A stretch of DNA of 64,000 nt. It comes from Candidatus Tayloriibacteriota bacterium (GTDB lineage: Bacteria > Patescibacteriota > Minisyncoccia > Phycocordibacterales > UBA6065). Below the pieces are notes generated by a model. The model had not been told where the DNA came from. It was given only the letters and a program-made list of their open reading frames with translations, and made no database searches. The stretch lies in NCBI GenBank assembly GCA_016215405.1, contig JACRJQ010000005.1, positions 11,560 to 75,559 on the forward strand. The letters run 5' to 3'. Shown in pieces: positions 1 through 64,000 of this stretch; within the stretch, counting starts at the first letter, position 1, and each line of letters opens with the position of its first letter. Both the position numbers and the translations under genes were made by a program.

Positions 1-19
1 CAATGCTATAATCTCCCCA

Positions 20-1699
20 ATGGTAAAGAGGATATTCTCCTTCGTCGGCAAAGAGATCAGCGGTCTTCACGAGGCCGCGTATCTTTTGGCGCTCTCCTCG
101 GTCGCGTCGCTCTTGTTCGCCCTCGTAAGAGACAGGCTCCTCGCGCACATGCTCGGCGCAGGCGCAGACCTCGACGTCTATTTCGCCGCGTTCCGAGTGC
201 CGGATTTCATATTCGTCGCCGTCGCCTCTCTCGTCTCTACGTCTATCCTCGTGCCGTTCCTCATAGAGGCGAGGCAGAAGGGAGAGGACGAGCTGAAGTC
301 GTCGATCGAGAGCCTTTTCCGCGCTTTTACGTTCCTCATCGTGGTCGTATCTATAGCTGCCGCTGTCTTTATGGAGCCGATACAGAGGGCGTTGTTCCCG
401 AACATATTCGCGGCGGGCAAGGGAGCTGACCTCGTCCTCGCGTCCCGCATACTCCTCCTTTCGCCTATCCTGCTCGGTTTCGGCAGCTTCTTCGCGTCTA
501 TAACCCAGATGCAGAACCGTTTCCTCGTCTATGCCCTGGGAGCCCCTCTCTACAATATCGGCATCATCCTCGGGATCCTCTTCTTTCTGCCGTTCTACGG
601 CGTCACAGGCCTCGTCTGGGGGGTCGTCCTCGGCGCCGCGCTCCTGCTTTGCATACAGCTGCCTCTCGTTATCCGTGACGGACATTTCCCGACGTTCTCG
701 TTCTCGTTCGAGTGGGCGAGAGTGAAGCAAGTCGCAAGGCTTTCGATCCCGCGCACCATAACCTTATCGTCGCAGCAGCTCTCGACCCTCGCCTTGGTCT
801 CCTTCGCGTCGTTTCTCGGCGCGGGTTCCATATCCATATTCAACCTCTCGTTCAATCTCCAATCGGTACCGCTCTCCATCATAGGCGCGAGCTATTCTTC
901 TGCAGCGTTCCCGATGCTCGCTCGCTTTATGGCGGAAGGGAATAGGGAGGCGTTCCTCGGCAAGATGATATCGGCCGCGAAGCACGTGATCTTCTGGGCC
1001 GTGCCGCTCTCGGCGCTCTTCATCGTATTGCGGGCCCAGATAGTCCGAACGGTCCTCGGGTCCGGCGCGTTCTCGTGGTCCGACACGCGCCTCACTTCCG
1101 CCGCCCTAGCTCTCTTCGTAGTCTCCGCGGCGGGACAGTCTCTTATCCTCCTTTTCGTCCGTTCGTTCTATGCGGAAGGGAAGACCGCGAAACCCCTCCT
1201 TATCAACGCGATATCAATGGCCGTCACCGTAGGTCTCGGCTTCCTCCTCATCAAGCTCTACCATCTCGTGCCGCTCTTTAGGGATTTCACCGAGGCGCTC
1301 ATGAAAGCCGAGGGTTCGAAGGATTCGTCCGTGCTCATGCTCCCTCTGGCGTTCTCTATCGGGACCTTCCTCAATCTCTTCCTCCACTGGGTCTCGTTCG
1401 GCAGGGAGTTCTCCGGGTTCACGAGACCCGTGCTTAAGACCGCATTCCACTCCGTCGGGGCGTCGCTTATCGGGTCTCTCATCGCATATAGGTCGCTTCG
1501 CCTTTTTGACGACGTATTCGACCTCTCTACAGCTTTCGGCATCTTCATGCAGGGCCTCTGCGCAGGCGTGGTCGGCATCGTCGCGATCGCAGCCGTCCTC
1601 GCCCTCCTGCGCTCGCAGGAGCTTCGAGATATCAGCGCCGCTATCCATGAAAAGGTCTGGAAGGTCGATCGCTCGTCTCTCGATAAGCTGCCCTCATAG
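20..1699 (+). CDS. murJ: Lipid II flippase MurJ (MviN family)
   Basis: 559-aa polytopic membrane protein; N-terminus (GKEISGLHEAAYLLALSSVASLLFALVRDRLLAHMLGAG, DLDVYFAAFRVPDFIF) matches the MurJ/MviN family pattern; ~14 predicted TM segments. Confidence 0.85.
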   Translation: MVKRIFSFVGKEISGLHEAAYLLALSSVASLLFALVRDRLLAHMLGAGADLDVYFAAFRVPDFIFVAVASLVSTSILVPFLIEARQKGEDELKSSIESLFRAFTFLIVVVSIAAAVFMEPIQRALFPNIFAAGKGADLVLASRILLLSPILLGFGSFFASITQMQNRFLVYALGAPLYNIGIILGILFFLPFYGVTGLVWGVVLGAALLLCIQLPLVIRDGHFPTFSFSFEWARVKQVARLSIPRTITLSSQQLSTLALVSFASFLGAGSISIFNLSFNLQSVPLSIIGASYSSAAFPMLARFMAEGNREAFLGKMISAAKHVIFWAVPLSALFIVLRAQIVRTVLGSGAFSWSDTRLTSAALALFVVSAAGQSLILLFVRSFYAEGKTAKPLLINAISMAVTVGLGFLLIKLYHLVPLFRDFTEALMKAEGSKDSSVLMLPLAFSIGTFLNLFLHWVSFGREFSGFTRPVLKTAFHSVGASLIGSLIAYRSLRLFDDVFDLSTAFGIFMQGLCAGVVGIVAIAAVLALLRSQELRDISAAIHEKVWKVDRSSLDKLPS

Positions 1700-1749
1700 G
1701 CTTCGAAAGCTTCAATTTTCGGCGTTTTCTGTTAGTATGACCCTTACCT

Positions 1750-3558
1750 ATGGATATCTCGCGCATACGGAATTTCAGCATCATAGCCCATATAGACCAC
1801 GGCAAATCCACCCTTGCCGACCGTTTGCTTGAGATAACCGGAACGATAGAGAAGAGGAAGATGCAGGAGCAGGTCCTCGACTCGATGGAATTGGAGCGCG
1901 AGCGAGGCATCACCATAAAGATGCAGCCGGTGCGCATGGAATATTCTCTCGACGGGGCGGACTACGTGATGAACCTTATCGATACGCCCGGACATATCGA
2001 CTTCTCATACGAGGTCTCTCGGGCCCTCAAGGCGGTCGAAGGGTCGATACTCCTTGTGGACGCGACCCAGGGCGTGCAGGCGCAAACCCTCACGACCCTC
2101 ACTATGGCTCGCGAGTCTGGGCTCGTCATCATCCCTGTCGTGTCGAAGATCGATTCGCCTTTGGCGCGCACCGACGAGGTGAAGATGGAGATAGCCCAGC
2201 TTTTGAATATCGACCTCGACCTCATATTGGGAGTATCGGGAAAGACAGGGGAAGGCGTACCCGAGCTCCTTCGGGAGCTCGTGAGGCGCGTGCCGGCCCC
2301 TAAGACAGAGGTCGCGATCGACGGCAAGGACTTTCGTTCGCTCGTTTTCGATTTTCAATATTCGAACCATCGAGGAGTCACCGTCTACACGCGCGTCATG
2401 GACGGGACGGTCGAGAAAGGGGACACCCTCATATTCCGCGTCGCGAACGAGACGTTCATAGTGAACGAGGTCGGCATATTCTCGCCGGACGAGATGCCGA
2501 GGGAGGCATTGTCAGCTGGGGAGATCGGCTATATCGTGACCGGAGTCAAAGAGCCGGGCATCGCCTCTGTGGGAGACACTATCACGGCCCTCCGCTCTGA
2601 CCTCGATCCGCTCCACGGCTATATGAAGCCTGCTCCCGTCGTGTGGGCATCTATCTATCCTGAGAGCCAGGACGATCTGACGCTTTTGCGACAAGCGCTC
2701 GGTCGCCTGTCGCTCTCCGACTCTGCGTTCACATATGAAGAAGAGTCCTCAGGCACGCTCGGTCGCGGATTCCGCTGCGGATTCCTCGGGATGCTCCATC
2801 TCGAGATCATAACAGAGCGCCTGCGCCGCGAATTCAACCTTAATCTCGTCGTCACGACACCTTCTATCACATACGAGGTCACTTTCAAGAACGGCAAAAA
2901 AGTCATCGTCTATTCGCCGCCTCTGTTCCCGGACGAAGGAGATATAGCGAAGATAGAGGAACCGTGGGTCGAGCTCAAGATAATAACGCCGAACGACTAT
3001 ATCGGCGCCCTCACCCAGATAATCTTCGAGCACGAAGGCGTCTCTGACCATATGGACACATGGGGAGCGGGAAGGACGGCTATAACCGTGCACATGCCCC
3101 TGCGCGAACTCATGAGGAATTTCTTCGATAACGTGAAGTCTGTCACATCGGGCTACGCATCGATCTCTTACCAGCCCACCGTGATGAAGGTCGCCGACGT
3201 GGCGCGGCTCGATATACTCATCGGCGAGGAGGTGGTGCCCGCGTTCACCCGCATCGTCGCGCGGACGAAAGCCTATGAAGAGGCCGAGAAGGTCGTCGAG
3301 AAGCTCGAACAGATACTCCCTAAGCAGATGTTCGTGACGAAGATCCAGGGTAAGGCGGGAGGACGCATCCTCGCTTCGCGTACCAAGGCGGCGCTCAAGA
3401 AGACGGTCACGGCGCATCTGTCGGGAGGCGACATAAGCCGCAAGAAGAAGCTCTGGAACATCCAAAAGGAAGGAAAGAAGCGCATGCTCGAGCGCGGGCA
3501 GGGCGATATAAACATCCCTCAGGAGGTGTTCGTGAAGATGATGAGGATGGGGGAATAG
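1750..3558 (+). CDS. lepA: Elongation factor 4 (LepA)
   Basis: N-terminal GTPase motifs IRNFSIIAHIDHGKSTLADRLL, DTPGH; length 602 aa; characteristic LepA C-terminal domain. Confidence 0.95.
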   Translation: MDISRIRNFSIIAHIDHGKSTLADRLLEITGTIEKRKMQEQVLDSMELERERGITIKMQPVRMEYSLDGADYVMNLIDTPGHIDFSYEVSRALKAVEGSILLVDATQGVQAQTLTTLTMARESGLVIIPVVSKIDSPLARTDEVKMEIAQLLNIDLDLILGVSGKTGEGVPELLRELVRRVPAPKTEVAIDGKDFRSLVFDFQYSNHRGVTVYTRVMDGTVEKGDTLIFRVANETFIVNEVGIFSPDEMPREALSAGEIGYIVTGVKEPGIASVGDTITALRSDLDPLHGYMKPAPVVWASIYPESQDDLTLLRQALGRLSLSDSAFTYEEESSGTLGRGFRCGFLGMLHLEIITERLRREFNLNLVVTTPSITYEVTFKNGKKVIVYSPPLFPDEGDIAKIEEPWVELKIITPNDYIGALTQIIFEHEGVSDHMDTWGAGRTAITVHMPLRELMRNFFDNVKSVTSGYASISYQPTVMKVADVARLDILIGEEVVPAFTRIVARTKAYEEAEKVVEKLEQILPKQMFVTKIQGKAGGRILASRTKAALKKTVTAHLSGGDISRKKKLWNIQKEGKKRMLERGQGDINIPQEVFVKMMRMGE

Positions 3559-3676
3559 ACCTGGAGGCTGTCTCGTCTGGTCTGTCGTCGGTTTGCGGGA
3601 GTCGGAACTTTTCAGTCACATGTCGCGTTATATAGGTAGCTCGACATTACAAAGCGCTTAATTTCGCGAGAGAGGA

Positions 3677-4081
3677 ATGCAAAGCATCTATAGGGCATAC
3701 GACGTGCGCGGCATATATCCGGACGAGGTGAACGCAGAGAGCGTAAAGAAGATAGGCAGGCAGTGCGCCCGGATATTCGAATCGGGGAAGGTCGTCATAA
3801 GCCAGGACGGGAGGCACGGCGGCGCGGAGCTGCGCCGCGCCTTTTGCGAAGGTCTCCTCGAAGAGGCTGGGCGCACTGGCAGAGAATTCGAGCTCATACA
3901 GGTGCCTTTATCCACATCCCCTATGTTCTACTATCTCGTTGGATATTACAGGGCTTCTGGCGGGGCGATGGTCACGGCTTCGCATAATCCAAAGGAGTAT
4001 AACGGGATAAAGGCGGTACGGCGCGAAGGAGATTCCGTTATGTTCGTAAGCGGCACCGAGATAGGAGCGATAGAACTCTAG
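3677..4081 (+). pseudogene. Phosphomannomutase/phosphoglucomutase, N-terminal domain I fragment (active-site TASHNP); split from downstream ORF by frameshift plus TAG
   Basis: Contains the PGM/PMM catalytic Ser motif TASHNPKEYNGIK; ends at a TAG at 4079-4081 exactly at the domain I/II boundary; next ORF starts 3 nt later in another frame. Confidence 0.65.
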
Positions 4082-4083
4082 CG

Positions 4084-4980
4084 ATGAATATGGACCACCA
4101 CGTCAGGGCATATGCCGATTTCCTCGAGTCGAAGACAGATCTGAGGATGCCGCTTAAGGTCGTATGCGACTTTTCGAACGGCCCGACCTCCATCGTCGCG
4201 CGCGAGCTCGCGCGAAGGCTCTCGTCGAGCCTGCACATGGTGCCGATGAACGATTCGGTGCACCCCGATTTCCCGGCCCACGGCCCAGACCCCTCGGTCC
4301 CCGCGGCGGCGACCGAGATAGGGAAAAAAGTCGTGGAGACCCGCGCGGATCTCGGCGTCATATTCGATGGCGACGGCGATCGCGCGGTCTTCGTAGACGA
4401 AAGGGGCGTGCCCGTGCCGCCCGTCGCAGTCGCCCTGTTCCTCATGAAGAATATCCCGGGCCCGCACGTCCTCGACGCCTTGCTTTACGAAGCGGCGACG
4501 CATCTCGATCCTAGCCTCATAGGAAGCATCTTCGCCTCTAAGGTGGGCAGGTTCTTTATAAGCAGGACGATGAGGGAGAAGGGTGCCTCGATCGGCGCCG
4601 AATTCTCCGGGCACTTTTTCTTTAGAGATTTTTTCGGGCTCGATTCGGCCCTCCTTACGATGATTTCGGTCTTGAACCTGATATCTCGCACGGAGGCTCG
4701 CGCCTCGTCGTCTTTCTCGAGATACGGCGGGCACTCCGTAGTAGCGGCTAAAGCCTGCCTCTCGAGGCCGTTCTCTTCTGTCGCGGAGGATATCAAGCTC
4801 TCCGTATCTTCCCAAGGCCCGCGAATATCGGAGTTAGACGGCCTGACCGTCGATTTCGGAGACAGATGGGTGAATCTGCGGCCCTCGAATACCGAACCGG
4901 TGATAAGGATAACGGCAGGGGCGCCAGATCCCATCGTCGCAGAAGCGCTCGGGGAAGAGTTTAGAAAGGCTGTCGCCTAA
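4084..4980 (+). pseudogene. Phosphomannomutase/phosphoglucomutase domains II-IV (C-terminal part of split gene)
   Basis: Motifs FDGDGDR (metal-binding loop), GAEFSGH, C-terminal domain IV; together with 3677-4081 reconstitutes a ~430-aa PMM/PGM. Confidence 0.65.
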
Positions 4981-4984
4981 ATCG

Positions 4985-5008
4985 AAAGCCGGCTCGAGGC
5001 CGGCTTTT
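4985..5008. terminator. Intrinsic terminator hairpin AAAGCCGGC-TCGAG-GCCGGCTTTT
   Basis: Perfect 9-bp GC stem followed by T-run directly after the PMM ORF stop. Confidence 0.7.
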
Positions 5009-5013
5009 CGCTC

Positions 5014-5121
5014 TTAGTAGAGGGACGGAAGGTAGGCGAGTATCATCGACAGGATGATAAGGACGCATATGACGCCCCAGACGATCGCTACTTTCTTTCG
5101 GTGGTTCGGATTGAGAAGCAT
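5014..5121 (-). CDS. Small hypothetical single-TM membrane protein (35 aa)
   Basis: ATG..TAA ORF MLLNPNHRKKVAIVWGVICVLIILSMILAYLPSLY; hydrophobic core with N-terminal basic residues; not in the supplied ORF track (too short). Confidence 0.3.
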   Translation of the reverse strand: MLLNPNHRKKVAIVWGVICVLIILSMILAYLPSLY

Positions 5122-5182
5122 TGTGTAATGGGTTAAAGTAAGTGCATGGTAGCGCGTTTCGGTCCCGATTTCAACATTCTAC

Positions 5183-5566
5183 ATGAGAGAGTTCGAGGAA
5201 CGCAGAAAGGTGAAGAAGCTCCTGCATTCGCGGTACGCGATAGCGGCTTTACTCGTCGTGCTCCTACTTCTATCTCGTGGCGTTTGGGGCGCCTACCAGA
5301 AATACGCGAGGTCTGAGGAGATAGCGCAGAGGATCGAGGAGGAGTATTCTACGTTGCAGGAAAAAGAAGCCTCGCTTAGGTCCGCCCTTTCGGATCTGGA
5401 GACCGAAGAAGGGAGGGAGAGAGAGGTCCGCGATAGGTTCGGCGCCGTCAAAGAGGGCGAGAGGCTCATCATCCTCGTCGACGACGAAGCGCCCGCGAAA
5501 CAGACCGTTCGCTTCGAGTCGAGGGGGCTCTGGCAGAGGATAAAGGATCTTTTCACGCGAGATTAG
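5183..5566 (+). CDS. Septum formation initiator-like protein (FtsB/DivIC family)
   Basis: 127 aa, N-terminal TM (AIAALLVVLLLLS) followed by a coiled-coil (EEEYSTLQEKEASLRSALSDLETEE); FtsB/DivIC-like architecture. Confidence 0.5.
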   Translation: MREFEERRKVKKLLHSRYAIAALLVVLLLLSRGVWGAYQKYARSEEIAQRIEEEYSTLQEKEASLRSALSDLETEEGREREVRDRFGAVKEGERLIILVDDEAPAKQTVRFESRGLWQRIKDLFTRD

Positions 5567-5627
5567 TTTAGTGGTAGAACTGGTGCTTCCCAAGCATCGG
5601 GCGCGGGTTCGATTCCCGCATCTCGCA
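5557..5627 (+). tRNA. tRNA-Gly (anticodon CCC)
   Basis: Cloverleaf: acceptor GCGAGAT/ATCTCGC, T-arm GGGTTCGATTCCC, anticodon loop TTCCCAA; no encoded CCA. Confidence 0.8.
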
Positions 5628-5687
5628 CTATTGGCGGAGATGAAATTTTTGTTGCCTAGTCCCTCAAGAGAGGGTAAATCGGGTATA

Positions 5688-5933
5688 ATGCCATCTATGA
5701 AAAAAGTAGAGATATATTCGACCCCGGTATGCAAGTATTGCAATCTTGCGAAGAATTTCTTTAAGAAGAACAACGTATCGTATACGGAATACGACGTCGC
5801 TTCTGACGGAGCGAAGAGGGCTGAGATGGTGGAGAAATCCGGCCAGCTCGGGGTGCCGGTGATCGATGTAGGCGGCGACATAGTCGTAGGCTTCGACGAA
5901 GCGGTCCTCAAGCATCTATTGGAGGTGAAATAG
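5688..5933 (+). CDS. Glutaredoxin-like protein (NrdH/glutaredoxin family, CxxC = CKYC)
   Basis: ~81 aa thioredoxin fold: KVEIYSTPVCKYCNLAKNFF...GQLGVPVIDVGGDIVVGFD; -10-like TATAAT overlaps the ATG. Confidence 0.7.
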   Translation: MPSMKKVEIYSTPVCKYCNLAKNFFKKNNVSYTEYDVASDGAKRAEMVEKSGQLGVPVIDVGGDIVVGFDEAVLKHLLEVK

Positions 5934-5960
5934 GCGGATATCCGTCCGATCGGTTTTAGA

Positions 5961-6000
5961 CCATGCAAAAACACTGGCTTAAGGCCAGTGTTTTTGCATG
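5961..6000. terminator. Long perfect hairpin (17-18 bp stem) CCATGCAAAAACACTGGC-TTAAG-GCCAGTGTTTTTGCATGG
   Basis: Seen directly; lies between the convergent glutaredoxin gene (+) and tRNA-Arg (-), abutting the tRNA 3' CCA. Confidence 0.6.
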
Positions 6001-6075
6001 GTGCCCTCAGAAGGAATCGAACCTACATCTCATCCTTAGGACGGATTTGCTCTATCCATTGAGCTATGAGGGCGC
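5999..6075 (-). tRNA. tRNA-Arg (anticodon CCU, tentative) with encoded CCA
   Basis: Minus-strand cloverleaf GCCCTCA..D-arm GCTC/GAGC..anticodon arm AATCC-GTCCTAA-GGATG..T-loop TTCGATT..TGAGGGC-A-CCA; one stem mismatch, so anticodon assignment is moderate. Confidence 0.55.
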
Positions 6076-6152
6076 GAAAATGACTATAGCACAGGAGACG
6101 GGCCGGCCCAAGAGCTTCCATTTCCCGGTCTGAAGCGTATACTATCCTTATC

Positions 6153-6587
6153 ATGACAGGACAGATCAAAAGGGTCTTGTTTCTCGCCGCTCTGGTATCG
6201 TTCGCAGCGATCGCCGTGTTCGGCGGATGGGATATCGTCGTATCGCAGGGCTTGGATATGCCTGGCTGTCTCGCGACGTCGCTTAACGGCTTTGATTGCC
6301 CGAGCGTGCCCGGCACTTTAGGCTTCCTCAATTTCCATATAAAGCCCCTCGCCGATTTCTCTTCGGGAGCCTTCAGCGCGGCGATATCCGCGCTCTCCGC
6401 CCTCGCGCTCCTGGCTGTGGCCGTCTGTTTCGCGTCGGCGCCCTCGAGGCTCGCCGCTATCGAGGAGGGCGCGCCTGCCGCCGCGGCGCTTACGACCGAG
6501 AGCGGCTTCACTCCTCTTCAAAAGTCGGTCTCTGTGCGATGGCTCGCGCTTTTCGTTAACAGCCCGGCAGACATACAGGGCGCCTAG
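6153..6587 (+). CDS. Hypothetical membrane protein (2 TM, Cys-containing loop)
   Basis: 144 aa; N-terminal TM, CLATSLNGFDCP loop, second TM; coding-like codon usage; sits upstream of ccdA in a thiol-disulfide gene cluster. Confidence 0.4.
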   Translation: MTGQIKRVLFLAALVSFAAIAVFGGWDIVVSQGLDMPGCLATSLNGFDCPSVPGTLGFLNFHIKPLADFSSGAFSAAISALSALALLAVAVCFASAPSRLAAIEEGAPAAAALTTESGFTPLQKSVSVRWLALFVNSPADIQGA

Positions 6588-6659
6588 GCGGCTTTTAACA
6601 GCTCGCCGCCTCGCGCCCTACGGTCCCGCCTCTGCGGGATTTTCTCTTGTCTCTACCTT

Positions 6660-7442
6660 ATGAACAAAAAACTCGTATCTCTCATAGTTCTGGCGGTCCT
6701 CCTGTTCGGCGTCGCGGCTTTCTTCGGTTCAGGGAGCGTCCGCGGGCTCTCGCTCTCTGAAATGGGTCCGGGAAACCCCTGGTTCCTTCCCCTCGTCCTC
6801 GTCTCGGCCCTTATAGACAGCGTCAACCCTTGCGCGATCTCGATCTTGCTCATCAGCATCGCGTTCTTCGTGAGCATGGGATTCTCCCGAGCAGGCATGC
6901 TCAGAGCCGGCGGCGCTTATATCGCCGGGATATTCGCCGTCTACGTGCTCATCGGGCTCGGGATACTGCAGGCTCTGTCGATATTGAACGTGCCTCATTT
7001 CGCTTCGAAGATAGGCGCGGTCATAATCGGCATCCTTGGCATCCTCGGAGTCCTGGGGGTCCTTTTCCCGAACTTTCCCGTTAAATTCAAGATCCCGAAC
7101 GCCGCGCACGGGCGGATCGCCCTTCTCATGAAGAAGGCGTCGGCGCCCGCCCTGTTCTTTCTCGGCGGGTTCATAGCCCTCTGCGAATTCCCGTGTACGG
7201 GCGGGCCCTATCTCCTGATCCTGGGCCTCCTGCACGATTCAGGGACCTACGTATCCGGCCTCTGGTACCTTTTGGCCTACAATCTCGTGTTCGTGCTTCC
7301 TCTCGCCGTCATACTCCTTATCGGAAGCGAGCAGGGGCTCCTCGAGAAGGTGAAGGCGTGGAAATCTGCTGAGACGGGAAAGGCGAAGCTGTGGGGAAGT
7401 GTCGCTATGATCGCCCTCGGAATCGTGATATTCATCCTTTAA
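6660..7442 (+). CDS. ccdA: Cytochrome c-type biogenesis/thiol-disulfide transfer protein CcdA (DsbD transmembrane domain family)
   Basis: 260 aa, ~6-8 TM, two conserved Cys in TM segments (VNPCAISIL and CEFPCTGGP), typical CcdA/DsbD-beta. Confidence 0.8.
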   Translation: MNKKLVSLIVLAVLLFGVAAFFGSGSVRGLSLSEMGPGNPWFLPLVLVSALIDSVNPCAISILLISIAFFVSMGFSRAGMLRAGGAYIAGIFAVYVLIGLGILQALSILNVPHFASKIGAVIIGILGILGVLGVLFPNFPVKFKIPNAAHGRIALLMKKASAPALFFLGGFIALCEFPCTGGPYLLILGLLHDSGTYVSGLWYLLAYNLVFVLPLAVILLIGSEQGLLEKVKAWKSAETGKAKLWGSVAMIALGIVIFIL

Positions 7443-7460
7443 TCGGTTAAACGCAAAACA

Positions 7461-7961
7461 ATGAACACAAAAGAAAAGTTCGAAAAGCTGGTAGAGAGGG
7501 CGTCCGAGCTCAAGAAGTCGGGGACGCTGGACCTCTCGATGGAAGAGGACCTCTCGATCGCCGTCATGAATCTTATTAGCCTCGAGGAGCATCTCTTCTT
7601 TACGGCGAAGAAGACCGGGAAATCCGAGTATCTCGGAATGCTCGACGAGGTTCGGTCGATGAGGGCAGACCTCCTCGGCAAGATGATAACCAAAGGGGAG
7701 GGAGAGACATGGTGCGTATCGAAGCACCTTTTGGCGGCGGCGATGCGCCTTATGGAAGTAGGCACGAAGCTCCGTTCGAAAGGGAAGATCGAGGAGGCGG
7801 ACGACGCGTTCGCGAAGGCCTATAAATCCTATTCGCTGTTCTGGGCGGTGCGCCTCGCGAACCAGGAATCGGAGAGGGGAGAGGGCAAGGCCGAAGAGAA
7901 GAAGCCGTGGACGGTGGACGATATAGTTAATAGCCTAGTAGATTGCTGCAATGAAAAATAA
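7461..7961 (+). CDS. Hypothetical protein (cytoplasmic, C-terminal CC pair)
   Basis: 166 aa, no recognisable motif; overlaps the next gene start by 11 nt (operon coupling). Confidence 0.45.
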   Translation: MNTKEKFEKLVERASELKKSGTLDLSMEEDLSIAVMNLISLEEHLFFTAKKTGKSEYLGMLDEVRSMRADLLGKMITKGEGETWCVSKHLLAAAMRLMEVGTKLRSKGKIEEADDAFAKAYKSYSLFWAVRLANQESERGEGKAEEKKPWTVDDIVNSLVDCCNEK

Positions 7962-8322
7962 ACTAAACCTCATACTGATACTTTTAGCGCTCGCGGTCGC
8001 GATAGGCCTTATCGCCTATCCGAAGCTCAAGCAGAGGTCGGACGTCTCTCTCGACGGTTTCGCGCAGTGTCTCGCGGACAAGGGCGCGACCATGTACGGC
8101 GCCGCTTGGTGCTCGCATTGCCAAAGGGAAAAAGCCGCGTTCGGAGGGTCGTGGAGGCTCGTCCCTTACGTGGAGTGTCCCGAGAATACGAAGCTCTGCG
8201 TCGATAAGGGGATCAAGGGCTATCCTACCTGGATATTCGACGACGGTAGGCGCTTCGAAGGGGAGCAGGGAATCAAAAAGCTATCGGAAGTGAGCGGGTG
8301 CCCTTTACCGGAGGGAAGATAG
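7951..8322 (+). CDS. Membrane-anchored thioredoxin-fold oxidoreductase (CxxC = WCSHCQ)
   Basis: 123 aa, N-terminal TM anchor then thioredoxin-like domain with WCSHC active site and additional Cys pairs; ResA/DsbA-like partner for CcdA. Confidence 0.65.
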   Translation: MKNKLNLILILLALAVAIGLIAYPKLKQRSDVSLDGFAQCLADKGATMYGAAWCSHCQREKAAFGGSWRLVPYVECPENTKLCVDKGIKGYPTWIFDDGRRFEGEQGIKKLSEVSGCPLPEGR

Positions 8323-8742
8323 CTACCTAGAGGACCTGATCTTCTCGATCTCTGCCTTAAGGGAGCGTATCTCGTCGCGCACGTGCCGTAAGGTCACGGA
8401 TTCCTCCTTTACGAGCTCTTCTGTCGTCTCTTCGAGCTTCTTCTCGCGCCTGAGGCCGGAGAGTATGATGCGGTCGCCGATGAAGACCGATACCATGAGA
8501 CCCGTGAGCATGAGGCCGAGGGTCGATACCACCACTTGGACGGGACCATAGAAGAAGTAGGACAGGACGGGTACGCCCGAATACATGAGGATGTCCGCGG
8601 TCTCCCAGACTCCGCGCCAGAAAAGGACGACGCCTACGCCGCCGACGATCGAATACGGTATAGGATGCCTTGAAAGGTGCTCTCGGGCGAAATCTTCGAG
8701 CTTGTCGAATACGCGGACGGTCGAATGGTATGCCTTATTCAT
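8323..8742 (-). CDS. Hypothetical membrane protein with C-terminal coiled coil
   Basis: 139 aa, two TM helices then EETTEELVKEESVTLRHVRDEIRSLKAEIEKI. Confidence 0.45.
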   Translation of the reverse strand: MNKAYHSTVRVFDKLEDFAREHLSRHPIPYSIVGGVGVVLFWRGVWETADILMYSGVPVLSYFFYGPVQVVVSTLGLMLTGLMVSVFIGDRIILSGLRREKKLEETTEELVKEESVTLRHVRDEIRSLKAEIEKIRSSR

Positions 8743-8824
8743 GCTTTAGGTGTTTATAGGGCGCCTCGCGGCGTGAAAGTCTGTCTCGAATATAGTACTA
8801 TAAGTTAACAAGTTTCGAAAATAC

Positions 8825-9793
8825 ATGAAGAAAATCCTCGTTACCAGAGAGATACACGCGCTCGGCATCGATATGCTCAAGGCGAAGGGCTACGAGGTGG
8901 ACGTAGCGTCGGGGGATAGGCCTAAGACCCAAAAGGAGCTCATAAGGCTCGTAAAGAAGAAGCCCTATGACGCGGTCGTGACGATCCTCACCGACCGCAT
9001 CGACAAGGCCGTGTTCGATGCCGCGCCTCAGGCGAAGATCTTCGCGAATTATGCGGTCGGATACGATAACGTCGATATAGCCGAAGCTAAGAGGAGGGGC
9101 ATCGTCGTCACGAATACGCCCGGGGATTACTCCGGATGCGTCGCCGAGCACGCGATCGCGCTCATGCTCGCCCTGACGACGAGACTCGTCGAGGCGGACG
9201 CGTTCACGCGGAAGGGGAGATTCAAGGGATTCGCCCCCTTGGCGTTCCTCGGCACCGACCTTCGCGGCAAGACTTTGGGTCTTGTCGGCGCGGGCAGGAT
9301 AGGGGAGCTTCTGGCGAGGTTCGCTTCGAGGGGGCTCGACATGAAGGTCCTCTACAGCGACGTCGTAAGGAACGCGAAGATAGAGTCGGAATACGGAGCG
9401 GTCAAGGCGAGCCTCGACGAGGTGCTCCGCGCTTCGGACGTGGTGAGCCTTCATGTGCCGCTTCTACCTGCGACGGAGCACCTTATCGACGCCTCGAAGC
9501 TCTCTCTCATGAAGAAGACGGCGTACCTCATAAACACCGCGCGGGGCAAGGTCGTCGACGAGAACGCGCTCGTGAGGGCCCTAAAAGCCGGCCAGATCGC
9601 CGGAGCCGGGCTCGACGTGTTCGAGTTCGAGCCGAAGCTCGCGGCAGGTCTTTCGAAGCTCAGGAACGTGGTGCTCACTCCGCATATCGCCTCTTCCCGA
9701 GAGAGCGCGCGCTCGGAGATGGCGAGGATCGTCGCCTCGAACGTGATCGACTTTCTGGAAGGAGGGCAGCCGCTTAACATCGTTAATCCTTAA
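8825..9793 (+). CDS. D-isomer-specific 2-hydroxyacid dehydrogenase (glyoxylate/hydroxypyruvate reductase-like)
   Basis: NAD-binding GLVGAGRIG, catalytic region NTARG...D...HIASS; 322 aa. Confidence 0.85.
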   Translation: MKKILVTREIHALGIDMLKAKGYEVDVASGDRPKTQKELIRLVKKKPYDAVVTILTDRIDKAVFDAAPQAKIFANYAVGYDNVDIAEAKRRGIVVTNTPGDYSGCVAEHAIALMLALTTRLVEADAFTRKGRFKGFAPLAFLGTDLRGKTLGLVGAGRIGELLARFASRGLDMKVLYSDVVRNAKIESEYGAVKASLDEVLRASDVVSLHVPLLPATEHLIDASKLSLMKKTAYLINTARGKVVDENALVRALKAGQIAGAGLDVFEFEPKLAAGLSKLRNVVLTPHIASSRESARSEMARIVASNVIDFLEGGQPLNIVNP

Positions 9794-9797
9794 CCCT

Positions 9798-10439
9798 ATG
9801 GAACCGCTCCCTGGAAAGCTCATACTCGTCCGCCATCACGAATCGGAATGGAATAAGGCGGGCCTGTGGACGGGCGTGCGCGACAGGCACCTGACCGACT
9901 ACGGCTTTCAAAAATCGGCAGATATGGGTTTCCTTTTGAGGGACGTAAAGATCGGAAAGGCCTTCTCTTCCATGCAGGTCAGGGCTATAGAGACCCTGTC
10001 GTCCATGCTCGAGGCAATGGGGCAGTATAGGGTCGATATAGAGCATTCGAAGACCTTAAACGAGCGCGATTACGGCGAATATACGGGCAAGAGCAAATGG
10101 GACATGCAGAAGCTCGTGGGCGAGGAGACATGGAACAAGATACGCCGCGAATGGGACTATCCTGTGCCCGGAGGCGAGACGCTCAAGATGGTCTATGAGC
10201 GCGCCGTCCCGTTCTATCTCGAGAAGATATTGCCCGACGTGCGCCTCGGGACGAACGTGCTCGTGGTCGCTCACGGCAATTCGTGCCGCGCGCTCATAAA
10301 ATACATCGAGAGCGTCTCGGACGAGGGCGTATCGAAGGTCGAGATGCCCTTCGGCGGCATCCTCATCTACTCTCTAAACGAGAAGGGCCGCATGGTATCG
10401 AAGTCAGAGAGGCTCATAGAATCCCACGTAAACGCATGA
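9798..10439 (+). CDS. gpmA: 2,3-bisphosphoglycerate-dependent phosphoglycerate mutase
   Basis: Histidine phosphatase motif LVRHHESEWN, second His in VAHGNS; 213 aa. Confidence 0.85.
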   Translation: MEPLPGKLILVRHHESEWNKAGLWTGVRDRHLTDYGFQKSADMGFLLRDVKIGKAFSSMQVRAIETLSSMLEAMGQYRVDIEHSKTLNERDYGEYTGKSKWDMQKLVGEETWNKIRREWDYPVPGGETLKMVYERAVPFYLEKILPDVRLGTNVLVVAHGNSCRALIKYIESVSDEGVSKVEMPFGGILIYSLNEKGRMVSKSERLIESHVNA

Positions 10440-11236
10440 CGTCTTCAAAAGCGGCGATAGTGGCGACGGTCGGCCCGGTCTCTTCGGAATTCGAGACCCT
10501 TTTCTCTATGGCGAAGGCAGGTATGGACGTCGCCAGGCTCAATTACGCGTGGGGCTCGCGCGAAGAGAAGGAGGAGTTCATAAAGGCCATACGCAGAGCG
10601 GGAGACGCCTTAGGCAGGAGGATACCTATACTGGGAGACCTTCCCGGGCCTCGCATACAGGGCGAGGGCGGCCACACATACGACCCGGCAGGGAGCGTCA
10701 TAACTCCCGAAGATAGGGCTTTCATCCATTTCTCTGTAAAGCAGGGGATAGAGTATCTGGGCGTTTCGTTCGTGGGCAGCGCCCGGGATATCGAGGATTG
10801 CAGGAAGATAGTCCGCGAGGCGAAAGGGAAGCAGCGCATCGTCGCGAAGATCGAGCGCGTCGAAGCCCTGGTCCATCTCGACTCGATCATCGAAGCGGCG
10901 GACGCGATAATGGTCGCCCGGGGAGATCTCGGGAACGAGGTCCCTCTGGAGCGGATCCCTTTCGTCCAGGCCGATATAGTCTCGAGGGCGAATAGGGCAG
11001 GAAAGCCTGTCATCGTCGCGACCGAGATGCTCCTCTCGATGGTCGAGTCAGCCCGTCCCTCGAGGGCGGAGGTGACCGACGTGGCGAACGCGATACTCCA
11101 AGGAGCCGACGCCATCATGCTCTCGGACGAGACCGCCCGAGGCAAGCATCCCGTAGAGGCCGTAAAGGCCATGGAGAGGATAGCCTACGAAGCCGAGAGG
11201 CACCTTTCTGGAAAGAGGAGGTTCCTTAAGCTCTGA
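10436..11236 (+). CDS. Pyruvate kinase-like protein, barrel (A) domain only, lacking B and C domains
   Basis: PK motifs AAIVATVGP, GMDVARLN, KIE, MVARGDLG, KPVIVATEMLLSM, PSRAEVTDVANA, DAIMLSDETARG; only ~15 aa where the ~100-aa B domain normally sits; ATGA overlap with gpmA stop; the longer ORF 10283 start is not supported. Confidence 0.7.
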   Translation: MTSSKAAIVATVGPVSSEFETLFSMAKAGMDVARLNYAWGSREEKEEFIKAIRRAGDALGRRIPILGDLPGPRIQGEGGHTYDPAGSVITPEDRAFIHFSVKQGIEYLGVSFVGSARDIEDCRKIVREAKGKQRIVAKIERVEALVHLDSIIEAADAIMVARGDLGNEVPLERIPFVQADIVSRANRAGKPVIVATEMLLSMVESARPSRAEVTDVANAILQGADAIMLSDETARGKHPVEAVKAMERIAYEAERHLSGKRRFLKL

Positions 11237-11273
11237 TACTAAAGAAAAAGCCGCGCTACGCGCGGCTTTTTCT

Positions 11274-11795
11274 TTAGTATTCTATGCCTCGTACGGCCTT
11301 GCCTCCTTTGGCGAAGGGATGCTTCACCTCTCTCATATAGGTGACGAGATCGGCTTTCTCTACGAGCTCCTCAGGGCAGTCCCTGCCCGTCACTATTACG
11401 TGCTCTACGTAAGGGGCGATGTCGTCGATGAGCTTCATAGCGGCTTCGAAGCCTATGAGGTCGAGCTTCATGGCGTTGAGAAGCTCGTCAAGGACGATCA
11501 TGTGCCAATTCCCAGATCGCGCTTCGGAGCGCGCGTATTCCATGCCTTCCGCCGCCGCCTCGGCATGATCTTCGCGCGTCAGGGTGTCTCCCTGTATGCC
11601 CACGAATCCCTTGCCGACCTTCCGTATCTTGAAATATGGCGAAAGCCTGTCGCAGGCGACGTCTTCTCCCGATATCCACGGTCCCTTTATGAATTTGACC
11701 ATGAGGGTCTTCTTTCCCACGCCGGCCATCCTCATGCTCTGTCCGACCGCCGCCGATGTCTTGCCCTTGCCGTTGCCCGTGAATACGATAAGCAT
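11274..11795 (-). CDS. Cob(I)yrinic acid a,c-diamide / cob(I)alamin adenosyltransferase (CobA/CobO/BtuR family)
   Basis: P-loop-like VFTGNGKGKTSAAVG plus the rest of the CobA fold; 173 aa; adjacent to nrdJ. Confidence 0.85.
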   Translation of the reverse strand: MLIVFTGNGKGKTSAAVGQSMRMAGVGKKTLMVKFIKGPWISGEDVACDRLSPYFKIRKVGKGFVGIQGDTLTREDHAEAAAEGMEYARSEARSGNWHMIVLDELLNAMKLDLIGFEAAMKLIDDIAPYVEHVIVTGRDCPEELVEKADLVTYMREVKHPFAKGGKAVRGIEY

Positions 11796-11800
11796 GTCTT

Positions 11801-14131
11801 TTAGGCTATCTCGCAGACGCCCGAGACGCAGGCGAGCTCTTTTTTGACGTCGAGCTCGTTGGTCCGCTCGTATGTGATTATCTTCGAGTAGTCGATGTGG
11901 GCAAGTCGGGCCGAAAGCTCTTCGTACTTCTCCTGGGTGATCGTCTCATACGGCGCGAGCTGGTAGACATGGTTGTCGCGGGGAAGGAAAGAGAGGCCTC
12001 CGACGATGTCCCAATTCTTGTATACCCAGTTGCCGACCTCTATCCATTCTTCCTCTCCTACCGATATGGTCACCGACGGATTGTGATCGGTCCAGTTTAC
12101 CTTCACCTTTTTCCAGAATTCGAGGAGCTCGATCGCGGTAAGGTCGTTCTTGTACACAGAGTCGTCGGGGGCCTTGACCGGGAATTCCAGTACGTAGGTC
12201 GAGGCGTTCTCGGCCGATTGCCCGACCTCAGGGTAGTAGGGCACGCCCTGGTCCTTGAGCATCTTGAAGAGGGAATCTGTGGCCGAGATGCGTACGCGGC
12301 GGATGTAGTATTTCGAATGGCGCGGGTGCATGCCGGAGGAGCAGTCGACGGTCTGAGAGACCGTTCCCGACGGCTTTACGCACGTGATGCAGGTCGAGGC
12401 GTTTATGCCGAAGCGTGCGGCGTACTCTTTGTTGACCTGTTCGGTGACCTTCCTCATCTCCCGCAGGGTCTCCTCGTCTCGAACGGCCGGAGAGTCCCAT
12501 TGGCCGGTGATCGAAACGCCGAGGAGTCTCTCCTCCTCGCATCGCTCCTTCCATTCTTTCGAGAGGTAGGGGAAGTAGGTGAGGGTGGACTGATACGTGC
12601 CGAGGATGGTCGCGAGCCTGGTCTTTCGCAGAAGCTCCGCCTTCGTGTCTTCCTTGCGGGCCACGACCTCGGATAGGTTGCAGAACTGCTTCGACTGGAG
12701 GATTATCTCGCCGCACGGGTTCGTTCCGATAGGGCCGATGACGTTCCCGTTGAGGTCGAGATAGCCCTCGTGCTTCTTCCATGCCTCTATGCGGCGGGGA
12801 GGGAGGGTCTTTGCGAGAGACCCTCGATTGAATATGCCTCGCTCTCCGGAGCCCGATTTCATAAGGGCGACCCACTCGTCCATGAATTCGGTGTTCGAGG
12901 GCTTCGTCACGTATACGGCGGAGTTGTTTGAGAGCATCCTTTGAGGCTCGGTCTGATAGAAGGCGCCCTTCTTAGCGTCGCGGACGTCGGTATCGTCGAG
13001 GTCAGAGAGCGAGATCATCGCGGAGCGGCGAACCCCTCCCGCGACCACGCAATCTCCGATCATGCAGATGATATCGTGTATGTCTATGTTCCTGAGGCGC
13101 TTTCCTTGGCGCGAGAGCATCTTCTGGCGCGTGAAAGCGAGCAGACGCCTCAAAGGCTCTGGTCCCGACGCTTTGCCTCCCATGGTCTTGAGCCTTGTTC
13201 CGACCGGCCTGATCTGGCTGAAGTCGAATTCGACGTCGCTGCCCTCGACCCAGGCCTTGACGCCGGCCGTAAGGGAGTCCGCCCAGCCTTCTTTGCTGTC
13301 TGCGATCACATAAGTAGGCAGCTTCTTGCCTGTTTGGATCTTGATCTGGGCGAACCTCTGCACGTTCTGGCTCTCGACCGAATAGCCTACTCCCGTGCCG
13401 CACATAGATATGTACATGATCTCGGCGAGGTCTTCGAACCTTTCTGGCGCGATGAACGAGCAGTTGTAGGCGCAGACGTGCGTCTTGCGCGCGGCAGGTC
13501 CCGCGAACTGCAGGAGGCGCATCGACGGCATGATCTCCTGCTTGAGTATCGCCTCGCGGATCTCCTCGTACTCGCTCTCGGTGAGTTTGTCGCCGGCATT
13601 CTCCTTCATGAAGTCGATGTATCGCCCGACCGTCTCTATCCACGTCTCTCGGCGCGATTCGGAATCGATCCAGCGCGCGTAGGTGCGGTAATAGACGAAT
13701 TCGCCGAGCGAGTTCCTGAAATACGTCTTGCTCTCGAGGGCGAGCTTTCGTACATGCTCGGGGACCTCTACTCCGGTCTCGCGCAGCTTCGCCCTCTTGT
13801 CGCGATAGAGGATGAAGGCCTTTGCCGTCTGGACGTATTCTCCGAGGATGAGCTCTCTTTCTATGGTGTCTTGGACTCCTTCGACGGTAGGGACGAAATT
13901 CTTGTACTTCGCCGCAATCGACGCGATGTCGTCGAACACCGCGTCCGCGACCTTCTCGGCCTCTTGGAGCGACCCTTCCTGGGCCGACCTCATCGCTTTG
14001 TCGATGGCCGTCACTATCTTCTGGGGGTCGAACGCCGTTATGACGCCGTTTCGCTTCATGACCCTCTTTACGAGAGCCTCTCTCGACATGTCATCAGGCT
14101 TTCCCCACAGATTCTTTTGTTGCGACGGCAT
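11801..14131 (-). CDS. nrdJ: Class II (adenosylcobalamin-dependent) ribonucleotide reductase NrdJ with N-terminal ATP-cone
   Basis: ATP-cone VKRVMKRNGVITAFDPQKIVTAIDKA; RNR barrel motifs incl. NPCGEI, SNLSE; true start taken as MPSQQK (ATG at 14131), not the upstream in-frame extension. Confidence 0.9.
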   Translation of the reverse strand: MPSQQKNLWGKPDDMSREALVKRVMKRNGVITAFDPQKIVTAIDKAMRSAQEGSLQEAEKVADAVFDDIASIAAKYKNFVPTVEGVQDTIERELILGEYVQTAKAFILYRDKRAKLRETGVEVPEHVRKLALESKTYFRNSLGEFVYYRTYARWIDSESRRETWIETVGRYIDFMKENAGDKLTESEYEEIREAILKQEIMPSMRLLQFAGPAARKTHVCAYNCSFIAPERFEDLAEIMYISMCGTGVGYSVESQNVQRFAQIKIQTGKKLPTYVIADSKEGWADSLTAGVKAWVEGSDVEFDFSQIRPVGTRLKTMGGKASGPEPLRRLLAFTRQKMLSRQGKRLRNIDIHDIICMIGDCVVAGGVRRSAMISLSDLDDTDVRDAKKGAFYQTEPQRMLSNNSAVYVTKPSNTEFMDEWVALMKSGSGERGIFNRGSLAKTLPPRRIEAWKKHEGYLDLNGNVIGPIGTNPCGEIILQSKQFCNLSEVVARKEDTKAELLRKTRLATILGTYQSTLTYFPYLSKEWKERCEEERLLGVSITGQWDSPAVRDEETLREMRKVTEQVNKEYAARFGINASTCITCVKPSGTVSQTVDCSSGMHPRHSKYYIRRVRISATDSLFKMLKDQGVPYYPEVGQSAENASTYVLEFPVKAPDDSVYKNDLTAIELLEFWKKVKVNWTDHNPSVTISVGEEEWIEVGNWVYKNWDIVGGLSFLPRDNHVYQLAPYETITQEKYEELSARLAHIDYSKIITYERTNELDVKKELACVSGVCEIA

Positions 14132-14234
14132 ATAGTTTAGTAATTTCGTAATAGTGAAATCATTATAGCGATATACCCGCCGCAGCGAAGGGAAAAAGAG
14201 TGGATAACTCAAACCGCAGAGAGGTAAGCGCCAT

Positions 14235-14615
14235 ATGTCAAACGAAAAAGATCCTCGCTTGAAAAGCTCAGCGCCCCTGATATACTGGAAAACGTTAAAT
14301 ATCGAAACCGTGAAATCACCTCTACCACAGGAGGCATACCAGCGAAACGCCCATATATATAAGATATTGGCGAATTCGAAGCGTCTCGAGGTGCTCAATC
14401 TCCTCAAGAAGAGGGAGCTCTCCGTAGAGGAGATGCTCAAGATCACGAAGCTCTCCAAAGCTAACCTCTCTCAGCATCTCGCGCTCTTGCGCCACAACGG
14501 TCTTGTTCACACAAGGAGGGTGGGGCTCAATATATACTATAAGATCGTCGATCCAAGGATCGTCGAGCCGTGCAAGATACTCCACAGCCTCCGCCACAAG
14601 CATCTCGTCATGTAG
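14235..14615 (+). CDS. ArsR/SmtB-family transcriptional regulator
   Basis: wHTH: IYKILANSKRLEVLNLLKKRELSVEEMLKITKLSKANLSQHLALLRHNGLV; divergent from nrdJ. Confidence 0.75.
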   Translation: MSNEKDPRLKSSAPLIYWKTLNIETVKSPLPQEAYQRNAHIYKILANSKRLEVLNLLKKRELSVEEMLKITKLSKANLSQHLALLRHNGLVHTRRVGLNIYYKIVDPRIVEPCKILHSLRHKHLVM

Positions 14616-14625
14616 CGAGGATGAG

Positions 14626-14648
14626 GCCCGGGACACCCCGGGCTTTTT
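14626..14648 (+). terminator. Intrinsic terminator GCCCGGG-ACAC-CCCGGGC-TTTTT
   Basis: Perfect GC stem plus T5 after arsR. Confidence 0.8.
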
Positions 14649-14714
14649 CGCGTCCGAGAGGCCGCGGCATTTACTTTGGCGCGCTCATGTAGTTCAGTAA
14701 TTTATAAACATTGA

Positions 14715-14903
14715 AACTATAGGCGAGTGGTGCTACGCTCGGAAGTACCATCGGTTGTTGGAAGTGAGGTATCATCCCTCCACTGTGCCGCAACGGTAAA
14801 GTCCGCCCGAAGAGGGCGGAACGAGTCCGGTCGTCAGCCGATGCGTATCCCGAGCAGGAACGAGTAGCGCCTTCGCGCATACCTGCTTCGGCAGGATTTT
14901 TTT
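14715..14903 (+). ncRNA. Probable cobalamin riboswitch with terminator expression platform
   Basis: ~190-nt ORF-free structured leader containing B12-box-like CCCTCCACTGTGCCGCAACGGTAAAG and GGTG...GGAAG elements; ends in hairpin CCTGC-TTCG-GCAGG + T7 immediately before the ATG of a DUF4430 gene (a classic cobalamin-riboswitch-regulated gene). Confidence 0.5.
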
Positions 14904-15410
14904 ATGAAAAACAATTCGCGCATAGCTCTAAGCATCGCCTTCGCGCTTATCCTGTTCTCGACAGGAGCGGTCTTTTCGCGCCGCCCGCTCGTCGCCGAAG
15001 CGCCCGAGGCGCCGTCCTCCTCAATCCAGGCGAGGGAGGTCGTAGCGCCGTCTCCTCGCGAGGAGGCCCCTCTTCTGAAAAAGGCAGGGACTAGGACAGC
15101 GGAGGACGTCGCGCATGGAGAGGCTATGAGCGTATCGGTTTCGATAGGAGGCGAGGCTCGAGAAGCTCTGGTGCCGATCGGCGCCACCGCGTACGACGCC
15201 ATGGCGCTCCTCAGAAAGCAGGGAAAGGCGGAATACGAGTCGACATACTATCCGTCCCTCGGCCACTTCATAAAGGAGATCGCGGGGAAGGAGAACGAAG
15301 GAGGGTATTATTGGACGCTCTATATCAACGGAGAGTATTCGGAGAGAGGAGCTTCGTCCGCCGTCCTTACCGACGGCGATAAGGTCGAATGGAGATATGA
15401 GAATAAATAA
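14904..15410 (+). CDS. DUF4430-domain secreted protein (predicted cobalamin-binding, transcobalamin beta-domain-like)
   Basis: Signal/TM anchor then DUF4430 signature YYWTLYINGEYSERGASSAVLTDGDKVEWRY. Confidence 0.65.
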   Translation: MKNNSRIALSIAFALILFSTGAVFSRRPLVAEAPEAPSSSIQAREVVAPSPREEAPLLKKAGTRTAEDVAHGEAMSVSVSIGGEAREALVPIGATAYDAMALLRKQGKAEYESTYYPSLGHFIKEIAGKENEGGYYWTLYINGEYSERGASSAVLTDGDKVEWRYENK

Positions 15411-17352
15411 TCGAATGAAAGCATCTAGGGGGGTAGAGACCGCAGCTGTCGCCTTTTTCGCCGTCGCATCGTCCTTTTTCGTGGGAACGCCTTTCGCCGA
15501 GGCTCAATCGACGAGCACGCCGTCAGCGACTATAAGGCTCTCCATCGAAACGGCCACCACGACCCTTTTCGACGCCGAAATCGAGGTCCTGGCGTGTCCG
15601 GAGTCCGCATCGAGCACTCCGTTTTTGACCGGATACTGCGCCGTAGAGTCTTCGGGGCTCGATACGACGTGGTCGCCCTGGGGAGATATGCTCTTCCTCG
15701 ACGGCATCGCGGGATCGAACAACGATTTTTCGGCGGGGCTGTCTTGGAACTGGTTCTCTGACCTCGAATACGGCCAGACTTCTCTCGATGAGCATATCCT
15801 CGTAGAGGGGGAGAGCCTCCTTGTCGCCATAGGAAGGATGCCGCTTAAGATGTCTTTCGCGACCACGACCCCGGAAGTGGGCGCTACAACGACCGTCTCC
15901 GTATTCGAATTCGGCTTCGACGCGGGATGGAATCCGGCATGGCTCCCTTCGTCTACTACGACGGTGCTCTTTGCGGGCACGCCTCTCATCACCGACGCGA
16001 ACGGGCACGCCGATATCGTCGCGACGTCGACCGACAGCATCGCCGTCATCGCCGAGAAGGGCGGATTCATATCGGCGAGGGCGTCGCTTGCCCCCCGCGC
16101 CGCCGCGGTCCCTGCCCAAGAAAGCGAGCCTCAAGAGCCGCAGTCGAATTCGCAAAACCAGGAAAGCTCGGTGGTCGTATCTTTCCATCGCGCGATCGAC
16201 GCGGCGAAGGCGATATCGTTCCTCGCCGCGAATCAGAGGGAAGACGGCTCGTTCGGTTCCGACCTCTATACCGACTGGGCGGCGATCGCCCTGGCGACCG
16301 CCCCATACTCTGAGGCGCGCGATAAAGCGTCTAGGTATCTCTCTTCTTCCGCGCTCGCGAGCGGGTCGGCGACCGATTACGAGCGCAGGGCGATGGCTCT
16401 TATGGCGCTTAACATCGACCCGAGGACGGGTACGTCGGTCGATCACATAGCGAAGATCGTAGGATTCTTCGACGGAGAGCAGATAGGCGACAAATCTCTC
16501 GTTAACGACGACATCTTCGCGATATTTCCGCTCGCGAAGGCGGGATTTCTCGCGTCTGACGAAATACTAAAGAAGACCGTATCGTTCATCCTCTCGAAAC
16601 AGCGGGAAGGAGGGTCGTGGGAGGGGAGCGCCGACCTTACCGCCGCCGCGATCCAGGCGCTCTCATTGACGCCTTCTCTAGAGGGCGTAGGAGGGGCGCT
16701 CTCGTCCGCCAGAGGGTATCTCATGTCGCTTCCGAGATCCGAAGGAGGCTTTGGGAATTCCTACACGACGAGCTGGGCGCTCCAGGCGATAGCCGCTCTC
16801 GGAGAGAGCCCTTCCGCTTGGATGCACGAGTCCCTCGATCCGAACGACTATCTCTATGGCCTGCAGAAGGGCGATGGCGGGATAGGAGACGTCTCGCTCG
16901 GACAAAGCTCGAGAGTCTGGGCGACCTCTTATGCCGTACCGGCGTCATTAGGTAGGACGTGGGGGAGCATCCTTTCTTCGTATTCGAAGCCCCCGGGAGA
17001 GGAAGCGAGAGCGCCGCAGGCCCTCGTCGCGGCGCGGGAGCCTGAAGAGTCTAGCAGCGCCGCTACCACGACGTTGCCCGTCATTTCGCCCGTCCCTGTT
17101 CCGTTGCCTGAGCCTTTGGCCTTGATAGATGAGCCTGCGGCGTACAGCGAGACGCAGGAGGACCTTTCGGGGCCTACGCCCACGGTAGAGCCGGATATTT
17201 CGTCGAGGGAGCCGGCGAAGGAAGGGGAGTCTCTCGCCGCAGCTTTTGCGGCGGGCGGCAAGGAAGAGGCCAAGACGAGAGAGCTGGTCTTCATGCTCGC
17301 TCTGTTTCCTGTGGGAGGCTTCGCGGCTCTTTGGATTATAAAATCGCTATAA
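15397..17352 (+). CDS. Large surface protein: N-terminal DUF4430-like domain + prenyltransferase/squalene-cyclase-like alpha/alpha-toroid repeats + C-terminal TM anchor (transcobalamin-like architecture)
   Basis: Signal peptide; WNWFSDLEYGQTSLDEHILVEGESL (DUF4430-like); repeats DGSFG, EGGSWEG, EGGFGNS, DGGIGD typical of prenyltransferase alpha-toroid; Pro/Glu-rich linker; C-terminal LALFPVGGFAALWIIKSL anchor; 14-nt overlap with upstream gene. Confidence 0.6.
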   Translation: MRINNRMKASRGVETAAVAFFAVASSFFVGTPFAEAQSTSTPSATIRLSIETATTTLFDAEIEVLACPESASSTPFLTGYCAVESSGLDTTWSPWGDMLFLDGIAGSNNDFSAGLSWNWFSDLEYGQTSLDEHILVEGESLLVAIGRMPLKMSFATTTPEVGATTTVSVFEFGFDAGWNPAWLPSSTTTVLFAGTPLITDANGHADIVATSTDSIAVIAEKGGFISARASLAPRAAAVPAQESEPQEPQSNSQNQESSVVVSFHRAIDAAKAISFLAANQREDGSFGSDLYTDWAAIALATAPYSEARDKASRYLSSSALASGSATDYERRAMALMALNIDPRTGTSVDHIAKIVGFFDGEQIGDKSLVNDDIFAIFPLAKAGFLASDEILKKTVSFILSKQREGGSWEGSADLTAAAIQALSLTPSLEGVGGALSSARGYLMSLPRSEGGFGNSYTTSWALQAIAALGESPSAWMHESLDPNDYLYGLQKGDGGIGDVSLGQSSRVWATSYAVPASLGRTWGSILSSYSKPPGEEARAPQALVAAREPEESSSAATTTLPVISPVPVPLPEPLALIDEPAAYSETQEDLSGPTPTVEPDISSREPAKEGESLAAAFAAGGKEEAKTRELVFMLALFPVGGFAALWIIKSL

Positions 17353-17356
17353 ATCT

Positions 17357-17887
17357 ATGAACAAGAAGAACGTCTTATTATTCTCTCTCGGCCTCATCGC
17401 CCTCGGCGTCCTAGGCAGGCTCGCGCCGCATCTTTGGAACGCGACCCCCCTCGGCGCGATCGCTCTGTTCGCGGCGTCCTATTTCGGGCTGCGCATGTCG
17501 CTTCCTGTGACGCTGTCGATCCTTTTCATAACGGATCTCGCCATCGGGTTCTATGATTGGAGGATCATGGCATCGGTCTACGCCTCGTTCGCCCTCGCCG
17601 CTATCCTAGGCAGGCTCACGTCCCGCTCGCGCGCGCCGTACAAGGTCGGCCTCGCGGTGCTCGGCTCTTCGACGCTCTTTTTCCTCGCGACCAACCTCGC
17701 GGTCTGGCAATTCGGGACGATGTACCCGCACACGCTCTCTGGCCTCGCAGACTCCTATATCGCCGCGCTCCCGTTCTTCAGAAACTCGATCATAGGGGAT
17801 TCCATGTACGCCCTAGCTCTTTTCGGGTCCTATGAGCTCTACCTCTCTTTGAGGCCCTCTGCCGCTAAAGGAGCCGTTGCAGCCTAG
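17357..17887 (+). CDS. Small polytopic membrane protein, ECF-transporter S-component/BtuM-like (putative cobalamin permease)
   Basis: 176 aa, ~6 TM, N-terminal WNATPLGAI motif reminiscent of ECF S-components; last gene of riboswitch operon. Confidence 0.45.
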   Translation: MNKKNVLLFSLGLIALGVLGRLAPHLWNATPLGAIALFAASYFGLRMSLPVTLSILFITDLAIGFYDWRIMASVYASFALAAILGRLTSRSRAPYKVGLAVLGSSTLFFLATNLAVWQFGTMYPHTLSGLADSYIAALPFFRNSIIGDSMYALALFGSYELYLSLRPSAAKGAVAA

Positions 17888-17940
17888 GGTCCTGGCCCCC
17901 TGTATCTTGTTTTCGGGCCTTTTTTGGGTATACTTCTCAC

Positions 17941-18237
17941 ATGACTCCTGAAGAACATCGGATGCTCGTAGAAGCGCGCGATCTGGCCTTAGAGAACGCA
18001 AAATTGCTCAAGAGCCTACGCCGGTCGCATCGAGCAGGGACGATACTTCGAGTCATATATTGGGTTGCCATCCTCGGCGTGTCTTTCGGCGCATACTATC
18101 TGATACAGCCTTACGTAGATATGCTAAAGGGGTCCTTCGGCAATATAGGCGGCATAGGCAGCGTATCTCCGAAGGCTATGACGTTCGAGGGCGCGCTGGA
18201 GAACATAAAGGCCATAAAGGATATATATTCTCAATAG
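17941..18237 (+). CDS. Hypothetical small membrane protein
   Basis: 98 aa, one TM (VIYWVAILGVSFGAYYLI); TATACT-N6-ATG leaderless-type start. Confidence 0.45.
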   Translation: MTPEEHRMLVEARDLALENAKLLKSLRRSHRAGTILRVIYWVAILGVSFGAYYLIQPYVDMLKGSFGNIGGIGSVSPKAMTFEGALENIKAIKDIYSQ

Positions 18238-18244
18238 GCAGATC

Positions 18245-18317
18245 GCTTGGATAGCTCAGTTGGTAGAGCACTTCCCTGAAGAGGAAGGGGTCCCCAGTTC
18301 GAACCTGGGTCCAAGCA
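18245..18317 (+). tRNA. tRNA-Phe (GAA)
   Basis: GCTTGGATAGCTCAGTTGGTAGAGC..anticodon loop CTGAAGA..T-arm CCCAGTTCGAACCTGGG..TCCAAGC-A; no CCA encoded. Confidence 0.9.
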
Positions 18318-18490
18318 CAAAGAAAAAAGCGCCTCAGGGCGTCTTTTTCTTTGTGCTGGGAGGAAGCGCGGGGCGCTTCCTCCCAGGTTCGAAGCCCGAT
18401 TGAGCATCTTTTCGAGCCGTACTCGGCGAAGGAAAAATCCAATCGCGGGTACTGACCCCGTGGGGGTCGAGTCCTGGGTCCAAGCACAAC
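18318..18490 (+). repeat. tRNA-trailing element (Phe copy): terminator + GC hairpin + conserved core + 17-nt direct repeat of tRNA-Phe 3' end
   Basis: CCTGGGTCCAAGCACAA at 18304-18320 repeated at 18474-18490; core GGTTCGAAGCCCGATTGAGCATCTTTTCGAGC...GGGTACTGACC homologous to cores after tRNA-Glu and tRNA-Ser. Confidence 0.75.
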
Positions 18491-18548
18491 ACGAAAAACC
18501 CTCTTTGAGGCGATTCTCACGCAGGCTCAGTTCTCGTATAATGCTCTC

Positions 18549-19205
18549 ATGTTCATAGAGAGAAATATCTGCAATCCAGAGGCTAAATCCGGCTGGATAG
18601 AGGTCATCGCGGGCTGCATGTTCTCCGGCAAGACCGAGGAGCTCATCAGGCGCCTTAAGAGGAGCTCGATAGCGAAGCAGAAGGTGGCGATATTCAAGCC
18701 CAAGATCGATACGAGGTATCATCCCGAATTCGTCGTCTCTCACGACGCTAACAAGATCCATTCCATACCCGTCAAATCGTCCGCGGAGATACTCTCGCTA
18801 TCGGGCGAGTGCGACGTGGTCGGGATAGACGAAGCGCAGTTCTTCGATATGGGCATAGTCGACGTCGCGAACGACCTCGCGAACGCGGGGAAGAGGGTCA
18901 TCGTGGCGGGGCTCGATATGGATTACACCGGGAAGCCGTTCGGCCCTATGCCGTATCTCCTCGCTGTCGCCGAATTCGTCACGAAGGTGAACGCTATCTG
19001 CGCGAAGACGGGCGAGATCGGCTCCTATACCTACAGGCTCGAGGGCCACAGCGACGCTCAGGTCCTCGTCGGCGAGAAGGAGGCCTACGAGGCGCGCGGC
19101 AGGAGGGCGTTCTTCGACGGTATGAAAGAGCGCGGGGTTTACAGGCATGCGTCCTCTTCGAAGGCGAAGCCGAAGAAGCGAGCTAAAAAGGCCGCGATCA
19201 AATAG
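18549..19205 (+). CDS. tdk: Thymidine kinase
   Basis: P-loop [21 protein letters not shown]; Lys-rich C-terminal tail; TATAAT 8 nt upstream of ATG. Confidence 0.9.
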
Positions 19206-19216
19206 CCAGAGCGAAA

Positions 19217-19243
19217 AGAAAGACCGCCGTACGGCGGTCTTTC
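19217..19243. terminator. Bidirectional terminator GAAAGACCGCCG-TA-CGGCGGTCTTTC
   Basis: Perfect hairpin between convergent tdk (+) and hsp20 (-). Confidence 0.8.
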
Positions 19244-19246
19244 TTC

Positions 19247-19696
19247 TTATACCGACTTCACTCTCAGCTTGTTCTGTTTCGATTTGTCGACTTTCGGGAG
19301 CTTTATGGTGAGAAGGCCGTGCCGTTCCACCGCCTCTGCTTCCTCGACCTCTATCTCTTCGGGGAGCATGATGGTCCTGGAGAACGAGCCCCAATAGAGC
19401 TCCTTGTGGAAGTAGTCGTTCTCATGGACTTCGGCCGATTCCTCGCGCTTGCCTTTTATGGTGACCATGTCGCGGGTGATATTGATGTCGAGGTCTTCAG
19501 GCCTTACTCCTGCGACCATCGTCTTGAGCACGATCTCGTCCGGCGTCCTGTAGACGTCGACGGTGAGCTGTCCTTCCTCCTCGGTCTCCTCGAGGAGGCC
19601 TGACCGCGTATCCTCCTCTCGCGTCTCTACCGCTTCCTCCTCCATCTTTACCGTGCCGGTGAGGCGCTCGAAGAAAGACTTTTTTGATGGTTGCAT
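19247..19696 (-). CDS. Hsp20/alpha-crystallin family small heat-shock protein
   Basis: Alpha-crystallin domain VDVYRTPDEIVLKTMVAGVRPEDLDINITRDMVTIKGKR...GLLTIKLPK. Confidence 0.9.
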   Translation of the reverse strand: MQPSKKSFFERLTGTVKMEEEAVETREEDTRSGLLEETEEEGQLTVDVYRTPDEIVLKTMVAGVRPEDLDINITRDMVTIKGKREESAEVHENDYFHKELYWGSFSRTIMLPEEIEVEEAEAVERHGLLTIKLPKVDKSKQNKLRVKSV

Positions 19697-19697
19697 A

Positions 19698-20399
19698 TTA
19701 TTCTTTGGCTGTTATCTTCTTTATCCTCTCGAACAGAAGGAGGATGCCGAGGGCGGCCACCCAGACACAGGCGAAGACGAGAAAGGTCTTGCTTCCGTTC
19801 TCGTATATTATAAACACGTTGAAAAGCGCATGCAATCCGACCGCGAGGGCGAGACCGACGATTCTGCCCGCGACCTTCCACCCGAAGCTCCTGTAGAACT
19901 CCCGTCCGATGAAGTATCCGAGCACTCCGGAGGAGACCACGTGAAGGAGGCTCGCCCCGATGAACCTGAGGTTGCCCGCCACGAGAGAGCCTGCAGCGTC
20001 GCCGTCGATGAGAGGGTTGAGGATAAAGAGCGCGTTTTCGAGCGCCGCGAATCCGAGCGCTGCGGTTATGAGATATTCGAGAGCGTCGATCGGCTCGTCA
20101 TAGGCCTTGGTCCGCAGGGCAGTCGCCCAAGCCGCGCCGTATTTCGCGACCTCTTCTATGAGCGCCCATAGGACGAGCGTCGTCCCGGTCATGCCGAAAT
20201 GGCCCGCGACGAATTTCTCGAGGGGGTATACGAACGGCACCGCGAGCATGCCGCCCCAGAAAGCGAAGAGGATGCGCCCTCGCGGCTCTGGGTGGAGCTT
20301 GTCCTCCTGCACCCAGAACCAAAGCCAGAAAAGGGCGGGGAGGATGCCTCCGAGGAGGGCGTAGATCGCGAGATACCCTGTCGGCGTTAGATCGGCCAT
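19698..20399 (-). CDS. PrsW-family intramembrane metalloprotease
   Basis: Polytopic membrane protein with IEEVAKY (EExxK) and HALFN motifs characteristic of PrsW/CPBP-like proteases. Confidence 0.6.
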   Translation of the reverse strand: MADLTPTGYLAIYALLGGILPALFWLWFWVQEDKLHPEPRGRILFAFWGGMLAVPFVYPLEKFVAGHFGMTGTTLVLWALIEEVAKYGAAWATALRTKAYDEPIDALEYLITAALGFAALENALFILNPLIDGDAAGSLVAGNLRFIGASLLHVVSSGVLGYFIGREFYRSFGWKVAGRIVGLALAVGLHALFNVFIIYENGSKTFLVFACVWVAALGILLLFERIKKITAKE

Positions 20400-22567
20400 G
20401 TCTCTATTATAAGAGGCTTCTTATCCGGTACCGGCATGTCTTTCCATATCTCTTCGGTCACGAACGGTACGAATGGATGGAGGGCCTTCAGTATGTCGGC
20501 GAGAGTATGCAGGAGGAACTGCTTGCGCGACTTCTTTTCCGTGTCCGATCCCTTCGCCAGGATGTCTTTCGACCTCTCGAGTATGATATCCGCGAATTCG
20601 CGCCATGCGTACGCGTAGAGCTTTTCGGCGACGAGGTAGTATTTGTATTCGTCCATCTCCCTCGATATCTCCTCCATGACGGCGCGCCTCTCCGCCGTGA
20701 GCTTCTCGTCATCCGCAGAGAACGCCTTGAAGCCGGGCTCGAGCGTCTCTCCTTCGGTAGAGGAGAGGACGAAGCGAGCGATGTTCCAGAGCTTGTTCGC
20801 GAAGTTTTTGTAGGCGCGGATCTTGTCCTCGGACATCTTGGTATCGTTTCCCGGTCCGGTGCCTACGATAAGCGACATGCGGACCGCGTCCGTGCCGTAT
20901 TTACCCGCCATATCGAGAGGGTCGATGATATTGCCGAGGGACTTCGACATCTTCTGGCCTTTCGCGTCTCGGACGAGGCCGTGCAGATAGACGGTCTTGA
21001 AAGGGACCTCGCCCATGAGGTATTGGGACATGAGGATCATCCGCGCTACCCAGAAGAAGATTATATCGTAGCCCGTCTCGAGTACCGCCGTAGGATGATA
21101 CGTCGCGAGGTCGGAGGTCGTCTCGGGCCAGCCGAGGGTCGAGAACGTCCAAAGGCCCGACGAGAACCAGGTATCGAGGGTGTCTTCGTCCTGCGTCCAA
21201 CCTTCTCCCGGGCTTGCGAGCGAGACCTTGAGCTCTTCGCCCTTATACCAGACGGGGATCCTGTGCCCGAACCAGATCTGGCGGGATATGCACCAATCTC
21301 GCAGGTTCGATATCCAGTTCGAATACACCCTCTCGAATCGATCGGGTATGAACTCGATATGCGAAGGCCCTTGAGGAATCACGTCGAGCATGAGCTCTTT
21401 GAGGGACTTGCCGCCGCGGGCAGGGATCTTCTTGTTCACGTCTACGAACCACTGGTTCATGATCTGAGGCTCGATCACTCCGCCTGTGCGTTCGGCCGTC
21501 GCTATGTTGTGGGTATAGTCCTCTTCCTTTTCCAGGAGGCCTTTCGCGGCGAGCTTCTCTACGATCTTCTTCCTCGCGTCGGATATTTTTATGCCGGCGA
21601 ATTCGCCCGCGATAGGGAGGAGCTTGCCGTATCTATCTATGATCTGCTCCTTATCGAGCTTGTGCCGCTCCGCGATATCGAAGTCTACGTTGGAATGCCA
21701 CGGCGTTATCGTCATCACGCCGGTCCCGAACGCCATGTCGATCGACTCGTCCTTTATGACGGTCGCCTTTATCGGGCCGTTGATCCATTCGAGGTCGATC
21801 TCTTGTCCGTGCGAATAGGCCGTATACCTCTCGTCCTTCGGGTGCATCACGACGTATTTATCGCCGAACTTCGTCTCTGGCCTCGCCGTGCCGATGGTGA
21901 ACGGACCGTATTTGAAATAGTAGAACTTCGTCTTCTCCTCGGCGTAGACGATCTCGTCGTCGGAGATGGTGGTCTGGCCTTTAGGGTCCCAGTTCACTAT
22001 GCGGTGGCCGCGATAGATGAGGCCGTCGTCGTACATGCGCTTGAACGCTTCGAATACCGCTTTGCCGCGCTTTTCGTCGAGGGTGTACGCCTCGCGAGAC
22101 CAGTCGAGAGAAGCGCCCATCTTCTTGGTCTGGTTCACGATCGTGTCATGGCTCTCGAGGGCGAACTCGTTCACGCGCCTGAGGAGCTCCTCGCGGCCGA
22201 GGTCCTGACGGCGCTTGCCCTCTTCTTTATAGATGATGCCCTCGACCTTCGCCTGGGTCGCGATCGCGGCGTGGTCGGTGCCCGGAAGCCAGAGGGTCTT
22301 ATAGCCTTTCATGCGCTTGTGGCGGACCATGATGTCCTCGATGACGAGCATCGCGGCATGGCCGATGTGAAGCGTCCCTGTCACGTTCGGAGGAGGCAGG
22401 ACGATGGAGAAAGGCTCTTTATGCCGCGGGGGGAGCTTGTCGGGATTGAAATAGCCCGAACCAAGCCACATCTCGTAGATCGCGTCTTCGACCGCCTTCG
22501 GGTCGTACGGCTTTAGGAATTTCTGCGGAATGTTCGGCTCAGGGAAGGCCTCTTTCTTTGGCTCCAT
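20387..22567 (-). CDS. valS: Valyl-tRNA synthetase (short form without C-terminal coiled coil)
   Basis: Class I HIGH (LHIGHA) and KMSKS motifs, editing domain, DHAAIATQ; 726 aa. Confidence 0.95.
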   Translation of the reverse strand: MEPKKEAFPEPNIPQKFLKPYDPKAVEDAIYEMWLGSGYFNPDKLPPRHKEPFSIVLPPPNVTGTLHIGHAAMLVIEDIMVRHKRMKGYKTLWLPGTDHAAIATQAKVEGIIYKEEGKRRQDLGREELLRRVNEFALESHDTIVNQTKKMGASLDWSREAYTLDEKRGKAVFEAFKRMYDDGLIYRGHRIVNWDPKGQTTISDDEIVYAEEKTKFYYFKYGPFTIGTARPETKFGDKYVVMHPKDERYTAYSHGQEIDLEWINGPIKATVIKDESIDMAFGTGVMTITPWHSNVDFDIAERHKLDKEQIIDRYGKLLPIAGEFAGIKISDARKKIVEKLAAKGLLEKEEDYTHNIATAERTGGVIEPQIMNQWFVDVNKKIPARGGKSLKELMLDVIPQGPSHIEFIPDRFERVYSNWISNLRDWCISRQIWFGHRIPVWYKGEELKVSLASPGEGWTQDEDTLDTWFSSGLWTFSTLGWPETTSDLATYHPTAVLETGYDIIFFWVARMILMSQYLMGEVPFKTVYLHGLVRDAKGQKMSKSLGNIIDPLDMAGKYGTDAVRMSLIVGTGPGNDTKMSEDKIRAYKNFANKLWNIARFVLSSTEGETLEPGFKAFSADDEKLTAERRAVMEEISREMDEYKYYLVAEKLYAYAWREFADIILERSKDILAKGSDTEKKSRKQFLLHTLADILKALHPFVPFVTEEIWKDMPVPDKKPLIIETWPI

Positions 22568-22599
22568 AGTATGAAAAATATAGCAAAATAAGGGCTTTT

Positions 22600-23085
22600 T
22601 TACAAAAAGACGGCGCGCACTTAGGTCTGTGCGCGCCTCTTACGGTTCGTTTCGACGGATGTCGCGGTTGGCTCGCGCTATCTTCATGGAACCGATCAGA
22701 CTGCAAGAGCGATAAGGATATCTCCCGGCCAACGAGAGTGCTCCTACTACGCGGCCGCGATTCGAAGCGTTTAACGTCTCCCGCTCGCTTCTCTCCGACC
22801 GGTTCCGCCGATAAGTATATCAGAAAAGAAAACCGCCGCGCTCCTTGAAGGAGACGCGGCGGAAAGGGATGGGCGGCCTGGTTGAGAGTCAGGCCGCCCG
22901 CTCCTGCCGTAAGCGAGATTCGTGCGGAACACCAGACGGTTGCGAAGGCGAATGCACGAGCCCGGGCGGTAGCGAGGCGCCGGTTCGAGGCTACCACGAC
23001 CCCGATTAACCAGACATGCGATGGTCTTTGAGAAACGCCCCAAGACCGCGCTACGACGAAGAGCCGACAAGAGACATACTACTTT
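22600..23085 (-). ncRNA. Unassigned GC-rich structured ncRNA candidate (possibly RNase P RNA; unverified) ending in an intrinsic terminator
   Basis: ~480 nt with no credible ORF between valS and tsaD; many stable helices (e.g. GGCGGCCTG..CAGGCCGCC, CCGCCGCG..CGCGGCGG); minus-sense terminator GGCGCGCAC-AGACCTAAG-GTGCGCGCC + T-run at 22612-22637; weak similarity to RNase P conserved strings (CCGGGCUC, GUAAGAG). Confidence 0.3.
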
Positions 23086-24264
23086 TTATCCTCTTTTCGT
23101 CAACTGTCGGCGACTTCCGAGGGGGAGAGACCCTGCGGCTTTGAGCTCGACGCTTGAAGGCTGGGCTTTATCCCGATTGAAGTATCCGGCGAGGGCTATC
23201 ATGAGGCCGTTGTCGGTCGAGTGGTCGATCTGGGGCAAAAGGAGCGCGATAGACGATTCCGAGGCGAGCTTCTGGAGCCTCTCGCGGAGCACTCTGTTCG
23301 CTATGACGCCTCCGCCTATGACGAGCGACCTTGCCGCGAAGGCATCGATCGCCTTTCGCGTCTTCTCGACGATCACGTCCGCCACCGAATCCTCGATGTC
23401 CCTCGCGTATGCCATCTTCCTCTCGTCAGAGAGGGCTCCCTCTTTTCTTGTGGCATACAGGACGGAGGTTTTTAGACCCGAGAAAGAGAGGTCGAGGTCG
23501 TCCGAAGATATCATGGGCCTCGGAAGCGGGGTTTCGAGGGCGACGCCTCTCTCTCTCGCGATCCGAGCGAGCTCCGATATCTTTGGGCCGCCGGGATAAG
23601 GAAGCCCGAGGATCCTCGCGGTCTTGTCGAAGCATTCGCCTATAGCGTCGTCGCGCGTCTCGCCGACGATCTCGTATGAGCCCGGCCTTTCCATGAGGAC
23701 TATCTGCGTGTGTCCGCCCGAGATGAGGAGGGCGAGGGAAGGATGCTCCGGCGAGACGAGCTTATAGCTCTTGCCCGAGCCGCGGATGAGGGCGGTGAGG
23801 ACATGGCCCTCCATGTGGTTGCAGGGGACGATAGGAAGCTCCCATATCGTCGCGAGGGCTCGGGCGAAATTTATGCCCACCCAGAGAGCTGGTTCGAGGC
23901 CGGGGCCCACCGTGACGCTGATGAGGTCGATATCGGGCCTTCGTATCTTCGAGACGCGCTCTTTGAACGCCGCGAGGAGCTCCGACTCTCGATCGAGGAT
24001 CATTCCAATGTTCTCAAGAATGTGAGAATGTGGGGCGTCTGAAGGGAGGAGCATGCCCGCCTCGGCGAGCGTCTTTTCGAGGACCGGCACGAGGTTTCTC
24101 TGGTGCTCTCGCTTGGCGAGCGTAGGGAAGACGCCGCCATATTCGGCGTGTATGTCTATCTGCGAGTGCACCGTGTTGCCGAGCACCTCGACTTCGGCGC
24201 CTTTAACCTCGATCAGGCTTATCGCGGTCTCGTCGCAGGAGGTTTCGATCCCGAGGATTCTCAT
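23086..24264 (-). CDS. tsaD: tRNA N6-adenosine threonylcarbamoyltransferase TsaD (Kae1/Gcp)
   Basis: MRILGIETSCDETAISLI N-terminus, metal-binding His pair, 392 aa with C-terminal extension. Confidence 0.9.
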   Translation of the reverse strand: MRILGIETSCDETAISLIEVKGAEVEVLGNTVHSQIDIHAEYGGVFPTLAKREHQRNLVPVLEKTLAEAGMLLPSDAPHSHILENIGMILDRESELLAAFKERVSKIRRPDIDLISVTVGPGLEPALWVGINFARALATIWELPIVPCNHMEGHVLTALIRGSGKSYKLVSPEHPSLALLISGGHTQIVLMERPGSYEIVGETRDDAIGECFDKTARILGLPYPGGPKISELARIARERGVALETPLPRPMISSDDLDLSFSGLKTSVLYATRKEGALSDERKMAYARDIEDSVADVIVEKTRKAIDAFAARSLVIGGGVIANRVLRERLQKLASESSIALLLPQIDHSTDNGLMIALAGYFNRDKAQPSSVELKAAGSLPLGSRRQLTKRG

Positions 24265-24329
24265 GGAGTAGTTCTAACATAAAGGCAATAGTTGGTCACG
24301 GATCTGGGGGCCTTTCCCTGGGGGCAGGG

Positions 24330-24485
24330 AGTTTTTTATGGATGGTCACGGGTCTCTTTGTGGTCAAAAGTCTTTTCTCGCCGTCGCTCGAAAAGCTTTC
24401 GACCCTGGCTCGCGGCCTCGCGAAGCGTTCGGCACCGCTCCGCCTCGCACAAGCTAAAATCCTGCCACAGGCAGGATTTTAGCTT
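24330..24485. repeat. Repeat-rich spacer: ~40-nt imperfect direct repeat (also at 24561-24600) plus 17-bp perfect hairpin CAAGCTAAAATCCTGCC-ACAG-GGCAGGATTTTAGCTTG
   Basis: Seen directly; CCTCGCGGCC(T/G)CGCGAA(G/A)CGTTCGGCA(C/T)CGCTCC occurs twice; hairpin at 24448-24486 abuts a tRNA-Val 3'-end fragment. Confidence 0.6.
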
Positions 24486-24663
24486 GTGCGCGGTATAGGA
24501 ATCTTTCCCTCGACTCGGATTCGCTCGTCAGCGAATCCGGTCTGGTCACCGCCTCGCGGCCGCGCGAAACGTTCGGCATCGCTCCGGCGTTCAAGTCCTA
24601 TACGCATATCTTCAAGACATGCTACCGCGCACGTAAAAACCGGCAGTCGCCGGTTTCTTTCTG
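24486..24663 (-). repeat. tRNA-trailing element (Val copy) bounded by duplicated tRNA-Val 3' end
   Basis: TGTGCGCGGTATAGGA (plus-strand view) at 24486-24501 and again at 24663-24678 (the real tRNA end); contains terminator AAACCGGCGACTGCCGGTTTTT and an inverted T-arm fragment GTTCAAGTCCTATAC. Confidence 0.7.
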
Positions 24664-24736
24664 TGCGCGGTATAGGACTTGAACCTATGACCCTCTCAAC
24701 GTCAATGAGATGCTCTACCAACTGAGCTAACCGCGC
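24664..24736 (-). tRNA. tRNA-Val (GAC)
   Basis: GCGCGGTTAGCTCAGTTGGTAGAGC..anticodon loop TTGACGT..T-arm ATAGGTTCAAGTCCTAT..ACCGCGC-A. Confidence 0.9.
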
Positions 24737-24778
24737 TTATGTAGAGACTACTCTACACGAAAAGACGTTTTTTTCAAG

Positions 24779-25132
24779 CTACTTTTTAGGCAGCGGAGGC
24801 GCCGGCGGGGGAGCGTCCTTGGGCTTGTCGAGCACCGTCGAGAGCCTCTTGATGACGAAGTAGACGACCGCGGCGAGGATGAAGAAATTGATGAGGAGCG
24901 AGAGCGTCTTGCCGTAGGCGATAGTCGAGCCGTTTATGGTGACGCCGAGATTCGCGAGGTCGGTAAACCGCGCGAACGCGAGGCCGATGATGGGGTTTAT
25001 CACGTCGTTCACGAACGAGCCGACGAGATCGGAGGTGGCCTTGCCGAGGATGAATCCCGTCGCGAAGCCTACGACTCCCTGTGTCCTTATAAAATGTATG
25101 AATCCGGCAAGCTGTTCTTTGAGCATGTACAT
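24779..25132 (-). CDS. mscL: Large-conductance mechanosensitive channel MscL
   Basis: FIRTQGVVGFATGFILGKA...VINPIIG TM1 signature, 117 aa with Pro-rich C-terminus. Confidence 0.85.
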   Translation of the reverse strand: MYMLKEQLAGFIHFIRTQGVVGFATGFILGKATSDLVGSFVNDVINPIIGLAFARFTDLANLGVTINGSTIAYGKTLSLLINFFILAAVVYFVIKRLSTVLDKPKDAPPPAPPLPKK

Positions 25133-25184
25133 ATATTACTACGGATCATCGCCTATATGGGAAACATGTGATTCGGTTCGGGCG

Positions 25185-25341
25185 GGGAGATTCGACCTCT
25201 ACTCGGTCAGTACCCGTTTCCCATTTTCTCGGATGGAAGTCCTCGAAAATACGGGAGAACGGCTTCGAATCTCCCACGCCGTGCCGCTGGCACGGCTCCT
25301 CTCCGCAAAATCAAAACGCGCCGATAGCGCGTTGGATTTTG
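25185..25341 (-). repeat. tRNA-trailing element (Ser copy) with degenerate tRNA-like fragments
   Basis: Minus-sense: terminator AACGCGC-TATCG-GCGCGTT+T-run, hairpin GGAGCCGTGCCAGCGGCACGGC, core GATTCGAAGCCGTTCTCCCGTATTTTCGAGG...GGGTACTGACC, then partial copy (TCGAATCTCCCC) of tRNA-Ser T-loop/3' stem. Confidence 0.65.
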
Positions 25342-25428
25342 CGGAGAGGGGGAGATTCGAACTCCCGAGGAGCTTGCGCCCCTGCCGGTTTTCGAAACCG
25401 GTGCATTCGACCACTCTGCCACCTCTCC
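25342..25428 (-). tRNA. tRNA-Ser (CGA), type II with long variable arm
   Basis: GGAGAGGTGGCAGAGTGGTCGAATGCACCGGTTTCGAAAACCGG..variable arm..GGGAGTTCGAATCTCCC..CCTCTCC-G. Confidence 0.85.
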
Positions 25429-25506
25429 GTGGGAATCTCAAATGCCCGAATATCCTATCACTTTTTGCCAAAATGGCAAAAAAAAGCTATATTTTGGCGG
25501 TTCGCC

Positions 25507-25578
25507 GGCCCTATCGTCTAATGGTTAGGACAGGAGCTTTTCAAGCTCTAAATCGGGGTTCGATTCCCCGTAGGGTCA
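25507..25578 (+). tRNA. tRNA-Glu (UUC)
   Basis: GGCCCTATCGTCTAATGGTTAGGAC..anticodon loop TTTTCAA..CGGGGTTCGATTCCCCG..TAGGGTC-A. Confidence 0.9.
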
Positions 25579-25750
25579 CAACGCGGCCGCCGAGAGGCGG
25601 CTTTTGCGTTGTGACCCTAAGTAGCGCCGGGGCGCGCTACGTCGGGGAATCGAAGCCTGTTTGAGCAAACTTTCGAGCTTTCTCAAGCGATGAAAGTTTC
25701 CAAACAGGGTACTGGTCATGTAAGGACCGATATTCCCCGTAGGGTCACAC
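25579..25750 (+). repeat. tRNA-trailing element (Glu copy) ending in 17-nt direct repeat of tRNA-Glu 3' end
   Basis: TTCCCCGTAGGGTCACA at 25564-25580 and 25733-25749; terminator GGCCGCC-GAGA-GGCGGC-TTTT, hairpin TAGCGCCGGGGCGCGCTA, core GAATCGAAGCCTGTTTGAGCAAACTTTCGAGC...GGGTACTGG homologous to Phe/Ser copies. Confidence 0.75.
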
Positions 25751-25784
25751 CAGGTGTTTTTTCGCTTCTCCAGAATCCTCCCAC

Positions 25785-25816
25785 AAAAAACCGCCCTCTT
25801 TTTCGGAGGGCGGTTC
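25785..25816. terminator. Bidirectional terminator AAAAAACCGCCCTC-TTTTTCGG-AGGGCGGTT
   Basis: GC hairpin flanked by A-run and T-run; downstream of minus-strand gene 25830-26603. Confidence 0.7.
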
Positions 25817-25829
25817 GCAAAGAGCTGTT

Positions 25830-26603
25830 TCAGGCATCGGCTATCGTTCGCGCTATCGCGTCGACGAATACGACCCTTTTTTCGTTGTCGGATGTCTCTT
25901 CAGGCATCCGCTTTCTCAGATAGGGAGCGATCTCTATCTGTATCGCCGCATCGAGCCCGTGATTCGATTTCGCGGCCCTCCTTACCAGGTATCCGCCGTT
26001 GTAGCAGTCGGGCGTACCGTCGGGTATCGCGGTCTCGGTCCCAGGGCAGAATACGCAGAAGCCTGCCTGCTCGAGCCTGTTTGCGATCTTTCGGTCGAAG
26101 TCGCCTCGCCGTATGGTCGTCCCGTTTCCCGTGCCGAGGATGGCGTCATAGCCGTGGGGCTTTGAGGCGTATCTTGGCTGATCCGCGAAGCCGTGCAGAT
26201 CGATGAGGACGGGCATATGACCGTATGCCGCGACCGACTCTTCTATGAGCCCGTCGATCGCGGCGTGGAATCTTTCGAACTCCTGAGCCAAGCGCGAGTC
26301 GCGAAACGGCCTCTTCCAGACGAGGCGGTCCTCGGGGTCTCGGTTCGTGTCGAGGAACCTCCTCGGGATCTGATTCCAGACCACCGCCGCGCGAGGGTCT
26401 GCCTTTCGGAATATCTCCATCGCGATCGGCATGACGCCGAGATCCTTTTTCGTGCTTTCAGTCCGAGCCTCGTATTCATGCTCGAAGAGGCTCTCTGTAA
26501 CGCCGTCGTGCTGGACCGCTATCACGCAGCGCGGCGGCGTCGGGCGCCGGACAGCGAGCATAAACTCGTCGTGGATGAATGTGCAAGGAACTGTTCTGTT
26601 CAT
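25830..26603 (-). CDS. N-formylglutamate amidohydrolase family (FGase, PF05013-like) zinc hydrolase
   Basis: DTNRD, PVLIDLHGF, ILGTGNGTT, AIQIEIAPYLRK pattern consistent with FGase family; 257 aa. Confidence 0.55.
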   Translation of the reverse strand: MNRTVPCTFIHDEFMLAVRRPTPPRCVIAVQHDGVTESLFEHEYEARTESTKKDLGVMPIAMEIFRKADPRAAVVWNQIPRRFLDTNRDPEDRLVWKRPFRDSRLAQEFERFHAAIDGLIEESVAAYGHMPVLIDLHGFADQPRYASKPHGYDAILGTGNGTTIRRGDFDRKIANRLEQAGFCVFCPGTETAIPDGTPDCYNGGYLVRRAAKSNHGLDAAIQIEIAPYLRKRMPEETSDNEKRVVFVDAIARTIADA

Positions 26604-26793
26604 TTTGGAACCTTTCGTTTGGTTTCGAGGCAGGCAAAACCGCCTCTACCAAGAGGCGGTTTTTTCGGATGAAAAACTCCGCCTCTTCTAGGACGCGAGA
26701 AGGGATCGGGCGAATCCTGACCAGGTGGAGATGGAGCGCGAGAGAAGCATGGCGGTATCATCGTAGCTTTGTTCCGCTCCTGAGGTCAAGCGC

Positions 26794-26820
26794 GAAAAAA
26801 CCGGCGTACGCCGGCTTTTC
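26794..26820. terminator. Terminator GAAAAAACCGGCG-TA-CGCCGGCTTTTC
   Basis: Perfect hairpin immediately downstream of minus-strand gene 26843-27241. Confidence 0.75.
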
Positions 26821-26842
26821 GATCTCGATGACGAGTTTCGAG

Positions 26843-27241
26843 CTAGACCTGGGGCGCTGCCGGATCCGCAGGGGCGGACGAGCCCTTGCCCGCTACCTTT
26901 ATGGCGCCGAAAAGGACGGCTGCGAGGACGAGGTGGAGCCAGTTGTCCGCGCCGTTAGCGCCCGCTATGCCGAGGAGAGCGCCTTCGCCCGAGTTGCCGA
27001 ACTGGAAGAATCCGACGAGAGCGAGGACGAGGTAGAGGAGGGAGGACGCGACCAGGGCCTTCTTCGAAGCCCCTTCGCTTTTTGCCGCCGCGAGCAGGGC
27101 CGCGCCGATCGCGAGGTGGACGATATCGTGGACGAGGTCAGCGCGGAAGAAGGAGTCCTCTCCTATGACGGGGTTCGGCACGAACCCGAGGATGCCGACG
27201 ATGATAAATATGACGCCGAAGATTGCACCTAACTTTTTCAT
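26843..27241 (-). CDS. Hypothetical small membrane protein (DUF4383-like)
   Basis: 132 aa, 3-4 TM, LVHDIVHLAIGAALL motif. Confidence 0.4.
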   Translation of the reverse strand: MKKLGAIFGVIFIIVGILGFVPNPVIGEDSFFRADLVHDIVHLAIGAALLAAAKSEGASKKALVASSLLYLVLALVGFFQFGNSGEGALLGIAGANGADNWLHLVLAAVLFGAIKVAGKGSSAPADPAAPQV

Positions 27242-27311
27242 GCTGTTCGTATTAATAGCATCGGTTAACGAATGCCTCGCATAATCATAGTACGGATTAG
27301 CCCTAATTTAT

Positions 27312-28586
27312 GTGAATAACTCTATGAAGATGCTCAAAGGGACGCCGTGGAAAGAGGGGGTGGAGATCGAGAGATCGCCTCTCTTGCAGGGGACGATCGA
27401 GGCCGACGCGGCTATCGTGGGCGGAGGCCTCTGCGGCGTGGTGACAGCCTATCTTTTGGCGAAGGCGGGCAAAAAGGCGGTCATCCTGGAAAAGAAAAAG
27501 GTCGGAGGCGGCGCGACCGAATACACGACGGCGTTTCTCACTCAGGTCATAGATACCGACATAGGCGACCTGCGCGAGATGTTCGGGGACGGCAAGGCAG
27601 CTCTCGTCCTCGAATCGCATCGGAAGGCGATCGACCTTGCCGAAGGCATAGCGCGCGAGAATGGGATCGAGTGCGAGTTTAGGCGCGTCCCGAGCTTTTC
27701 CTACGCGAACGACGACATCGAGAGGGAAGGGCTTTTGGCCGAGGCCAAGGCCGCCGAAGGCATGCCTATCGATATAGAGTTTCTAGAGGACGACGCGCTC
27801 GGATTCCCGAACCGCGGATATCTGCGGGCGGACGGCCAGGCGAAATTCCACCCGCTCAAATACCTCTCGAAGGTCCTCGATGCGGCGAAGAGGCTCGGCG
27901 TCGAGGTCTATGAGGATTCGGAAGTCCTCGACATCACGGGAAAGGGTCCATACGTGGTCGAGACCGCCGAAGGATCGGTCATCGCAGGCAAGGTCATAGT
28001 CGCGAGCTACGGCCCCCTCAAAAAGAAGCTCTATTTCAAAAAGGCCTTCTACGATTCATATGTCATCGAAGCAGAGGTTCCGTCAGGCGCTTTTCCCGAA
28101 GGCATCTATGAAGACAACATGGAGCCGTATCACTATTTTCGCGTGGACCCGATGGGAGAGAAGGATCGGATCATCATCGGCGGGGAGGACCACCGCTCGG
28201 ACGTGCCGGTAGACGAGCTCAAATCGTTCGCCGCCCTCATTGAATACGCCGAGGGGCTCTTTGCCGGCGTGCCCCACGGCATCGTCCGGAGGTGGAAAGG
28301 CCCCATCGTCGAGCCTGTCGACGGCTTGGCCTTCATCGGCCCGCACAAGGACCCGAATATCTACTATGCGACGGGATTCTCTGGTAACGGGATGACGTAT
28401 AGCCACATCGCCGCGTCCATCATCACCGATCACATCACGGGCAAGAAGAACAAGTATGCCGAGATCTATGACGCCCATCGAAAGCCCGCTTTCAAGCATC
28501 TCATCAAAAAAGGCCGCGATTACACCGAGGAATTCATAGGCGGAGCGGTGAAGAATAGCTTAAAACAGAGGAGAAAGAAGAGTTGA
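27312..28586 (+). CDS. FAD-dependent oxidoreductase (DAO family)
   Basis: Rossmann FAD-binding AIVGGGLCGVVTAYLLAKAGKKAVILEKK; 424 aa. Confidence 0.8.
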   Translation: MNNSMKMLKGTPWKEGVEIERSPLLQGTIEADAAIVGGGLCGVVTAYLLAKAGKKAVILEKKKVGGGATEYTTAFLTQVIDTDIGDLREMFGDGKAALVLESHRKAIDLAEGIARENGIECEFRRVPSFSYANDDIEREGLLAEAKAAEGMPIDIEFLEDDALGFPNRGYLRADGQAKFHPLKYLSKVLDAAKRLGVEVYEDSEVLDITGKGPYVVETAEGSVIAGKVIVASYGPLKKKLYFKKAFYDSYVIEAEVPSGAFPEGIYEDNMEPYHYFRVDPMGEKDRIIIGGEDHRSDVPVDELKSFAALIEYAEGLFAGVPHGIVRRWKGPIVEPVDGLAFIGPHKDPNIYYATGFSGNGMTYSHIAASIITDHITGKKNKYAEIYDAHRKPAFKHLIKKGRDYTEEFIGGAVKNSLKQRRKKS

Positions 28587-28629
28587 TTTTGCGCTATTGT
28601 AATAGTCTCGCTGTGGGTATACTGAATGT

Positions 28630-29322
28630 ATGTCTGCAGATATTGATCTATATGAAAAAGCAGCTGGTACCTATGATCGGCTTCAGATGCTTCGTCCTGA
28701 TTATTCGAGAGCAAAGACGATATTTTTAGACCTCGCCATCAAATATCTAAAAGGGAAGAAGGATATCTCCCTTGTAGATTTTTGCTCTGGTACAGGTGCG
28801 GATACTAAGCTTATCGCCGACCACCTTGAAATCGGTAATGCGATGCTTTTGGACATAAATGAAGAATTTCTCGAGATCGCGAAGAGGTCTAATATTCAGG
28901 CTAAGGTCGTGACCAAGACTGGAGATGTGCTCAGTCATAACTACCTACCTTCTGCCGATGCTGTCATCTCTATGTTCGCGTACCACCATGTTTCTGATGA
29001 CAGAAAAGCTTTATATGTTCAGAAGGCGAAGGATGCTTTGAAACCAGGAGGAATTCTTATTCTCGGAGAGATCTATATGCCTGACAAGAAGACGACTCTT
29101 GATTACTACAAGCAGTTGTACGCTTCGATTCCTCAGAAATCAGAGGAGCTCGAAAGTTTCCTAATGCAGACGGCCAGGAGCGAGGATTTCGAGTATAAAG
29201 TTTCGAGAGTGTTTGCGGAGAATCAATTCGCCGCGGGTGGTTTTACACTCCTTGAGTCCCGGAAGGTTTGGCCAAAAGACGGTTCTGATACCGGAACCTT
29301 CATAGAGATTTGGCGAAGTTAG
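28630..29322 (+). CDS. Class I SAM-dependent methyltransferase (in low-GC island)
   Basis: Motif I VDFCSGTGAD, motif post-I LLDIN, LKPGGILIL; GC content of 28590-29420 visibly lower (~40-45%) than flanks; TATACT-N6-ATG start. Confidence 0.8.
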   Translation: MSADIDLYEKAAGTYDRLQMLRPDYSRAKTIFLDLAIKYLKGKKDISLVDFCSGTGADTKLIADHLEIGNAMLLDINEEFLEIAKRSNIQAKVVTKTGDVLSHNYLPSADAVISMFAYHHVSDDRKALYVQKAKDALKPGGILILGEIYMPDKKTTLDYYKQLYASIPQKSEELESFLMQTARSEDFEYKVSRVFAENQFAAGGFTLLESRKVWPKDGSDTGTFIEIWRS

Positions 29323-29419
29323 CAACAATCTTTCCCGTCGACTCGTAATATTCGCGCAAGCTATCTTCAGACATACGGATGGGTAGCTGATTACAAGCGA
29401 TAGCGCGAAACTTAGAACT

Positions 29420-29662
29420 ATGAACACTAAAAAGATAGCGGCTTTTACCTCAGCCGTCACATTAGCCCTTTTCCTCGGCCTCGGAGCGACGTCGGCTTCC
29501 GCTCAGGTGGGCGATTATCCGCCAGGCACGCCAGGCACCGTCGGGGCACCTAATACCGGCGCGGGCGGGGAAGCGGTCATGAACATCGCGCTCCTCGCGT
29601 CTTCGGGGGCGATCGCTCTGGGCGGCGCGGCGTATCTTCTGCGCCAAAGGAGGGCCGCTTAG
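29420..29662 (+). CDS. Small secreted protein with sortase-type sorting signal (APNTG + hydrophobic segment + RQRRAA tail)
   Basis: 80 aa: signal peptide, ~25-aa mature part, PNTGAGG motif, hydrophobic stretch, basic C-terminus; immediately upstream of a sortase gene. Confidence 0.5.
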   Translation: MNTKKIAAFTSAVTLALFLGLGATSASAQVGDYPPGTPGTVGAPNTGAGGEAVMNIALLASSGAIALGGAAYLLRQRRAA

Positions 29663-29676
29663 CGCGAGCAAAGCAG

Positions 29677-30306
29677 ATGTCCATTCGGGCATCTGCTTTG
29701 CTCTCCTCTATGAAGGAGCTAAAGAGATTCTGCGCATTATGCATCACCCTTTTCGCCGTTCTTATGTTCGGTCGCACGCTCGCCATTTCTGCCTTCTATG
29801 CTCCCGAAACGGAGCTTTCCGCGGATCAGCCCCATCTGGAAGCCGCAGCCGCAGATTCGCGGTCATTGCCCGCGAGGCTCGCTATCCCGGCTTTGAGCAT
29901 CGATGCCCGTGTCGAGGCCGTCGGCGCGAATCACAGAGGCGATATGGCCTCGCCGTCTGATTACGACGACGTCGCATGGTACATGCACGGGACTATTCCC
30001 GGCGAACGCGGAAGCGCGGTGATCGCGGGACATCTCAATGACGGCCTAGGGCTTTCAGGGGCATTCGAGCGTCTCGGTGACGTTCGGATAGGCGACGACG
30101 TCCTCGTGGAGGACGAGGAGGGCCGGACGCTTCGCTTTGTCGTCGAGAGGATAGAGACATATGGCTACAGGTCCGTGCCCCTCAGAGAGGTTTTTGAAGG
30201 TGACGGCGCGCCGCGCCTCAATCTCATAACTTGCGCAGGGCGTTGGACATGGGACGGGAGGACGTATGACGAGCGGCTCGTCGTCTATACCCGACTCGCC
30301 GACTAA
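29677..30306 (+). CDS. Sortase family transpeptidase (class E/F-like)
   Basis: N-terminal TM, LAIPALSIDARV, catalytic His in VIAGH and Cys in LNLITC, Arg in RLVVY. Confidence 0.8.
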   Translation: MSIRASALLSSMKELKRFCALCITLFAVLMFGRTLAISAFYAPETELSADQPHLEAAAADSRSLPARLAIPALSIDARVEAVGANHRGDMASPSDYDDVAWYMHGTIPGERGSAVIAGHLNDGLGLSGAFERLGDVRIGDDVLVEDEEGRTLRFVVERIETYGYRSVPLREVFEGDGAPRLNLITCAGRWTWDGRTYDERLVVYTRLAD

Positions 30307-30360
30307 TCCGACCTAAGGGCTCGTTCTCTGGGATCGGTCCGCGGTACCGAGGGTTAAAAA

Positions 30361-30380
30361 CAGTATCATATATGATACTG
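30361..30380. promoter_or_regulatory. Perfect 20-bp palindrome CAGTATCATA|TATGATACTG (candidate operator) upstream of M23 peptidase gene
   Basis: Seen directly; ~75 nt upstream of TATAAT-N7-ATG of gene 30457. Confidence 0.4.
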
Positions 30381-30456
30381 CCTGAAGTATGGGAAAAGCG
30401 TCGGTCGAAAAGCCGTAAAGGCGCCTCTAAGGCACCTGAGAGGTATAATTACCCAT

Positions 30457-31305
30457 ATGAAGCGGGCCATCCTCTTATCTATCGCGCTCTTAGCCTTTTC
30501 CCTTGCGGAGGGCGCCTTCGCCGCGACCATAAGCGTGATGCCGGAGAAGCCGATACAGGGAGATCCGCTCATGATCAGGGTCGAGGGCCTCTCCGCCACG
30601 ACCACGGTCAAAAGCATCTCGTTCGACGGCAAGGCGCTCGGCATAGTCTCGTACACGGCACCGACGGCGTTCTACGGCATCGACATCAATAAGAAGGTGG
30701 GAACGTATGTAGTTAGGGCGACGCTTTCCGACGGGACGGCGATAGAGGAGGAGGTAAAGGTCGGCGCGAGGAGAAAGGCCGTCGCGCCCCTCGGCATCCC
30801 CGAGAAGCTCGGCGGGAATACCGCGACGTCGGCGGCCAAGCTCGTCGATACGCTCGCGATCGAGAACGCTTCGCTCCTCGGCCTGCGCACGGGCGGGCAT
30901 GCCTTTTGGACGAAGCCCTTTCGCTATCCGGTGTCAGACCCGATCGTGACGGACGAATACGGATATTCGCGAAAGACGGTGGGACAGACGATAACCCACA
31001 AGGGTACGGATTTCCGCGCGAAGGAAGGGACTCCCATCCTCGCGATGAATCGCGGCGTGGTACGCGTCGCGCGAGAAGGTCGCAACTACGGCAAGACCGT
31101 CGTCATCGATCATGGCTTGGGGCTTCAGACCTTCTACATGCATCTCTCGAAGATCAAGGTAAACGTAGGCGAATTGGTGCTTCCAGGGCAGGCGATTGGA
31201 CTTTCCGGCATGACCGGATACGCCGAATCGCCGCATCTGCACCTGACCGTCCGTATCAACGATATCTCGGTCGATCCTGTTACGTTCTTAGGATTCTTTA
31301 GATAG
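30457..31305 (+). CDS. M23 family metallopeptidase (LytM-like), secreted
   Basis: Signal peptide; HKGTDFRA...HLHLTV (HxxxD and HxH motifs). Confidence 0.85.
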   Translation: MKRAILLSIALLAFSLAEGAFAATISVMPEKPIQGDPLMIRVEGLSATTTVKSISFDGKALGIVSYTAPTAFYGIDINKKVGTYVVRATLSDGTAIEEEVKVGARRKAVAPLGIPEKLGGNTATSAAKLVDTLAIENASLLGLRTGGHAFWTKPFRYPVSDPIVTDEYGYSRKTVGQTITHKGTDFRAKEGTPILAMNRGVVRVAREGRNYGKTVVIDHGLGLQTFYMHLSKIKVNVGELVLPGQAIGLSGMTGYAESPHLHLTVRINDISVDPVTFLGFFR

Positions 31306-31368
31306 ATGTGCTAAGGTTCTTAGGCAAAAGAAACCAAGTCGAGTTTCTCGGTATATAGCAACAATCAC

Positions 31369-31566
31369 ATGAAAGGAACCATCAAGACTCTTACAGAGAA
31401 AGGATTTGGCTTCATCGCTCGCGAAGGCGAGACGAAGGACCTCTTTTTCCACTCGAACGACCTCCAGGGCGTCGCATTCGACTCTCTTAAGGTAGGAGAC
31501 GCAGTCACTTTCGACGTAGTCGACGGCCAGAAAGGCCCGGCAGCGGCGAACGTAAAGAAGGCGTAA
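31369..31566 (+). CDS. Cold-shock protein (CspA family)
   Basis: GTIKTLTEKGFGFIAREGETKDLFFH (RNP1/RNP2 motifs); followed by terminator AAAAGCCGCCC-GCAA-GGGCGGCTTTT at 31575-31599. Confidence 0.9.
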   Translation: MKGTIKTLTEKGFGFIAREGETKDLFFHSNDLQGVAFDSLKVGDAVTFDVVDGQKGPAAANVKKA

Positions 31567-31632
31567 CTCTCTGAAAAGCCGCCCGCAAGGGCGGCTTTTC
31601 CGTATGGTAATATATGAATCTATACTAAAGAC

Positions 31633-33084
31633 ATGCTTTCATTCATCAAACGCAAGAAGGTCATCATTATCATCATCGCGGTCGCCGTCATAGCGGTAGC
31701 CCTCGGCCTTAAGGCGCGCGGCAACGGGGGATACGAGACGACATCAGCGGTCCGCGGCGACCTCGTACGGACCGTGGAGCTCTCGGGCAAGGTCGTGCCC
31801 CAAGACGATGCCGACCTCGCCTTCGAGGTCACGGGCAGCGTCGCGAGGGTATACAAAAGGGTTGGCGACAGGGTCGCTGCGGGCGAGGTCATAGCCGAGC
31901 TCGACAAGGCGGCGACGAACGCCGACCTCATGAAGGCGCAGGCGGACCTCTCCGCGGCGAGAGCGGAGCTCGCAAAGCTCGAGGGGGGAGCGGACATAAA
32001 CGCAAAGATAGCGAGCTCCAGGAAATCGATCGTTCAGAGTATCCTCGACGCCTACACCGACGCCGACGACGCTATCTATAACAAGGTCGACCAATTCTTC
32101 GAGGACCCTCGCACCCCTAATCCGGAGATCATATTCTCCTTCGACGACTACGCGCTTCGAAACCGGGTGAATGCCGCTCGCGTCTCGGTGGGGAACACCC
32201 TCGCAGAATGGAGGGCGCGGACGGCCGACCTCTCGGTCACCACCTATGTCGAAGCCGACCTCGAAAGCGCAAAGGCGTCCCTCCGCGAGATATCCCTCTT
32301 CCTCGACGACGTGGCGAGGGCGGTCAACGCGTTCAAGCCCTCTACGTCCCTTACCCAGACGCAGATAGACAAATACCGCACCGACGTCGCGGCGGCGCGC
32401 CAGAACGTCAACGGAGCCTCTGCGACCCTCATCTCGGGCGAAGAGAGCCTCACTTCCGACGTCTCCGACGTGCCGGTCCAGGTCGCGCGGGTGCAAGCGG
32501 CAGAGGCGACCGTCGCCAACTACGCCTCGCGCCTCGCCAAGATGTCCTTGCGGTCGCCAATATCGGGCATCGTCTCGAAGCAGGACGCCAAGGCAGGGGA
32601 GGCTGTCTCGGCGAATACGGTCGTGGCGTCGGTCATAAGCGAAGGACTCAAGATGGAGGCGTACGTGCCTGAGGTGTCGGTCGCAGGCGTCGTCGAAGGC
32701 GCGCTGGCCGAAGTGACCCTCGACGCGTATGGCGACGACGAGCTTTTTAGGGCCAAGGTCGTGCACGTAGACCCTCGAGAGACCGTCCGCGACGGAGTCT
32801 CGACCTACAAGATCGACCTCGTATTCTCGGAATCAGACGAGCGCATCCGTCCCGGCATGACCACCAATATCGTCATAGAGACCATGAGGAAAGAAGGCGC
32901 GCTTCTCCTCCCCGAGAGAGCCGTCACGGGAGGCAAGGGGTCGAAGACCGTCCTCGTAAAGGATGCCGAGGGGAATATCTCTGAAAGGGAGATCCGCGAG
33001 GGCCTTACGGACACCAACGGCAATATCGAGATCCTCGAAGGGATCTCCGAGGCCGACACCGTCGTGCTTAATCCGAAGAAGTAA
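31633..33084 (+). CDS. HlyD-family periplasmic adaptor (MacA-like membrane fusion protein)
   Basis: N-terminal TM, coiled-coil hairpin, beta-barrel/lipoyl motifs (GKVVPQDDADLAFEVTGSVARVYKRVGDRVAAGEVIAELD). Confidence 0.8.
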   Translation: MLSFIKRKKVIIIIIAVAVIAVALGLKARGNGGYETTSAVRGDLVRTVELSGKVVPQDDADLAFEVTGSVARVYKRVGDRVAAGEVIAELDKAATNADLMKAQADLSAARAELAKLEGGADINAKIASSRKSIVQSILDAYTDADDAIYNKVDQFFEDPRTPNPEIIFSFDDYALRNRVNAARVSVGNTLAEWRARTADLSVTTYVEADLESAKASLREISLFLDDVARAVNAFKPSTSLTQTQIDKYRTDVAAARQNVNGASATLISGEESLTSDVSDVPVQVARVQAAEATVANYASRLAKMSLRSPISGIVSKQDAKAGEAVSANTVVASVISEGLKMEAYVPEVSVAGVVEGALAEVTLDAYGDDELFRAKVVHVDPRETVRDGVSTYKIDLVFSESDERIRPGMTTNIVIETMRKEGALLLPERAVTGGKGSKTVLVKDAEGNISEREIREGLTDTNGNIEILEGISEADTVVLNPKK

Positions 33085-33087
33085 CAG

Positions 33088-34335
33088 ATGCCGCAATTCA
33101 TCAGGATAGGATTCTTCCTCGCGCTCCGGCAGGTGCGCAGGGCGTCGAAATGGACCACGAGCCTCATCATATTCGTGATGACTCTGACGTTCCTCAACCT
33201 CGTCGTGGTCTCCGGTATCCTGGTGGGCCTCATAGAGGGCGCGGTCGAGGCGAACAAGACCTATTACACCTCGGATATCATAATCTCCAAGCTCGAGAAG
33301 AAAGACTATATAGAGCAGAGCCCTCTCGTCCTTAATATCATCCGCTCTATGCCCGAGGCCGAAGAGGTCTCTGCGCGCTATATCGAATCTGGCAGGGTAG
33401 AGGCGAACTACAAATCGGCGGCCAAGGAGGAGGAGATCGATTCCGCCGGAGGCACCTTCGCGGGCATCGACCCGGTGGCCGAAGAGAGGCTCACGGGAAT
33501 CTCCCGCTTCGTCATAGAAGGAGAATATCTCGAGCCTGACGATTACGACCAGGTCCTCGTAGGCGCGTACCTCCTCAAGAAATATTTTCCGGTCGAATCT
33601 CCCGGGTTCTCTACTCTCGATAACGTCGAGGTAGGGGACAAGATACGCGTCACCCTAGGCGACATCACCCGCGAGGTGCGCGTAAAGGGGATCGTGAAGT
33701 CGAAGGTGGACGAGCTCGCGTATCGCGTCTATTTCGTCGACAGGCAGTTCCGCGACCTCATCGGCCGCTCCGACTATAACGTCGACGAGATATCCGTGAA
33801 GATCCGCGAGGGCTCCGACGCCCTCGACGTAAAGGAGGCGCTTCTACGCGCGGGCGTCGGGCGCTATGCCCGAGTCCAGACGTTCGAGGATGCTCAGCCG
33901 AAATTCCTCAAGGATATAAAGGCGACCTTCGCCCTTCTCGGCAACATGATCAGCTCGATCGGCCTCGCCGTCGCGTCGATCACGATCTTCATCGTCATAT
34001 TCATAAACGCGATCACTCGCCGAAAGTTCATCGGCATATTGAAGGGTATCGGCATAAGCGGCAGGACGATCGAGGTCTCGTACATATTCCAGTCGTTCTT
34101 CTACGCGATCTGCGGGTCGGCGATCGGGCTCGCGCTCCTCTACGGCTTCCTGCAGCCCTATATCGCCGCTCATCCTATAAACTTCCCGTTCTCCGACGGC
34201 ATCCTCGTGGCCCCCGCCCTCGGCACGACGGTCAAGGTCGCCATCCTCGTGTTCACGACGATAATCGCCGGGTATATACCCGCGAGGATGATCGTCCGCA
34301 AGAATACACTCGATTCTATCCTAGGAAGAAACTGA
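33088..34335 (+). CDS. ABC transporter permease, FtsX/MacB-like
   Basis: 415 aa, N-terminal TM, large extracytoplasmic domain, C-terminal FtsX 3-TM bundle. Confidence 0.8.
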   Translation: MPQFIRIGFFLALRQVRRASKWTTSLIIFVMTLTFLNLVVVSGILVGLIEGAVEANKTYYTSDIIISKLEKKDYIEQSPLVLNIIRSMPEAEEVSARYIESGRVEANYKSAAKEEEIDSAGGTFAGIDPVAEERLTGISRFVIEGEYLEPDDYDQVLVGAYLLKKYFPVESPGFSTLDNVEVGDKIRVTLGDITREVRVKGIVKSKVDELAYRVYFVDRQFRDLIGRSDYNVDEISVKIREGSDALDVKEALLRAGVGRYARVQTFEDAQPKFLKDIKATFALLGNMISSIGLAVASITIFIVIFINAITRRKFIGILKGIGISGRTIEVSYIFQSFFYAICGSAIGLALLYGFLQPYIAAHPINFPFSDGILVAPALGTTVKVAILVFTTIIAGYIPARMIVRKNTLDSILGRN

Positions 34336-34336
34336 T

Positions 34337-35017
34337 ATGGAGCTCATCAAAGTAAAGAACCTCGTAAAGACATTCCAGAACGGCGATAAGGAGACGCACG
34401 TTCTTAAGGGCATCGATTTCTCGTGCGGAGACGGAGAGTTCATCGCCATCATGGGTCGTTCCGGAGCCGGCAAATCGACCTTCATGTATCAGATAAGCCT
34501 TCTCGACGAGCCGACTTCCGGCGAGATCGTCGTCTTCGATAAGAACACCCACTCCATGACCTCCGAAGAGAAGACGAAGTTCAGGCTCAACAAGCTCGGC
34601 TACGTGTTCCAAGACTACGCCCTCTTGCCCGACCTAACCGCCGTCGAGAACGTCGCCGTGCCCCTTATGATGCAAGGGAAGTCCAAGAGGGAGGCGTATA
34701 TCGAGGCGAAGGTCGCCCTCGAGCTCGTGGGCCTCGGACACCGGTTCGACAACCTGCCGTCCCAGATGTCGGGAGGCGAGCAGCAGCGCACCTCGATCGC
34801 GCGCGCCCTCGCGCACAAGCCTCGCATCCTCTTCGCCGACGAGCCGACCGCGAACCTCGACAACGAATCGTCGAAGACCATCATGGAGCTCTTCAAGCAG
34901 GTCCATGACTCGGGGCAGACCATAATCATGGTCACCCATGAAGAGGAGTATTCGAAGCTCGCGAAGAGGGTGATCCGGCTCGACGACGGTAGGATCATAA
35001 GCGATCAGAGGCAGTAG
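34337..35017 (+). CDS. ABC transporter ATP-binding protein (MacB/LolD-type)
   Basis: Walker A GRSGAGKST, Q-loop, signature LSGGEQQR, Walker B ILFADEPT. Confidence 0.9.
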   Translation: MELIKVKNLVKTFQNGDKETHVLKGIDFSCGDGEFIAIMGRSGAGKSTFMYQISLLDEPTSGEIVVFDKNTHSMTSEEKTKFRLNKLGYVFQDYALLPDLTAVENVAVPLMMQGKSKREAYIEAKVALELVGLGHRFDNLPSQMSGGEQQRTSIARALAHKPRILFADEPTANLDNESSKTIMELFKQVHDSGQTIIMVTHEEEYSKLAKRVIRLDDGRIISDQRQ

Positions 35018-35036
35018 CTTCGGCTCGCGTGATATC

Positions 35037-35921
35037 ATGAAAGGCACGATGGATAAGAGAGGATTCACCCTCATAGAGCTCCTGGTCGTGATATCGATAG
35101 TCTCGCTCCTCTCGAGCGTCGCGCTCGCAAGCCTCAATTCCGCTCGCGATAGGGCGGACCTAGCCGCAGGGAAGAGGTTCGCTGCCCATGCCAGGTCGGC
35201 TTTGGCCGCGAAGTCGGCGAATAACGCGCCTTTGGTGTATCTGACCTTCGATTCGGGATCGGGTGCTTCGAGCATCCTCAATTCGGGCCTGCTCTCGGGA
35301 AGCGTGGGCACCTGGAACGCCTCTTTTCAAGCCGACAGCTCTCTTTACGGGACCGGCCAGCACATGAGAGGCCCGACCGCGACCCTCTCGTACCCTCTAG
35401 TCTGGGCCGAGAGCGGCGGGTCGCGCATCGGACAGGCCATATCGGCGCTCGATTTCACGATGTCTATCTGGTTTAACCCGAACGGGAGCTCCTACGCCTC
35501 TGCCTGTGGCGGGCCGTGCAGGATAATATCGAACGCTCAAGACGGCAACAACACCTCTATGCGCATAACCACATCGGGCGCTATAACGTTCCTCATAGAG
35601 GGCACGCAGGTGCTCTCCTACGCGCTCTCGCCGAAGGATTCCTGGTATCACCTCGCGTTCACCTCCGCGAACAGAGGGTCGACCATCGACGTCGCTCTCT
35701 ACGTCAACGGCAGACAGGTCGCCACGGCATCCCGAGCGACGCTCTCTTTTTCTGCTCCGGTCTCGAACATATCCGTCGGAGGCGCCTGCTGCTCGAGCTA
35801 TGTCCTCCCGAACGCCCTCTATGACGACGCGGCGTTCTTCGATAGCGCCCTCCTCGCGAGAGATATACGCGAGCTCTATCTGGCGGGCGGCGGAGATAGG
35901 GAGGCTTTCGCCCGCAGGTGA
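35037..35921 (+). CDS. Type IV pilin-like protein with C-terminal concanavalin A/LamG-like domain
   Basis: Prepilin signal KRGFTLIELLVVISIV (cleavage G|F, E+5); C-terminal LamG-like beta-sandwich (SIWFNPNG...WYHLAFT). Confidence 0.7.
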   Translation: MKGTMDKRGFTLIELLVVISIVSLLSSVALASLNSARDRADLAAGKRFAAHARSALAAKSANNAPLVYLTFDSGSGASSILNSGLLSGSVGTWNASFQADSSLYGTGQHMRGPTATLSYPLVWAESGGSRIGQAISALDFTMSIWFNPNGSSYASACGGPCRIISNAQDGNNTSMRITTSGAITFLIEGTQVLSYALSPKDSWYHLAFTSANRGSTIDVALYVNGRQVATASRATLSFSAPVSNISVGGACCSSYVLPNALYDDAAFFDSALLARDIRELYLAGGGDREAFARR

Positions 35922-35966
35922 CTCGCCTCGGGCTGAAACCAAGGAGTTCTTCGACTCGTAGTTCTA

Positions 35967-36584
35967 ATGCAGGTCGCATTATCAGGCTATAACCATCGAA
36001 ACAGGATTATGAAAAATGCACTGCATTCGAACATCAGGATACTGGCGGCAGGCACCGTCATCGCGCTCATATCGGCCTTCGCGTTCCAGACGAACGCTCA
36101 AACGGTAACGGGCGGAGTGACGGGGACCCTTTCCGCTACGAGCACTTCGGCGACCTCGACCGAATTCGCGCTCTTGCAAGGAAGGATAGACGGCCTCGAA
36201 AGCGAGGTGGATGTCCTCCGAGCGGAGGTCGCGACTCTGCGGGCAACCGTGGCGCTGCTCATGGGGCAGATCGGCTCGGGCGGGACCGGCGGTAGCGGGA
36301 CCACCACGGCCACTACGAGCTCGTCCGTGAGCGTGAGCCCTCAGGGCGCTTCCGTGAGGGCCGGCACGTCCATCGACTTTTCAGGGCGAGGCTTCTGGTA
36401 TGACGAGCCGGTGAGGGTAACCGACGCATCGGGCGCCGTCGTAGGCACGGCCAGGGCGGACGGGGGCGGTAATTTCTCCACAGGGTCGCTGCCCGTATCT
36501 TCCGCGACGGGCAGCCGTTCTTACACCTTTACAGGGGGTTGGAGCGGCATGTCGAAGACGGTCTCATTTACAGTCACTCAGTAG
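35967..36584 (+). CDS. Hypothetical secreted protein (signal peptide, coiled-coil, Gly/Thr-rich beta domain)
   Basis: Likely start at internal MKNALHS (36009); signal peptide ending AFQTNAQ; heptad LESEVDVLRAEVATLRATVALL. Confidence 0.45.
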   Translation: MQVALSGYNHRNRIMKNALHSNIRILAAGTVIALISAFAFQTNAQTVTGGVTGTLSATSTSATSTEFALLQGRIDGLESEVDVLRAEVATLRATVALLMGQIGSGGTGGSGTTTATTSSSVSVSPQGASVRAGTSIDFSGRGFWYDEPVRVTDASGAVVGTARADGGGNFSTGSLPVSSATGSRSYTFTGGWSGMSKTVSFTVTQ

Positions 36585-36846
36585 CGACGGTCTCGGCGCA
36601 CGAGAAGCCCTCCTCGTAATTCGCGGAGGGTTTTTCGCGCTTGTAAAGAGACAAGCAGAGAAAGGCGCGCGTAGTATAGGGGTCGACCAAGCGGCAACTC
36701 ATTACAAGATCAATCCAACAGAAAAATGGCACGAAAAAACTCTAACGGAAGGAACCGGTCTCGATCGAGATCGGCGTCCCGTCCGAAAAGCGATTCCCGA
36801 CGACGATCGGAGGCCCAGAGGGAGCGCGAGGATATGAATTAAAAGA

Positions 36847-36876
36847 AAGACCGCCGGCCCTTGGGCCGGCGGTCTT
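36847..36876. terminator. Terminator AAGACCGCCGGCCC-TTG-GGCCGGCGGTCTT
   Basis: Perfect 14-bp hairpin downstream of minus-strand gene 36888-37328. Confidence 0.75.
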
Positions 36877-36887
36877 ATTCGCGCCTC

Positions 36888-37328
36888 CTAGAGGGCGCTT
36901 CGTCTCTTTTTTCCGAGGTCTGCGAATACGGTCGCGGCGAGGGCGATGATGACGATGTTCTTTATGATGTATTGGCCCTCGAGCGTCGGCACGAACGCCT
37001 GAGACCAGGTCATGTCCGGTAGGAGGAAGAGGGGCATTATGGTCGTCACCATGTGGACGGCGAGGAGGCCCATTCCGACCTTCTCGGCGCGAGGTATGAC
37101 GAACAGGATGCCGATGAGGACCTCGAGGAGGCCGAGGCACACTATGAACGTATCGGCGGACATGGGCAAGATGATGCCTAAGGTCCTGCCGAAGAGGTCT
37201 GAGACGAGGGGATTCGCCGGCGAGAGGCCGAAGAGCTTGAGCGACCCGAACCAGACGAATACCACGAATAGGGCGAAATGGGCGAATAAGAACGCGTTAT
37301 ACTCCGTCTTTTTCATTCCTTGGTTCAT
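36888..37328 (-). CDS. Inner-membrane protein, DUF417(YkgB)/DoxX-like
   Basis: 146 aa, 4 TM, VVFVWFGSLKLFGLSP motif. Confidence 0.4.
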   Translation of the reverse strand: MNQGMKKTEYNAFLFAHFALFVVFVWFGSLKLFGLSPANPLVSDLFGRTLGIILPMSADTFIVCLGLLEVLIGILFVIPRAEKVGMGLLAVHMVTTIMPLFLLPDMTWSQAFVPTLEGQYIIKNIVIIALAATVFADLGKKRRSAL

Positions 37329-37342
37329 GCCGTTATTGTAGC

Positions 37343-38263
37343 TTATTTAGCGTGGAGGTGGACGTAGATGTCCTCGAGGGCCTTTACGGCGTCTCCGGCG
37401 GCGATGTTGTTCTGATGGTAGAGGCCGTCGGTGCAATCGCCTGCGGCCCATATGCCCGACGTCGAGGTCGCTTGGGTGCGCGGGTCGACCATGATGCGCC
37501 CGAACGGGTCGAGGGCGACCGCCTCTTTCGCGAACGATGTCGTGGGGACGGAACCGATCTCTACGAAGATGCCCAAGACCGCGAGCTCTCGCGTCTCGCC
37601 CGAATCCTTGTCCTTATAGACGAGGGCGTTGGCGAATTTGCCGCCTTTGACCTCGACGGGGATCGCCCCGCGGAGAGCGTGCATCTTCGGGTTCGAGAGG
37701 ACTTTCTTTACGGTGACGGGATCGGCGCGGAATTCGTCGCTCCGGTTAAGGAGGGTCACCGACTTGCAATAGGCGAGGAGCTGGGCGGCCGATTCGAACG
37801 CCGCGTTTCCGCCGCCTATGACCGCGACGTCCTGGCCCGCGAACACCGGCCCGTCGCAGGAGGCACAATAGGTTATGCCCTTATGCTCGAACGCGTCCGC
37901 TCCGGGGACATCGAGCTTGCGGCGGGTCGATCCCGTCGCTATAAGGACGGTCTTCGCCTTGTACGAGCCTTTGTCGGTCGATATGTCGAATCCGTCTTCG
38001 GCTTTCGAGACGCCCTTCGCGAGCTCGCCCGCCTTTATATCGACTACGTCCGCGGCGTACGCCCTTAGGTGCGATTCGAGGGACTTCGCGAAGTCCGCGC
38101 CCGATATCTTTACCGTGCCTATCCAGTTCTCGATGCCTTCGGACACCGTCGATTGGCTCTCCCAGTCGCGGGTTATAAAGACCGTCTTAAGGCGCTTTCG
38201 GGACGCGTATACCCCTGCTGCTACTCCTGCAGGGCCTCCGCCGATGATCGCAAGGTCGTACAT
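37343..38263 (-). CDS. trxB: Thioredoxin-disulfide reductase
   Basis: FAD site IIGGGPAG, redox-active CASCDG, NADPH site VIGGGNAA, AAGDC. Confidence 0.9.
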   Translation of the reverse strand: MYDLAIIGGGPAGVAAGVYASRKRLKTVFITRDWESQSTVSEGIENWIGTVKISGADFAKSLESHLRAYAADVVDIKAGELAKGVSKAEDGFDISTDKGSYKAKTVLIATGSTRRKLDVPGADAFEHKGITYCASCDGPVFAGQDVAVIGGGNAAFESAAQLLAYCKSVTLLNRSDEFRADPVTVKKVLSNPKMHALRGAIPVEVKGGKFANALVYKDKDSGETRELAVLGIFVEIGSVPTTSFAKEAVALDPFGRIMVDPRTQATSTSGIWAAGDCTDGLYHQNNIAAGDAVKALEDIYVHLHAK

Positions 38264-38320
38264 AGTGGGATTAGTATAGCAGAGAAGGATGGGCGAGGTG
38301 CTCTAGACCTTTACGGGAAG

Positions 38321-38455
38321 ATATTTTCTTTTAGCCGATCCACGCTTTCTTTCCTGCGGAACTCGCGCCGTCGCGCTTCGTTAATCCCAACGAAGTAAGC
38401 GGACGGGGTATCAGAGAGAAGAAGGAAAAAGCCGCGCCTTAAGGCGCGGCTTTCT
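38321..38455. repeat. Intergenic repeat family copy R1 (between ftsZ and trxB)
   Basis: TTTCTTTTAGCCGATCCACGC...CTCGCGCCGTCGCGCTTCGTTAAT...GCGGACGGGGTATCAGAGAGAAGAAGGAAAAAGCC + hairpin GCCGCGCC-TTAA-GGCGCGGC; homologous to 47296-47450 and 44772-44930. Confidence 0.7.
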
Positions 38456-38466
38456 CGGTATGGATA

Positions 38467-39645
38467 TTACTTTTTCCTCCTAAGGAAGGCCGGGACTGCG
38501 CCCCAGTCGTCATCATCTTGGGAGATGGTAGGGATCGCTGACTTCTTGTCCTCGAGAGGGGACGCCTTTGGCTCGGGCCTGTCTTCCTTTATTACAGGGG
38601 TCGCCACCGCATTGTGTATCTTGCCTTTTGTCTCCTCCTTTTCCGGAGCGGAGAAGAGGGACTTCGCCTTTGCGGCGTGGGTCGCAGGGCCGTCGCCGAA
38701 TCCGGTCGCTATCACGGTCACTTTGACCTCGCCCTTCTTGAGCTTCTCGTCGCGGACGGTACCGAAGATGACTTTCGCGTTAGGGTCTATCGACTCGGTG
38801 ATTATCTTCGCCGCGTCTTGGATCTCGAACATGGTGATATCGTCGCCTCCGGCGATAGAGAAGAGGACGCCCTTCGCTCCCGCGATAGAGATGTCGAGGA
38901 GGGGCGAGGAGATAGCCATCTTCGCCGCGTCCTCTGCGCGCTTCTCGCCTGAGCCTACGCCGATGCCCATGAGGGCAGGACCCGCATTCTCCATGATGGC
39001 GCGGATGTCGGCGAAGTCGATATTGATGATGCCGGGGGTGGTGATGAGGTCAGAGATGCCTTCGACCGCCTGCTTTAAGACCTCGTCGCACATGGCGAAG
39101 GCGGCCTTCGCGGTCGTGTTCCTGTCGATGTTCGAAAGGAGCCTGTCGTTAGGAATTATGATGATGGCGTCGACTTCCTTCCTGAGGTTCTCGAGAGCTT
39201 GCTCCGCGATCTTCATGCGCTGCGCGCCTTCGAAGAAGAAGGGCTTTGTGACGACGGCTACCGTGAGAGCGCCGAGCTCCTTCGCTGTCTTCGCCGCGAC
39301 CGGAGCCGCGCCGGATGCCGTGCCGCCGCCCATACCGCCCGCGACGAACACCATGTCGGAGCCTTTGACAGCCTCCTGAAGCTCTTCCTTGGTCTCTTCG
39401 ATCGCCCTTCTCCCGATGTCGGGGTTCATGCCCGCGCCGAGGCCTTTGGTGAGATTCTTGCCTATATGGATCTTCTTCTTGGCGAGGGAGTGGTGGAGGT
39501 CCTGAGCGTCCGTGTTGACCGCGATGAATTCGACTCCTTTGACCTTGGAGTTGATCATGTGGTTTATGGCGTTCTTGCCGGAGCCGCCGATACCGAGGAC
39601 CTTTATCCTCGCGAACGTCTCTACTTCCGGTACGATGTTTGGCAT
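38467..39645 (-). CDS. ftsZ: Cell division GTPase FtsZ
   Basis: Tubulin signature GGGTGSGAAPV, T7 loop; start set at MPNIVPEV (39645) rather than upstream ATG 39708. Confidence 0.95.
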   Translation of the reverse strand: MPNIVPEVETFARIKVLGIGGSGKNAINHMINSKVKGVEFIAVNTDAQDLHHSLAKKKIHIGKNLTKGLGAGMNPDIGRRAIEETKEELQEAVKGSDMVFVAGGMGGGTASGAAPVAAKTAKELGALTVAVVTKPFFFEGAQRMKIAEQALENLRKEVDAIIIIPNDRLLSNIDRNTTAKAAFAMCDEVLKQAVEGISDLITTPGIINIDFADIRAIMENAGPALMGIGVGSGEKRAEDAAKMAISSPLLDISIAGAKGVLFSIAGGDDITMFEIQDAAKIITESIDPNAKVIFGTVRDEKLKKGEVKVTVIATGFGDGPATHAAKAKSLFSAPEKEETKGKIHNAVATPVIKEDRPEPKASPLEDKKSAIPTISQDDDDWGAVPAFLRRKK

Positions 39646-39795
39646 GAAATTAAAGGCTAAAAATGGTCGCGCGAGGGTAACTCGTTCGATTTGGTAAGGT
39701 GCGTACATGATACCAAAGAGCCCTCAAAATACAATAAGGCCCATATATCAGGCTCCAAACGGGGGGAAAGTCAAAAAGCCCCGCAGATGCGGGGT

Positions 39796-40971
39796 TTAAG
39801 GGAGGAATTGCTTGAACCAGCTTGCGATCTTCCTTATGGCCGTCGAGCCGCCTTTGGAGAGGCCTTGGTCGGCCGTGTCGTCGTTGCCGATGCCGAGGAT
39901 CGTGAGGCCGTAGGCGACGGACCACGATGCGTCCTTTATCCCGTCTTTGCCGGAAAGGCCCAAGGTCGCTATGCGGGAAGGGAGCTTGAGCGACGCCTTG
40001 GCGAGGTCGTCTATGGTCGCGAGGCCGGAGCCTCCGCCGGTAAGGATGATGCCCGCGGGGAGGAGGCCGTTGCGGTCTATCTTCTTGAGGTGAGCTTCGA
40101 TCAGGTCGAAGATGTCGGAGAGGCGGGCCGATATTATCTCGTCGAGCTTCTTTTTCGATATCTGCGCGTTCGAGAGCTGCCCGCGCTTGAGGCTCTCCGC
40201 CTCCTCGATAGGGAGTTTGAGGCCTAGGGCGATATCGTTCGTTATGTCGGTCGAGCCGATAGGGAACACCTCGAGCGAGACGGGCAGGTTGTTCTCGTAG
40301 ACGACTACCGATACGGTCTCTGCGCCGATGTTGGCGAGGAGGCAGCCTGCGACCTTCTGGTTCTTCGAAAGGCTGACCAGGGCAGCGGCGATAGGGGACG
40401 CGACGACGTCGAGGACTTCGATGCCGGCATCCGAGATGGCGTCGATTATATCGTCGAGGTGCTGAGAGAGGCAGGTGACGAAAAGGACCTTCGCTTCGAG
40501 CTTGTTGCCTTTCATCCCTTGCGGCCTCCCGAAGACGGGCTTGCCGTCGATCTTGTACGAGAGGGGCACGGTGTGGATGATGCGGCGATTGACCATCGAC
40601 GAGGAGGGGAGCGCGCGCTCCGCGGCGGAGACCGCCTTCTCTACGTCCATCTGCGACACCTCCGCGTCGCCTCGAGAGATGGCGACGGAGCCCGACGAAG
40701 CGACGCTCTGGAGGCTGATCCCTCCTATGGATATGAACGCCTTGCGGATCTTCGCGCCGGAGGCCTTCTCGGCCTGGGCGACCGCCTGCAAGACGGATTT
40801 GGTGACGTCGCGGGAGTTCACGATGTAGCCGTGGCGGAGGCCTTTCGATTCTGCGAAGCCCGCGCCTACGATACGAGGCATCGCGCGCGATTCGTCGGAG
40901 TCGCTTTCGGAAACGACGACTTTAACCTGGTAGGTCCCTATGTCTATTCCGGCTGCGATATGTTTTCTCAT
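39796..40971 (-). CDS. ftsA: Cell division protein FtsA
   Basis: Actin-fold N-terminus MRKHIAAGIDIGTYQVKVVV; start trimmed from ORF 41034. Confidence 0.9.
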   Translation of the reverse strand: MRKHIAAGIDIGTYQVKVVVSESDSDESRAMPRIVGAGFAESKGLRHGYIVNSRDVTKSVLQAVAQAEKASGAKIRKAFISIGGISLQSVASSGSVAISRGDAEVSQMDVEKAVSAAERALPSSSMVNRRIIHTVPLSYKIDGKPVFGRPQGMKGNKLEAKVLFVTCLSQHLDDIIDAISDAGIEVLDVVASPIAAALVSLSKNQKVAGCLLANIGAETVSVVVYENNLPVSLEVFPIGSTDITNDIALGLKLPIEEAESLKRGQLSNAQISKKKLDEIISARLSDIFDLIEAHLKKIDRNGLLPAGIILTGGGSGLATIDDLAKASLKLPSRIATLGLSGKDGIKDASWSVAYGLTILGIGNDDTADQGLSKGGSTAIRKIASWFKQFLP

Positions 40972-40978
40972 GAGAAGT

Positions 40979-41362
40979 TTAGATGCCGAACTCCTTGCGG
41001 AATTTCGCCTCTGTTCTCTCCATTGTAGCGCCATGGTCCATTCCTTTCAAATGCGCGAGGCCGTGCACGAAAAGGAAGGCGACCATATTCGCGGGAGTCC
41101 GTCCGAAATCCTTGGCCTGTCTTTTCGCCTCGAAGGGGTTTATGAACATCTCTCCTTCGCTCTCGTTTAGGGGAAAGGAGAGGACGTTGGGGATGTAGTC
41201 CTTGCCCTTCGTGCGGATGCTTATCTCGCGCGACTCCTCGTCGCCTACGAAGACGAGCGAGAGCTCGTAGCCCTCTCCGAGCATACGGTCCTTGATACGG
41301 GCGAAAGGCACGCGAGGGAGCGTGCCTTTGGTCTTGTTTATCAAAGAGAAGTTTGAAGCCAC
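40979..41362 (-). CDS. ybeY: rRNA maturation endoribonuclease YbeY
   Basis: Metal-binding HGLAHLKGMDH (HxxxHxxGxxH). Confidence 0.85.
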   Translation of the reverse strand: MASNFSLINKTKGTLPRVPFARIKDRMLGEGYELSLVFVGDEESREISIRTKGKDYIPNVLSFPLNESEGEMFINPFEAKRQAKDFGRTPANMVAFLFVHGLAHLKGMDHGATMERTEAKFRKEFGI

Positions 41363-41442
41363 TTTTCTAAGTCCGTCATCCTGAACCTGATTCAGGATCC
41401 AAATTCCTTGGATTCCGGATCGAGTCCGGAATGACAGAGAGA

Positions 41443-41697
41443 TTATCGCTTGCCTCGGCCGCGAGGAAGGTCTGGGTTGATCTTTCCGAGCTTGATCTGC
41501 TCGTTGCGGTCTTCGCGTCGCTTGATCGATTCGAGGGTCTTTATCTTTCGCTTGTAGTGCGAGAGGGTCCTCTCGTGATAGCGCTCTCCGCGGACGCGCG
41601 GGAGTATGCCCGAGCCCTGGACTCGCTTGGTGAATCGGCGGAGGAGGCCCAATGGGTTCTCCGTTCCGTTTCGAGATACTTCTACGTTCGTTGCCAT
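41443..41697 (-). CDS. rpsU: 30S ribosomal protein S21
   Basis: 84 aa basic protein with LRRFTKRV...HYKRKIK pattern of S21. Confidence 0.7.
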   Translation of the reverse strand: MATNVEVSRNGTENPLGLLRRFTKRVQGSGILPRVRGERYHERTLSHYKRKIKTLESIKRREDRNEQIKLGKINPDLPRGRGKR

Positions 41698-41873
41698 TCT
41701 GAAATCTAAAAAATATTAATTTAAACCGTCCTTCCTGGTCCCGCGAGGCACCGAATCGGGGCCGTTTGCGATAAAACTTACGAGACTTGTAGACCGATAC
41801 ATTACCACAAGGGCCCTATTTATTCAAGAAACTGAAGCTTTCGGCCGGCATAGCCTATCTGAGCCATAAAAAA

Positions 41874-41898
41874 GGTCCCAGACTCGCGTCTGGGACCT
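41874..41898 (-). terminator. Terminator GGTCCCAGAC-GCGAG-TCTGGGACC + T6 (minus sense)
   Basis: Perfect hairpin followed by TTTTTT on the minus strand after gene 41921-42517. Confidence 0.75.
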
Positions 41899-41920
41899 CG
41901 AAAGGCGTTGGGGCCTTGAC

Positions 41921-42517
41921 CTACGACAAGCTCACGAATTCCCATCCGTCAGGCTCGATATCGTGCACGCAATCGAGCGGGAAGGCGTCGATCTGTGTCG
42001 TCGTGAAGCGCACGAAGCGGATATCGCCGCGGACGTCCCGTAGGAAACATGCGTAGCGGATCCGCATGTCGCAGATATCGTAGAACTTCTTGAAGGTCGC
42101 GAGCGCGGGGATCTTGTCCGCGCCGATCTCTTCAAGGATGCTCTCCGCATCGAGCTTCTTGCGGAGCTTGCGCAGCGCGAGCCGCTCCGCTCTGACCTCC
42201 TTTTCGACTATGCCGTTGAAGGCTTGGACGAAGAGGGGATTGAGCTTCGCGTGTCGGAACGTCTCTTCGCCGGGGGCGAATTTGAGCTCGAACAGGTTGA
42301 GCCCTTGGACAGGGACGATCCGCGGCGGCCCGAAGGTCGGGTCTCCGCAGAGCCCGCTCTCCATGACGCGCTGGAGCTTCGCCTTGAAGGCCTTGCGGGC
42401 CTCAGGGTCGTCCTTGATGACGTCCTGCACGTTTCGGAAATCCACTCCGCGGATCTCCTCGATGACTTCGCGGGCGATCCCGAGGACCGCCCACATCTGA
42501 CCGATTGACATCTCCAT
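41921..42517 (-). CDS. Hypothetical protein (198 aa, no recognised domain)
   Basis: Coding-like ORF between hisS and rpsU. Confidence 0.45.
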   Translation of the reverse strand: MEMSIGQMWAVLGIAREVIEEIRGVDFRNVQDVIKDDPEARKAFKAKLQRVMESGLCGDPTFGPPRIVPVQGLNLFELKFAPGEETFRHAKLNPLFVQAFNGIVEKEVRAERLALRKLRKKLDAESILEEIGADKIPALATFKKFYDICDMRIRYACFLRDVRGDIRFVRFTTTQIDAFPLDCVHDIEPDGWEFVSLS

Positions 42518-42772
42518 GGTGTATCTCGCGCCTCGTGTACGCCCGTATCAGGTGCCTCGCCTCACTGTGCGAGAGCTTCTCCTGAGGCCGGGGTTCGACA
42601 TGGCTGCGAAACAAAGGCGCCTATGCCGAGGATAGGGGGCTTTGTTTCGCAGCCATACGGGGTTATCAATGTGCCTACTTATATATTATACCATATATAT
42701 AACTTTAATTCAAGTAACAGAGAGAGATGGGAAAAGGCCTGGCGCGCTTCGCGCGCCAGGCCTTTTTTCTCC

Positions 42773-44026
42773 CTAGACCCTGTACTTCTTCAACTTCGCC
42801 GCAGCTTCGGATATAAGGACCGTCTCTTGGGACCTTGTCTCGGCGTCGCGTACGATGATCGCGTTCTCCATCGCCTCCTTTTTGCCCATGATGACGACCG
42901 ACGGCGCTTGCATCTTCTCCGCCTGGCCGACCTGGCCCGCCATCTTGTCCTTCGCGAGGGAGTGGGCTACAGGGACCCGCGCCTTGCGCAGAGCCTCTAT
43001 GACCTTGAGGCTCTTGAGCTTCGCCTCGAAGCCGAGCTGCATGAAGCATATCTCCGGGTTCTGTATCTTCGCGATGGTCGATACCTTGAGATTCTCGCTC
43101 TTGACGGGCTTCTTGTTGAGGCAGATCGAGACGCCCACGGCAGGCAGCTCCTTCTTCTGGCCGAGCTTCTTCGCCAGCGCGTCGTAGCGGATGCCGATCG
43201 CGAGAGGGTGCGCCTTTGGATCGCTCGTGCGTATCTCGAATATGGTCTCGTCGCAATAGTCGCGGTTCGCGACGAGCGTGTTGTTTATGGAGTAGGGGAT
43301 CTCGAGGGTCTCGAGATATTCGAGCACCTCCTTGAAGTGCTGCCGAGACCTCTCGGAGAGGAAGTTTATGGAGCGCGGACATTCTCCGGCGAGCTTCTTG
43401 CAAGATTCATGCTCGCAGCCGAGAAGGGAGAACACGTCTTTCTTCATCGTCTCGCGGCACTTCTGCGGGAGGTTGGGGAGGTTCTTCTTGTAGTATGCCG
43501 CTATCTCGCGGGTGAACCTGGCGAGCGATTCCTTGTCGCCGATGGAGTTTATCTCCACATGCAGGTCCTTCTCGCCGGCGTCATCGAGCACGGCGAGGGA
43601 GGTCTGGATGAGGATCGCCTCGGCGATCGACTTGTTCGTGCCGATGATCTCGAGCCCGTAGTGGGACTCTTTCGGATTCGGCTTGCGCCTGTCTCCTACG
43701 AAAGGCTTCCTGTAGGCGAACATGAGGGGCTGGGAGAGCGTCCACATCTTCTCCTTCTCGTAGAGCCGCAGGAGAGCGATCTTTTCCTCGAGCCTCACAT
43801 GCGCGCCTTCGGCGTGCACGCTGCCGTCGACGACGATCTCGCCTTCGGATATCTTTCGAGCGTCCGCCGAATCGTCTGGGTGGATGTGAGGGAGGGCGAG
43901 AGGGGTGAAGCCGTAGAAGAGCGCGGCTTCGCCGACCTTGTCTACGTTCTCATAGGAGACGTATTTCGGCAGATCCATCCTCTTTCGCGCCTTCGCCCTT
44001 TTCTCCGCCTTTACTGCCTGTGACAT
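42773..44026 (-). CDS. hisS: Histidyl-tRNA synthetase-like class IIa synthetase
   Basis: Motif 2-like AYRKPFVGDRRKPNPKESHYGLEIIG, motif 3 GIRYDAL, C-terminal anticodon-binding SVVIMGKKEAMENAIIVRD; N-terminus divergent (HisZ-like alternative not excluded). Confidence 0.7.
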   Translation of the reverse strand: MSQAVKAEKRAKARKRMDLPKYVSYENVDKVGEAALFYGFTPLALPHIHPDDSADARKISEGEIVVDGSVHAEGAHVRLEEKIALLRLYEKEKMWTLSQPLMFAYRKPFVGDRRKPNPKESHYGLEIIGTNKSIAEAILIQTSLAVLDDAGEKDLHVEINSIGDKESLARFTREIAAYYKKNLPNLPQKCRETMKKDVFSLLGCEHESCKKLAGECPRSINFLSERSRQHFKEVLEYLETLEIPYSINNTLVANRDYCDETIFEIRTSDPKAHPLAIGIRYDALAKKLGQKKELPAVGVSICLNKKPVKSENLKVSTIAKIQNPEICFMQLGFEAKLKSLKVIEALRKARVPVAHSLAKDKMAGQVGQAEKMQAPSVVIMGKKEAMENAIIVRDAETRSQETVLISEAAAKLKKYRV

Positions 44027-44056
44027 ATCGGTTTGTTGAACGTTTATAAAAGGACC

Positions 44057-44710
44057 CTACTCCTTCGCTTCGACCGTGGTCGAAGCGACCTTTCCTGGCC
44101 AGAGGTCGAACCCTGAGAGGGGCAGGAGCCTCATGATGGGCCGGCCTACCACGTCGGATTTCGGCAAGGCGCCCCATACGCGCGAATCCGAGGAGACGAC
44201 GCGATTGTCGCCCATGACGAAATACTCGTCGTCCTCGAGGGTCTTCGTGAGGTCGCCGAAGGTGCGCGAGTGGATGTAAGGCTCGTTAAGGACGATGCCT
44301 TTCGGGTTATCGGCGTTCACGATCGTGACCTTGTCGTTCTTTACCACGACGGTCTCTCCGGGAAGGCCGATGAGCCTCTTTATGAAGTATTTCGAAGGGT
44401 CCTGCGGGTATTTGAATATGAGGACGTCACCGCGCTCTGGAGCCTTGAATCTGTAGGAGAGCTCGTCGACGATGAGGTATTCGCCGTCTGCGAAGGTCGT
44501 GTCCATGGAGGAGCCGTTCACGACGAACGGCTGCGCGACCCACATGCGGATCGGAAGGACGACGACGAGGGCGAGGATCGCGTAAGAGAGGAGCTCGCGG
44601 AAGAATCCGCTTTTCTTCGGCGTTTCGACGGTCGAGGTGGTTGGTGGGAGCTCCATGTAAAGGGTTCGATTGGTGAGGATAGTATAGGGGCGAGGTGAGG
44701 GTTGACACAA
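44057..44710 (-). CDS. lepB: Signal peptidase I
   Basis: Box B SMDTTF (catalytic Ser), box D KRLIGLPGE (Lys), box E GDNRVVSSDSRVWG. Confidence 0.85.
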   Translation of the reverse strand: MCQPSPRPYTILTNRTLYMELPPTTSTVETPKKSGFFRELLSYAILALVVVLPIRMWVAQPFVVNGSSMDTTFADGEYLIVDELSYRFKAPERGDVLIFKYPQDPSKYFIKRLIGLPGETVVVKNDKVTIVNADNPKGIVLNEPYIHSRTFGDLTKTLEDDEYFVMGDNRVVSSDSRVWGALPKSDVVGRPIMRLLPLSGFDLWPGKVASTTVEAKE

Positions 44711-44771
44711 TAGAATTTAGGGTGTTCTGGTGATAATCAGGCCATTTGTCTCTGTATTGAAGAATGAAAGA

Positions 44772-44930
44772 CAGTTTCTTTTAGCCGGTCCGCATTTTCT
44801 TCGCTCGAAGACGCAAGCGCCCTCGAAGACTCGGGTTCCATTCTCGCAAAGAAGAATGCGGACTCGGCGGCGGGGTTAAGAGAAGAGGAAGAAAGCCCTG
44901 TTTCAGCGAAGCTGAAACAGGGCTTTCTTG
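44772..44930. repeat. Intergenic repeat family copy R3 (between lepB and pth) with terminal hairpin
   Basis: TTTCTTTTAGCCGGTCCGC...GCGGACTCGGCGGCGGGGTTAAGAGAAGAGGAAGAAAGCC + hairpin GAAAGCCCTGTTTCAGC-GAAG-GCTGAAACAGGGCTTTC; second hairpin CTGAACACCTCAACCGGTTGAGGTGTTCAG at 44938-44968. Confidence 0.65.
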
Positions 44931-45025
44931 GGCCATTCTGAACACCTCAACCGGTTGAGGTGTTCAGGCTCGGCTAGGGCCTAGAGTCTATCTTGCTATC
45001 CTGCTTTCTTGCTATACTCATCGTC

Positions 45026-45664
45026 ATGATAATCATAGGACTCGGAAATCCTGGGGCGGAGTATGAGGGCACGCGGCATAACGCGGGCCGCGAGGCTGTC
45101 ATGAAGTTCGCGAAGAAGGCAGGCTTCGACGGATTCGAGTTCGACAAGAAGGCGCAGGCGTTGGTATCCGTTGGAAAGGTGGGGAAGACGAAGGCGACTC
45201 TTGTCCTTCCCGAGACCTTCATGAACAAGTCGGGGGCTTCGGCGGGCAAATTTGCGAAGGGCGCCAAGAAGATCAAAGACCCTTCGACCGGCAAATCGAT
45301 CAAAGCGTTCCCGGAGGTCATCGTCGTCCATGACGACCTCGACATCCCTTTGGGCAAGGCGAAGATGTCGTGGAACAAGAGCGCCGGCGGGCACAAGGGC
45401 GTGCAATCGGTCCTCAAGGCTTTAGGCACCGAGGCGGTCTTCCGCATTCGGATCGGCATAACTCCGGCCAAGGCATCGGGAGAGCTCAAGAAGCCTGACC
45501 ACGATACGATAACCGAGAACTTCATAGTCGCGGGATTCAAAGAGAAGGAGGCGCAAGAGCTCTCGAAGGTGACCAAGAAGGTCGTCGATTGCCTCGAGAT
45601 GGCCATCTCCGATTCTCCAGAGCGGGCGATGAGTGAGTACAACGCAGTATTCAGCAACCTATAG
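45026..45664 (+). CDS. pth: Peptidyl-tRNA hydrolase
   Basis: IIIGLGNPGAEYEGTRHNAG; TATACT-N7-ATG start; upstream in-frame ATG 44993 disfavoured. Confidence 0.9.
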   Translation: MIIIGLGNPGAEYEGTRHNAGREAVMKFAKKAGFDGFEFDKKAQALVSVGKVGKTKATLVLPETFMNKSGASAGKFAKGAKKIKDPSTGKSIKAFPEVIVVHDDLDIPLGKAKMSWNKSAGGHKGVQSVLKALGTEAVFRIRIGITPAKASGELKKPDHDTITENFIVAGFKEKEAQELSKVTKKVVDCLEMAISDSPERAMSEYNAVFSNL

Positions 45665-45985
45665 CTGATCGCGAGCGGGGTTTTACCGAGGCGAAACCTC
45701 GGTACAACGATAAAAAAGCGGCGCCCTGGCGGGGTGGGCGCCGCTTCGTCGGAGCTTGGAAAGATCTGGGGAGAAGGGCGGGCGGCGATCGGCTCCCAGC
45801 TTGGGACCTGTCGCGTTCGGCCGCCCGCCCTCTCCGCTATGCATGTCCGGTTGTCTGCCGCTATCACATGCGAAGGGGAGCGACCCCTTCCGGCTTTAAT
45901 ACGCGCCCTGAGGCGAAAATCGCTCAAGAGAAAGCCCCGAGCCTTACGGCTCGGGGCTTTCTCTTATCTGAGGCTTCGCTTTCGC

Positions 45986-47113
45986 TTACGCCTTCTTCTC
46001 TCCCGCGAACGAGAGGGTCATCTTCTGGTTCGTCGCGTCGAAGAGGGTTATCTTGAACGGATACACCTTTCCGAGCTCGAGGTGGCTTCGGAGCTTCTCG
46101 TCTGAGCCGAACTCAGAGACATGGACGAGGCCGGCGACGCCTTCTTCGATAGAGGCGAGCGCGCCGTGGCGGTTGAACTTGATGATCACGCCCTTGACCT
46201 GCATGTCCTTCTTGTACTTCTTCGCCGCGTCTGCCCATGGGTTAGGCTTGAGGGCCTTGATCGAGAGGGAGACCTTGCCTTCCTTGACCTCGATGACCTT
46301 CACGCGGACCTTGTCGCCCACCTTAAAGCGGGTCTTTGGATCTTCTACGAGCGCCCAGTCGATCTCGGATATATGGACGAGCCCTTCGAGCCCTTCGTCG
46401 ATCTTGACGAAGACGCCGAAGTCGACCATTCCGGTGACCTTGCCCTCGATCTCGTCTCCGACCTTGAACTTAGCGACCGCGGTCGCCTTGTCCTTGCCCT
46501 CTACGGGGTTCTTCTCGGAGAAGATAAGCTTGCCCTCCTTAGGGAACGCGCCGATGATCGATACGGAGAGCTTGGTGCCGACGAGCTTCTTGAGCTCTTC
46601 GAGGATGCGGTCCTTATCGCCGTCCTGCACGCGTGGGTAGTGCTCGGGCTTGAGCTGGGAAGCAGGGAGGAAGCCCTGGATGCCCTGCCACTCGATGATG
46701 AGGCCGCCCTTGTTCGCTTCTTTGATAGGGAGCTCGAGGACGCGCTTCTCAGCGATGGCCTGCTCTGCCTCCGTCCATATGAGGGCCTGGCGAGCCTCCT
46801 TGAGGGAGAGCTCGATGTAGCCTTCTTTGTTTGAAGGGTCGACGATCTTCGCCGAGACCTTGTCGCCGATGTTTATCTTCTTTATGACGTCGCGCGCGAG
46901 GATATACTCGCGGCCGAATATGATGCCGGTTCCGAACGGAGGAAGGTCGACGAATACGCCCTTCTTGTCGATCGCGATGACGGAGCCCTCGATGAGGTCT
47001 CCTGCCGACGGCGGGGTAGGGATAGAAGCCGAGAGCTTGCCCATGAGGGTGTTAGCCTTCGCTTCCATCTCAGGCGTCGTCTTTACCGCCTTCTTTGCTG
47101 TTTCTGGTGACAT
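45986..47113 (-). CDS. rpsA: 30S ribosomal protein S1 (four S1 domains)
   Basis: Repeated S1 OB-fold motifs (GxV..V...GxFV.L..G..GL.H.SE). Confidence 0.9.
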   Translation of the reverse strand: MSPETAKKAVKTTPEMEAKANTLMGKLSASIPTPPSAGDLIEGSVIAIDKKGVFVDLPPFGTGIIFGREYILARDVIKKINIGDKVSAKIVDPSNKEGYIELSLKEARQALIWTEAEQAIAEKRVLELPIKEANKGGLIIEWQGIQGFLPASQLKPEHYPRVQDGDKDRILEELKKLVGTKLSVSIIGAFPKEGKLIFSEKNPVEGKDKATAVAKFKVGDEIEGKVTGMVDFGVFVKIDEGLEGLVHISEIDWALVEDPKTRFKVGDKVRVKVIEVKEGKVSLSIKALKPNPWADAAKKYKKDMQVKGVIIKFNRHGALASIEEGVAGLVHVSEFGSDEKLRSHLELGKVYPFKITLFDATNQKMTLSFAGEKKA

Positions 47114-47295
47114 GAAATGAAAAAAGCCCGAAATTTCTTTTTGCGCAGTTTCTCGTGCCGTTGGCCTGCAAAAAGGGTTAATTTCAAGGGTGATTTTCCT
47201 TGTAAATACCGGTCAAACGGTGGTTTGGGCCGGTCAGGAGATACTATCACACATTAACTAAGTTTCAACTTATCTGAGGTATCCCAGGGATAGTC

Positions 47296-47450
47296 TTCTA
47301 TTTTAGTCCTTTTCCTTGGCGAGCACAGGTAATCCGCCCGAAGCGGATCCCTTTCAGCTCGCGCCGTCGCGCTCCGCTAATCTCGCCAAGGGAAATGGAC
47401 GGGGTTTGAAGACGGGAAATAACGAGGGCCGGTTCGCGAAAGCGAACCGG
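47296..47450. repeat. Intergenic repeat family copy R2 (upstream of rpsA)
   Basis: ...CTCGCGCCGTCGCGCTCCGCTAAT...TGGACGGGGTTTGAAGACGGGAAATAACGAGGGCC + hairpin GGGCCGGTTCGC-GAAA-GCGAACCGGCCC. Confidence 0.65.
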
Positions 47451-47467
47451 CCCCGCAGCAGTCAAGG

Positions 47468-47818
47468 TCAGGTTTTGAGCCTGGCCGAGGCCTCCCTCGA
47501 CAGTATCTCGAACGTCGGACCGAGCGGGTTTCCCGCCGATTCGAAGCTGATGCTCCCCGTCGACCAAAGAAAGATCTTGAATTCGATCATAGGGAGGCTC
47601 AGGACGATGCCCGAGCCTGCGCCGGTGATGACGACTTCGCCCGGCGATACGACTTTGCCGAACCAGGCGAGGTCGATGACGGCCGTATGAGGCACGAAGC
47701 TCAGTCTTTCGATGCAGCCGGTGAACAGGTCTCCGTCGTTCGCTATGAATTCGAGATATCTGCCGCGGAAATCCTCGCCCAGAGAGCAAAACTCGCTCCA
47801 CGACATCTCTTTTTGCAT
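47468..47818 (-). CDS. Hypothetical protein (116 aa)
   Basis: Coding-like codon usage; no recognised motif. Confidence 0.4.
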   Translation of the reverse strand: MQKEMSWSEFCSLGEDFRGRYLEFIANDGDLFTGCIERLSFVPHTAVIDLAWFGKVVSPGEVVITGAGSGIVLSLPMIEFKIFLWSTGSISFESAGNPLGPTFEILSREASARLKT

Positions 47819-47962
47819 TGAGGGCCTTTGTTGGATCCTCGCAAAAGTCTAGTTTCAGCGGAGGAGGCTGTCAATGTCGCGGACGGCTCGTCGGAAGAAG
47901 CCTCGCGAAGTCCGCCCCTTGTCAATCTAGATGCCGACGCGAAAATACTCTATACTCTCTTT

Positions 47963-48598
47963 ACTATGGTAATCACATATCTCGGCGGAGCGTTCATAAA
48001 GGTACAGTTCGGCGACATAACCATCGCGGTCAATCCCGTATCGAAGGATTCGAAGAAGCTAAAGCCGTCTCGCTTCGGCGCGGACATAGCCCTCGTCTCC
48101 CTCAATCACGCCGACTTCTCCGGCCTCGACCAGGTGTCGTTCGGCGAGAGGCAGGCGTTCGCGGTCACCGGTCCGGGCGAGTACGAGATAAAAGGAGTCT
48201 TCATAAAAGGCTTCAAGTCGGATTCCAAATACGGCGGGGAAGACAGGCTCAACACCGTCTATACCGTGAACCTCGAGAACATGAATCTCTGCTTCCTCGG
48301 CGCGCACGCGTCGAAGGACCTTCCGGCGGAGGTCGCCGAGTCGATCGACGATATCGACATCCTCTTCGTGCCGGTGGGCGCCGACGGGGTCCTTACGCCC
48401 GCTGACGCCGCAAAGCTCTCGGTGAAGCTCGAGCCGAAGCTCATCGTCCCTCTCTGCTTCGGGAACGCGACCGCTCTCAAAGCCTTCCTCAAAGAGGCGG
48501 GAGAAGAAGGGCAGAAGCCGCAGGACAAGCTTACGCTCAAGAAGAAGGACCTCGAAGGGAAGGACGGCGACGTCGTCGTCCTCGAGCCTGCGGCATAA
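47963..48598 (+). CDS. Metal-dependent hydrolase, beta-lactamase fold (UPF0173-like)
   Basis: MVITYLGGAFIKVQFGD N-terminus and HADFSG motif; start trimmed from ORF 47828. Confidence 0.65.
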   Translation, partial: TMVITYLGGAFIKVQFGDITIAVNPVSKDSKKLKPSRFGADIALVSLNHADFSGLDQVSFGERQAFAVTGPGEYEIKGVFIKGFKSDSKYGGEDRLNTVYTVNLENMNLCFLGAHASKDLPAEVAESIDDIDILFVPVGADGVLTPADAAKLSVKLEPKLIVPLCFGNATALKAFLKEAGEEGQKPQDKLTLKKKDLEGKDGDVVVLEPAA

Positions 48599-48626
48599 AG
48601 ACCGGCCTCGAAGCAGGCGAAAACAT

Positions 48627-48998
48627 ATGCTCGACTATCTAGAAAACCTCCGTAGAAAGCCCGAGCCTGAGAGGAAGAAGGCGATCTTCAGGATATCTTT
48701 TTCCGTGACTCTGGCAGTGCTCGCCGTATGGGGAGCATACATCTCCCTGCGCGTAAGCCGGACCGACTTCGCCTTTGACGCCTCGAAGGTGGGATACGAG
48801 GCTCCCGACCTCCGGTCGGCGTTCTCTGACTTCATCGATGGGCTGAGCGCCGCTTACGAATCGCGGGCCAAGGCAGAGGCTGACGCCGCTGCGGCGAAGG
48901 CCTTGGCGGAGAGCATGCCTGAAGAGACTCCTTCATCGCCTTCGGACGAGGCGCTTGCGACCACGACCCTCGATTCCTTAGAAGGGGAAGGCCTCTAA
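48627..48998 (+). CDS. Hypothetical membrane-anchored protein
   Basis: 123 aa, one TM (ISFSVTLAVLAVWGAYISL), Ala/Glu-rich tail. Confidence 0.4.
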   Translation: MLDYLENLRRKPEPERKKAIFRISFSVTLAVLAVWGAYISLRVSRTDFAFDASKVGYEAPDLRSAFSDFIDGLSAAYESRAKAEADAAAAKALAESMPEETPSSPSDEALATTTLDSLEGEGL

Positions 48999-49142
48999 AG
49001 CGCCTTCGTAGGGCCCTTTTTGCGGACCATTTCGCCTTTAAATCGACGTTTGTCAACTACTTGAAAAGGTCGGAAAATGCTATTATTTGCATACTAAAAG
49101 CTTGCACAGAGCCTTTTATTTTTCCCTTAAAAAGACTACACC

Positions 49143-51611
49143 ATGAGCCCTAAAGCCACCCCGCCGGATCCAAAGCTCCCGTTCGAGGAGAAGGGCATCA
49201 TACAGAGGTCCATAGTCACGGAGATGCGAGAGTCGTATCTCGATTACGCCATGTCGGTCATCACGTCCCGAGCGCTTCCCGACGTGCGCGACGGATTGAA
49301 GCCGGTGCATCGCCGCATCCTCTACGCTATGAACGAGATAGGTCTCACCGCGTCCGCAAAGACCAGGAAGTCGGCGACGGTGGTGGGCGAGGTGCTCGGC
49401 AAGTACCATCCGCACGGCGACGTCGCGGTCTACGACTCTATGGTCAAGATGGCGCAGGATTTCTCCATGCGATATCCCTTGATCATAGGTCAAGGAAACT
49501 TCGGCTCGATCGACGGCGACGGCGCGGCCGCTATGCGATATACCGAGGCGAAGATGTCGCGGCTCTCCGCAGAGCTCCTCAACGACCTGGAGAAGGATAC
49601 CGTCGAATTCCGTCCGAACTACGACAACACCAAGAAAGAGCCGTCGGTCCTTCCTGCAGCCGTTCCGAACCTCCTCCTTAACGGCACTTTGGGCATCGCC
49701 GTGGGCATGGCCACCAATATCCCGCCGCATAACCTCGGGGAGGTCGTAGACGCGACGATCCATCTCATCGAAGACAAGGACGCATCGACCGAAGATCTCC
49801 TTAAATACATAAAGGGCCCGGACTTTCCGACAGGAGGCAATATATATAACGAGAAGGATATCCATCACGCCTACTCGACAGGGAAGGGCGGCGTCGTCTG
49901 CCGTGGAGACGCGGAGATCGTCGAGACCAAGGCCGGGTCCTACCAGATCGTCATCACGTCGATCCCGTACCGCGTGGTCAAAGCCGACCTCATCGTCGCT
50001 ATCGCCGACCTCGTCCGCGACAAGAAGATCGAGGGCATAAAGGGCCTTCGAGACGAGTCTGCCAAGGATATCCGCGTAGTCATCGACCTCAAGCAGGGAG
50101 CCCATCCTCAGAAGGTCCTCAACTTCCTCTACAAGCACACCCAGCTCGAAGACACGTTCCATCTCAACATCGTCGCTCTGGTGAACGGCCGGCCGGAGAC
50201 CCTTTCGCTCAAATCGATCCTTGAGAGCTTTGTAGAGCACCGAGTCGAGGTGGTGAAGCGCCGCACCGCGTACGACCTTCGCGTCGCCGAAGCGCGGGAG
50301 CACATCCTCCTCGGCCTCAAGAAAGCCCTCGACCACATAGACGAGATCATAAAGCTCATAAAGAAGTCCAAGGACGTAGAGGACGCGAAGCAGGGCCTCA
50401 TGAAGGCTTTCAAATTCTCCGACCTGCAGGCTCAAGCCATCCTCGATATGCGCCTTCAGAAGCTCGCGGGCCTCGAGCGCAAGAAGATCGAGGACGAGCT
50501 TGATGCTGTCCAGATCCTCATAAAGGAATTGAAAGAGCTCCTCGCTTCGCCCAAGAAGATCCTTGCCGTCATAAAGAAGGAGCTCGCTGACATAAAGGCG
50601 AAGTACGGCGACGAGCGAAGGACCAAGGTCGTCCGCACCGGCGTTACGGCCCTTTCCGACGAGGACCTCATACCCGACGTCGAGAACGTGCTTGTCCTTA
50701 CCCAGGGCGGATACGTGAAAAGGACCGTGCCCGACGAGTACCGCAAGCAGAAAAGGGGAGGCGTGGGAGTCGTCGACCTCGATACAAAGGAGGAGGACTT
50801 CGTCACGAACCTCATTACCGCGAACACGCATGCGGACATGCTCTTCTTTACGAACAAGGGCAAGGCGTACCAGATAAAGATGTACGAGCTCCCTGAAGGC
50901 AGGCGGGCCACGAAGGGCAAGGCCCTCGTGAACTTCCTCTCGCTCGCGGATGACGAGAAGGTGACCTCCGTCCTTCCTATGCCGAAGGAATCCAAAGCTG
51001 CCGCGGCGCTTTCCCTCATGATGGTCACGAAGGACGGCACGGCGAAGAAGGTCAAAGCCGAGAGCTTCCACGACGTAAGGCGTTCGGGCCTCATCGCGAT
51101 AACCCTCGAGCCGGGCGACGCGCTCATGTCGGTATCGTTCGTGACTTCGGGCGACGAGATGTCCATCGTCACCGCCGAGGGCCAGTCCATACGGTTCAAG
51201 GAGTCGGACGTACGCGAGATGGGTCGCGGCGCCATGGGCGTGCGCGGCATAAGCCTCGCCAAAGGCGACTTCGTCATCTCTGCCGACGTCATAAAGAAAG
51301 ACCATAAGAATCCGCGTATCATGGTCATCTCCAAGAACGGATATGGCAAGACGACCGAGGCGGCCGAGTATAAGACCCAGAACCGAGGCGGCTCTGGCAT
51401 CCTTACCATGAACGTCACCGACAAGACCGGCCAAGTCATCGCCGCCAAGGTCGTGACGGAGGAAGACAACGAGCTTGTTGCCATGTCCAAGAAGTCCCAG
51501 GTGGTGCGCATCGATATAAAGGAGATCCCTGTCCTCGGCCGATCGACCCAGGGCGTGCGCGTGATGAAGCTGCGCGAAGGAGACTCTCTCGCTTCCGTCG
51601 TCTGTCTTTAG
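49143..51611 (+). CDS. gyrA: DNA gyrase subunit A
   Basis: [22 protein letters not shown], active-site Tyr region, C-terminal beta-pinwheel; 822 aa. Confidence 0.95.
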
Positions 51612-51708
51612 ACCAGAAGATAAAGGCCGCCGAGCTCCGCTCGGCGGCCTTTATCGTTGGGGATAATCCCATGCCGTGCGATAAGAGATTTATGTGTACA
51701 ATAGAGAC

Positions 51709-52164
51709 ATGAAAAAGATATTCTTCGCAGCAATCATTCTCGCTTCTCTCGCCTTTACTCAGCAGGCGTTCGCTCAGAGCCCTAACCCGGCGGCCCAGCC
51801 CCTCGCTCCGGGAGCCCCTATGCCTGGCGCTCAGCAGAGCAACGTCCTTACGGTAGACACGAGCGCGTGCAAGGCGTTCACTACTCAGGGCGCGTCCGCG
51901 ATCTTCAGCTGCTTCCTCGGGTTCCTCGAATACATAAGCATCATCCTTCTCGCCCTCGCCGTCTTCTACACCATGTATGCGGCGTTCAAGCTCGTCCAGA
52001 GCGAAGAGGGCAGGGACGAGGCGAAGAAGACCATCCTCTACGGAATACTCGCCATCTTCATCATGACCTCGGTCTGGGGCCTCGTGAACATACTCGCGAA
52101 CACCTTCAGCATCACAGGGAGCGCCAAGGCGCCAGTCCAGCTCGTTGGATCGAGCAAGCCGTAG
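51709..52164 (+). CDS. TrbC/VirB2-like small pilin-type membrane protein (paralog 1)
   Basis: Signal peptide, two hydrophobic helices, conserved WGLVNIL; TGTACAAT-N6-ATG promoter-start arrangement. Confidence 0.6.
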   Translation: MKKIFFAAIILASLAFTQQAFAQSPNPAAQPLAPGAPMPGAQQSNVLTVDTSACKAFTTQGASAIFSCFLGFLEYISIILLALAVFYTMYAAFKLVQSEEGRDEAKKTILYGILAIFIMTSVWGLVNILANTFSITGSAKAPVQLVGSSKP

Positions 52165-52236
52165 TCCTATCTCTATAAAAAGCCCTCGGTCCTCTCGGAT
52201 CGGGGGCTTTGCTTTGCGCCTAAGGCGCGGACGAGG

Positions 52237-53334
52237 TCATCTCTCGCGGGTCCAGATCTGCATCTGTTGGTCGGAGACGAGGCATATCCGGTGTGCGTTC
52301 CTGTAGAAGTCGATCCTGCCGCTCGGAGGGACCGGAACGTCGACGGGATCTCGCATCCCCCAGAAGTAGTGGCGGACGAACGTCTTTCCCGATTGGACGA
52401 CGACCGAGCGTTCCGCTTCTGAGAGCGACATCTTGGGCGATTCCATGCCCGGGGCAACCTGGCGGTAGGTCCATCTCTCCTTGGACAAGGCGCTCTCTCC
52501 TTTGGAGAGGGTTTGTCCGCCGAAAGGGCTCTCGAGCGGCGCAGGGACCGAGGCTGTCGCCTGGGACACCCTCGGCGCGCTCGCGGCTGGGTTTACGGGG
52601 AGGGGAGGCGGAGGAGGAGTCGCGGCTTCGAGCTTCGCCTTTACGGCGCCAAGCTCCAAGACGAGGTCGCTTGCCGCCTTTCGGGCTTCGGCCCTTATCT
52701 CGCCGAGGCCGTCTCTCACGGTCCCGACCTCCTGCGCGAGGCTCGCAACGGCGCTCTCGATAGTCGCCGCCTTTTCGGCGTAAGGGACGATCGTGCCGAG
52801 GTTGTTGCTTATGGCTTTCGTCGCCTCGGCCTGAGCCCTCTGGACTTCCAGATGGCGGACGTCGGACTCTTCGATGCGCGCGAGGATCGAGCGGTCTTTC
52901 GACCGTTCCTCGGCAAGCCGTCTCGCCTGGGCCTCGATAGATCCCGTGATCTTTCTTGTCTGCTCCGCGAACCTCAGGTCGAGGTCCGTCGCGTCGCGGA
53001 GGACGCCGACGCTCGCATCGACCTTCCACAAGGCGAAGCAGACGGCCGTCGCGACGAGCGCGAACAGGAGAAAGAACGCGAAGAGCCACTTGCCGGGCGA
53101 CGGCGTCGTCTTGCGGATCTCGGCGATGGCGTCGTCTATATGCCGATTGACGTTGTTCGTGAACGCCATAAGCATCTTGCGGTGCTCGCTTATCGGGGTC
53201 TCCTCCAGGATCTCGGGATCCTTGTCGGAGCTTGCGGGAACAGACGCGCTTGCGGAAGCCGTCGTGGCCGGACCGGCCGTAGCCGGGTCGGCGGCGCTGG
53301 CAGAAGCCTGCGCGGTAGGAGTATTGGATTTCAT
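52237..53334 (-). CDS. Hypothetical membrane protein with coiled coil and Pro-rich linker
   Basis: Start taken at MKSNTPTAQ; one TM (WLFAFFLLFALVATAVCFALW), long coiled coil, conserved-looking C-terminal domain. Confidence 0.45.
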   Translation of the reverse strand: MKSNTPTAQASASAADPATAGPATTASASASVPASSDKDPEILEETPISEHRKMLMAFTNNVNRHIDDAIAEIRKTTPSPGKWLFAFFLLFALVATAVCFALWKVDASVGVLRDATDLDLRFAEQTRKITGSIEAQARRLAEERSKDRSILARIEESDVRHLEVQRAQAEATKAISNNLGTIVPYAEKAATIESAVASLAQEVGTVRDGLGEIRAEARKAASDLVLELGAVKAKLEAATPPPPPLPVNPAASAPRVSQATASVPAPLESPFGGQTLSKGESALSKERWTYRQVAPGMESPKMSLSEAERSVVVQSGKTFVRHYFWGMRDPVDVPVPPSGRIDFYRNAHRICLVSDQQMQIWTRER

Positions 53335-53522
53335 GACAGGGGCAGACCGGATTTCGTTTTGATAGAACAGCAAAAGGCATGACAGGCGAAAGCCTCCCGA
53401 TGCACTGTTCCAACCTATATACGTCGGCGGGAGCGCAAATGTATCATTCGCGCCGCAGAGGACGCTCGGCACGGCCCTTCGGATGTGAACAAAGGAGAGA
53501 GGAACGGATGTATAATAGGGAT

Positions 53523-54050
53523 ATGTTCTCAGATCCAAGGCATAACATAGAGCAGCTCGGCCTCTCTGACGGGAAGGTCGTCGCGGACCTCGGGACCGGT
53601 TCGGGATTCTACGCTATCGAGGCGGCCCGCGCGGTCGCTCCTATGGGCAAGGTCTACGCCGTCGACATCCAGCGCGGGCTCCTCGATAGGCTTAAGGCGG
53701 AGGCGAACAGGCAGCATGTGAAAAACGTCGAGATCGTCGCCGGCGACCTCGAGAAGGTCGGGGGCTCTAAGGTCCGCGAGTCGTCTTGCGACGCCGTCAT
53801 CGCCTCTAACATACTTTTCATGATCGAAGACAGGAAATCTTTCCTTCTCGAGGCGAAAAGGATATTGAAGCAGGGAGGCAGGCTCCTCCTCGTCGACTGG
53901 TCCGCGTCGTTCTCCCAGATGGGCCCTCACCCCGAGCACGTGGTCTATAAAGACGACGCCCTTAAGCTCGCGAGGTCGATAGGGCTCGAGTTCGACCGCG
54001 AGATCCACGCGGGCAGCCACCATTACGGCCTCATATTCAGGAAAGCGTAG
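53523..54050 (+). CDS. Class I SAM-dependent methyltransferase
   Basis: Motif I VADLGTGSGFYA, VDIQ, LKQGGRLLLVDW; alternative start ATG 53508 (SD-like GGAGAG 8 nt upstream) possible. Confidence 0.75.
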   Translation: MFSDPRHNIEQLGLSDGKVVADLGTGSGFYAIEAARAVAPMGKVYAVDIQRGLLDRLKAEANRQHVKNVEIVAGDLEKVGGSKVRESSCDAVIASNILFMIEDRKSFLLEAKRILKQGGRLLLVDWSASFSQMGPHPEHVVYKDDALKLARSIGLEFDREIHAGSHHYGLIFRKA

Positions 54051-54111
54051 GCCAGGCTGGGGATGCGGAGGGCGCGCGAATCCTATATCATAAGGCTGTA
54101 GACGTCTTTTC

Positions 54112-55401
54112 ATGTCCCGATTCCAGACTATATTTCTCGGCATACTCATCGTCCTCGGCGTAGCGGGGGCCGTCGTTTTCGCGACCTCGAAGAATAGGGG
54201 CACCGAGAGCGCGACGCCCGTCGTCATGTGGGGCACGTTCCCGACGACCATGGTCGACGGGCTCCTTTCCGAAGCGAATCTCAACTACAAAGACACGGTG
54301 AACGTCTCGTATATCGAGAAGCCTTACGCCTCGTTCGAAAGCGAGCTCATATCCGCCCTTGCCCGCGGACAAGGTCCCGATATGGTCCTTATACCGCAAG
54401 ACCTCATCGTAAAGCAGCTCGACAAATACTACATCGTCCCGTTCGAGAGCTACTCCGAGCGCGATTTTAGGAACAGCTTCATCCAGGAAGGGGAGCTCTT
54501 CCTCGCGTCGACGGGCATCATAGGGTTCCCCCTTGCGATCGACCCGATGGTCATGTATTGGAACAGGGACATACTTACGAACGAAGGCGTATCTTTACCG
54601 CCTGCGTCGTGGACGGAATTCTTCTCTCTGGCGCCGAAGATAGTCAAAAAGGACGGGAACGGCAATATCAGCCAGGCGATCCTCGCGTTCGGCGAGTTTA
54701 GGAACGTCTCTCATGCCAAGGAGATATTATCCCTCCTCGCCATGCAGGCGGGGACCCCCATAGTGGCGAAAGCGTCTGCTGGAGGCTATCAGAGCGTATT
54801 CTCGGCGCGAGGGTCCGGGCTCGTGCCGGGCGAGGAGGCGGTCTCCTATTTCACGGAGTTCTCCAATCCGAGCAAGGCGTCGTATTCTTGGAACAGGTCG
54901 CTTCCTCTCGACAGGACTGCTTTCCTCGCGGGACGGCTCGCGTTCTATTTCGGGTACGCGAGCGAGCTTACGTCTTTGCGCGCGGCGAACCCGAACCTCA
55001 ACTTCGACGTAGCGATGGTGCCGCAGGTAGCGGGCAAGAAGCTCACTTTCGGCAGGATCCACGGCATCGCGCTCTTGAAGTCGTCTCCTAACGTCGCTTC
55101 GGCCTATCTCGCGGCGACCACTCTCGTCTCGTCGCCTCTGCAGCAAACCTGGGTCGCTAAATCGGGGTATCCCCCGGTCCGTCGAGACCTCCTCTCCGTC
55201 ATTCCGGGAGACGCCTATAAGTCCGTCTTCTATCAGAGCGCGCTCGTCTCCTCGGCGTGGCTCGACCCGTATCGCGAGGCGACTGACGGGATATTCCTAA
55301 GGCTCGTCGAGGGGGTCACCTCGGGCAGGCTGCGCGTCTCGGAAGCCGTCTCCGCGGCATCGACCGAGATACAGAGCCTTCTCCTTAACACGAACATATG
55401 A
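54112..55401 (+). CDS. Extracellular solute-binding protein (ABC SBP family 1-like), membrane-anchored
   Basis: N-terminal anchor then bilobal SBP fold; no cognate permease/ATPase adjacent; ATGA overlap with next gene. Confidence 0.7.
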   Translation: MSRFQTIFLGILIVLGVAGAVVFATSKNRGTESATPVVMWGTFPTTMVDGLLSEANLNYKDTVNVSYIEKPYASFESELISALARGQGPDMVLIPQDLIVKQLDKYYIVPFESYSERDFRNSFIQEGELFLASTGIIGFPLAIDPMVMYWNRDILTNEGVSLPPASWTEFFSLAPKIVKKDGNGNISQAILAFGEFRNVSHAKEILSLLAMQAGTPIVAKASAGGYQSVFSARGSGLVPGEEAVSYFTEFSNPSKASYSWNRSLPLDRTAFLAGRLAFYFGYASELTSLRAANPNLNFDVAMVPQVAGKKLTFGRIHGIALLKSSPNVASAYLAATTLVSSPLQQTWVAKSGYPPVRRDLLSVIPGDAYKSVFYQSALVSSAWLDPYREATDGIFLRLVEGVTSGRLRVSEAVSAASTEIQSLLLNTNI

Positions 55402-55898
55402 AAAAAATAACGAAGCTCTCGGCCTTTATATTCGTCCTCGCGGCGATCCTTCTGCCTCAGGCGAGAGAGGCATATGCCCAACCTGCCCAATCGGTGGGAA
55501 GCGATAACCCGGCGAACGTAGACGCCGACCCGAACCGGGCCGACGGAACGAAATTCCAGCTCGTGACCTGTACAGGCGTCGTCGACCCTCGTACGGGGAA
55601 GGGGGTCGAATGCGACTATAACCAGCTCATATCTACCGCGTATCGCGTCATCAAGTTCGTGCTCTACATGCTCATTCCGATACTCCTCGGCATGGTGCTC
55701 TTTACGGGCTGGAAATTCCTCACCGCCGGAGGCGACACCATGAAGCTCGAGAGCGCCAAGAAGATGCTCAAGCCCGTGTTCGTCGGTCTCGTGCTCATCT
55801 TCGGCGCTTGGCTTTTCGTATACACCGTTCTCGACAAGCTCCTCGCTCCGTCGATAGGCGAGATACAGAAGTCGAGCATAGTGCCACAAACAAAATAA
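55398..55898 (+). CDS. TrbC/VirB2-like pilin-type protein (paralog 2)
   Basis: Signal peptide, two TM helices, KKMLKPVFVGLVLIFGAW. Confidence 0.55.
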   Translation: MKKITKLSAFIFVLAAILLPQAREAYAQPAQSVGSDNPANVDADPNRADGTKFQLVTCTGVVDPRTGKGVECDYNQLISTAYRVIKFVLYMLIPILLGMVLFTGWKFLTAGGDTMKLESAKKMLKPVFVGLVLIFGAWLFVYTVLDKLLAPSIGEIQKSSIVPQTK

Positions 55899-55899
55899 T

Positions 55900-56337
55900 A
55901 TGAAAAAAACAATCCTTTCAGTGCTGGCCGCCGCGATCGTAGCGATACCTTCGTACGGCATAGTCGAGTTCGGATACGCCCAAGCCGACAAGCCCGTCAC
56001 CACCACGACCGACAAGCCGGTGACGACCGTGCCGGACAAGACCGTGACGACGGCCCCTTCGCCCGTCATGTCGACCTTGCCCAATCCCCTCAAGGTCAAG
56101 AGCATCTCCGAGCTCTTCTACGACATCGTCGATTTCGTCATAAGCCTCTCGTACGTCGTCATCGCGTTCTTCTTCCTCCTCTCGGGCTTTAAGTTCGTCA
56201 CGGCGCAAGGAAGCGACGACAAGCTCGGCGAGGCAAAGAAGATGTTCTTCAATACGGTGATCGGGGCGCTCATCATCGTCGGCGCCAATACGATAGTCGC
56301 CGTCGTGAGGAGCATCATAGAGAATCTCCAAAAATAA
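55900..56337 (+). CDS. TrbC/VirB2-like pilin-type protein (paralog 3)
   Basis: Signal peptide, TTTDKPVTT repeats, two TM helices. Confidence 0.55.
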   Translation: MKKTILSVLAAAIVAIPSYGIVEFGYAQADKPVTTTTDKPVTTVPDKTVTTAPSPVMSTLPNPLKVKSISELFYDIVDFVISLSYVVIAFFFLLSGFKFVTAQGSDDKLGEAKKMFFNTVIGALIIVGANTIVAVVRSIIENLQK

Positions 56338-56747
56338 TGAAAAAGATACTGATAGCGGGAATGATCGCGGTCGTAGCCCTGATGGGCCCACTGTCGTTCG
56401 CGCACGCCCAGACCCAGAGCGGCGGTACGTGCGAGAGCCTAAAGACGAACGGCCTCGGCGGCGTCGTGAACTGCGTCATCCTCCTCTTAGACTACGCGGC
56501 GATCGCCATCCTCGCCCTTTCGGTCCTCTATACGATGTGGGGCGCCTTCCTCATGGCCTCGAGCGAAGAGAAGAGGCAGCAGGGAAAGGACATCGTCATA
56601 TTCGGCATAATCGGGATATTCGTGATGACTTCGATATGGGGCCTCGTCAACATATTGCAGAGCACCTTCGGGCTCGAGGGTGGCCCTATAACGCCCACGA
56701 AGATCGACAGGACTCCGGTGAATATCCAGAACCCGTTGAGGTCCTAG
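56337..56747 (+). CDS. TrbC/VirB2-like pilin-type protein (paralog 4)
   Basis: Signal peptide; VLYTMWGAFLMASSEEKRQQGKDIVIFGIIGIFVMTSIWGLVNILQSTF. Confidence 0.6.
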   Translation: MKKILIAGMIAVVALMGPLSFAHAQTQSGGTCESLKTNGLGGVVNCVILLLDYAAIAILALSVLYTMWGAFLMASSEEKRQQGKDIVIFGIIGIFVMTSIWGLVNILQSTFGLEGGPITPTKIDRTPVNIQNPLRS

Positions 56748-56847
56748 CCATCGGGATATCCCCATAACGGGGCACAAAGCGGTTTTTCCCTGGTATAATC
56801 AAGGGGCAAAAGCTTTTTTGCAGCATTATAAGGATTTATCACAGCAT

Positions 56848-57213
56848 ATGAAAAAATTCGGCATTGTAGCGTCGGTTCTCGCGTTCCCATACCTCGCTTT
56901 CGCTCAGGTATCCGGCAACGTATCGAACCTCGACGGTATATTCCGCTTTATAAAGAGGCTTCTCGACACGGTACTTCCGCTCATCATAGCGCTTACCGTC
57001 GTCTGGTTCGTCTGGGGACTCTTCCGCATGTTCACCGCCTCCGACGAGGAGAAGAAGGAAAAGGCGAAGTCGACCATCATCTACGGTGTCATCGCTCTCT
57101 TCGTGATGATCTCGATCTGGGGACTCGTCAACATCCTCTATAACACGTTCCAGCTCGACTCGACGAACCGCTCGAACCAGGTCCAGCAGCAGCTTCCTAA
57201 CCTTCCGAGCTAA
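56848..57213 (+). CDS. TrbC/VirB2-like pilin-type protein (paralog 5)
   Basis: VVWFVWGLFRMFTASDEEKKEKAKSTIIYGVIALFVMISIWGLVNILYNTF. Confidence 0.6.
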   Translation: MKKFGIVASVLAFPYLAFAQVSGNVSNLDGIFRFIKRLLDTVLPLIIALTVVWFVWGLFRMFTASDEEKKEKAKSTIIYGVIALFVMISIWGLVNILYNTFQLDSTNRSNQVQQQLPNLPS

Positions 57214-57231
57214 GCGATAGCTCAAGGTATT

Positions 57232-57573
57232 ATGAACAGCTTTAAAGCGCTTCTCGTACCGCTTCTTTCGCTCGCGACCCTGGTCGCCGGCCTAAGCGGA
57301 CCGCTCGCTCTCGAGGCAGCCCCCGTGAACGCTTTGGAGCTTCGGCCTGTGCAAAAGCTTTTCGATCTCGTCATCAACCCTGTCGTAAGGCTCCTCTTCG
57401 CCGCAGCGGTGTTCTACTTCGTCTACGGCATCTGGAGCTACGTAAGGAAATCCGACGATCCGTCGGAGAGGGCGCAGGGGGGTAAGCACATCCTCTACTC
57501 GACCATAGGCCTCTTCATCATGATCTCCGTCTGGGGCATCATCGCGGTGATACAGAGGACGGTCGGACAATAG
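57232..57573 (+). CDS. TrbC/VirB2-like pilin-type protein (paralog 6)
   Basis: VFYFVYGIWSYVRKSDDPSERAQGGKHILYSTIGLFIMISVWGIIAVIQ; followed by terminator GACCGCCG-CATC-CGGCGGTC+TTTCGTTTT (57585-57617). Confidence 0.55.
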   Translation: MNSFKALLVPLLSLATLVAGLSGPLALEAAPVNALELRPVQKLFDLVINPVVRLLFAAAVFYFVYGIWSYVRKSDDPSERAQGGKHILYSTIGLFIMISVWGIIAVIQRTVGQ

Positions 57574-57691
57574 GTTCGAGAGCGAAGACCGCCGCATCCG
57601 CGGCGGTCTTTCGTTTTAGGAGATGGGGGATAAAAAAGGGACCCTTCGAGCTTGCGCTCTAGGGTCCCTCGCAGTCGCGGGCTTGGGGCTA

Positions 57692-58108
57692 TTAGGCCTT
57701 CGGCGCGCGAGTGATGATCTTGAGCCAGACAGAGTCTGACTTAAATCTCACTTCCTTCCAGTTCGGCGGCAACTGGATGCCGTCGGGATACCTCGCGGTC
57801 TCCCGATACTCCTCCTTGGAGAGAGGGTGGACGAGGGTGAGCTCGGCGACCAGGTCAGGGGGGCCCGACACGGTCACGATCTCTTCCTCGCTCCTCACGA
57901 TCGCTCGGGATGATTTCCCGGGCGCCGCCCATGTCTCGCGCTCTACGAGGCGAGACGCGGCTGGAGCCTTGTTCCCAGGCCCTTCTGTCTTCATCTTCGA
58001 TCTGACGACGGACGTGACTCCGTATCCGATCCAAGCGAGGAAGCAGATGGTGAGAAGCGCCACTCCCGGTCCATGCAGAGCAGTCCTTTTTTTCGCTGTC
58101 GCGCTCAT
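57692..58108 (-). CDS. Hypothetical membrane-anchored protein
   Basis: 138 aa, one N-terminal TM; 4-nt overlap with upstream gene. Confidence 0.4.
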   Translation of the reverse strand: MSATAKKRTALHGPGVALLTICFLAWIGYGVTSVVRSKMKTEGPGNKAPAASRLVERETWAAPGKSSRAIVRSEEEIVTVSGPPDLVAELTLVHPLSKEEYRETARYPDGIQLPPNWKEVRFKSDSVWLKIITRAPKA

Positions 58109-59583
58109 GGCCGACCTCCTTGTTGCTGACGGTTTTGGTTCCGGTTCCGGTTTTGGTTATGGCGGTTTTTGTTCTTGCCGCCACCGCCGCCACCGCCTGA
58201 TCCGGGGAGCTTGATTCCTGCCTTTTGGGCCGCCGCGACGAGAAGTCCGATGACCTCGTCCGCTTTGCCCTTGCTATCGATCGTGACGATAAGCTCGTCG
58301 CGGCTGATGTCGCCTTCCTGCGCCTGCACGGCTCGGAGCGCCTCTTTGGCGTCGAGACCGTGTTGACCGAGAAGGGTGATCAGATTTTTCGCCCGCTGAG
58401 CTTGCCGCCGCATATCCATATCCTGCGCTTTCGACTTGCCGATCTCGATCTTCAGGGCCTCGCGGGCCTCGATGATCGCTTTGTTCGTCGGCATCACCTC
58501 TTCGGTGATGACGGCGAGCACGTCGGCGCCGGATTCGGGACCATAGGTATTGTCGATAGCTTCGGAGATGTCGTGAGGTATTTCGCTCCCGGCGTCTTCC
58601 GCGTTACCGGCGATTACTATGATGTCCTTGTTCGGAATCGTCTTTTCGCGCATGTCGACCGCGATGTAATCCATGAACGGCAGGCACCAGTGATAGCCCT
58701 CGTCGGCGACGGCGTTCGAGACGCCGAGGCTTTCGATGCGTCGACCGAGGATCGTGAGGACACCCGCGTGTCCCGTATCGATCTTTTGCCAGCCGATCAT
58801 CGCGATCGCCGTCATCGTTGCCATAAGTGTGATCGTGGGAAAGACTCCCCAATCGGTCACCGCTGGCACCGCGAGGACGAACACGAGGACGAACGCGAGG
58901 CACGCGATAAACGACATCCAGGGCTGGATGGCTGGCTTCACAGCCGCCATCTGGCCTCCGGCGTCATTTTTCGCGAACGCTTCGTGGATGCACTTCCCGA
59001 TTTTCGTCTTTTGGGCGATGAGGGGATCCATCTCAACCCGTGAAGCGATCGCTCGCGTCAGGGAGGTTGAGTAGGCCACGATGGTCCGTTCGATCTGCTC
59101 GATCCCGCCAAAGCTCAGTGCTTTGAAAGGGTCTTTGATCCGATAGCGGATAGTCTGGTCGATCCGGACCTCGGCAGAGCCGGGGTCCTGGTCTTCCAGA
59201 TCCATCTCGCTCTCGTCCGTTTCTGGAGGTTGAGGCGGAGGCGTGGTCGATCCAAGCCCCATGTTTTCGAGCTCCTGGTTCGTTACCAGGGTCTTCGCTT
59301 GCGGAGGCGTCGAGGCAGGGGCTTGCGCTCCCGCCGCAGGCGCCGTCGAGGTCGCTGCAGGCTGTCCTGCGGCGGCCACTGTCGGTTGAGTTCCGGCCGA
59401 GGGTTCGGTCGGGGCTTGAGGGTTAGAGGGCATGTTCGGGATGTTGAGGTTCTGGGTCAGTGGTTTTTCAGTTCGAGGAGAGGCGGCCGGATGGGCTGCC
59501 TCGGTCCCGCTTTTCTCCGTGGTGATACCCACAGAGGAGAGCGGAGGAAAGCCACGTCGCCGCGGCTCGTTCGGTTGTGTCAT
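58105..59583 (-). CDS. SPFH/band-7-like membrane protein with low-complexity N-terminus and poly-Gly/Asn-Arg tail
   Basis: SPFH-like segments (EVRIDQTIRYRIKDPFKALSF...; IDTGHAGVLTILGRRIESLGVSNAVADEGYHWCLPFMDYIAV), TM, C-terminal GSGGGGGGGKNKNRHNQNRNRNQNR. Confidence 0.45.
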   Translation of the reverse strand: MTQPNEPRRRGFPPLSSVGITTEKSGTEAAHPAASPRTEKPLTQNLNIPNMPSNPQAPTEPSAGTQPTVAAAGQPAATSTAPAAGAQAPASTPPQAKTLVTNQELENMGLGSTTPPPQPPETDESEMDLEDQDPGSAEVRIDQTIRYRIKDPFKALSFGGIEQIERTIVAYSTSLTRAIASRVEMDPLIAQKTKIGKCIHEAFAKNDAGGQMAAVKPAIQPWMSFIACLAFVLVFVLAVPAVTDWGVFPTITLMATMTAIAMIGWQKIDTGHAGVLTILGRRIESLGVSNAVADEGYHWCLPFMDYIAVDMREKTIPNKDIIVIAGNAEDAGSEIPHDISEAIDNTYGPESGADVLAVITEEVMPTNKAIIEAREALKIEIGKSKAQDMDMRRQAQRAKNLITLLGQHGLDAKEALRAVQAQEGDISRDELIVTIDSKGKADEVIGLLVAAAQKAGIKLPGSGGGGGGGKNKNRHNQNRNRNQNRQQQGGRP

Positions 59584-59812
59584 AGAGGTAAGGGCGCGAA
59601 GGCCCGTTTAAGGTTGTGACTACGGTTGAATTTCCTCGAACTTAGGCCAGGGGCCCAGTCCTTTAGAAAGTGAGTTTTCAAGGAGCAGGGGAGAGCCGAG
59701 GCTCTACCATGTTCCGCTGTTAATTATACACCCTAATATACAAAAAGTCAAGTGTGTGTTCTTGTGCAGGCAGGGCTTCGTTGAGCCGTATTCGCGAAAA
59801 AGCCGCCCCTTC

Positions 59813-60163
59813 CTAGCGGAGGGAGGCGGCAGAGGCTTTCGAAAGGAGATCCTTGAGCGTTTCAAGGGAGAGGGGCTTTTGCAGGAATACGTGCGCCTCG
59901 TGGGGTCGAGTGATAGGCCTCGGCGATATGAGACAGCAATACGTCCGGGGGAAGTCGCGCCTTATCGACGAGACGAGAGTGAGGCCGTCTATATCGGGGA
60001 GGTGAGTCTCGGCTATAAGGAGAGGGAACCTGTATTCCGAGAGCAGGACCATCCCCTCAGAAGCGGTCCGTGCGAGCGCGAGGGAGCAGCTGAGCTGCGA
60101 AGCGAGCGCTTTTATGGCGCGTGAGGACGGCTCGTCGCCGTCGATTAAAAGAGCGGTTTTCAT
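59813..60163 (-). CDS. Stand-alone response-regulator receiver (REC) domain protein
   Basis: ALLIDGDE...LIAETHLPDIDGLTL...LQKPL; 116 aa, no output domain. Confidence 0.7.
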   Translation of the reverse strand: MKTALLIDGDEPSSRAIKALASQLSCSLALARTASEGMVLLSEYRFPLLIAETHLPDIDGLTLVSSIRRDFPRTYCCLISPRPITRPHEAHVFLQKPLSLETLKDLLSKASAASLR

Positions 60164-60247
60164 CGAAAATATCTTATCATGACGAGATAAAGAAAATATA
60201 AAAAGCCGCGGACCTTGAGGGTCCGCGGCGCGGCTATAGCCTGTAGA

Positions 60248-60622
60248 TCAAGCTGCCAGGCGGCGCTCGGCTTCCCGGAGGAGCTTTACGAGCCGCGACG
60301 GTTCGCTCGCCTTCGGCAGGAATTCATCGGCTCCGTGGCCCGGGAAGTGCTTTTCGAGCATATCCCCATGGACCGTGGTGGAGAAGATGATGAAGGCCTT
60401 GGGGTTCGCCGCGCGGATAGCGGGGAAGAGCGAGGGCCCTTTTCCGTCCGGCAGGTTCCCGTCGGAGATCACGAGGTCGGGCGCGTAGCCTTCGGCTAAG
60501 GCGAGCTCGGCGCTTTTGACGGTGTGGGCGACTCTGATCTCGGGCGATTGGAGCGTCCCTTGGCAGAACTGGACGAGCATGTCGGCGAGCTCTACGAGGT
60601 CTTCGACGATCAGTATTTTCAT
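60248..60622 (-). CDS. Stand-alone response-regulator receiver (REC) domain protein
   Basis: MKILIVEDLVELADML...DLVISDGNLPDGKG...FLPKA; 124 aa. Confidence 0.8.
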   Translation of the reverse strand: MKILIVEDLVELADMLVQFCQGTLQSPEIRVAHTVKSAELALAEGYAPDLVISDGNLPDGKGPSLFPAIRAANPKAFIIFSTTVHGDMLEKHFPGHGADEFLPKASEPSRLVKLLREAERRLAA

Positions 60623-60721
60623 GAGTGGTGGCGTGGTGGGTTGATGTGCGAGAGTCGGGAAGAACCGGCTCCGTTTTGGAAAATATCATTTTTGAGCGAG
60701 TTCGTCAATATGTGGCGGGAC

Positions 60722-60926
60722 GGAGCTCCCGCCCAAAACGAAAACAGCTCGTCGCTGTTTTGTTTGTGGGCGAGGGGGGGACTTGAATCTTACAGATTCG
60801 GTACAGGTTTTCTGTTTCCTCGGTTGGAAACCCTCGTAAACATAGAAAACCTTTTCGCGTCCCCCATGCAGAGCCACAGGCTCTGCTCTCGCCCAAAACG
60901 AAAACAGCTCATCGCTGTTTTGTTTG
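60722..60926 (-). repeat. tRNA-trailing element (Leu-UAG copy) incl. ~55-nt direct repeat of tRNA-Leu 3' end plus its terminator
   Basis: CGCCCAAAACGAAAACAGCTC(G/A)TCGCTGTTTTGTTTGTGGGCGAGGGGGG at 60722-60777 and 60889-60940 (167-bp period); hairpins AACAGC-GATGA-GCTGTT and GCAGAGCC-TGT-GGCTCTGC. Confidence 0.75.
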
Positions 60927-61007
60927 TGGGCGAGGGGGGACTTGAACCCCCATGCCTTGCGGCGCTAGCTCCTAAGGCTAGTGTGTCTGCCATTTCACCA
61001 CCCGCCC
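60927..61007 (-). tRNA. tRNA-Leu (UAG), type II
   Basis: GGGCGGGTGGTGAAATGGCAGACAC..anticodon arm CTAGC-CTTAGGA-GCTAG..variable arm..GGGGGTTCAAGTCCCCC..CTCGCCC-A. Confidence 0.85.
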
Positions 61008-61094
61008 GACGTAGAGAGCTTAGCATAAACTACGGCGGAGGGAATCTCGGCGTACAGCCGAAGCCTGATCGGCGCGAGCGCGCAGCTCGATTGA

Positions 61095-61303
61095 ATCTCG
61101 ATCCCTACACATACGTCCAGCGGACATGCGCGTAGGGATATCTCTCTCGATTTAAATTTTCTCGTCAGAAAATTTAGTCTGGGTACCGCCTCGCTCCCGC
61201 CGGAGACCGGCAGGCCCCGTTTCGGCGTTCGATCCCTACACGCAAGCCTAACAGGCTTGCTAGGGCGGGCACGAAAAAACGGCCGGAGCCGTTTTTTCTC
61301 GTG
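61095..61303 (-). repeat. tRNA-trailing element (Lys copy) with direct and inverted partial copies of tRNA-Lys T-arm/3' end
   Basis: Minus-sense: terminator AAAAAACGGCTCCGGCCGTTTTTT, hairpin GCAAGCC-TGTT-AGGCTTGC, T-arm-like GTGTAGGGATCGAACGCC, GGTACCCAGAC, hairpin AAATTTTCT-GACG-AGAAAATTT, partial copies ATCCCTAC (61127-61140, 61098-61110). Confidence 0.6.
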
Positions 61304-61376
61304 TCCGCCCTGTAGGGATCGAACCTACGACCTTATCCTTAAGAGGGATCTGCTCTACCAACTGAGCTAAGGGCGG
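61304..61376 (-). tRNA. tRNA-Lys (CUU)
   Basis: CCGCCCTTAGCTCAGTTGGTAGAGC..anticodon loop CTCTTAA..GTAGGTTCGATCCCTAC..AGGGCGG-A (C1-G72 pair). Confidence 0.8.
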
Positions 61377-61538
61377 ATATATTCCGATGCTTGAGAAATT
61401 TACCAGAAAACGGCGAAATTGGCAATTTTTCAGGATGAGCCTTTGTATTCAAAGGCGAGAAGTGGGGTCGGGAGAACATCTGTTCTCCCGTGGAGGAAGG
61501 CAGGCGAAGCCGTCGGAAAACCAGGGGTTTCAGAGATG

Positions 61539-61620
61539 TGCCTGGGGTGGGCATCGAACCCACATCTCTTTCGAGACACGATTTTAAGTCGTGCGCGTAT
61601 ACCAATTCCGCCACCCAGGC
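61539..61620 (-). tRNA. tRNA-Leu (UAA), type II
   Basis: GCCTGGGTGGCGGAATTGGTATACGC..anticodon arm CACGA-CTTAAAA-TCGTG..variable arm TCTCGAAAGAGAT..GTGGGTTCGATGCCCAC..CCCAGGC-A. Confidence 0.85.
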
Positions 61621-61633
61621 GAATCTTACCGAG

Positions 61634-61705
61634 AGGCCACGGGGAGAATCGAACTCCCGCATAGAGATTTTGCAGATCTCCGAATTACCACTTTTCTACG
61701 TGGCC
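61634..61705 (-). tRNA. tRNA-Cys (GCA)
   Basis: GGCCACGTAGAAAAGTGGTAATTC..anticodon arm GAGAT-CTGCAAA-ATCTC..GGGAGTTCGATTCTCCC..CGTGGCC-T. Confidence 0.8.
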
Positions 61706-61786
61706 GTAGATCGACGAGATTCAGTATATCCGACTTTTAAAAATAATCGAGGAGCGCGGGAGGTCTGCTGCGACGGTCGCAAAAGG

Positions 61787-62110
61787 CTATCTCGACATGG
61801 CCGCGTCGATCTTCTGGCGGGCTTTCTCGCCGCGGTCTATCTCGAAGTCGAAGAAGGGGATCCTCATGAGCCGGGCGTTATATTTCACGTGGGCTCTGAA
61901 ATCGGAGCGCTTCCTCTTTATGAAGTCGAGGGCGGCCTCTTCCTGGTCTTCAGGCAGGACGGTGAAGTACACGGTCGCCAGGTTCCCTTTGTCGTTCGAG
62001 GAGACGCGCGTGACAGTTATCATCGATTTTCGGTTCGACTCCTTGGACAGATATTCCGCGGCGAGATGTTTCAGTATCTCCTCGAATCTTTCTTTTTTGT
62101 GCGTGGACAT
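61787..62110 (-). CDS. rbfA: Ribosome-binding factor A
   Basis: 107 aa KH-like RbfA; operon position downstream of infB. Confidence 0.85.
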   Translation of the reverse strand: MSTHKKERFEEILKHLAAEYLSKESNRKSMITVTRVSSNDKGNLATVYFTVLPEDQEEAALDFIKRKRSDFRAHVKYNARLMRIPFFDFEIDRGEKARQKIDAAMSR

Positions 62111-62114
62111 GGTT

Positions 62115-63644
62115 TTATTTCTCGACTACCGTAAAGTCTTCGATGACGTCTCCTGGGGCGAGCTCTATCTTCGCCTCGATCATGGCGCCGAACTCGAATC
62201 CTTCGGCGACCGATCCTGTCTTCACCTTGGCCTGCTGGAGCTCGCGGATGAGGCCGTCTCCTATGACGGTCTCGCGCCTGTAGATCTTTACCTTGTGGCC
62301 GATCGCTATCTCGCGGTCGGTCACTTTCCCTCCGATTATCTGCTTGTCCTTGGTGCGGCTGAAGAATTTGAGTATCTTCGCCTTGCCCATGACCTCTTCG
62401 ACCTCTACTTTAGGCGTCCTTTCAGCGACTTTCGCTTCGAGCCATTCCGCGAGCTTGTAGATTATGTCGAACGTCGCGGTCTCGATCCCGAGCCTCTCTA
62501 TCATCGCCGCTGCCTGGCTGTCGATCTTTACGTTAAAGCCCAAGATGACGGCTTCCTTGTTTCCGCCCGCGACCTTCACGTCCGATTCCGTTATATCGCC
62601 GATCGAAGCGAGGATCACTTTTACGGCGACCCTCTCGCTCTTTATCTTCCGGAGCTCGTGCTCTATCGCTTCGACCGAGCCTGTGACGTCAGCCTTTATG
62701 ATGACGGGGATGACCTTCTTCGCCTCTGCCTCGGTCGGCGCCGAGCCTGCAGGAGCCCTTTCCCTGACCAAGGCCTCTTCGACGTATTCTTCGACTCCGC
62801 GCTTGGAATCGAACGTGACGAAGCGCGACCCTATCTGGGGCGCTTTGTTCCAGCCGACGACTCGGACGGGGGAAGAGAAGGACGCCTCGGCGATCTTCTT
62901 GCCGGCGTGATTCTCCAGTATGCGGGTAGGGGAGTAGGCAGATCCCGAGGCGATGAACATGCCGGGGCCGATGGAGCCGTCTTTTATGATGAGCGTGGCC
63001 GAGATGCCTTTCTTTGGATCCCTGTGCGCCTCGATGATCGCGCCCTCCCCGAGCCTCGACGGGTCGCCCTTGAGGTCTCCGATCTCGGCCGTGAGCAGTA
63101 TCATGTCGAGAAGCTCGTCTATGCCCGCGCCTGTCTTCGCCGAAACCGGGACGTAGGATACGCTGCCGCCGTACCCCTCGAGATAGATGCCCGCCTCGGC
63201 TAAAGACACCTTGCATCTCTCGACGTTCGCTGCGGGCTTGTCGATCTTGTTCAAGGCGACGACGAAGGGCACCTTCGCCTTCTCTATCTCGCGATAGGCG
63301 TCGAGTGTCTGAGGCTTTACCCCGTCTTCGGCGGATACGACGAGGACGGCGACGTCGGCGGTGGTCGCGCCGCGCTCGCGCATGCCGGCGAACGCTTCGT
63401 GTCCGGGCGTGTCGATGAAGGTCATCCTCTCGGTCTTTCCGTCTTTCGTCCTTTCGACCTCGTAGGCGGATATCCGCTGGGTGATGCCGCCCGCTTCGCC
63501 GTCGACGATGTTCGTCTTTCGTATGTAGTCGAGGAGCGTGGACTTTCCGTGATCGATGTGCCCAAGGACCGCTACGACAGGTGGGCGCTTCGTGAGAGCG
63601 CCTGAAGTACCGCGTATTGCCTGCTGTTTGTTTTTTCCTGCCAT
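62115..63644 (-). CDS. infB: Translation initiation factor IF-2 (short form lacking N-terminal domains)
   Basis: G-domain VVAVLGHIDHGKSTLLD, DTPGHEAF, NKID; 509 aa. Confidence 0.95.
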   Translation of the reverse strand: MAGKNKQQAIRGTSGALTKRPPVVAVLGHIDHGKSTLLDYIRKTNIVDGEAGGITQRISAYEVERTKDGKTERMTFIDTPGHEAFAGMRERGATTADVAVLVVSAEDGVKPQTLDAYREIEKAKVPFVVALNKIDKPAANVERCKVSLAEAGIYLEGYGGSVSYVPVSAKTGAGIDELLDMILLTAEIGDLKGDPSRLGEGAIIEAHRDPKKGISATLIIKDGSIGPGMFIASGSAYSPTRILENHAGKKIAEASFSSPVRVVGWNKAPQIGSRFVTFDSKRGVEEYVEEALVRERAPAGSAPTEAEAKKVIPVIIKADVTGSVEAIEHELRKIKSERVAVKVILASIGDITESDVKVAGGNKEAVILGFNVKIDSQAAAMIERLGIETATFDIIYKLAEWLEAKVAERTPKVEVEEVMGKAKILKFFSRTKDKQIIGGKVTDREIAIGHKVKIYRRETVIGDGLIRELQQAKVKTGSVAEGFEFGAMIEAKIELAPGDVIEDFTVVEK

Positions 63645-63682
63645 GATATGCGGTCGCTATGTGATGCCGTCATCGAGGTCTA

Positions 63683-63973
63683 TTACGATTTGTGCGAGAG
63701 CTTCGCCTTTGCGAGGGAGATCGCTTTTCGCTCCTCCTCGGTGAGCTCTATCTCGGAGCCGAACTTCGCGAGAGGCTTAGCGAAGACGGAGACGCGCTCG
63801 CGGGTGTAGAGGGATGAGAGCACCGCTCCGTCGCCATCCTCCGATACGATCGCGGTCGCGAAGCTCTGGTTTCCCCCTAATCCGTCGCCCTTGAAGGCGT
63901 TGAAGCGGACGGTCTCGATCGAAGCTGGGGAGCGGCGCAGCCTCTTCTCGACCCCGACGAGGTACTTCTCCAT
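63683..63973 (-). CDS. Hypothetical protein upstream of infB (possibly YlxQ/L7Ae-like; may be N-terminally incomplete at window edge)
   Basis: 96-aa ORF in the nusA-infB operon position; weak AIVSEDGD / ELG-like resemblance to L7Ae family. Confidence 0.35.
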   Translation of the reverse strand: MEKYLVGVEKRLRRSPASIETVRFNAFKGDGLGGNQSFATAIVSEDGDGAVLSSLYTRERVSVFAKPLAKFGSEIELTEEERKAISLAKAKLSHKS

Positions 63974-64000
63974 CTCGGACTTGAACTTCTCGATCTCCGT

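Follow-up and report, generated by a model that had tools for sequence, protein, structure and literature searches.

The DNA analyzed here, a 64-kb window of a 144.7-kb MAG contig, comes from a Candidatus Taylorbacteria (CPR/Patescibacteria) bacterium, which belongs to a tiny-genome lineage. Three genes of the window lie behind a structured leader, and the genes for NrdJ and BtuR adjoin them divergently, as follows:

11274-11795, minus strand: ATP:corrinoid adenosyltransferase BtuR/CobO (PF02572, E = 1.1e-50)
11801-14128, minus strand: NrdJ, class II (adenosylcobalamin-dependent) ribonucleotide reductase, start codon uncertain (Pfam ATP-cone, RNR_Alpha, Ribonuc_red_lgC and RNR-II_ins_dom)
14904-15410, plus strand: gene 1, secreted or N-terminally anchored DUF4430/SLBB protein of 168 aa (MBI5133994.1; Pfam)
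15397-17352, plus strand: gene 2, surface-anchored protein with SLBB, beta-sandwich and (alpha/alpha)6 toroid domains (MBI5133995.1; AF2 model, homologs and Pfam matches of the family)
17357-17887, plus strand: gene 3, DUF6580 six-helix membrane protein of 176 aa with an ECF S-component fold (MBI5133996.1)

The features of the initial annotation were found at the coordinates that it gave, and each element of its interpretation that could be checked was sustained. It had described three co-directional, overlapping genes. All of them are indeed encoded on the plus strand, but gene 1 runs into gene 2 only if the latter starts at ATG 15397, which yields a product of 651 aa (645 aa from the NCBI start at 15415), and genes 2 and 3 are separated by 4 nt. 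With only 651 aa, the product of gene 2 does not deserve the name of giant protein that it had been given.

The cobalamin riboswitch leader and its expression platform

The following elements were located upstream of gene 1:

14745-14846, plus strand: cobalamin riboswitch aptamer, AdoCbl/RF01482-like, divergent CPR form (Rfam, CPR-specific covariance model, covariation)
14749-14757, plus strand: outer (closing) helix, 5' strand CAUCGGUUG, paired with 14835-14843 (Rfam structure line)
14824-14832, plus strand: B12 box, AGTCCGGTC, aligned to the RF01482 consensus AAGUCAGGUC
14835-14843, plus strand: outer helix, 3' strand CAGCCGAUG, paired with 14749-14757
14850-14858, plus strand: CCGAGCAGG block, putative anti-terminator/anti-anti-SD strand, complementary to 14882-14891 (CCTGCTTCGG, one bulge)
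14882-14903, plus strand: terminator/SD-sequestering hairpin CCTGC-TTCG-GCAGG followed by T7 (terminator scan, sequence, MFE fold)

When the whole window was scanned with Rfam at gathering thresholds, no cobalamin riboswitch match was obtained. The Rfam search that had been proposed as a check of the leader, run as a permissive scan of positions 14600-14950, did return the AdoCbl family RF01482 at 14749-14843 (33.5 bits, E = 1.3e-4, model positions 17-104 of 149), at a score below the gathering score of 50; the leader is in fact below every Rfam gathering score. The score is only 33.5 bits because the closing helix and the 3' region diverge from the RF01482 model, the outer helix having 9 bp and a bulge in the window versus 12 bp in the model. 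The conserved core (GGAAGUGAGGU..CCCUCCACUGUGCCGCAACGGUAA plus AGUCCGGUC) and the B12 box are both present in the window aptamer, and the leader has an MFE of -85.2 kcal/mol (z = -4.95), a stability reached by 0 of 200 shuffles. A CPR-specific covariance model, R1, gave 79.9 bits at 14745-14846, a value that is mid-range among 63 leaders and was obtained with a training set that included the window leader itself.

Of the related leaders, 11 of the 20 tested passed the gathering scores of RF01482 (51.6-60.5 bits), RF00174 (37.7-41.4 bits) or RF01689 (36.5-41.2 bits). An invariant core, GGAAG..GGT..CC..CACTGTGCCGCAACGGTA, is common to 39 related loci and the window, and lies in 40 of 40 cases on the coding strand upstream of the genes. 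Of 94 related CPR loci, 62 carry the element in front of the homologous genes according to the CPR model, in each case on the plus (coding) strand; the model also cross-detected a canonical 108-bit RF00174 riboswitch. Across 26 aligned leaders 28 columns are invariant, the B12-box AGTCCG among them, and the closing helix is kept despite 30 different strand sequences, with compensatory changes at 10 of its 10 pairs. An alignment made without fitting to the structure has 84.4% of its cells paired (67.8% in shuffles, of which 0 of 500 attain this score), 18 of its 24 pairs are compensatory (20 of 24 in the model-fitted alignment of 64 sequences), and the covariation score is 0.453 versus 0.09-0.18 with the partners slid. 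Because homologous leaders pass the gathering scores and covary in this way, the comparison of sequences places the leader at 14745-14846 in the cobalamin riboswitch clan as a divergent member. The proposal of a B12 riboswitch thus holds, but the string on which it had leaned as B12-box-like, CCACTGTGCCGCAACGGTAAAG, is the universal aptamer core. In its core GGAAG..GGUG..CC..CxCxGUxCCGCxACGGUAA, its B12 box, the arrangement of its helices and its OFF-switch terminator/SD-sequestering platform, the leader agrees with the cobalamin riboswitches of Rfam clan CL00101 (RF00174, RF01482, RF01689); it differs from them in that the CPR lineage has an invariant CCCGAGCAGGA block 3' of the aptamer.

The terminator hairpin abutting the start codon was found as described: its arms and loop occupy 14882-14895, and the T7 run at 14897-14903 directly precedes the ATG at 14904. 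An SD-like AGGA (14893-14896) lies inside the 3' arm of the hairpin, 7 nt 5' of the ATG. Judged by complementarity, CCGAGCAGG can pair with CCTGCTTCGG, or alternatively 14882-14895 can fold on itself and bury the Shine-Dalgarno AGGA. The CCGAGCAGG block is present in 55 of the 63 leaders, followed in 35 of these 55 by CTGCTY and a T-run, and is invariant across an alignment of 22 leaders; we infer for it an anti-terminator role. With plentiful B12, the aptamer in its ligand-bound state would hold 14850-14858, the hairpin would form, and the operon would be switched off at transcription and/or translation, whereas with scarce B12 the anti-terminator would form and the three genes would be expressed.

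The three encoded proteins

The assignment of gene 1 to DUF4430 was confirmed by Pfam (PF14478, E = 7.7e-15, residues 93-166), with 55.6 bits against a gathering score of 23.8. By sequence, its domain is of the transcobalamin beta-domain type. The protein has a hydrophobic segment at residues 5-26, and most related loci have a small DUF4430 gene, homologous to gene 1, in front of the toroid gene.

The product of gene 2 is composed of the following parts:

15514-15837, plus strand: domain 1 (aa 40-147), DUF4430/SLBB-like beta-grasp in which Cys67 and Cys81 are invariant (HHalign; invariant columns)
15838-16089, plus strand: domain 2 (aa 148-231), all-beta, not DUF4430 (strands of the AF2 model)
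16201-16971, plus strand: domain 3 (aa 269-525), (alpha/alpha)6 toroid
17017-17346, plus strand: stalk, disordered and Pro/Glu/Ser-rich (aa 541-626), and membrane anchor at the C-terminus (aa 627-650) (pLDDT, hydrophobicity)

The N-terminal domain has no Pfam match on its own sequence, and residues ~98-144 match an alignment of stand-alone DUF4430 domains with an HHalign probability of 95.8% (E = 7e-9). Domain 2 was also tried as a DUF4430 domain and rejected, with an HHalign probability of only 0.5%. Structure prediction, which had been suggested as a check, bore out the proposed combination of a DUF4430-like module with an alpha/alpha toroid, the pair of folds found in transcobalamin and intrinsic factor: the AF2 model (pLDDT 82.3) displays the toroid and the beta domains, with an inter-domain geometry that is uncertain (pTM 0.55). 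Anchoring at the surface was likewise sustained by a signal peptide and a C-terminal hydrophobic segment at residues 629-651; the model falls below a pLDDT of 50 at aa 541-626 and forms a helix at 627-650. Gene 2 has 566 homologs, nearly all in CPR bacteria. By itself it gives only sub-threshold Pfam matches, including PF01122 Cobalamin_bind at 15.7 bits (E 0.0075) under a gathering score of 25; within its family, PF01122 is matched by 48 of 73 members at E <= 1e-3 (best 1.2e-7) and SQHop_cyclase_C by 59 of 73. An (alpha/alpha)6 toroid and an SLBB beta domain are joined in one extracellular protein, an architecture of the transcobalamin type. Its domains follow one another in the opposite order to those of the animal proteins transcobalamin, intrinsic factor and haptocorrin, and the toroid sequence is at least as near to squalene-hopene cyclase repeats as to the transcobalamin family. 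A B12-binding function of bacterial SLBB plus toroid surface proteins had already been predicted by Burroughs et al. in 2007 (PMC1796856); gene 2 differs from those and from the transcobalamin-type proteins by its extra beta-sandwich, stalk and membrane anchor. Fold searches do not tell its toroid apart from a terpene cyclase or a complement TED domain, and it is therefore the context of gene 2, not its structure, that points to B12.

Gene 3 had been regarded as an ECF-S/BtuM-like permease. It does have six helices and the S-component fold, with BtuM as the top match in structure comparison, but the sole Pfam family matched is DUF6580 (PF20221, E = 1.8e-41) and not a BtuM or S-component sequence family such as PF12822. 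A family member (P0504) shows a weak full-length match to PF12822 (27.2 bits, E 4.5e-6, under the cut-off of 30.7). Neither phmmer nor the DUF6580 profile matched BtuM at E <= 10 when compared with all PDB chains.

Gene 3 as a candidate solitary transporter

BtuM of Thiobacillus denitrificans (PDB 6FFV/8OVV) is a solitary S-component-type B12 transporter that works without an ECF module, is found in a TonB-dependent-receptor setting, uses Cys80 in loop 3 as an essential cobalt ligand and also binds cobinamide (PMC6072759). Gene 3 has no detectable sequence relationship to BtuM (identity 14%), and the DUF6580 profile matches no PDB chain at all at E <= 10. Gene 3 is devoid of cysteines, and in 71 DUF6580 sequences no conserved column is a cysteine. 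Since gene 3 lacks the cobalamin-binding cysteine of BtuM, its binding chemistry must differ; the near-invariant His25 of loop 1 in DUF6580 is a candidate cobalt ligand. Moreover, an extracytoplasmic DUF4430 protein consistently accompanies DUF6580, a partner that BtuM has not been reported to need, and DUF6580 is abundant in monoderm-like CPR bacteria, whereas BtuM occurs mainly in Proteobacteria.

As the initial annotation had stated, no local ECF A/T module is present: no EcfA/T genes were found in the 64-kb window, whose sole ABC ATPase (34337-35017) is part of an HlyD-FtsX-ABC system. Within ~3 kb of the genes in 94 related loci, 0 of 2327 ORFs carry both Walker A and Walker B motifs. Because an ECF ATPase or T component is lacking nearby in the window and in the 94 related loci, gene 3 probably works alone, by analogy with BtuM. 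In a proteobacterium, a 103-bit cobalamin riboswitch and a TonB-dependent receptor precede DUF6580, in Chitinophagales a riboswitch-controlled TonB receptor lies beside it, and in the non-CPR loci L095-L100 a DUF4430-DUF6580 pair without a riboswitch follows a ModA-type ABC transporter. An SLBB-containing gene directly precedes DUF6580 in 33 loci. In 8 CPR loci the order is NrdJ, DUF4430, DUF6580, with NrdJ directly upstream, and NrdJ is the likely consumer of the imported B12. The adjacent B12-dependent class II reductase and BtuR constitute supporting context that had gone unused in the initial annotation.

Probable corrinoid capture and import, and alternative readings

Taken together, the three-gene operon behind the cobalamin riboswitch is likely to serve corrinoid capture and import. 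Gene 2 is exported and is tethered by its C-terminal membrane helix through a disordered stalk of ~85 residues; its SLBB/DUF4430 domain and toroid, the folds that sandwich B12 in transcobalamin, would catch the corrinoid at a distance from the membrane. Gene 1, on its short N-terminal tether, would accept or bind B12 close to the membrane, and gene 3, with its vitamin-binding S-component fold, would carry the corrinoid across. Trapping would pull the uptake, through adenosylation to AdoCbl by BtuR and subsequent binding to the B12-dependent ribonucleotide reductase. Such a B12 scavenging system may, we infer, be both ECF-independent and complete.

Gene 3 might instead be an ordinary B12 S-component that uses a shared EcfAA'T encoded elsewhere and is driven by ATP, like the group II S-components. 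The absence of ECF ATPase and T genes from the window and from the ~3-kb surroundings in the 94 related loci, and the position of DUF6580 beside TonB-dependent receptors in Pseudomonadota and Bacteroidota, as for solitary BtuM, render this unlikely. The ligand could also be another tetrapyrrole or a corrinoid precursor (cobinamide, heme) rather than complete cobalamin, the riboswitch merely reporting the B12 status. Firmicute ECF-type cobalamin operons (Lactobacillus sakei lsa1836-1840; ECF-CbrT) resemble the present one in their trio of S-component, transcobalamin beta-like DUF4430 and alpha-like toroid, and the homologous L. sakei operon has been proposed as a heme importer; cobinamide is bound by BtuM, fold searches do not give the ligand, and some non-CPR DUF4430-DUF6580 pairs lack a riboswitch. 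We nevertheless consider a different ligand improbable, given the cobalamin riboswitch control in 63 leaders, the close linkage with NrdJ and BtuR in surroundings where no heme genes were seen, the absence of lower-ligand or nucleotide-loop assembly genes from the examined parts of the window, and the origin of the heme proposal in docking only.

That the operon is not for B12 capture, gene 2 being an enzyme (terpene cyclase/prenyltransferase) or a thioester-type protease trap, is a very remote prospect. The NCBI name, terpene cyclase, was rejected because the DxDD motif aligns to sADLTA and a single toroid of ~260 residues is present with no beta-gamma didomain, in a protein with signal peptide and anchor. 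A thioester (TED) protein of the complement/alpha-2-macroglobulin type was rejected as well: the only two cysteines, C67 and C81, are both in the N-terminal domain, so that a CGEQ thioester is impossible in the cysteine-free toroid. Furthermore, gene 2 is exported, held on a stalk, fused to an SLBB domain and located behind a cobalamin riboswitch. Equally hard to credit is a decayed, non-functional riboswitch relic with constitutive expression of the operon, as the sub-threshold Rfam score and the shortened, bulged outer helix might suggest, because the window leader retains every invariant position of the core together with an intact B12 box, CCGAGCAGG block and terminator hairpin, and both its folding z-score and its score with the lineage model are as given above.

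With regard to corrinoid capture and import, the parts of the operon are each of a known kind, and what is new is the pairing of DUF4430 with DUF6580 as a candidate ECF-independent corrinoid importer. More tentatively, and with the balance somewhat against it, this pair may represent a widespread, unrecognized two-part importer in which an extracytoplasmic SLBB protein delivers the corrinoid to a solitary S-component-fold protein, without ATP or an ECF module and with a cobalt chemistry other than that of BtuM. If so, it would be the first S-component transporter assisted by a binding protein, and the main B12 supply of CPR/Patescibacteria for their only ribonucleotide reductase. One natural DUF6580-TM-DUF4430 fusion was also found, as a single sequence on a 1.9-kb contig.

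Organization of the operon

The window derives from the MAG of a Candidatus Taylorbacteria bacterium (CPR/Patescibacteria), and the products of the operon are encoded on a 144.7-kb contig. The genes relevant to this analysis are the following.

Features of the operon and its upstream region
11274-11795, minus strand: BtuR/CobO corrinoid adenosyltransferase (E = 1e-50), just downstream of the reductase
11801-14128, minus strand: class II ribonucleotide reductase (NrdJ) with ATP-cone and B12-RNR (RNR-II) insertion domain, divergent from the operon
14235-14615: ArsR/SmtB-family regulator, between nrdJ and the riboswitch
14904-15410, plus strand: gene 1, DUF4430 protein, 168 aa, MBI5133994.1
15397-17352, plus strand: gene 2, surface protein, 651 aa (645 aa from the NCBI start at 15415), MBI5133995.1
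17357-17887, plus strand: gene 3, DUF6580 membrane protein, 176 aa, MBI5133996.1

The initial annotation had described three co-directional, overlapping genes. Their common direction holds, but the 14-nt overlap of genes 1 and 2 exists only when the upstream ATG is taken as the start of gene 2, and genes 2 and 3 do not overlap, being separated by 4 nt. This short spacing and the lack of a Shine-Dalgarno sequence specific to gene 3 suggest that the translation of genes 2 and 3 is coupled. Because the arsR-like gene ends in its own GC hairpin and T-run (14626-14648), the operon should have a promoter of its own, located between about 14650 and 14745. The ArsR protein was also considered as a B12-related regulator and was regarded as incidental, since the related loci that were inspected lack its gene, and since this gene has a promoter-like site (14259-14286) of its own as well as the terminator-like hairpin.

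Directly after gene 3, the region 17941-18317 contains an ORF for a 98-aa protein with a single predicted transmembrane helix, preceded by a weak hairpin with a T-run and by a TATACT box, and a tRNA gene (18245-18317) immediately 3' of this ORF; the window holds 10 tRNA genes.

The cobalamin riboswitch leader and its expression platform

At Rfam gathering thresholds the whole window yielded the 10 tRNAs only and no cobalamin riboswitch. A permissive Rfam scan of positions 14600-14950 gave a match to RF01482 (AdoCbl) at 14749-14843 (33.5 bits, E = 1.3e-4, model positions 17-104), the gathering score of this family being 50 bits. The low score is mainly due to a short closing helix, 9 bp plus a bulge versus 12 bp in the Rfam model, and to the unmatched 3' part of the model. 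The leader folds at -85.2 kcal/mol and is far more stable than its shuffled versions (z = -4.95).

The decisive evidence was comparative, and it was drawn from 94 loci: 14 DUF6580 loci from species-representative genomes, retrieved with a single DUF6580 protein as query, and 80 loci of gene 2 relatives from metagenomes. An invariant core, GGAAG..GGT..CC..C.C.GT.CCGC.AC.GTA, was present in 39 related loci and in the window, and all 40 copies lie 5' of the genes, on their coding strand. Eleven of 20 core-bearing loci showed, at gathering thresholds, a match to the Rfam cobalamin clan at the position of the core (RF01482 in six, RF00174 in two and RF01689 in three), and four further loci matched RF01482 below threshold, at 38-45 bits. 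Whole-leader MAFFT alignments could not be relied on in the variable 3' half, where RNAalifold missed the outer helix, and the remedy was to trim the sequences to the aptamer and to build a covariance model. Covariation was tested by placing an Rfam-derived structure on 26 trimmed aptamers, which had been aligned with MAFFT and fitted to no structure. In this alignment 84.4% of cells were paired versus 67.8% in shuffles, none of 500 shuffles being as high, compensatory changes were found in 18 of 24 pairs, and the covariation score was 0.453 versus 0.09-0.18 when the partners were slid. Many leaders retain 9-11 contiguous pairs in the closing helix despite 30 different strand sequences. The covariance model built from the 26 aptamers detected the element in 62 of the 94 CPR loci and in the window, always on the plus strand and with 37 matches outside the training set, and it also recognised, in a Chitinophagales locus, a canonical RF00174 riboswitch of 108 bits; in the 64-sequence alignment produced with the model, 90.4% of cells were paired and 20 of 24 pairs were compensatory.

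On this comparative evidence the leader is, as the initial annotation had proposed, a cobalamin riboswitch, though of divergent form. The string named there as B12-box-like corresponds, however, to the aptamer core, and positions 14824-14832 hold the classical B12 box, AGTCCGGTC. A CPR riboswitch lineage lying partly under Rfam thresholds is new, and it means that these thresholds overlook a considerable fraction of the cobalamin riboswitches of CPR bacteria.

Following the aptamer, the block CCCGAGCAGGA (14849-14859 in the window) is invariant across 22 aligned leaders, and 3' of it these leaders contain a hairpin with a 5' arm (CYCTGCTYGG) that complements the block, and then a T-run. The block was found in 55 of 63 leaders, and 35 of those 55 carry the complementary arm and the T-run within 110 nt. 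In the window, CCGAGCAGG (14850-14858) is able to pair with CCTGCTTCGG (14882-14891); the alternative fold is the hairpin CCTGC-TTCG-GCAGG (14882-14895), with a T7 run (14897-14903) behind it that abuts the ATG. This bears out the terminator already noticed at this place. The sole Shine-Dalgarno-like sequence, AGGA (14893-14896), is within the 3' arm of the hairpin. Judged from the sequence, the anti-terminator-type pairing and the hairpin are mutually exclusive. By analogy with the usual behaviour of cobalamin riboswitches, ligand binding would favour the hairpin and thus act as an OFF switch on both transcription and translation. Among the leaders, no 5' strand was found that is conserved as a partner of the CCGAGCAGG block; the MFE fold of the window pairs the block with GCUCGG (14736-14741), a stretch that other leaders do not conserve. 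The conservation of CCCGAGCAGGA in sequence goes beyond its pairing potential. The simplest reading is that the block may mimic a Shine-Dalgarno sequence (anti-anti-SD); alternatively, it may be in tertiary contact with the aptamer.

Surface and membrane proteins of the operon

The assignment of gene 1 to DUF4430 was corroborated by a match to PF14478 at residues 93-166 (E = 7.7e-15). Because this match is accompanied by a single hydrophobic segment near the N-terminus (residues 5-26) and by a low-complexity linker, the product is an SLBB domain that is either secreted or tethered at its N-terminus; the beta domain of transcobalamin has this fold (PMC1796856). Most related loci have a small stand-alone DUF4430 gene 5' of the toroid gene.

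Gene 2 had been described as an anchored surface protein with a toroid, and its AF2 model (pLDDT 82.3) agrees with this description: in it a signal peptide precedes two beta domains (aa 43-231), which a linker joins to the toroid (aa 269-525); beyond the toroid are a disordered stretch (aa 541-626) and a C-terminal helix (aa 627-650). Foldseek, whose matches were toroid families only, left the N-terminal domain unresolved, and HHalign, used instead, matched residues about 98-144 to DUF4430 (probability 95.8%, E = 7e-9). Pfam matches were sub-threshold (SQHop_cyclase_C, E = 0.005; Cobalamin_bind, 0.0075; Prenyltrans, 0.043). NCBI names the product a terpene cyclase/mutase family protein. This functional name is probably wrong, since the AF2 model has one toroid and no beta-gamma didomain, sADLTA stands where cyclases have the DxDD motif, the toroid contains no cysteine and the protein is exported. 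The about 560 gene 2 homologs, which are CPR surface proteins, commonly bear the public labels 'terpene cyclase/mutase' or 'prenyltransferase/squalene oxidase repeat-containing protein'; if our reading is true, a recurring misannotation of a large surface-protein family would be corrected.

Gene 3 belongs to DUF6580, a family of about 6,600 clusters at 50% identity that is labelled as of unknown function; the literature searched contained no mention of it and no published function. Sequence comparison of genes 1 and 3 with all PDB chains gave no meaningful match, and therefore homology to BtuM, CbrT or transcobalamin cannot be claimed by sequence. One homolog, P0358 (L103:173-1186, on a 1.9-kb contig), joins DUF6580, an extra transmembrane helix and DUF4430 in a single ORF; it is the only such fusion among the homologs listed, and it is thus taken as supporting evidence only. 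In another protein, P0274 (372 aa), a C-terminal part of a gene 2-like toroid runs in frame into DUF6580, which could be a genuine fusion or an artefact of gene calling, the ORF having been read through on a truncated contig.

An ECF energising module had been reported as absent locally, and indeed the single ABC ATPase of the 64-kb window is part of an HlyD-FtsX-ABC system, while none of 2327 ORFs across the 94 related loci has both Walker motifs. On the evidence of the window and these loci, uptake would likely be ECF-independent. The HlyD - FtsX - ABC ATPase set is MacAB-like, and after it, still within 31633-35921, comes a pilin-like protein that carries both an N-terminal methylation motif and a Laminin_G_3 domain.

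Linkage to B12-dependent genes and related systems

The reductase and BtuR/CobO genes (11274-14128) form with the riboswitch operon a small B12 'acquire, activate, use' island. The order NrdJ, DUF4430, DUF6580, adjacent on one strand and without a riboswitch between them, was found in 8 of the 14 CPR DUF6580 loci (L004, L006, L007, L008, L010, L012, L013 and L014, at about positions 1-3800 of each), and in L007, L012 and L013 a riboswitch precedes a separate toroid gene further downstream. The B12-dependent class II reductase is thus repeatedly coupled to the DUF4430-DUF6580 pair in CPR bacteria. Of the 63 riboswitch leaders, 36 are followed by DUF4430-toroid, 14 by the arrangement of the window, DUF4430-toroid-DUF6580, and 13 by these genes in other combinations; an SLBB-containing gene lies directly 5' of DUF6580 in 33 loci.

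CPR/Patescibacteria, of which most are uncultured, are abundant bacteria that have tiny genomes and synthesise almost no cofactors, and B12-dependent bacteria without BtuCDF, BtuM or ECF-CbrT are a known gap. If the class II reductase is the only one of the cell, as the synteny hints, DNA synthesis would hang on scavenged B12, which would make this vitamin a concrete, testable dependency on a host or community and a possible cultivation handle. The assignment of DUF6580 to corrinoid uptake, if true, would close part of the B12-transporter gap.

Bacterial SLBB and toroid surface proteins were predicted as B12 binders in 2007 (PMC1796856), a Lactobacillus trio combines an S-component with beta-like and alpha-like proteins, heme having been proposed as its ligand from docking, and BtuM is a solitary S-component for B12 uptake (PMC6072759). 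The Lactobacillus trio has a full ECF module. Our system would work like these known ones yet belongs to neither the BtuM nor the CbrT family. Taken together, the initial observation is confirmed and its interpretation as a cobalamin-capture operon is supported, with putative binding and transport; new are the putative role of DUF6580 as membrane component, the constant pairing of this family with DUF4430 and the NrdJ linkage in CPR bacteria.

Outside the CPR, metagenome contigs carry a secreted DUF4430-DUF6580 pair without a riboswitch; in L098:3154-6594, L099:3195-6585 and L095:3827-6624 the pair follows a ModA-type transporter (SBP_bac_11 / BPD_transp_1 / ABC_tran), with no riboswitch at Rfam thresholds. 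In a Pseudomonadota MAG, a 103-bit cobalamin riboswitch is followed by a TonB-dependent receptor and DUF6580, and in a Chitinophagales genome DUF6580 is convergent with a riboswitch-controlled TonB receptor.

Follow-up and report, generated by a model that had tools for sequence, protein, structure and literature searches.

Six of the ten tRNA genes in the window (the whole 64-kb stretch of DNA that was analysed, from a member of the Patescibacteria, also called candidate phyla radiation or CPR) carried a downstream unit of approximately 140–175 bp that was non-coding and strongly folded. At tRNA-Phe(GAA), the 17-nt tail of the tRNA, CCTGGGTCCAAGCACAA, occurred exactly twice in the window, at 18304–18320 and, 169 bp 3' of the first copy, at 18473–18489. 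This recurrence, to which an earlier note on this DNA had drawn attention, was confirmed, and no exact repeat of the tail was expected by chance (0 in 100 shuffles). The features of the tRNA-Phe locus were as follows.

18245–18318, + strand: tRNA-Phe(GAA), identified by ARAGORN and by the Rfam tRNA model (68.9 bits)
18298–18318, + strand: x1, the last 21 nt of tRNA-Phe (T54–C74)
18319–18352, + strand: trailer palindrome with terminator-like GC hairpin and T-run, missing from the empty site of relative L067
18329–18342 and following T-run, + strand: terminator-like hairpin of the unit
18353–18361, + strand: x'a, reverse complement of tRNA positions 66–74, GTGCTGGGA, with one mismatch
18356–18369 / 18373–18386, + strand: 14-bp GC hairpin of the unit
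18362–18381, + strand: P2 hairpin of the unit
18382–18393, + strand: x'b, exact reverse complement of tRNA positions 54–65, CCCAGGTTCGAA
18394–18470, + strand: class-A core, comprising long hairpin P4, the conserved GGGUACUG joiner and short hairpin P5
18471–18489, + strand: x2, copy of the tRNA 3' end in direct orientation, free of mismatches over 18473–18489

The terminator and the 14-bp GC hairpin of the earlier description were both found. CCCAGGTTCGAA, previously taken for a copy of the 5' half of the T-arm, was the reverse complement of the T-loop and the 3' strand of the T-stem (positions 54–65). The orientation of this segment was ambiguous at tRNA-Phe because TTCGAA is palindromic but unambiguous at tRNA-Glu, -Val and -Lys. 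Positions 66–74 also had their reverse complement in the unit, as another inverse segment 5' of the GC hairpin, and the tRNA 3' end (18310–18318), the trailer (18319–18352) and this segment (18353–18361) together formed a palindrome with 24-nt arms (stem P0; inverted repeat I1, 88% complementary). Pairing of x2 with x'b and x'a gave stems P3 and P1, respectively. The inverse copy of the tRNA end was absent from the earlier description; an ordinary attP does not need such a copy.

Recurrence of the tRNA tail 160–177 nt in the 3' direction was also noted for tRNA-Val, -Glu and -Leu(UAG), and partial recurrence for tRNA-Ser(CGA) and -Lys(CUU), while no recurrence was found after the Gly, Arg, Leu(UAA) and Cys tRNAs of the window. 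The units and partial units at these other tRNAs were located as follows.

25580–25749, + strand: class-A unit after tRNA-Glu(UUC) (tRNA 25507–25579), with trailer 25580–25610, x'a 25611–25619, P2 25620–25642, x'b 25643–25654, core 25655–25731 and x2 25732–25749
25176–25340, − strand: class-A unit after tRNA-Ser(CGA) (tRNA 25341–25428), acceptor half of x2 decayed
60766–60925, − strand: divergent class-A unit after tRNA-Leu(UAG) (tRNA 60926–61007)
60714–60765, − strand: repeat of the trailer of the Leu(UAG) unit and truncated x'a, after that unit
24485–24662, − strand: class-B unit after tRNA-Val(GAC) (tRNA 24663–24736)
about 24377–24484, − strand: second palindromic terminator and armless degenerate core, after the Val unit
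61132–61302, − strand: class-B unit after tRNA-Lys(CUU) (tRNA 61303–61376), x2 truncated at position 65
61008–61131, − strand: partial unit with a third kind of core, after the Lys unit

The tRNA-Phe unit and the five others were homologous and shared one layout, and their cores fell into two classes (class A for Phe, Glu, Ser and Leu(UAG), class B for Val and Lys). Homology of the window cores was beyond chance (nhmmer cross-matches with E values from 3e-7 to 9e-13). Alignment of copies, a check that the earlier note had proposed, showed a shared core that was conserved and covarying. Scores of window copies against one another were 26–44 bits, which indicates that these copies are old and diverged and that there was no recent burst in the window.

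Architecture and fold of the units

The order of parts within the unit was palindromic trailer/terminator, x'a, P2, x'b, core (P4 and P5) and x2, its ends being an inverse copy (x') and a direct copy (x2) of the last 21 or so bases of the neighbouring tRNA. The direct copy corresponded to tRNA positions from approximately 54 to 74, often starting as early as T54–C56, and the length of the tail duplication was 14–23 bp. The inverse copy was antisense to the tRNA over 21 contiguous nt, was split at a fixed point, the T-stem/acceptor boundary, by hairpin P2, and matched the tRNA better than it matched x2. In 46 of 60 copies, x'b complemented the adjacent tRNA without a mismatch. An 8–9-bp stem was predicted for P2 in 25 of 26 aligned copies (no fold was returned for that of locus L031), the sequence of this hairpin being free (mean identity of 32% among the 26). 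In one variant, that of locus L096, both P2 and x'a were missing. Stem P3, formed by x'b and the T-stem part of x2, was retained even where P1 had decayed.

Evidence of a conserved single-strand structure came from covariation among copies. Paired cells amounted to 81% as opposed to 62% in shuffles, changes on both sides of a pair were noted in 168 cells as opposed to 68, and the covariation score was 0.51 compared with 0.12–0.18 for slid partners. The tRNA-sense strand was more stable than its complement in 24 of the 26 copies (p = 1.4e-5). The core contained conserved single-stranded joiners and conserved unpaired nucleotides and, as judged by eye, P4 apparently has tandem G.A pairs and the loops look GNRA-like. 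Such unpaired nucleotides, loops and tandem G.A pairs are as typical of functional RNA as of a recombination substrate.

No ORF was found inside the elements and no promoter-like site 5' of them. A terminator-like hairpin was present between tRNA and element in 35 of 60 copies and, among the remaining 25, was present after x2 in 13. In 19 of 20 copies checked by eye, the preceding tRNA gene had no encoded CCA. Rfam searches returned only tRNAs and noise, both at the gathering score over the whole window and at E <= 10 over 24300–25800 (Val, Ser and Glu units) and 18200–18560 (Phe unit), and the Intron_gpI, hammerhead, twister, pistol, hatchet and HDV-like models gave no match at E <= 10 on these two sub-regions.

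Several other identities were considered for parts of the unit and rejected. Origin as a pseudo-tRNA by tandem duplication was rejected since, at 12 G.U positions in correctly registered stems, x' complements the 3' strand and never copies the 5' strand, and since the inverse copy also spans the T-loop and positions 73–74. A hammerhead reading of the class-B CUGACGAG failed because this motif is a hairpin loop, not a junction. Use of x' as a primer-binding site was rejected since its complement follows the genomic CAA or CAG, not CCA. The presence in x2 of positions 73–74 and of U71 from a G.U pair identifies x2 as a sense copy, not an antisense tRNA. Finally, splicing of a T-loop intron would give the same tRNA, which is intact in any case.

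Empty sites and distribution

Eight loci from seven related thymidine kinase (TK) variants contained the same tRNA-Phe and no unit, tRNA-Phe being identical to that of the window in L062 and L065. Unit-less tRNA-Phe genes were found in L061, L062, L065, L067, L068, L069 and L071, while the contig of L070 contained only the 3' part of tRNA-Phe, which ran straight into the TK start. The one locus of the eight that aligned on both flanks was L067 (TK 82% identical), in which tRNA-Phe was directly followed by AACACGAAAA...TATAAT...ATG, homologous to the window sequence after x2. Hence, the window and L067 differ here by the precise insertion or deletion of 172 bp (18319–18490), with the repeat at its boundaries. 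The end of the insertion coincided with that of x2, the flank after 18489 being homologous to the L067 flank directly after tRNA-Phe, and comparison with L067 also indicated that, in the window, the native terminator that follows x2 is now decayed. By parsimony, the event was probably a gain; a precise deletion between the repeats would yield the same empty site. In addition, tRNA-Val was bare in L061, L062 and L065, and tRNA-Ser and tRNA-Glu were bare in L065. No match to the class-A or class-B HMM was found in the fetched loci of relatives. Variation in presence and absence between related genomes, which the earlier note had proposed as a check, was thus evident both from the clean empty site in L067 and from bare tRNAs elsewhere.

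A pattern scan of 185,579 species genomes gave 59 loci, about 23 of which were true copies, each behind a tRNA except where the contig ended or the tRNA had escaped detection. The other 35 or so, in Bryobacterales, Brevibacillus and others of other phyla, were chance matches with neither tRNA nor HMM match. Copies were carried by 46 further metagenome loci. No true copy was found in a scan of viral contigs with the class-A pattern, the one match, inside a coding region and with neither tRNA nor HMM match, being due to chance. The pooled data comprised 81 class-A copies at 26 anticodon classes, and all named genomes among these were Patescibacteria. The family was present in other classes of the phylum but was missing from nearly all Patescibacteria species representatives; the distribution was thus sporadic, with several copies per genome. 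Tandem arrays held unlike units together with truncated copies, and truncated or degenerate copies were common. Near-identical cores were noted at different tRNAs of one genome (97% identity between L007-Ser and L031-Gln, 94% between L006-Gln and L042-Arg), the arms and P2 differing within each pair. Gene conversion of the core only could instead account for these 94–97% identical cores.

These units constitute a new, polymorphic element family behind the tRNA genes of Patescibacteria. A full-text literature search found no description of such elements in Patescibacteria or Saccharibacteria, the nearest report being of group I tRNA introns of Patescibacteria, which are located in the anticodon loop (PMC13011429).

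Interpretation of the units

The reading that we prefer, tentatively and short of conviction, is that the unit is an insertion element, non-autonomous and site-specific for the 3' ends of tRNAs, that probably acts as a folded single strand. For a short time, the element would take the form of a small circle or a folded single strand, in which pairing of x with x' would imitate the duplex of the tRNA gene 3' end, and would be inserted by recombination within the approximately 21 bp of identity (Campbell-type, as for attP x attB). The product of such an event would have the order intact tRNA, element, second tRNA-tail copy and native flank, with the second tail copy as a fresh target, which would account for arrays of tandem and mixed type. 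A hypothetical enzyme acting in trans would be recruited or positioned by the core. In favour of this reading are the clean empty site in L067, the bare tRNAs of relatives, the sporadic distribution, the 26 anticodon classes targeted, the complementarity of x' to the 3' strand at G.U positions, the near-identical cores with differing arms, the arrays with truncated copies, the terminator-like hairpin before 35 of 60 copies and the covarying fold of the sense strand. Among the 40 largest ORFs of the window, a Pfam search identified only housekeeping genes and no recombinase, transposase or reverse transcriptase, no gene beyond local synteny recurred beside the element in 23 CPR loci, and no autonomous or split copies (orphan 5' or 3' core halves) were seen. 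Further considerations against insertion are that no model accounts for the rewriting of x'a, x'b and x2 together for a new tRNA with P2 between the inverse segments, and that a circle of approximately 170 nt would be unusual as a recombination partner. The lack of viral copies, the dependence of polarity on parsimony, the possible gene conversion of cores, the age of the window copies and the RNA-like unpaired nucleotides and loops also count against it.

The main rival, which we regard as possible though on the unlikely side, is a trailer RNA with a host function like that suggested for the RtT repeat of Escherichia coli. In this case, the unit would be transcribed together with the tRNA or reached by read-through. 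Its paired ends (x' with x2) would resemble the acceptor/T-arm helix of the adjacent tRNA, and for that reason the enzymes of tRNA processing would excise it. The product would be a stable RNA of approximately 140–170 nt with a role in tRNA metabolism or stress signalling, in line with proposals for RtT, and duplication and spread would be by-products of recombination at repeated tRNA tails. The 178-bp repeats of E. coli tyrT/tyrV share this logic and yield an annotated sRNA, RttR. Strong helix covariation with conserved single-stranded joiners, better folding of the sense strand and retention of P3 where P1 has decayed are as expected of such an RNA, and the 13 of 25 copies in which a hairpin follows x2 and none precedes the element are arranged as a single transcription unit would be. 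However, the absence of the unit from orthologous tRNAs of several relatives and from nearly all Patescibacteria species representatives indicates that it is dispensable, truncated and degenerate copies are common, and a terminator-like hairpin separates 35 of 60 copies from the tRNA, no promoter-like site being found before the elements. Moreover, pairing alone would not demand an exact complement in x', or Watson-Crick pairs where the tRNA has G.U, and the T-loop of the element is paired or replaced by a junction, so that it would mimic the tRNA elbow poorly.

We consider it distinctly unlikely that the units are a self-targeting, guide-bearing mobile system with x'a-P2-x'b as a bipartite guide to the 3' end of the tRNA gene, a ribozyme or a scaffold for a hypothetical recombinase as core and arms rewritten to the target at each insertion. 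Such a system, if real, would insert at tRNA tails in a programmable manner for which no counterpart is known, and the E. coli RtT repeats, now 45 years old, could find an explanation in it as well.

A self-processing or guide RNA, with a ribozyme or protein-scaffold core and with x'a and x'b as a bipartite guide to positions 54–74 of the tRNA or its gene, appears improbable. Such an RNA might cut trailers from CCA-less pre-tRNAs or direct a nuclease or recombinase to the tRNA gene, with x2 as a built-in decoy or substrate strand. The contiguous 21-nt antisense segment, split by a hairpin at a fixed point and fitting the tRNA better than x2, would suit a guide, the size and complexity of the unit resemble those of small ribozymes or guide scaffolds, and the CCA is lacking in the tRNA genes before 19 of the 20 copies checked. 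Against this, no Rfam ribozyme or guide family matched even at E <= 10, no protein gene was seen to accompany the unit, either in the 40 largest ORFs of the window or in the neighbours at 23 loci, pairing would need unfolding of the tRNA, the L096 variant lacks P2 and x'a, and a terminator often precedes the element.

It is very improbable that the units are attL and attR of larger phages or plasmids brought together by internal deletion, like the ICE-derived cis-mobilisable remnants (CIMEs). An insert flanked by a direct repeat of the tRNA 3' part and empty sites in relatives are what such remnants would leave, but size and architecture were constant over 81 copies and 26 anticodon classes, the hairpins covaried with a strand bias, and no ORF fragments, viral copies or integrase (40 largest window ORFs) were found; att remnants, furthermore, do not feature an inverse copy of the tRNA end. 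The earlier view that the units are not decayed prophages was thus upheld by their constant size and architecture, their covarying helices and their lack of ORFs. The possibility of an ordinary terminator or spacer, conserved and with repeats due to chance, was refuted, though terminator-like hairpins are present, by the exact 17-mer repeat with zero chance expectation, the homology across loci (up to E = 1e-13), the same family in other classes of the phylum and its absence from orthologous loci.

The earlier interpretation was partly supported. It had offered a choice between a miniature, non-autonomous element that targets tRNA genes and a new family of tRNA-trailer ncRNAs, and these are the very readings that survive. 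The footprint of tyrosine-integrase attB/attP recombination that it saw in the repeat is one possible cause of the duplication among others. No integrase was found among the 40 largest window ORFs or the neighbours at 23 loci. The earlier interpretation also made no reference to the E. coli tyrT/RtT precedent.

The family is a new structured one, abundant where present (6 of 10 window tRNAs), in a phylum with otherwise tightly packed genomes. Were it mobile, the family would represent an insertion element specific for tRNAs, with target-matching arms that differ at every site, and such matching would imply a nucleic-acid-guided or template-copying step. Were it instead a processed RNA, a new class of RNA linked to tRNAs would be added. 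In the annotation of CPR genomes, the units give false signals of partial tRNAs, attachment sites and prophage boundaries.

Comparison with known systems

MITEs and the PATEs derived from IS200/IS605 resemble the CPR units in being small, non-coding and structured, with several copies per genome and polymorphism between relatives. Unlike those of MITEs and PATEs, however, the terminal inverted repeats of the CPR units were locus-specific (tRNA-derived) rather than family-wide, the duplication varied from 14 to 23 bp rather than being short and fixed, hairpin sequences differed between copies in one genome, and no related autonomous or parent IS was found.

In the integron attC site and attP(+) of CTX-phi, imperfect inverted repeats fold on one strand and imitate the duplex of the partner site. 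Extra-helical features (here P2), conservation of structure over sequence and regeneration of the site on insertion, which gives rise to arrays, would be common to these sites and the CPR units. The fold and strand bias of the latter would fit a DNA or an RNA substrate alike. In contrast with attC and attP(+), the CPR units had no conserved R/L boxes or other conserved recombinase-binding boxes that could be identified and no IntI or dedicated Xer site, their duplex sequence differed at every tRNA, and their central domain was conserved, not variable.

Sublocation classes of tyrosine-integrase attP x attB at the T-loop and 3' end of tRNA genes were reportedly described by Williams in 2002. As with integrative elements that target tRNA genes, an intact tRNA was followed downstream by a partial 3' copy, the identity block ran from T-loop to 3' end and relatives had empty sites; thus, the CPR unit is an insert bounded by a direct repeat of the tRNA 3' end, in the manner of attL and attR. 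It differs from these elements in its size of approximately 170 bp with neither integrase nor any ORF, in its inverse copy of the site and conserved, covarying single-strand structure, and in that one core family goes with many different tRNA sites. No cognate tyrosine or serine recombinase was found in the unit, the 40 largest window ORFs or the recurrent neighbours at 23 loci.

Among known systems, the puzzling RtT repeat downstream of E. coli tRNA-Tyr (RF00391; rttR; the 178-bp repeats of tyrT-tyrV) comes nearest to the CPR units. RtT is not known from outside the enterobacteria. No sequence or covariance-model similarity to the CPR units was detectable, the RtT model scoring 133–138 bits on four E. 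coli units and giving no match on the CPR sub-regions at E <= 10. Other differences are that RtT, here and in the Rfam consensus, is tied to tRNA-Tyr while the CPR family lies behind 26 anticodon classes, that the inverse segment of RtT is contiguous and 10 nt in length, with no P2 or palindromic trailer, as opposed to CPR arms that span positions 54–74, and that the CPR family is shown here to have empty sites. The layout is nevertheless the same. Both kinds of unit lie on the same strand directly 3' of the tRNA with a period of approximately 170–180 bp, and a copy of the tRNA's final 19 nt closes the RtT unit at its 3' end just as a tRNA-tail copy closes the CPR unit. In both, a complementary 5' segment closes the fold, that of RtT, GGGGAAGGAU, being a 10-nt reverse complement of tRNA-Tyr positions 59–68 that closes a multi-hairpin core, comparable to x'. 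Tandem copies and a GCGAAGCG-type motif are also shared. The CPR family provides a tractable data set for the old RtT-type puzzle: 81 copies at 26 tRNA targets, filled as well as empty sites in clean form, modules that can be exchanged and a fold that covariation supports.

Structure of the units behind tRNA genes

Ten tRNA genes were detected in the window with ARAGORN and Rfam. As the earlier note had claimed, the last 17 nt of tRNA-Phe recur downstream: the 17-mer CCTGGGTCCAAGCACAA occurs exactly twice in the window, at 18304-18320 (the end of tRNA-Phe) and at 18473-18489, and no such repeat is expected by chance. The period of about 160–177 bp claimed for other tRNAs held for tRNA-Val, tRNA-Glu and tRNA-Leu(UAG), the tails of which are repeated 160–177 nt downstream, but repeats behind tRNA-Ser(CGA) and tRNA-Lys(CUU) were only partial. 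No tail repeat was found behind the window tRNAs for Gly, Arg, Leu(UAA) and Cys. The intervening segments matched each other in nhmmer searches (E 3e-7 to 9e-13), as expected from the homologous cores described in that note, the main observation of which is therefore confirmed. A third, degenerate copy lies beyond the Val unit and a further one beyond the Lys unit.

Core classes from nhmmer cross-matches
Class A: Phe, Glu, Ser and Leu(UAG) units
Class B: Val and Lys units

Missing from the earlier description was the key feature, an inverse copy of the tRNA 3' end. It makes up the 5' part of each unit and consists of two reverse-complement blocks with a hairpin between them. For example, the 3' end of tRNA-Glu is TTCGATTCCCCG-TAGGGTCAC and the Glu unit reads GTGACCCTA-(23-nt hairpin)-CGGGGAATCGAA. 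The layout below was shared by the six window copies and those found elsewhere.

Layout of a unit, in order
1. tRNA, with x1 = positions 54-74
2. trailer
3. x'a, reverse complement of 66-74
4. hairpin P2
5. x'b, reverse complement of 54-65
6. core
7. x2, copy of about 54-74

Since the trailer is palindromic itself, tRNA positions 66-74, trailer and x'a make an inverted repeat with 24-nt arms. The predicted sense-strand fold (z-scores -3.5 to -7.5) comprises P1 (x'a:x2), P2, P3 (x'b:x2) and a junction bearing P4 and P5. P2 often has a UGGGA loop together with a bulged G close to its stem base. In class A, the P5 loop is usually CUGUAAG (e.g., window 25719-25725), which may be interpreted either as a GUAA tetraloop closed by U.G or as a 7-nt loop with the shape of a tRNA-Tyr anticodon loop (anticodon GUA).

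All six element-bearing window tRNAs have N73-C-A-(A/G/C) in place of CCA. The sole window tRNA with encoded CCA, tRNA-Arg(CCU) (5955-6073, minus strand), is without an element; its bidirectional terminator is a perfect palindrome of about 20 bp with a stem that extends into the ACCA end (ACCATGCAAAAACACTGGCC / GGCCAGTGTTTTTGCATGGT). No promoter-like site was noted before the window elements, no gene recurred beside the elements of 23 loci, and a search for split copies interrupted by an ORF gave none. Housekeeping genes account for the 40 largest window ORFs, among which there was no integrase, transposase or reverse transcriptase.

Large window ORFs without a Pfam family at E <= 1e-5
15397-17352, plus strand, 651 aa
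42623-44023, plus strand, 466 aa
52237-53538, minus strand, 433 aa
44974-45927, minus strand, 317 aa

Empty sites in related genomes

The thymidine kinase (TK) beside tRNA-Phe showed 100% identity with a protein named from a Candidatus Taylorbacteria MAG. Relatives were fetched through homologues of this TK (73–82% identity). In these relatives, gene order and the same tRNAs were kept and the units were absent. The tRNA-Phe in loci L062 and L065 is identical to that of the window and ends 12 and 4 nt, respectively, before the TK start codon, tRNA-Val adjoins tsaD with no unit between, and tRNA-Ser(CGA) and tRNA-Glu(UUC) are bare in L065. HMM searches of L061-L065 and L067-L071 with class-A and class-B models gave no match.

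State of the tRNA-Phe site in relatives
Eight loci with DNA (7 TK variants): empty
P0004 (no DNA): empty, judged by the size of the gap (139 bp)
P0006 (no DNA): possibly filled, with a 329-bp gap

The decisive locus was L067, in which ...CCAAGCAC is followed by AACACGAAAATCGCC...TATAAT...ATG, homologous to the window sequence beyond x2. The 172 bp at 18319-18490, which the repeat bounds, are therefore a precise insertion/deletion difference, and variation in presence at orthologous tRNA loci, put forward in the earlier note as a check, is evident from this clean empty site. Trailer and terminator are part of the inserted unit, and the native terminator, now behind x2, has meanwhile decayed. 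The native tRNA-Phe terminator (L067 1097-1156, AAAATCGCC-CTCTGT-GGCGATTTT) is recognisable but broken in window 18490-18548, where the TATAAT box before the TK gene is retained. Parsimony favours gain in the lineage of the window, deletion between the repeats being a possible alternative. T-loop position 59 is A in window tRNA-Phe (18298-18304) and in x'b and G in L067, L068 and L071, which are the closest of the relatives with empty sites; immediately 5' of x2 (18466-18472), the window has TCGAG-T. Such a pattern, at a single site and requiring a 1-nt indel, would be the expected remnant of a T-loop crossover.

Family, conserved fold and arrays

A class-A core pattern scan of species-representative genomes gave 59 loci, about 23 of which held HMM-confirmed copies, from Saccharibacteria, Paceibacterota, Kaiser-, Lloyd-, Nomura- and Taylorbacteria and two unclassified bins. 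All but four of these copies lay directly behind an ARAGORN-detected tRNA, the exceptions lying at the edge of a contig or following a tRNA-like 3' end missed by ARAGORN. The other loci were considered chance matches since they lacked both tRNA and HMM match. A metagenome scan added 46 true loci while a viral scan with this pattern gave a chance match only. The 81 pooled class-A copies represented 26 anticodon classes, and 60 adjoined a detected tRNA. Among these 60, perfect correspondence to the neighbouring tRNA was noted for x'b (complementary) in 46, x'a in 17, x2 (positions 61-74) in 22 and the T-stem half of x2 in 44. At G.U pairs of correctly registered tRNA stems, x' was the Watson-Crick complement of the 3' strand at 12 of 12 positions, which rules out a duplicated tRNA 5' half as its source.

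A terminator-like hairpin between tRNA and x'a was present in 35/60 copies, replaced in 11/60 by the trailer motif RCGAAGYRA, and a terminator followed x2 in 31/60. The motif (e.g., AGCGAAGCGA) caps the trailer hairpin (L008, L037, L041, L048, L051 and L022) and also occurs near the 3' end of Escherichia coli RtT units (L072). A DNA mini-hairpin of very high stability has the sequence GCGAAGC.

Conservation of structure rather than sequence was evident from alignment A2 (26 sequences), in which the five-helix structure was compared with 500 shuffles and with slid partners. Thus, 81% of cells were paired (shuffles 62%, slid partners 35–51%), 168 were changed on both sides (68 and 49–82) and the covariation score was 0.51 (0.19 and 0.12–0.18); none of the 500 shuffles attained the observed values. 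Independently, RNAalifold indicated compensatory changes in 13 of 17 pairs. P2 was an 8–9-bp hairpin in 25/26 copies (the script returned no fold for L031) despite 32% mean sequence identity. The tRNA-sense strand was more stable than its complement in 24/26 copies (mean -5.3 kcal/mol, p = 1.4e-5) and G.U pairs outnumbered A.C pairs (72 vs 29; 47 vs 29 without one invariant pair, p = 0.05). One strand therefore folds, the data being compatible with either an RNA or a DNA strand. Loci L126, L143, L185 and L032 share an additional covarying mini-hairpin (UAAGCGUACUCGCGG / UAAGGGUACUCCCGG) between P5 and x2; ARAGORN found no tRNA upstream of the first three, and L126 and L143 have a conserved 28-nt upstream block, GGTTCCAACATCGTCCCAGACGGCCAAC.

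Within a genome, cores behind different tRNAs can be almost the same although arms and P2 are unrelated, as in L007-Ser and L031-Gln of one Lloydbacteria contig (cores 97%) or L006-Gln and L042-Arg of one MAG (94%). The window Glu unit was nearest to a Saccharibacteria Glu unit (85%). Unlike units occur in tandem in L011, L153 and the window Val and Lys loci, and arrays include truncated copies. Behind a tRNA-Leu(UAA) with encoded CCA in L096 (contig Ga0209864_1000001, 1,031,779 bp; reverse strand 9397-9800) are two identical 142-bp tandem units that lack P2 and x'a, x2 being a 23-nt copy of positions 54-76; this minimal form has the layout nearest to E. coli RtT.

Further copies and remnants
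24377-24484, minus strand: beyond the Val-unit x2, a different perfect palindromic terminator (AAGCTAAAATCCTGCC...GGCAGGATTTTAGCTT), GTGCG and an armless degenerate core mixing class-B-like GCGGAGCGGTGCCGAACGCTTCGCG with class-A-like CTTTTCGAGCGACGGCGAGAAAAG pieces
61008-61139, minus strand: Lys-unit x2 ending exactly at position 65 (ATCCCTAC), then a hairpin, GTAGGGATCGAG resembling x'b and a core of a third kind; the stop at 65/66 is the point where P2 splits x'
60714-60765, minus strand: beyond the Leu(UAG)-unit x2, the trailer/terminator of the unit again, with two substitutions, then a truncated x'a (TGGGCGGGAG)
L113, about 1-170, minus strand of the locus: tRNA-Cys copy cut exactly after T54 and continuing into a long hairpin and a core that is class-A-like but divergent, with a second tRNA-Cys 5' part downstream

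Possible origins and comparison with RtT

The precise insertion/deletion difference at the repeat, the sporadic distribution with several copies per genome, the heterogeneous and decaying arrays, the near-identical cores at new tRNAs and the terminator that the unit brings with it suggest, tentatively, a non-autonomous insertion element with tRNA 3' ends as its specific target. Drawn as a circle, a unit would consist of the conserved core and one long imperfect hairpin, in which x and trailer would pair with trailer' and x' and P2 would form a side branch. This hairpin would mimic the duplex of the tRNA gene 3' end, and recombination anywhere in the identity of about 21 bp would yield exactly the observed product and a regenerated target. 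Integron attC and CTX-phi attP(+) are folded single-strand sites, which the proposed recombination would resemble. The near-universal palindromic T-loop box (TTCGAA) forms the inner end of both arms and, speculatively, may let core cassettes swap between arm sets. A self-reprogramming system, which if true would mean nucleic-acid-guided insertion into tRNA tails, seems improbable.

The main rival to an insertion element, an RtT-like processed RNA, is possible though somewhat doubtful. The E. coli tyrT-tyrV locus has four 178-bp-type units, annotated as sRNA RttR and Rfam RtT, that follow the same logic; in each, the fold starts with GGGGAAGGAU, the reverse complement of tRNA-Tyr positions 59-68, and the final 19 nt of the tRNA form the end. 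However, the RtT model gave no match to the candidate phyla radiation (CPR) units (searches gave no Rfam family up to E <= 10), which have an added P2 and trailer palindrome and are dispensable between relatives. A guide or ribozyme is unlikely, with no supporting protein and no ribozyme match. The constant, covarying architecture and the inverse copy of the tRNA end make prophage attachment-site remnants very improbable and ordinary spacer scarcely conceivable.

Searches of the literature and Rfam found no family or paper describing the CPR units, which are new although their kind has a classical unexplained precedent in RtT. According to a preprint (10.1101/2024.07.17.603846), exonuclease-resistant DNA is enriched for the E. 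coli RtT region in a stress-dependent manner; the mode of action is stated there to be unknown. In both E. coli and CPR, a unit of about 170 bp bounded by the tRNA tail lies behind a tRNA. Features of the CPR units that extend beyond RtT are the large number of tRNA targets, the arms, which copy each target exactly in inverse and in direct orientation, the empty sites demonstrated in relatives and the exchangeable modules.

Follow-up and report, generated by a model that had tools for sequence, protein, structure and literature searches.

A possible orphan small-RNA locus on a lineage-specific insertion between tsaD and valS of a CPR bacterium

Introduction

In enterobacteria, small RNAs of the 'type I' 3'-UTR class, of which DapZ and MicL are examples, are transcribed from a promoter of their own that lies at or inside the end of the upstream gene, and they share a Rho-independent terminator with that gene; these enterobacterial examples depend on Hfq. 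Many 3'-UTR small RNAs have both origins, i.e. their own promoter and the upstream mRNA, and the two readings can hold for one and the same RNA. Among other structured bacterial RNAs, 6S RNA has a rod-like fold with a large central bubble and is conserved within clades, the RNase P RNA gene rnpB is normally present in a single copy, and T-box leaders carry a specifier loop and a T-box sequence, with a UGGN bulge motif, which competes with the terminator.

Here we describe a non-coding region between tsaD and valS in a groundwater bacterium of the CPR (Parcubacteria-type), a placement that follows from the names borne by relatives found through its ValRS protein, among them Candidatus Kaiserbacteria, Paceibacterota and Patescibacteria group. 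The window, by which we mean the whole stretch of 64,000 nt that was analysed (G000:C8:11560-75559), belongs to a genome of 836 kb in 8 contigs that is 100% complete as judged by marker genes. An earlier note, made from the letters of the DNA, had described the region as a structured non-coding RNA and had put forward RNase P RNA as a candidate. We tentatively favour a different explanation, namely that the region is an orphan small-RNA locus on a lineage-specific insertion; of its two putative transcription units, both on the minus strand, unit A is credible as a small-RNA unit and unit B is doubtful as one.

Results and Discussion

The tsaD-valS gap is non-coding

The region fills the gap of 518 nt (22568-23085) between tsaD and valS, whose identities, as the earlier note had them, are confirmed by matches to TIGR03723 and NF004349 (Table 1); a tRNA-Val gene lies directly upstream of tsaD. 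The gap has no credible open reading frame, in agreement with the earlier note: the amplitude of GC content over codon positions is 0.07, as compared to 0.42 for valS and 0.32 for tsaD, and neither of its two long frames (152 and 99 aa) has a Pfam match. SD-like motifs are found only on two Arg-rich frames, both of which start with TTG, and a six-frame tblastn comparison with the inserts of relatives and with the genome itself returned only the valS promoter segment and the region's own sequence. The gap is non-coding DNA, and we rejected a decayed gene in view of the absence of codon periodicity and of six-frame similarity. The region is single-copy in the genome, and one half is no paralogue of the other (their local alignment scores 15, vs a shuffle mean of 17.2). 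We also rejected a DGR template, a CRISPR or another tandem array, as there are just two 2-copy direct repeats of 12-13 nt and no second genomic copy. Matches of 18-20 nt to other parts of the genome were likewise discarded: the one on contig C3 is a different GC-rich terminator, and the one on C8 is without such a hairpin and at chance level (E 1.2).

Table 1. Features of the tsaD-valS region; coordinates are those of the window
Feature	Coordinates	Strand	Basis and remarks
valS (valine--tRNA ligase, 726 aa)	20387..22567	minus	NF004349, 865 bits (cut-off 704)
valS promoter, extended -10 box TGCTATATT	22577..22585	minus	consensus scan; not within the insert
Terminator 2	22602..22637	minus	9-bp stem 22637-22612, T-rich tail 22611-22602 (ancestral spacer)
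Unit B, doubtful RNA of ~200 nt or spacer	22602..22807	minus	~190 nt past the extended -10 box, then terminator 2 at its end
Lineage-specific non-coding insertion, ~474 nt	22612..23085	minus	tsaD stop to ancestral spacer (TTTTTGTAAAAAAGCC...); relatives L017, L019
Putative unit-B promoter, extended -10 box TGATATACT	22814..22822	minus	directly past the U tract of terminator 1
Terminator 1	22823..22862	minus	stem 22862-22833, U tract 22832-22823; own scan
Unit A, candidate small RNA of ~245 nt or tsaD 3' UTR	22823..23069	minus	promoter and terminator, no coding signal
Perfect 10-bp GC-rich hairpin	22871..22899	minus	inverted repeat I2 (complementarity 100%), shortly before terminator 1
Y-shaped sub-domain of unit A	22973..23042	minus	MFE; two hairpins within the helix 23042-23034 / 22981-22973
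Sigma-70-like promoter of unit A (putative)	23076..23103	minus	-35 TTGACG 23103-23098, 16-nt spacer, -10 TAGTAT 23081-23076; consensus scan
tsaD (392 aa)	23086..24264	minus	TIGR03723, 339 bits (cut-off 296)

The region belongs to no described RNA family

At gathering score, Rfam finds only tRNAs in the whole window. With lax filters and E<=10, the segment 22500-23200 shows only sub-threshold alignments to generic hairpin/terminator small-RNA models, with no RNase P, tmRNA, 6S or SRP RNA among them; those over 22828-22953 are to ar7 (RF02342, 24.5 bits, gathering score 60), Atu_C7 (RF02501, 16.4 bits, 45), BcKCsr2 (RF02883, 15.9 bits, 40) and ncr1175 (RF02450, 16.5 bits, 60).

The RNase P candidacy fails on two counts. 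A full-length match to RNaseP_bact_a (model positions 1-367, 130.4 bits, gathering score 100) lies outside the window at G000:C8:8751-9067, and none of the RNase P models (RF00010, RF00011, RF00373) matches the region either at gathering score or at E<=10, which is the very combination that the earlier note had named as its refutation, so the RNase P reading is refuted and as an RNase P candidate the region matters no more. The short resemblances to conserved RNase P segments on which that idea had leaned find no support from the covariance models. As for tmRNA, which the earlier note had named as a further option, the genome's own gene (RF00023, 86.5 bits) sits at G000:C4:116402-116794; ARAGORN reports none in the window, and there is no match in the region at E<=10. 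The 6S option fares no better: RF00013 and its relatives have no match in the region at E<=10, and a 6S RNA is a poor fit to a species-restricted insert. Since no 6S RNA was detected in the host genome or in any of the 22 genomes of the genus, the host's missing 6S RNA says nothing specific about this region. All tests of Rfam membership were negative, and the region is a member of no described family; the broader part of the earlier description, an unassigned non-coding and possibly RNA-producing region, stands.

SRP RNA was rejected as well, with no match of RF00169 or RF01854 in the region (E<=10) or in the genome, and no Ffh or FtsY found. This last observation is of some interest in its own right. 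Ffh, FtsY and SRP RNA were all not found in this genome by Pfam, NCBIfam, our own scans for SRP GTPase motifs and both bacterial SRP RNA models; PF02978, PF00448 and TIGR00959 have no match in the genome, and TIGR00064 gives only a P-loop fragment of 13.6 bits. The M domain of Ffh occurs in 0 of 151 sampled genomes of the phylum. These by-products of the analysis may be of wider interest than the locus itself. The literature searched, with passages of PMC8321541 and PMC10768705 that do not bear on this locus, has nothing to say about small RNAs or the loss of SRP in CPR bacteria.

A lineage-specific insertion

In the two closest relatives by ValRS identity (L017 and L019), the tsaD stop codon is followed directly by TTTT(T)GTAAAAAAGCC…TGCTATAT, i.e. 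by the sequence that here comes after the hairpin 22637-22612, and the continuity of this spacer places the insert at about 22612-23085. Of the 22 genus genomes, 21 gave a TsaD match, at just 54-65% identity over full-length tblastn alignments. The distance from tsaD to valS, taken between aligned ends, is 522 nt here; of 17 genus loci with both genes, 14 measure 33-94 nt, and the three long-gap loci are those of G019 (805 nt, with an ORF), G016 (577 nt) and G001 (572 nt, with a reverse-strand ORF). This count leaves out L020 (genome G017), which has a long insert and valS past the locus end, L027 (G012), where tsaD is followed by some other gene, and loci L031-L036, which are fragments or duplicates. 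The gap of G017 also holds a reverse-strand ORF, and G016 and G017 both have a short RNA-like element. A scan for TsaD in metagenomes gave 80 loci, none from a close relative (best identity 68%), 22 of which have both genes; among the eight of these with a TsaD ~57-66% identical, six gaps measure 33-92 nt and two (L040 and L044) ~330 nt. Different promoter-to-terminator units occupy the tsaD-valS position in L044, L024 and L020.

No homologue of the region turned up by BLAST in 60 relatives; the 80 metagenome loci and the genus loci gave none either, even at E<=1 under relaxed scoring, and phage and plasmid records have no match. We also built single-sequence covariance models of the cores of the two units (R1 and R2, the reference being supplied twice as the alignment). 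R1 matched 0 of 100 relatives and 0 of 150 genomes of the class, R2 matched 0 of 21 genus genomes and 0 of the same number of class genomes, and each found only its source; on nine long-gap loci with filters off, the best scores were 10.8 and 10.6 bits (E 0.6-1). The 5' end of unit A bears some likeness to the short element of G016 and G017. We put this down to chance, as a model of that element (R3) has no match on 22600-23085 at E<=10; the element, which comes after tsaD in these two genomes, is a different RNA. To date, the insertion has been seen only in the host species and a ~90%-identical relative from soil.

Transcription signals

A consensus scan for sigma-70 promoters gave two sites in 1.1 kb, vs 0.3 expected. 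One is the promoter of valS; the other, putative promoter overlaps the stop codon of tsaD (23088-23086) and matches the consensus at 9 of 12 positions, which is a match to consensus and not proof of initiation. The start of unit A is placed ~7 nt past its -10 box. At the other end of unit A, the 45 nt that precede the tail of terminator 1 fold with -21.3 kcal/mol; a simple terminator scan missed this site because of its bulged stem. Our own scan at <=-20 kcal/mol finds two terminators on the minus strand of the region and none on its plus strand. There are 145 such sites genome-wide on both strands, giving a Poisson probability of 0.001 for two or more in 520 nt. The downstream one, terminator 2, is the intrinsic minus-strand terminator that the earlier note had seen, and the terminator scan confirms it. 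However, a hairpin with a T run is found at the same position in four short-gap relatives (L016, L018, L025 and L028), so terminator 2 may, on this comparison, be the ordinary tsaD terminator typical of the genus rather than unit B's own.

The putative promoter of unit B is an extended -10 box of the form TGnTATAnT. The genome has 106 sites of this motif, vs 17-62 for four composition-matched controls, which corresponds to an expectation of 0.033 in 520 nt. For 88 of these sites a periodic ORF follows within 150 nt, as compared to 29-61% for the four control motifs. The boxes without such an ORF do not mark RNA genes specifically: 3 of 18 precede tRNAs. The valS box itself (TGCTATGAT / TGCTATAT / TGCTATTAT) is found just upstream of valS in the gaps of most relatives; others have variants of it, for example TGGTATGAT and TGATATCAT.

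Folding strength and constraint

Compared with shuffled sequences, the whole region folds with a z-score of -4.74 on the minus strand and -2.77 on the plus strand. Unit A scores -4.32 with its hairpins, while its core alone scores -1.02 (33 of 200 shuffles fold as well); unit B scores -3.42 with its terminator and -1.95 without it (10 of 200 shuffles fold as well). On the plus strand, the two cores score +1.13 and +0.98. Much of the whole-region value on the minus strand stems from three strong hairpins (22899-22871, 22862-22833 and 22637-22612). The GC content is ordinary, at 58.8% vs 56.4% for the genome, with neighbouring 300-nt windows at 51-63%. Given the three hairpins and this GC content, the earlier picture of a very GC-rich region with many long perfect helices was overstated.

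Further evidence comes from DNA contigs of a soil run (X2) that are ~90% identical and retain the insert; a search for RNA runs with this DNA found none, and the three runs compared with the region all consist of DNA contigs. These cover 22400-22791, with 34 differences and one gap in 392 nt, and 22866-23298, with 43 differences and three gaps in 433 nt; both end at the uncovered 74 nt of 22792-22865, which hold terminator 1 and the unit-B box. A 151-nt contig from a third study (X3, a ~97%-identical relative) covers 23069-23219 and reaches just 17 nt into the insert. For X2, 40 differences are listed individually and 29 come on top of these, and the divergence figures are therefore bounds: on the first contig the non-coding part differs at no fewer than 10 positions of 224, and at 19 at most, should all further differences of that contig lie there, vs 11 of 56 third codon positions of valS (11 of the 15 listed differences in valS fall on third positions), with a Fisher p between 0.0006 and 0.027. 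The differences listed spare 23043-23089, where unit A has its -10 box and its 5' end, as well as 22604-22656, the site of terminator 2; the -35 box of unit A is changed in its last base alone, and the promoter spacer has an insertion and a deletion 3 nt apart that keep its length.

In unit A, six of the listed X2 substitutions fall on paired positions, and four of them leave the pair intact, among them a two-sided change from G-U to U-G. The other two lie in the helix 23042-23034 / 22981-22973, opposite a 1-nt deletion; in all, this helix has three substitutions on one strand, and one substitution plus the 1-nt deletion on the other. With the X2 changes, the sub-domain folds at -28.7 kcal/mol (reference -26.0), in the same Y shape that is predicted for the RNA at full length. 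When these changes are placed at random, just 0.8-1.9% of the placements fold as well (1.5% on the plus strand), although the segment was picked after the data had been seen and the signal is equal on both strands; on a wider segment of unit A, 6.5-6.9% of placements fold as well. We take this as some sign of structural constraint on unit A, as judged from predicted folds. Unit B shows no such sign when the X2 substitutions are set against its fold: four of the six listed ones at paired positions break pairs of the MFE structure (one has its partner outside the cover), and 43-87% of random placements fold as well as the X2 variant.

Alternative explanations

A rather unlikely but serious alternative is that the insert is a non-functional remnant at an insertion hot spot, whose hairpins and terminators persist only to end tsaD transcription and to insulate the valS promoter, the promoter-like boxes being leftovers or chance. 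Unrelated cargo in the same gap of other lineages (the ORF of G019, the reverse-strand ORFs of G001 and G017, the RNA-like element of G016 and G017) agrees with this, as do the cores, which are not significantly structured, the substitutions of unit B that ignore its predicted structure, the lack of a homologue in the relatives, class genomes and metagenome loci searched, and the frequency of a hairpin and T run at this position in short-gap relatives. On the other hand, a streamlined genome of this size would be expected to delete useless DNA, yet the insert is kept in the ~90%-identical relative and has diverged less than the third codon positions of valS; it bears neither residual codon periodicity nor protein similarity of a decayed gene, and the promoter-like boxes stand exactly at the 5' boundaries of both units. 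Unit A might also be merely a long 3' UTR of tsaD that is ended by terminator 1 and has no promoter of its own, the rest being spacer and a back-up terminator. The earlier note had raised such a UTR for the entire region; here it would concern the first half only, where unit A lies on the same strand directly past the stop codon of tsaD and no other terminator comes between that gene and terminator 1. We consider this unlikely in view of the sigma-70 match with its 16-nt spacing at the tsaD stop, whose -10 box is free of listed X2 differences, and of the relatives that get by with a spacer of 33-94 nt and no long UTR.

A strong terminator precedes the start codon of valS, which encodes an aminoacyl-tRNA synthetase, by 45 nt, and a tRNA-Val gene lies just upstream of tsaD; this raises the thought that unit B is a cis-acting valS leader or attenuator (T-box-like or another riboswitch) with terminator 2 as its regulated element. 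This is very improbable: neither the T-box (RF00230) nor any riboswitch family matches at E<=10; a direct reading of the ~50 nt upstream of terminator 2 finds no UGG, hence no T-box-like UGGN bulge sequence there; valS has an extended -10 box of its own downstream of terminator 2, which is also present in relatives without the insert; and unit B is missing from the closest species. Still less probable is a divergent housekeeping RNA, 6S for example, that the Rfam models miss in CPR bacteria. The 6S gene of the clade, if there is one, is indeed unassigned in all 22 genus genomes, but such an RNA would be expected genus-wide, and the insert is missing from the closest species; R1 and R2 each have 0 matches in 21 genus genomes, no 6S-type family matches at E<=10, and the predicted folds are multibranched and not bubble-bearing rods. 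To RNase P RNA, tmRNA or SRP RNA we give practically no credence, with rnpB and tmRNA located elsewhere, no Ffh or FtsY found, and no family match here.

A model for the locus

The explanation that we favour, an orphan small-RNA locus, would work as follows. A sigma-70-type promoter at the tsaD stop would drive transcription of unit A as an RNA of ~245 nt, independently of tsaD, ending in the perfect hairpin and then in a Rho-independent terminator. Such a layout is that of a small RNA whose 3' end is also the end of the upstream mRNA, so unit A could at the same time be the 3' UTR of tsaD, and it could arise both from its own promoter and in that form. The extended -10 box after terminator 1 could start a second RNA of ~200 nt, unit B, which would end at terminator 2, and this terminator would also protect the valS promoter against read-through; the likelier reading of unit B is a second transcript under weak constraint, or a spacer. 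We suggest that unit A may act as a regulatory RNA, by base-pairing with mRNAs or by binding protein. We found neither Hfq nor a genuine CsrA in this genome, and regulation by such an RNA would have to do without either.

A more far-reaching version of this model is doubtful but worth stating: unit A, and perhaps unit B, may be a recently acquired regulatory RNA gene specific to a species group of a CPR lineage lacking Hfq and CsrA, with a Y-shaped 5' domain kept by compensatory change as modelled, and the tsaD-valS spacer may be a genus-wide landing pad at which different lineages gain different small transcription units. In the literature searched, we came across no account of RNA regulators from this phylum. 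If true, the orphan small-RNA locus would be a modest addition, an instance of RNA-based regulation in an ultra-small CPR bacterium without Hfq or CsrA, and it would illustrate how a compact genome gains non-coding transcription units at an insertion hot spot.

Comparison with known systems

With type A RNase P RNA (RF00010) the region shares an intergenic position, a length of a few hundred nucleotides and a somewhat structured nature, but it is missing from the closest relatives, which is impossible for an essential ribozyme. The units recall 6S RNA as putative non-coding RNAs of ~200 nt with ends predicted to be able to pair, whereas their MFE and centroid folds are multibranched, though MFE prediction alone cannot exclude a rod. 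Unit B resembles a T-box leader (RF00230) in that its terminator stands just before a gene for an aminoacyl-tRNA synthetase, but reading its letters directly shows no T-box sequence, and the valS promoter lies downstream of the terminator. What ar7, Atu_C7, BcKCsr2 and ncr1175 have in common with the region is the module of hairpin plus terminator; the alignments consist of stems and U tract only, are far under the gathering scores, and come with no taxonomic link.

By analogy, the closest counterpart to the working of unit A would be the enterobacterial 3'-UTR small RNAs that have a promoter of their own. It resembles the DapZ/MicL type in that its predicted promoter overlaps the end of the upstream coding sequence on the same strand, with no ORF in between promoter and terminator, and in that it would be a few hundred nucleotides long with one or more hairpins and a U tract at its end. 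It differs from that type in having no sequence or family relation to it, in a genome where no Hfq was found, and in belonging to a CPR host.

The spacer between tsaD and valS

Judged from sequence comparison, the spacer 3' of tsaD is an insertion hot spot, with cargo differing by lineage. This reading is based on eight gaps of relatives (loci L021, L024, L026, L020, L040, L044, L093 and L096), and cargo of several kinds was seen: an ORF of ~200 aa in the genus member G019, ORFs on the reverse strand in G001 and G017, a promoter followed by a possible basic ORF of 62 aa and a terminator in L040, and, in L044, a promoter (TTGACA-17-TAATAT) followed by ~250 nt without an ORF and then a terminator. 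The RNase P RNA gene, rnpB, which the earlier note had named as a candidate for this region of the source genome (G000), has its real copy on the same contig, ahead of the window.

In the tsaD-valS gap, two genomes of the genus, G016 and G017, carry a three-way-junction, RNA-like element of ~50 nt; the two copies differ by one compensatory change, A-U to G-C. When compared with Rfam, this element matched no family, the best hit being rsmX at 26.6 bits vs 56. Two further, non-syntenic copies were found, one of them weak.

Positions of RNA elements and neighbouring genes (C, contig of the named genome; L, tsaD-valS locus of a relative)
Feature	Position	Strand	Remark
Three-way-junction element, G016	L024:2724-2775		followed by a terminator
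Three-way-junction element, G017	L020:858-911		followed by a terminator
Three-way-junction element, copy	G009:C21:4376-4431		non-syntenic; 50.5 bits with the element's model
Three-way-junction element, second G016 copy	G016:C3:80307-80378		non-syntenic; weak, 24.1 bits
tRNA-Val(GAC)	window 24663-24736	minus	~400 nt upstream of tsaD
valS (ValRS)	window 20387-22567		726 aa only
rnpB	G000:C8:8751-9067		~2.5 kb before window start

SRP and 6S RNA

Neither the small nor the large SRP RNA model matched the source genome, and profile searches found it to lack both the Ffh M domain (PF02978) and the SRP54 GTPase domain (PF00448). There was no match to TIGR00959 (Ffh), and the sole match to TIGR00064 (FtsY) was a P-loop fragment of 13.6 bits; scans for SRP GTPase motifs likewise found none, in agreement with the profile searches. 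Across the 22 genus genomes, neither small SRP RNA nor PF02978 had a single match. A wider sample of the phylum gave 0 of 151 genomes with PF02978, while the same search was positive in 14/14 controls. Either the phylum as a whole has lost SRP or its SRP has diverged extremely, or else the first-pass search has a blind spot outside the source genome; in the literature searched, we found no statement on SRP absence. No 6S RNA (RF00013) was detected among the 22 genus genomes either, by a model that must be considered weak, as it is positive in only 5 of 14 well-known control genomes.

Promoters and gene neighbourhood

The extended -10 box TGnTATAnT occurs at 106 sites in the source genome, and for 83% of them an ORF start follows within 150 nt. 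Many of the sites are preceded by T-rich sequence and lack a clear -35 box. Extended -10 boxes are apparently one of the main promoter types in this genome.

Given the position of tRNA-Val(GAC) upstream of tsaD, the genes for tRNA-Val, TsaD and ValRS are clustered; this tRNA gene adjoins tsaD in G016 and G017 as well. The encoded ValRS aligns to positions 2-696 of an 860-position profile, so that the C-terminal part found in canonical ValRS is missing.
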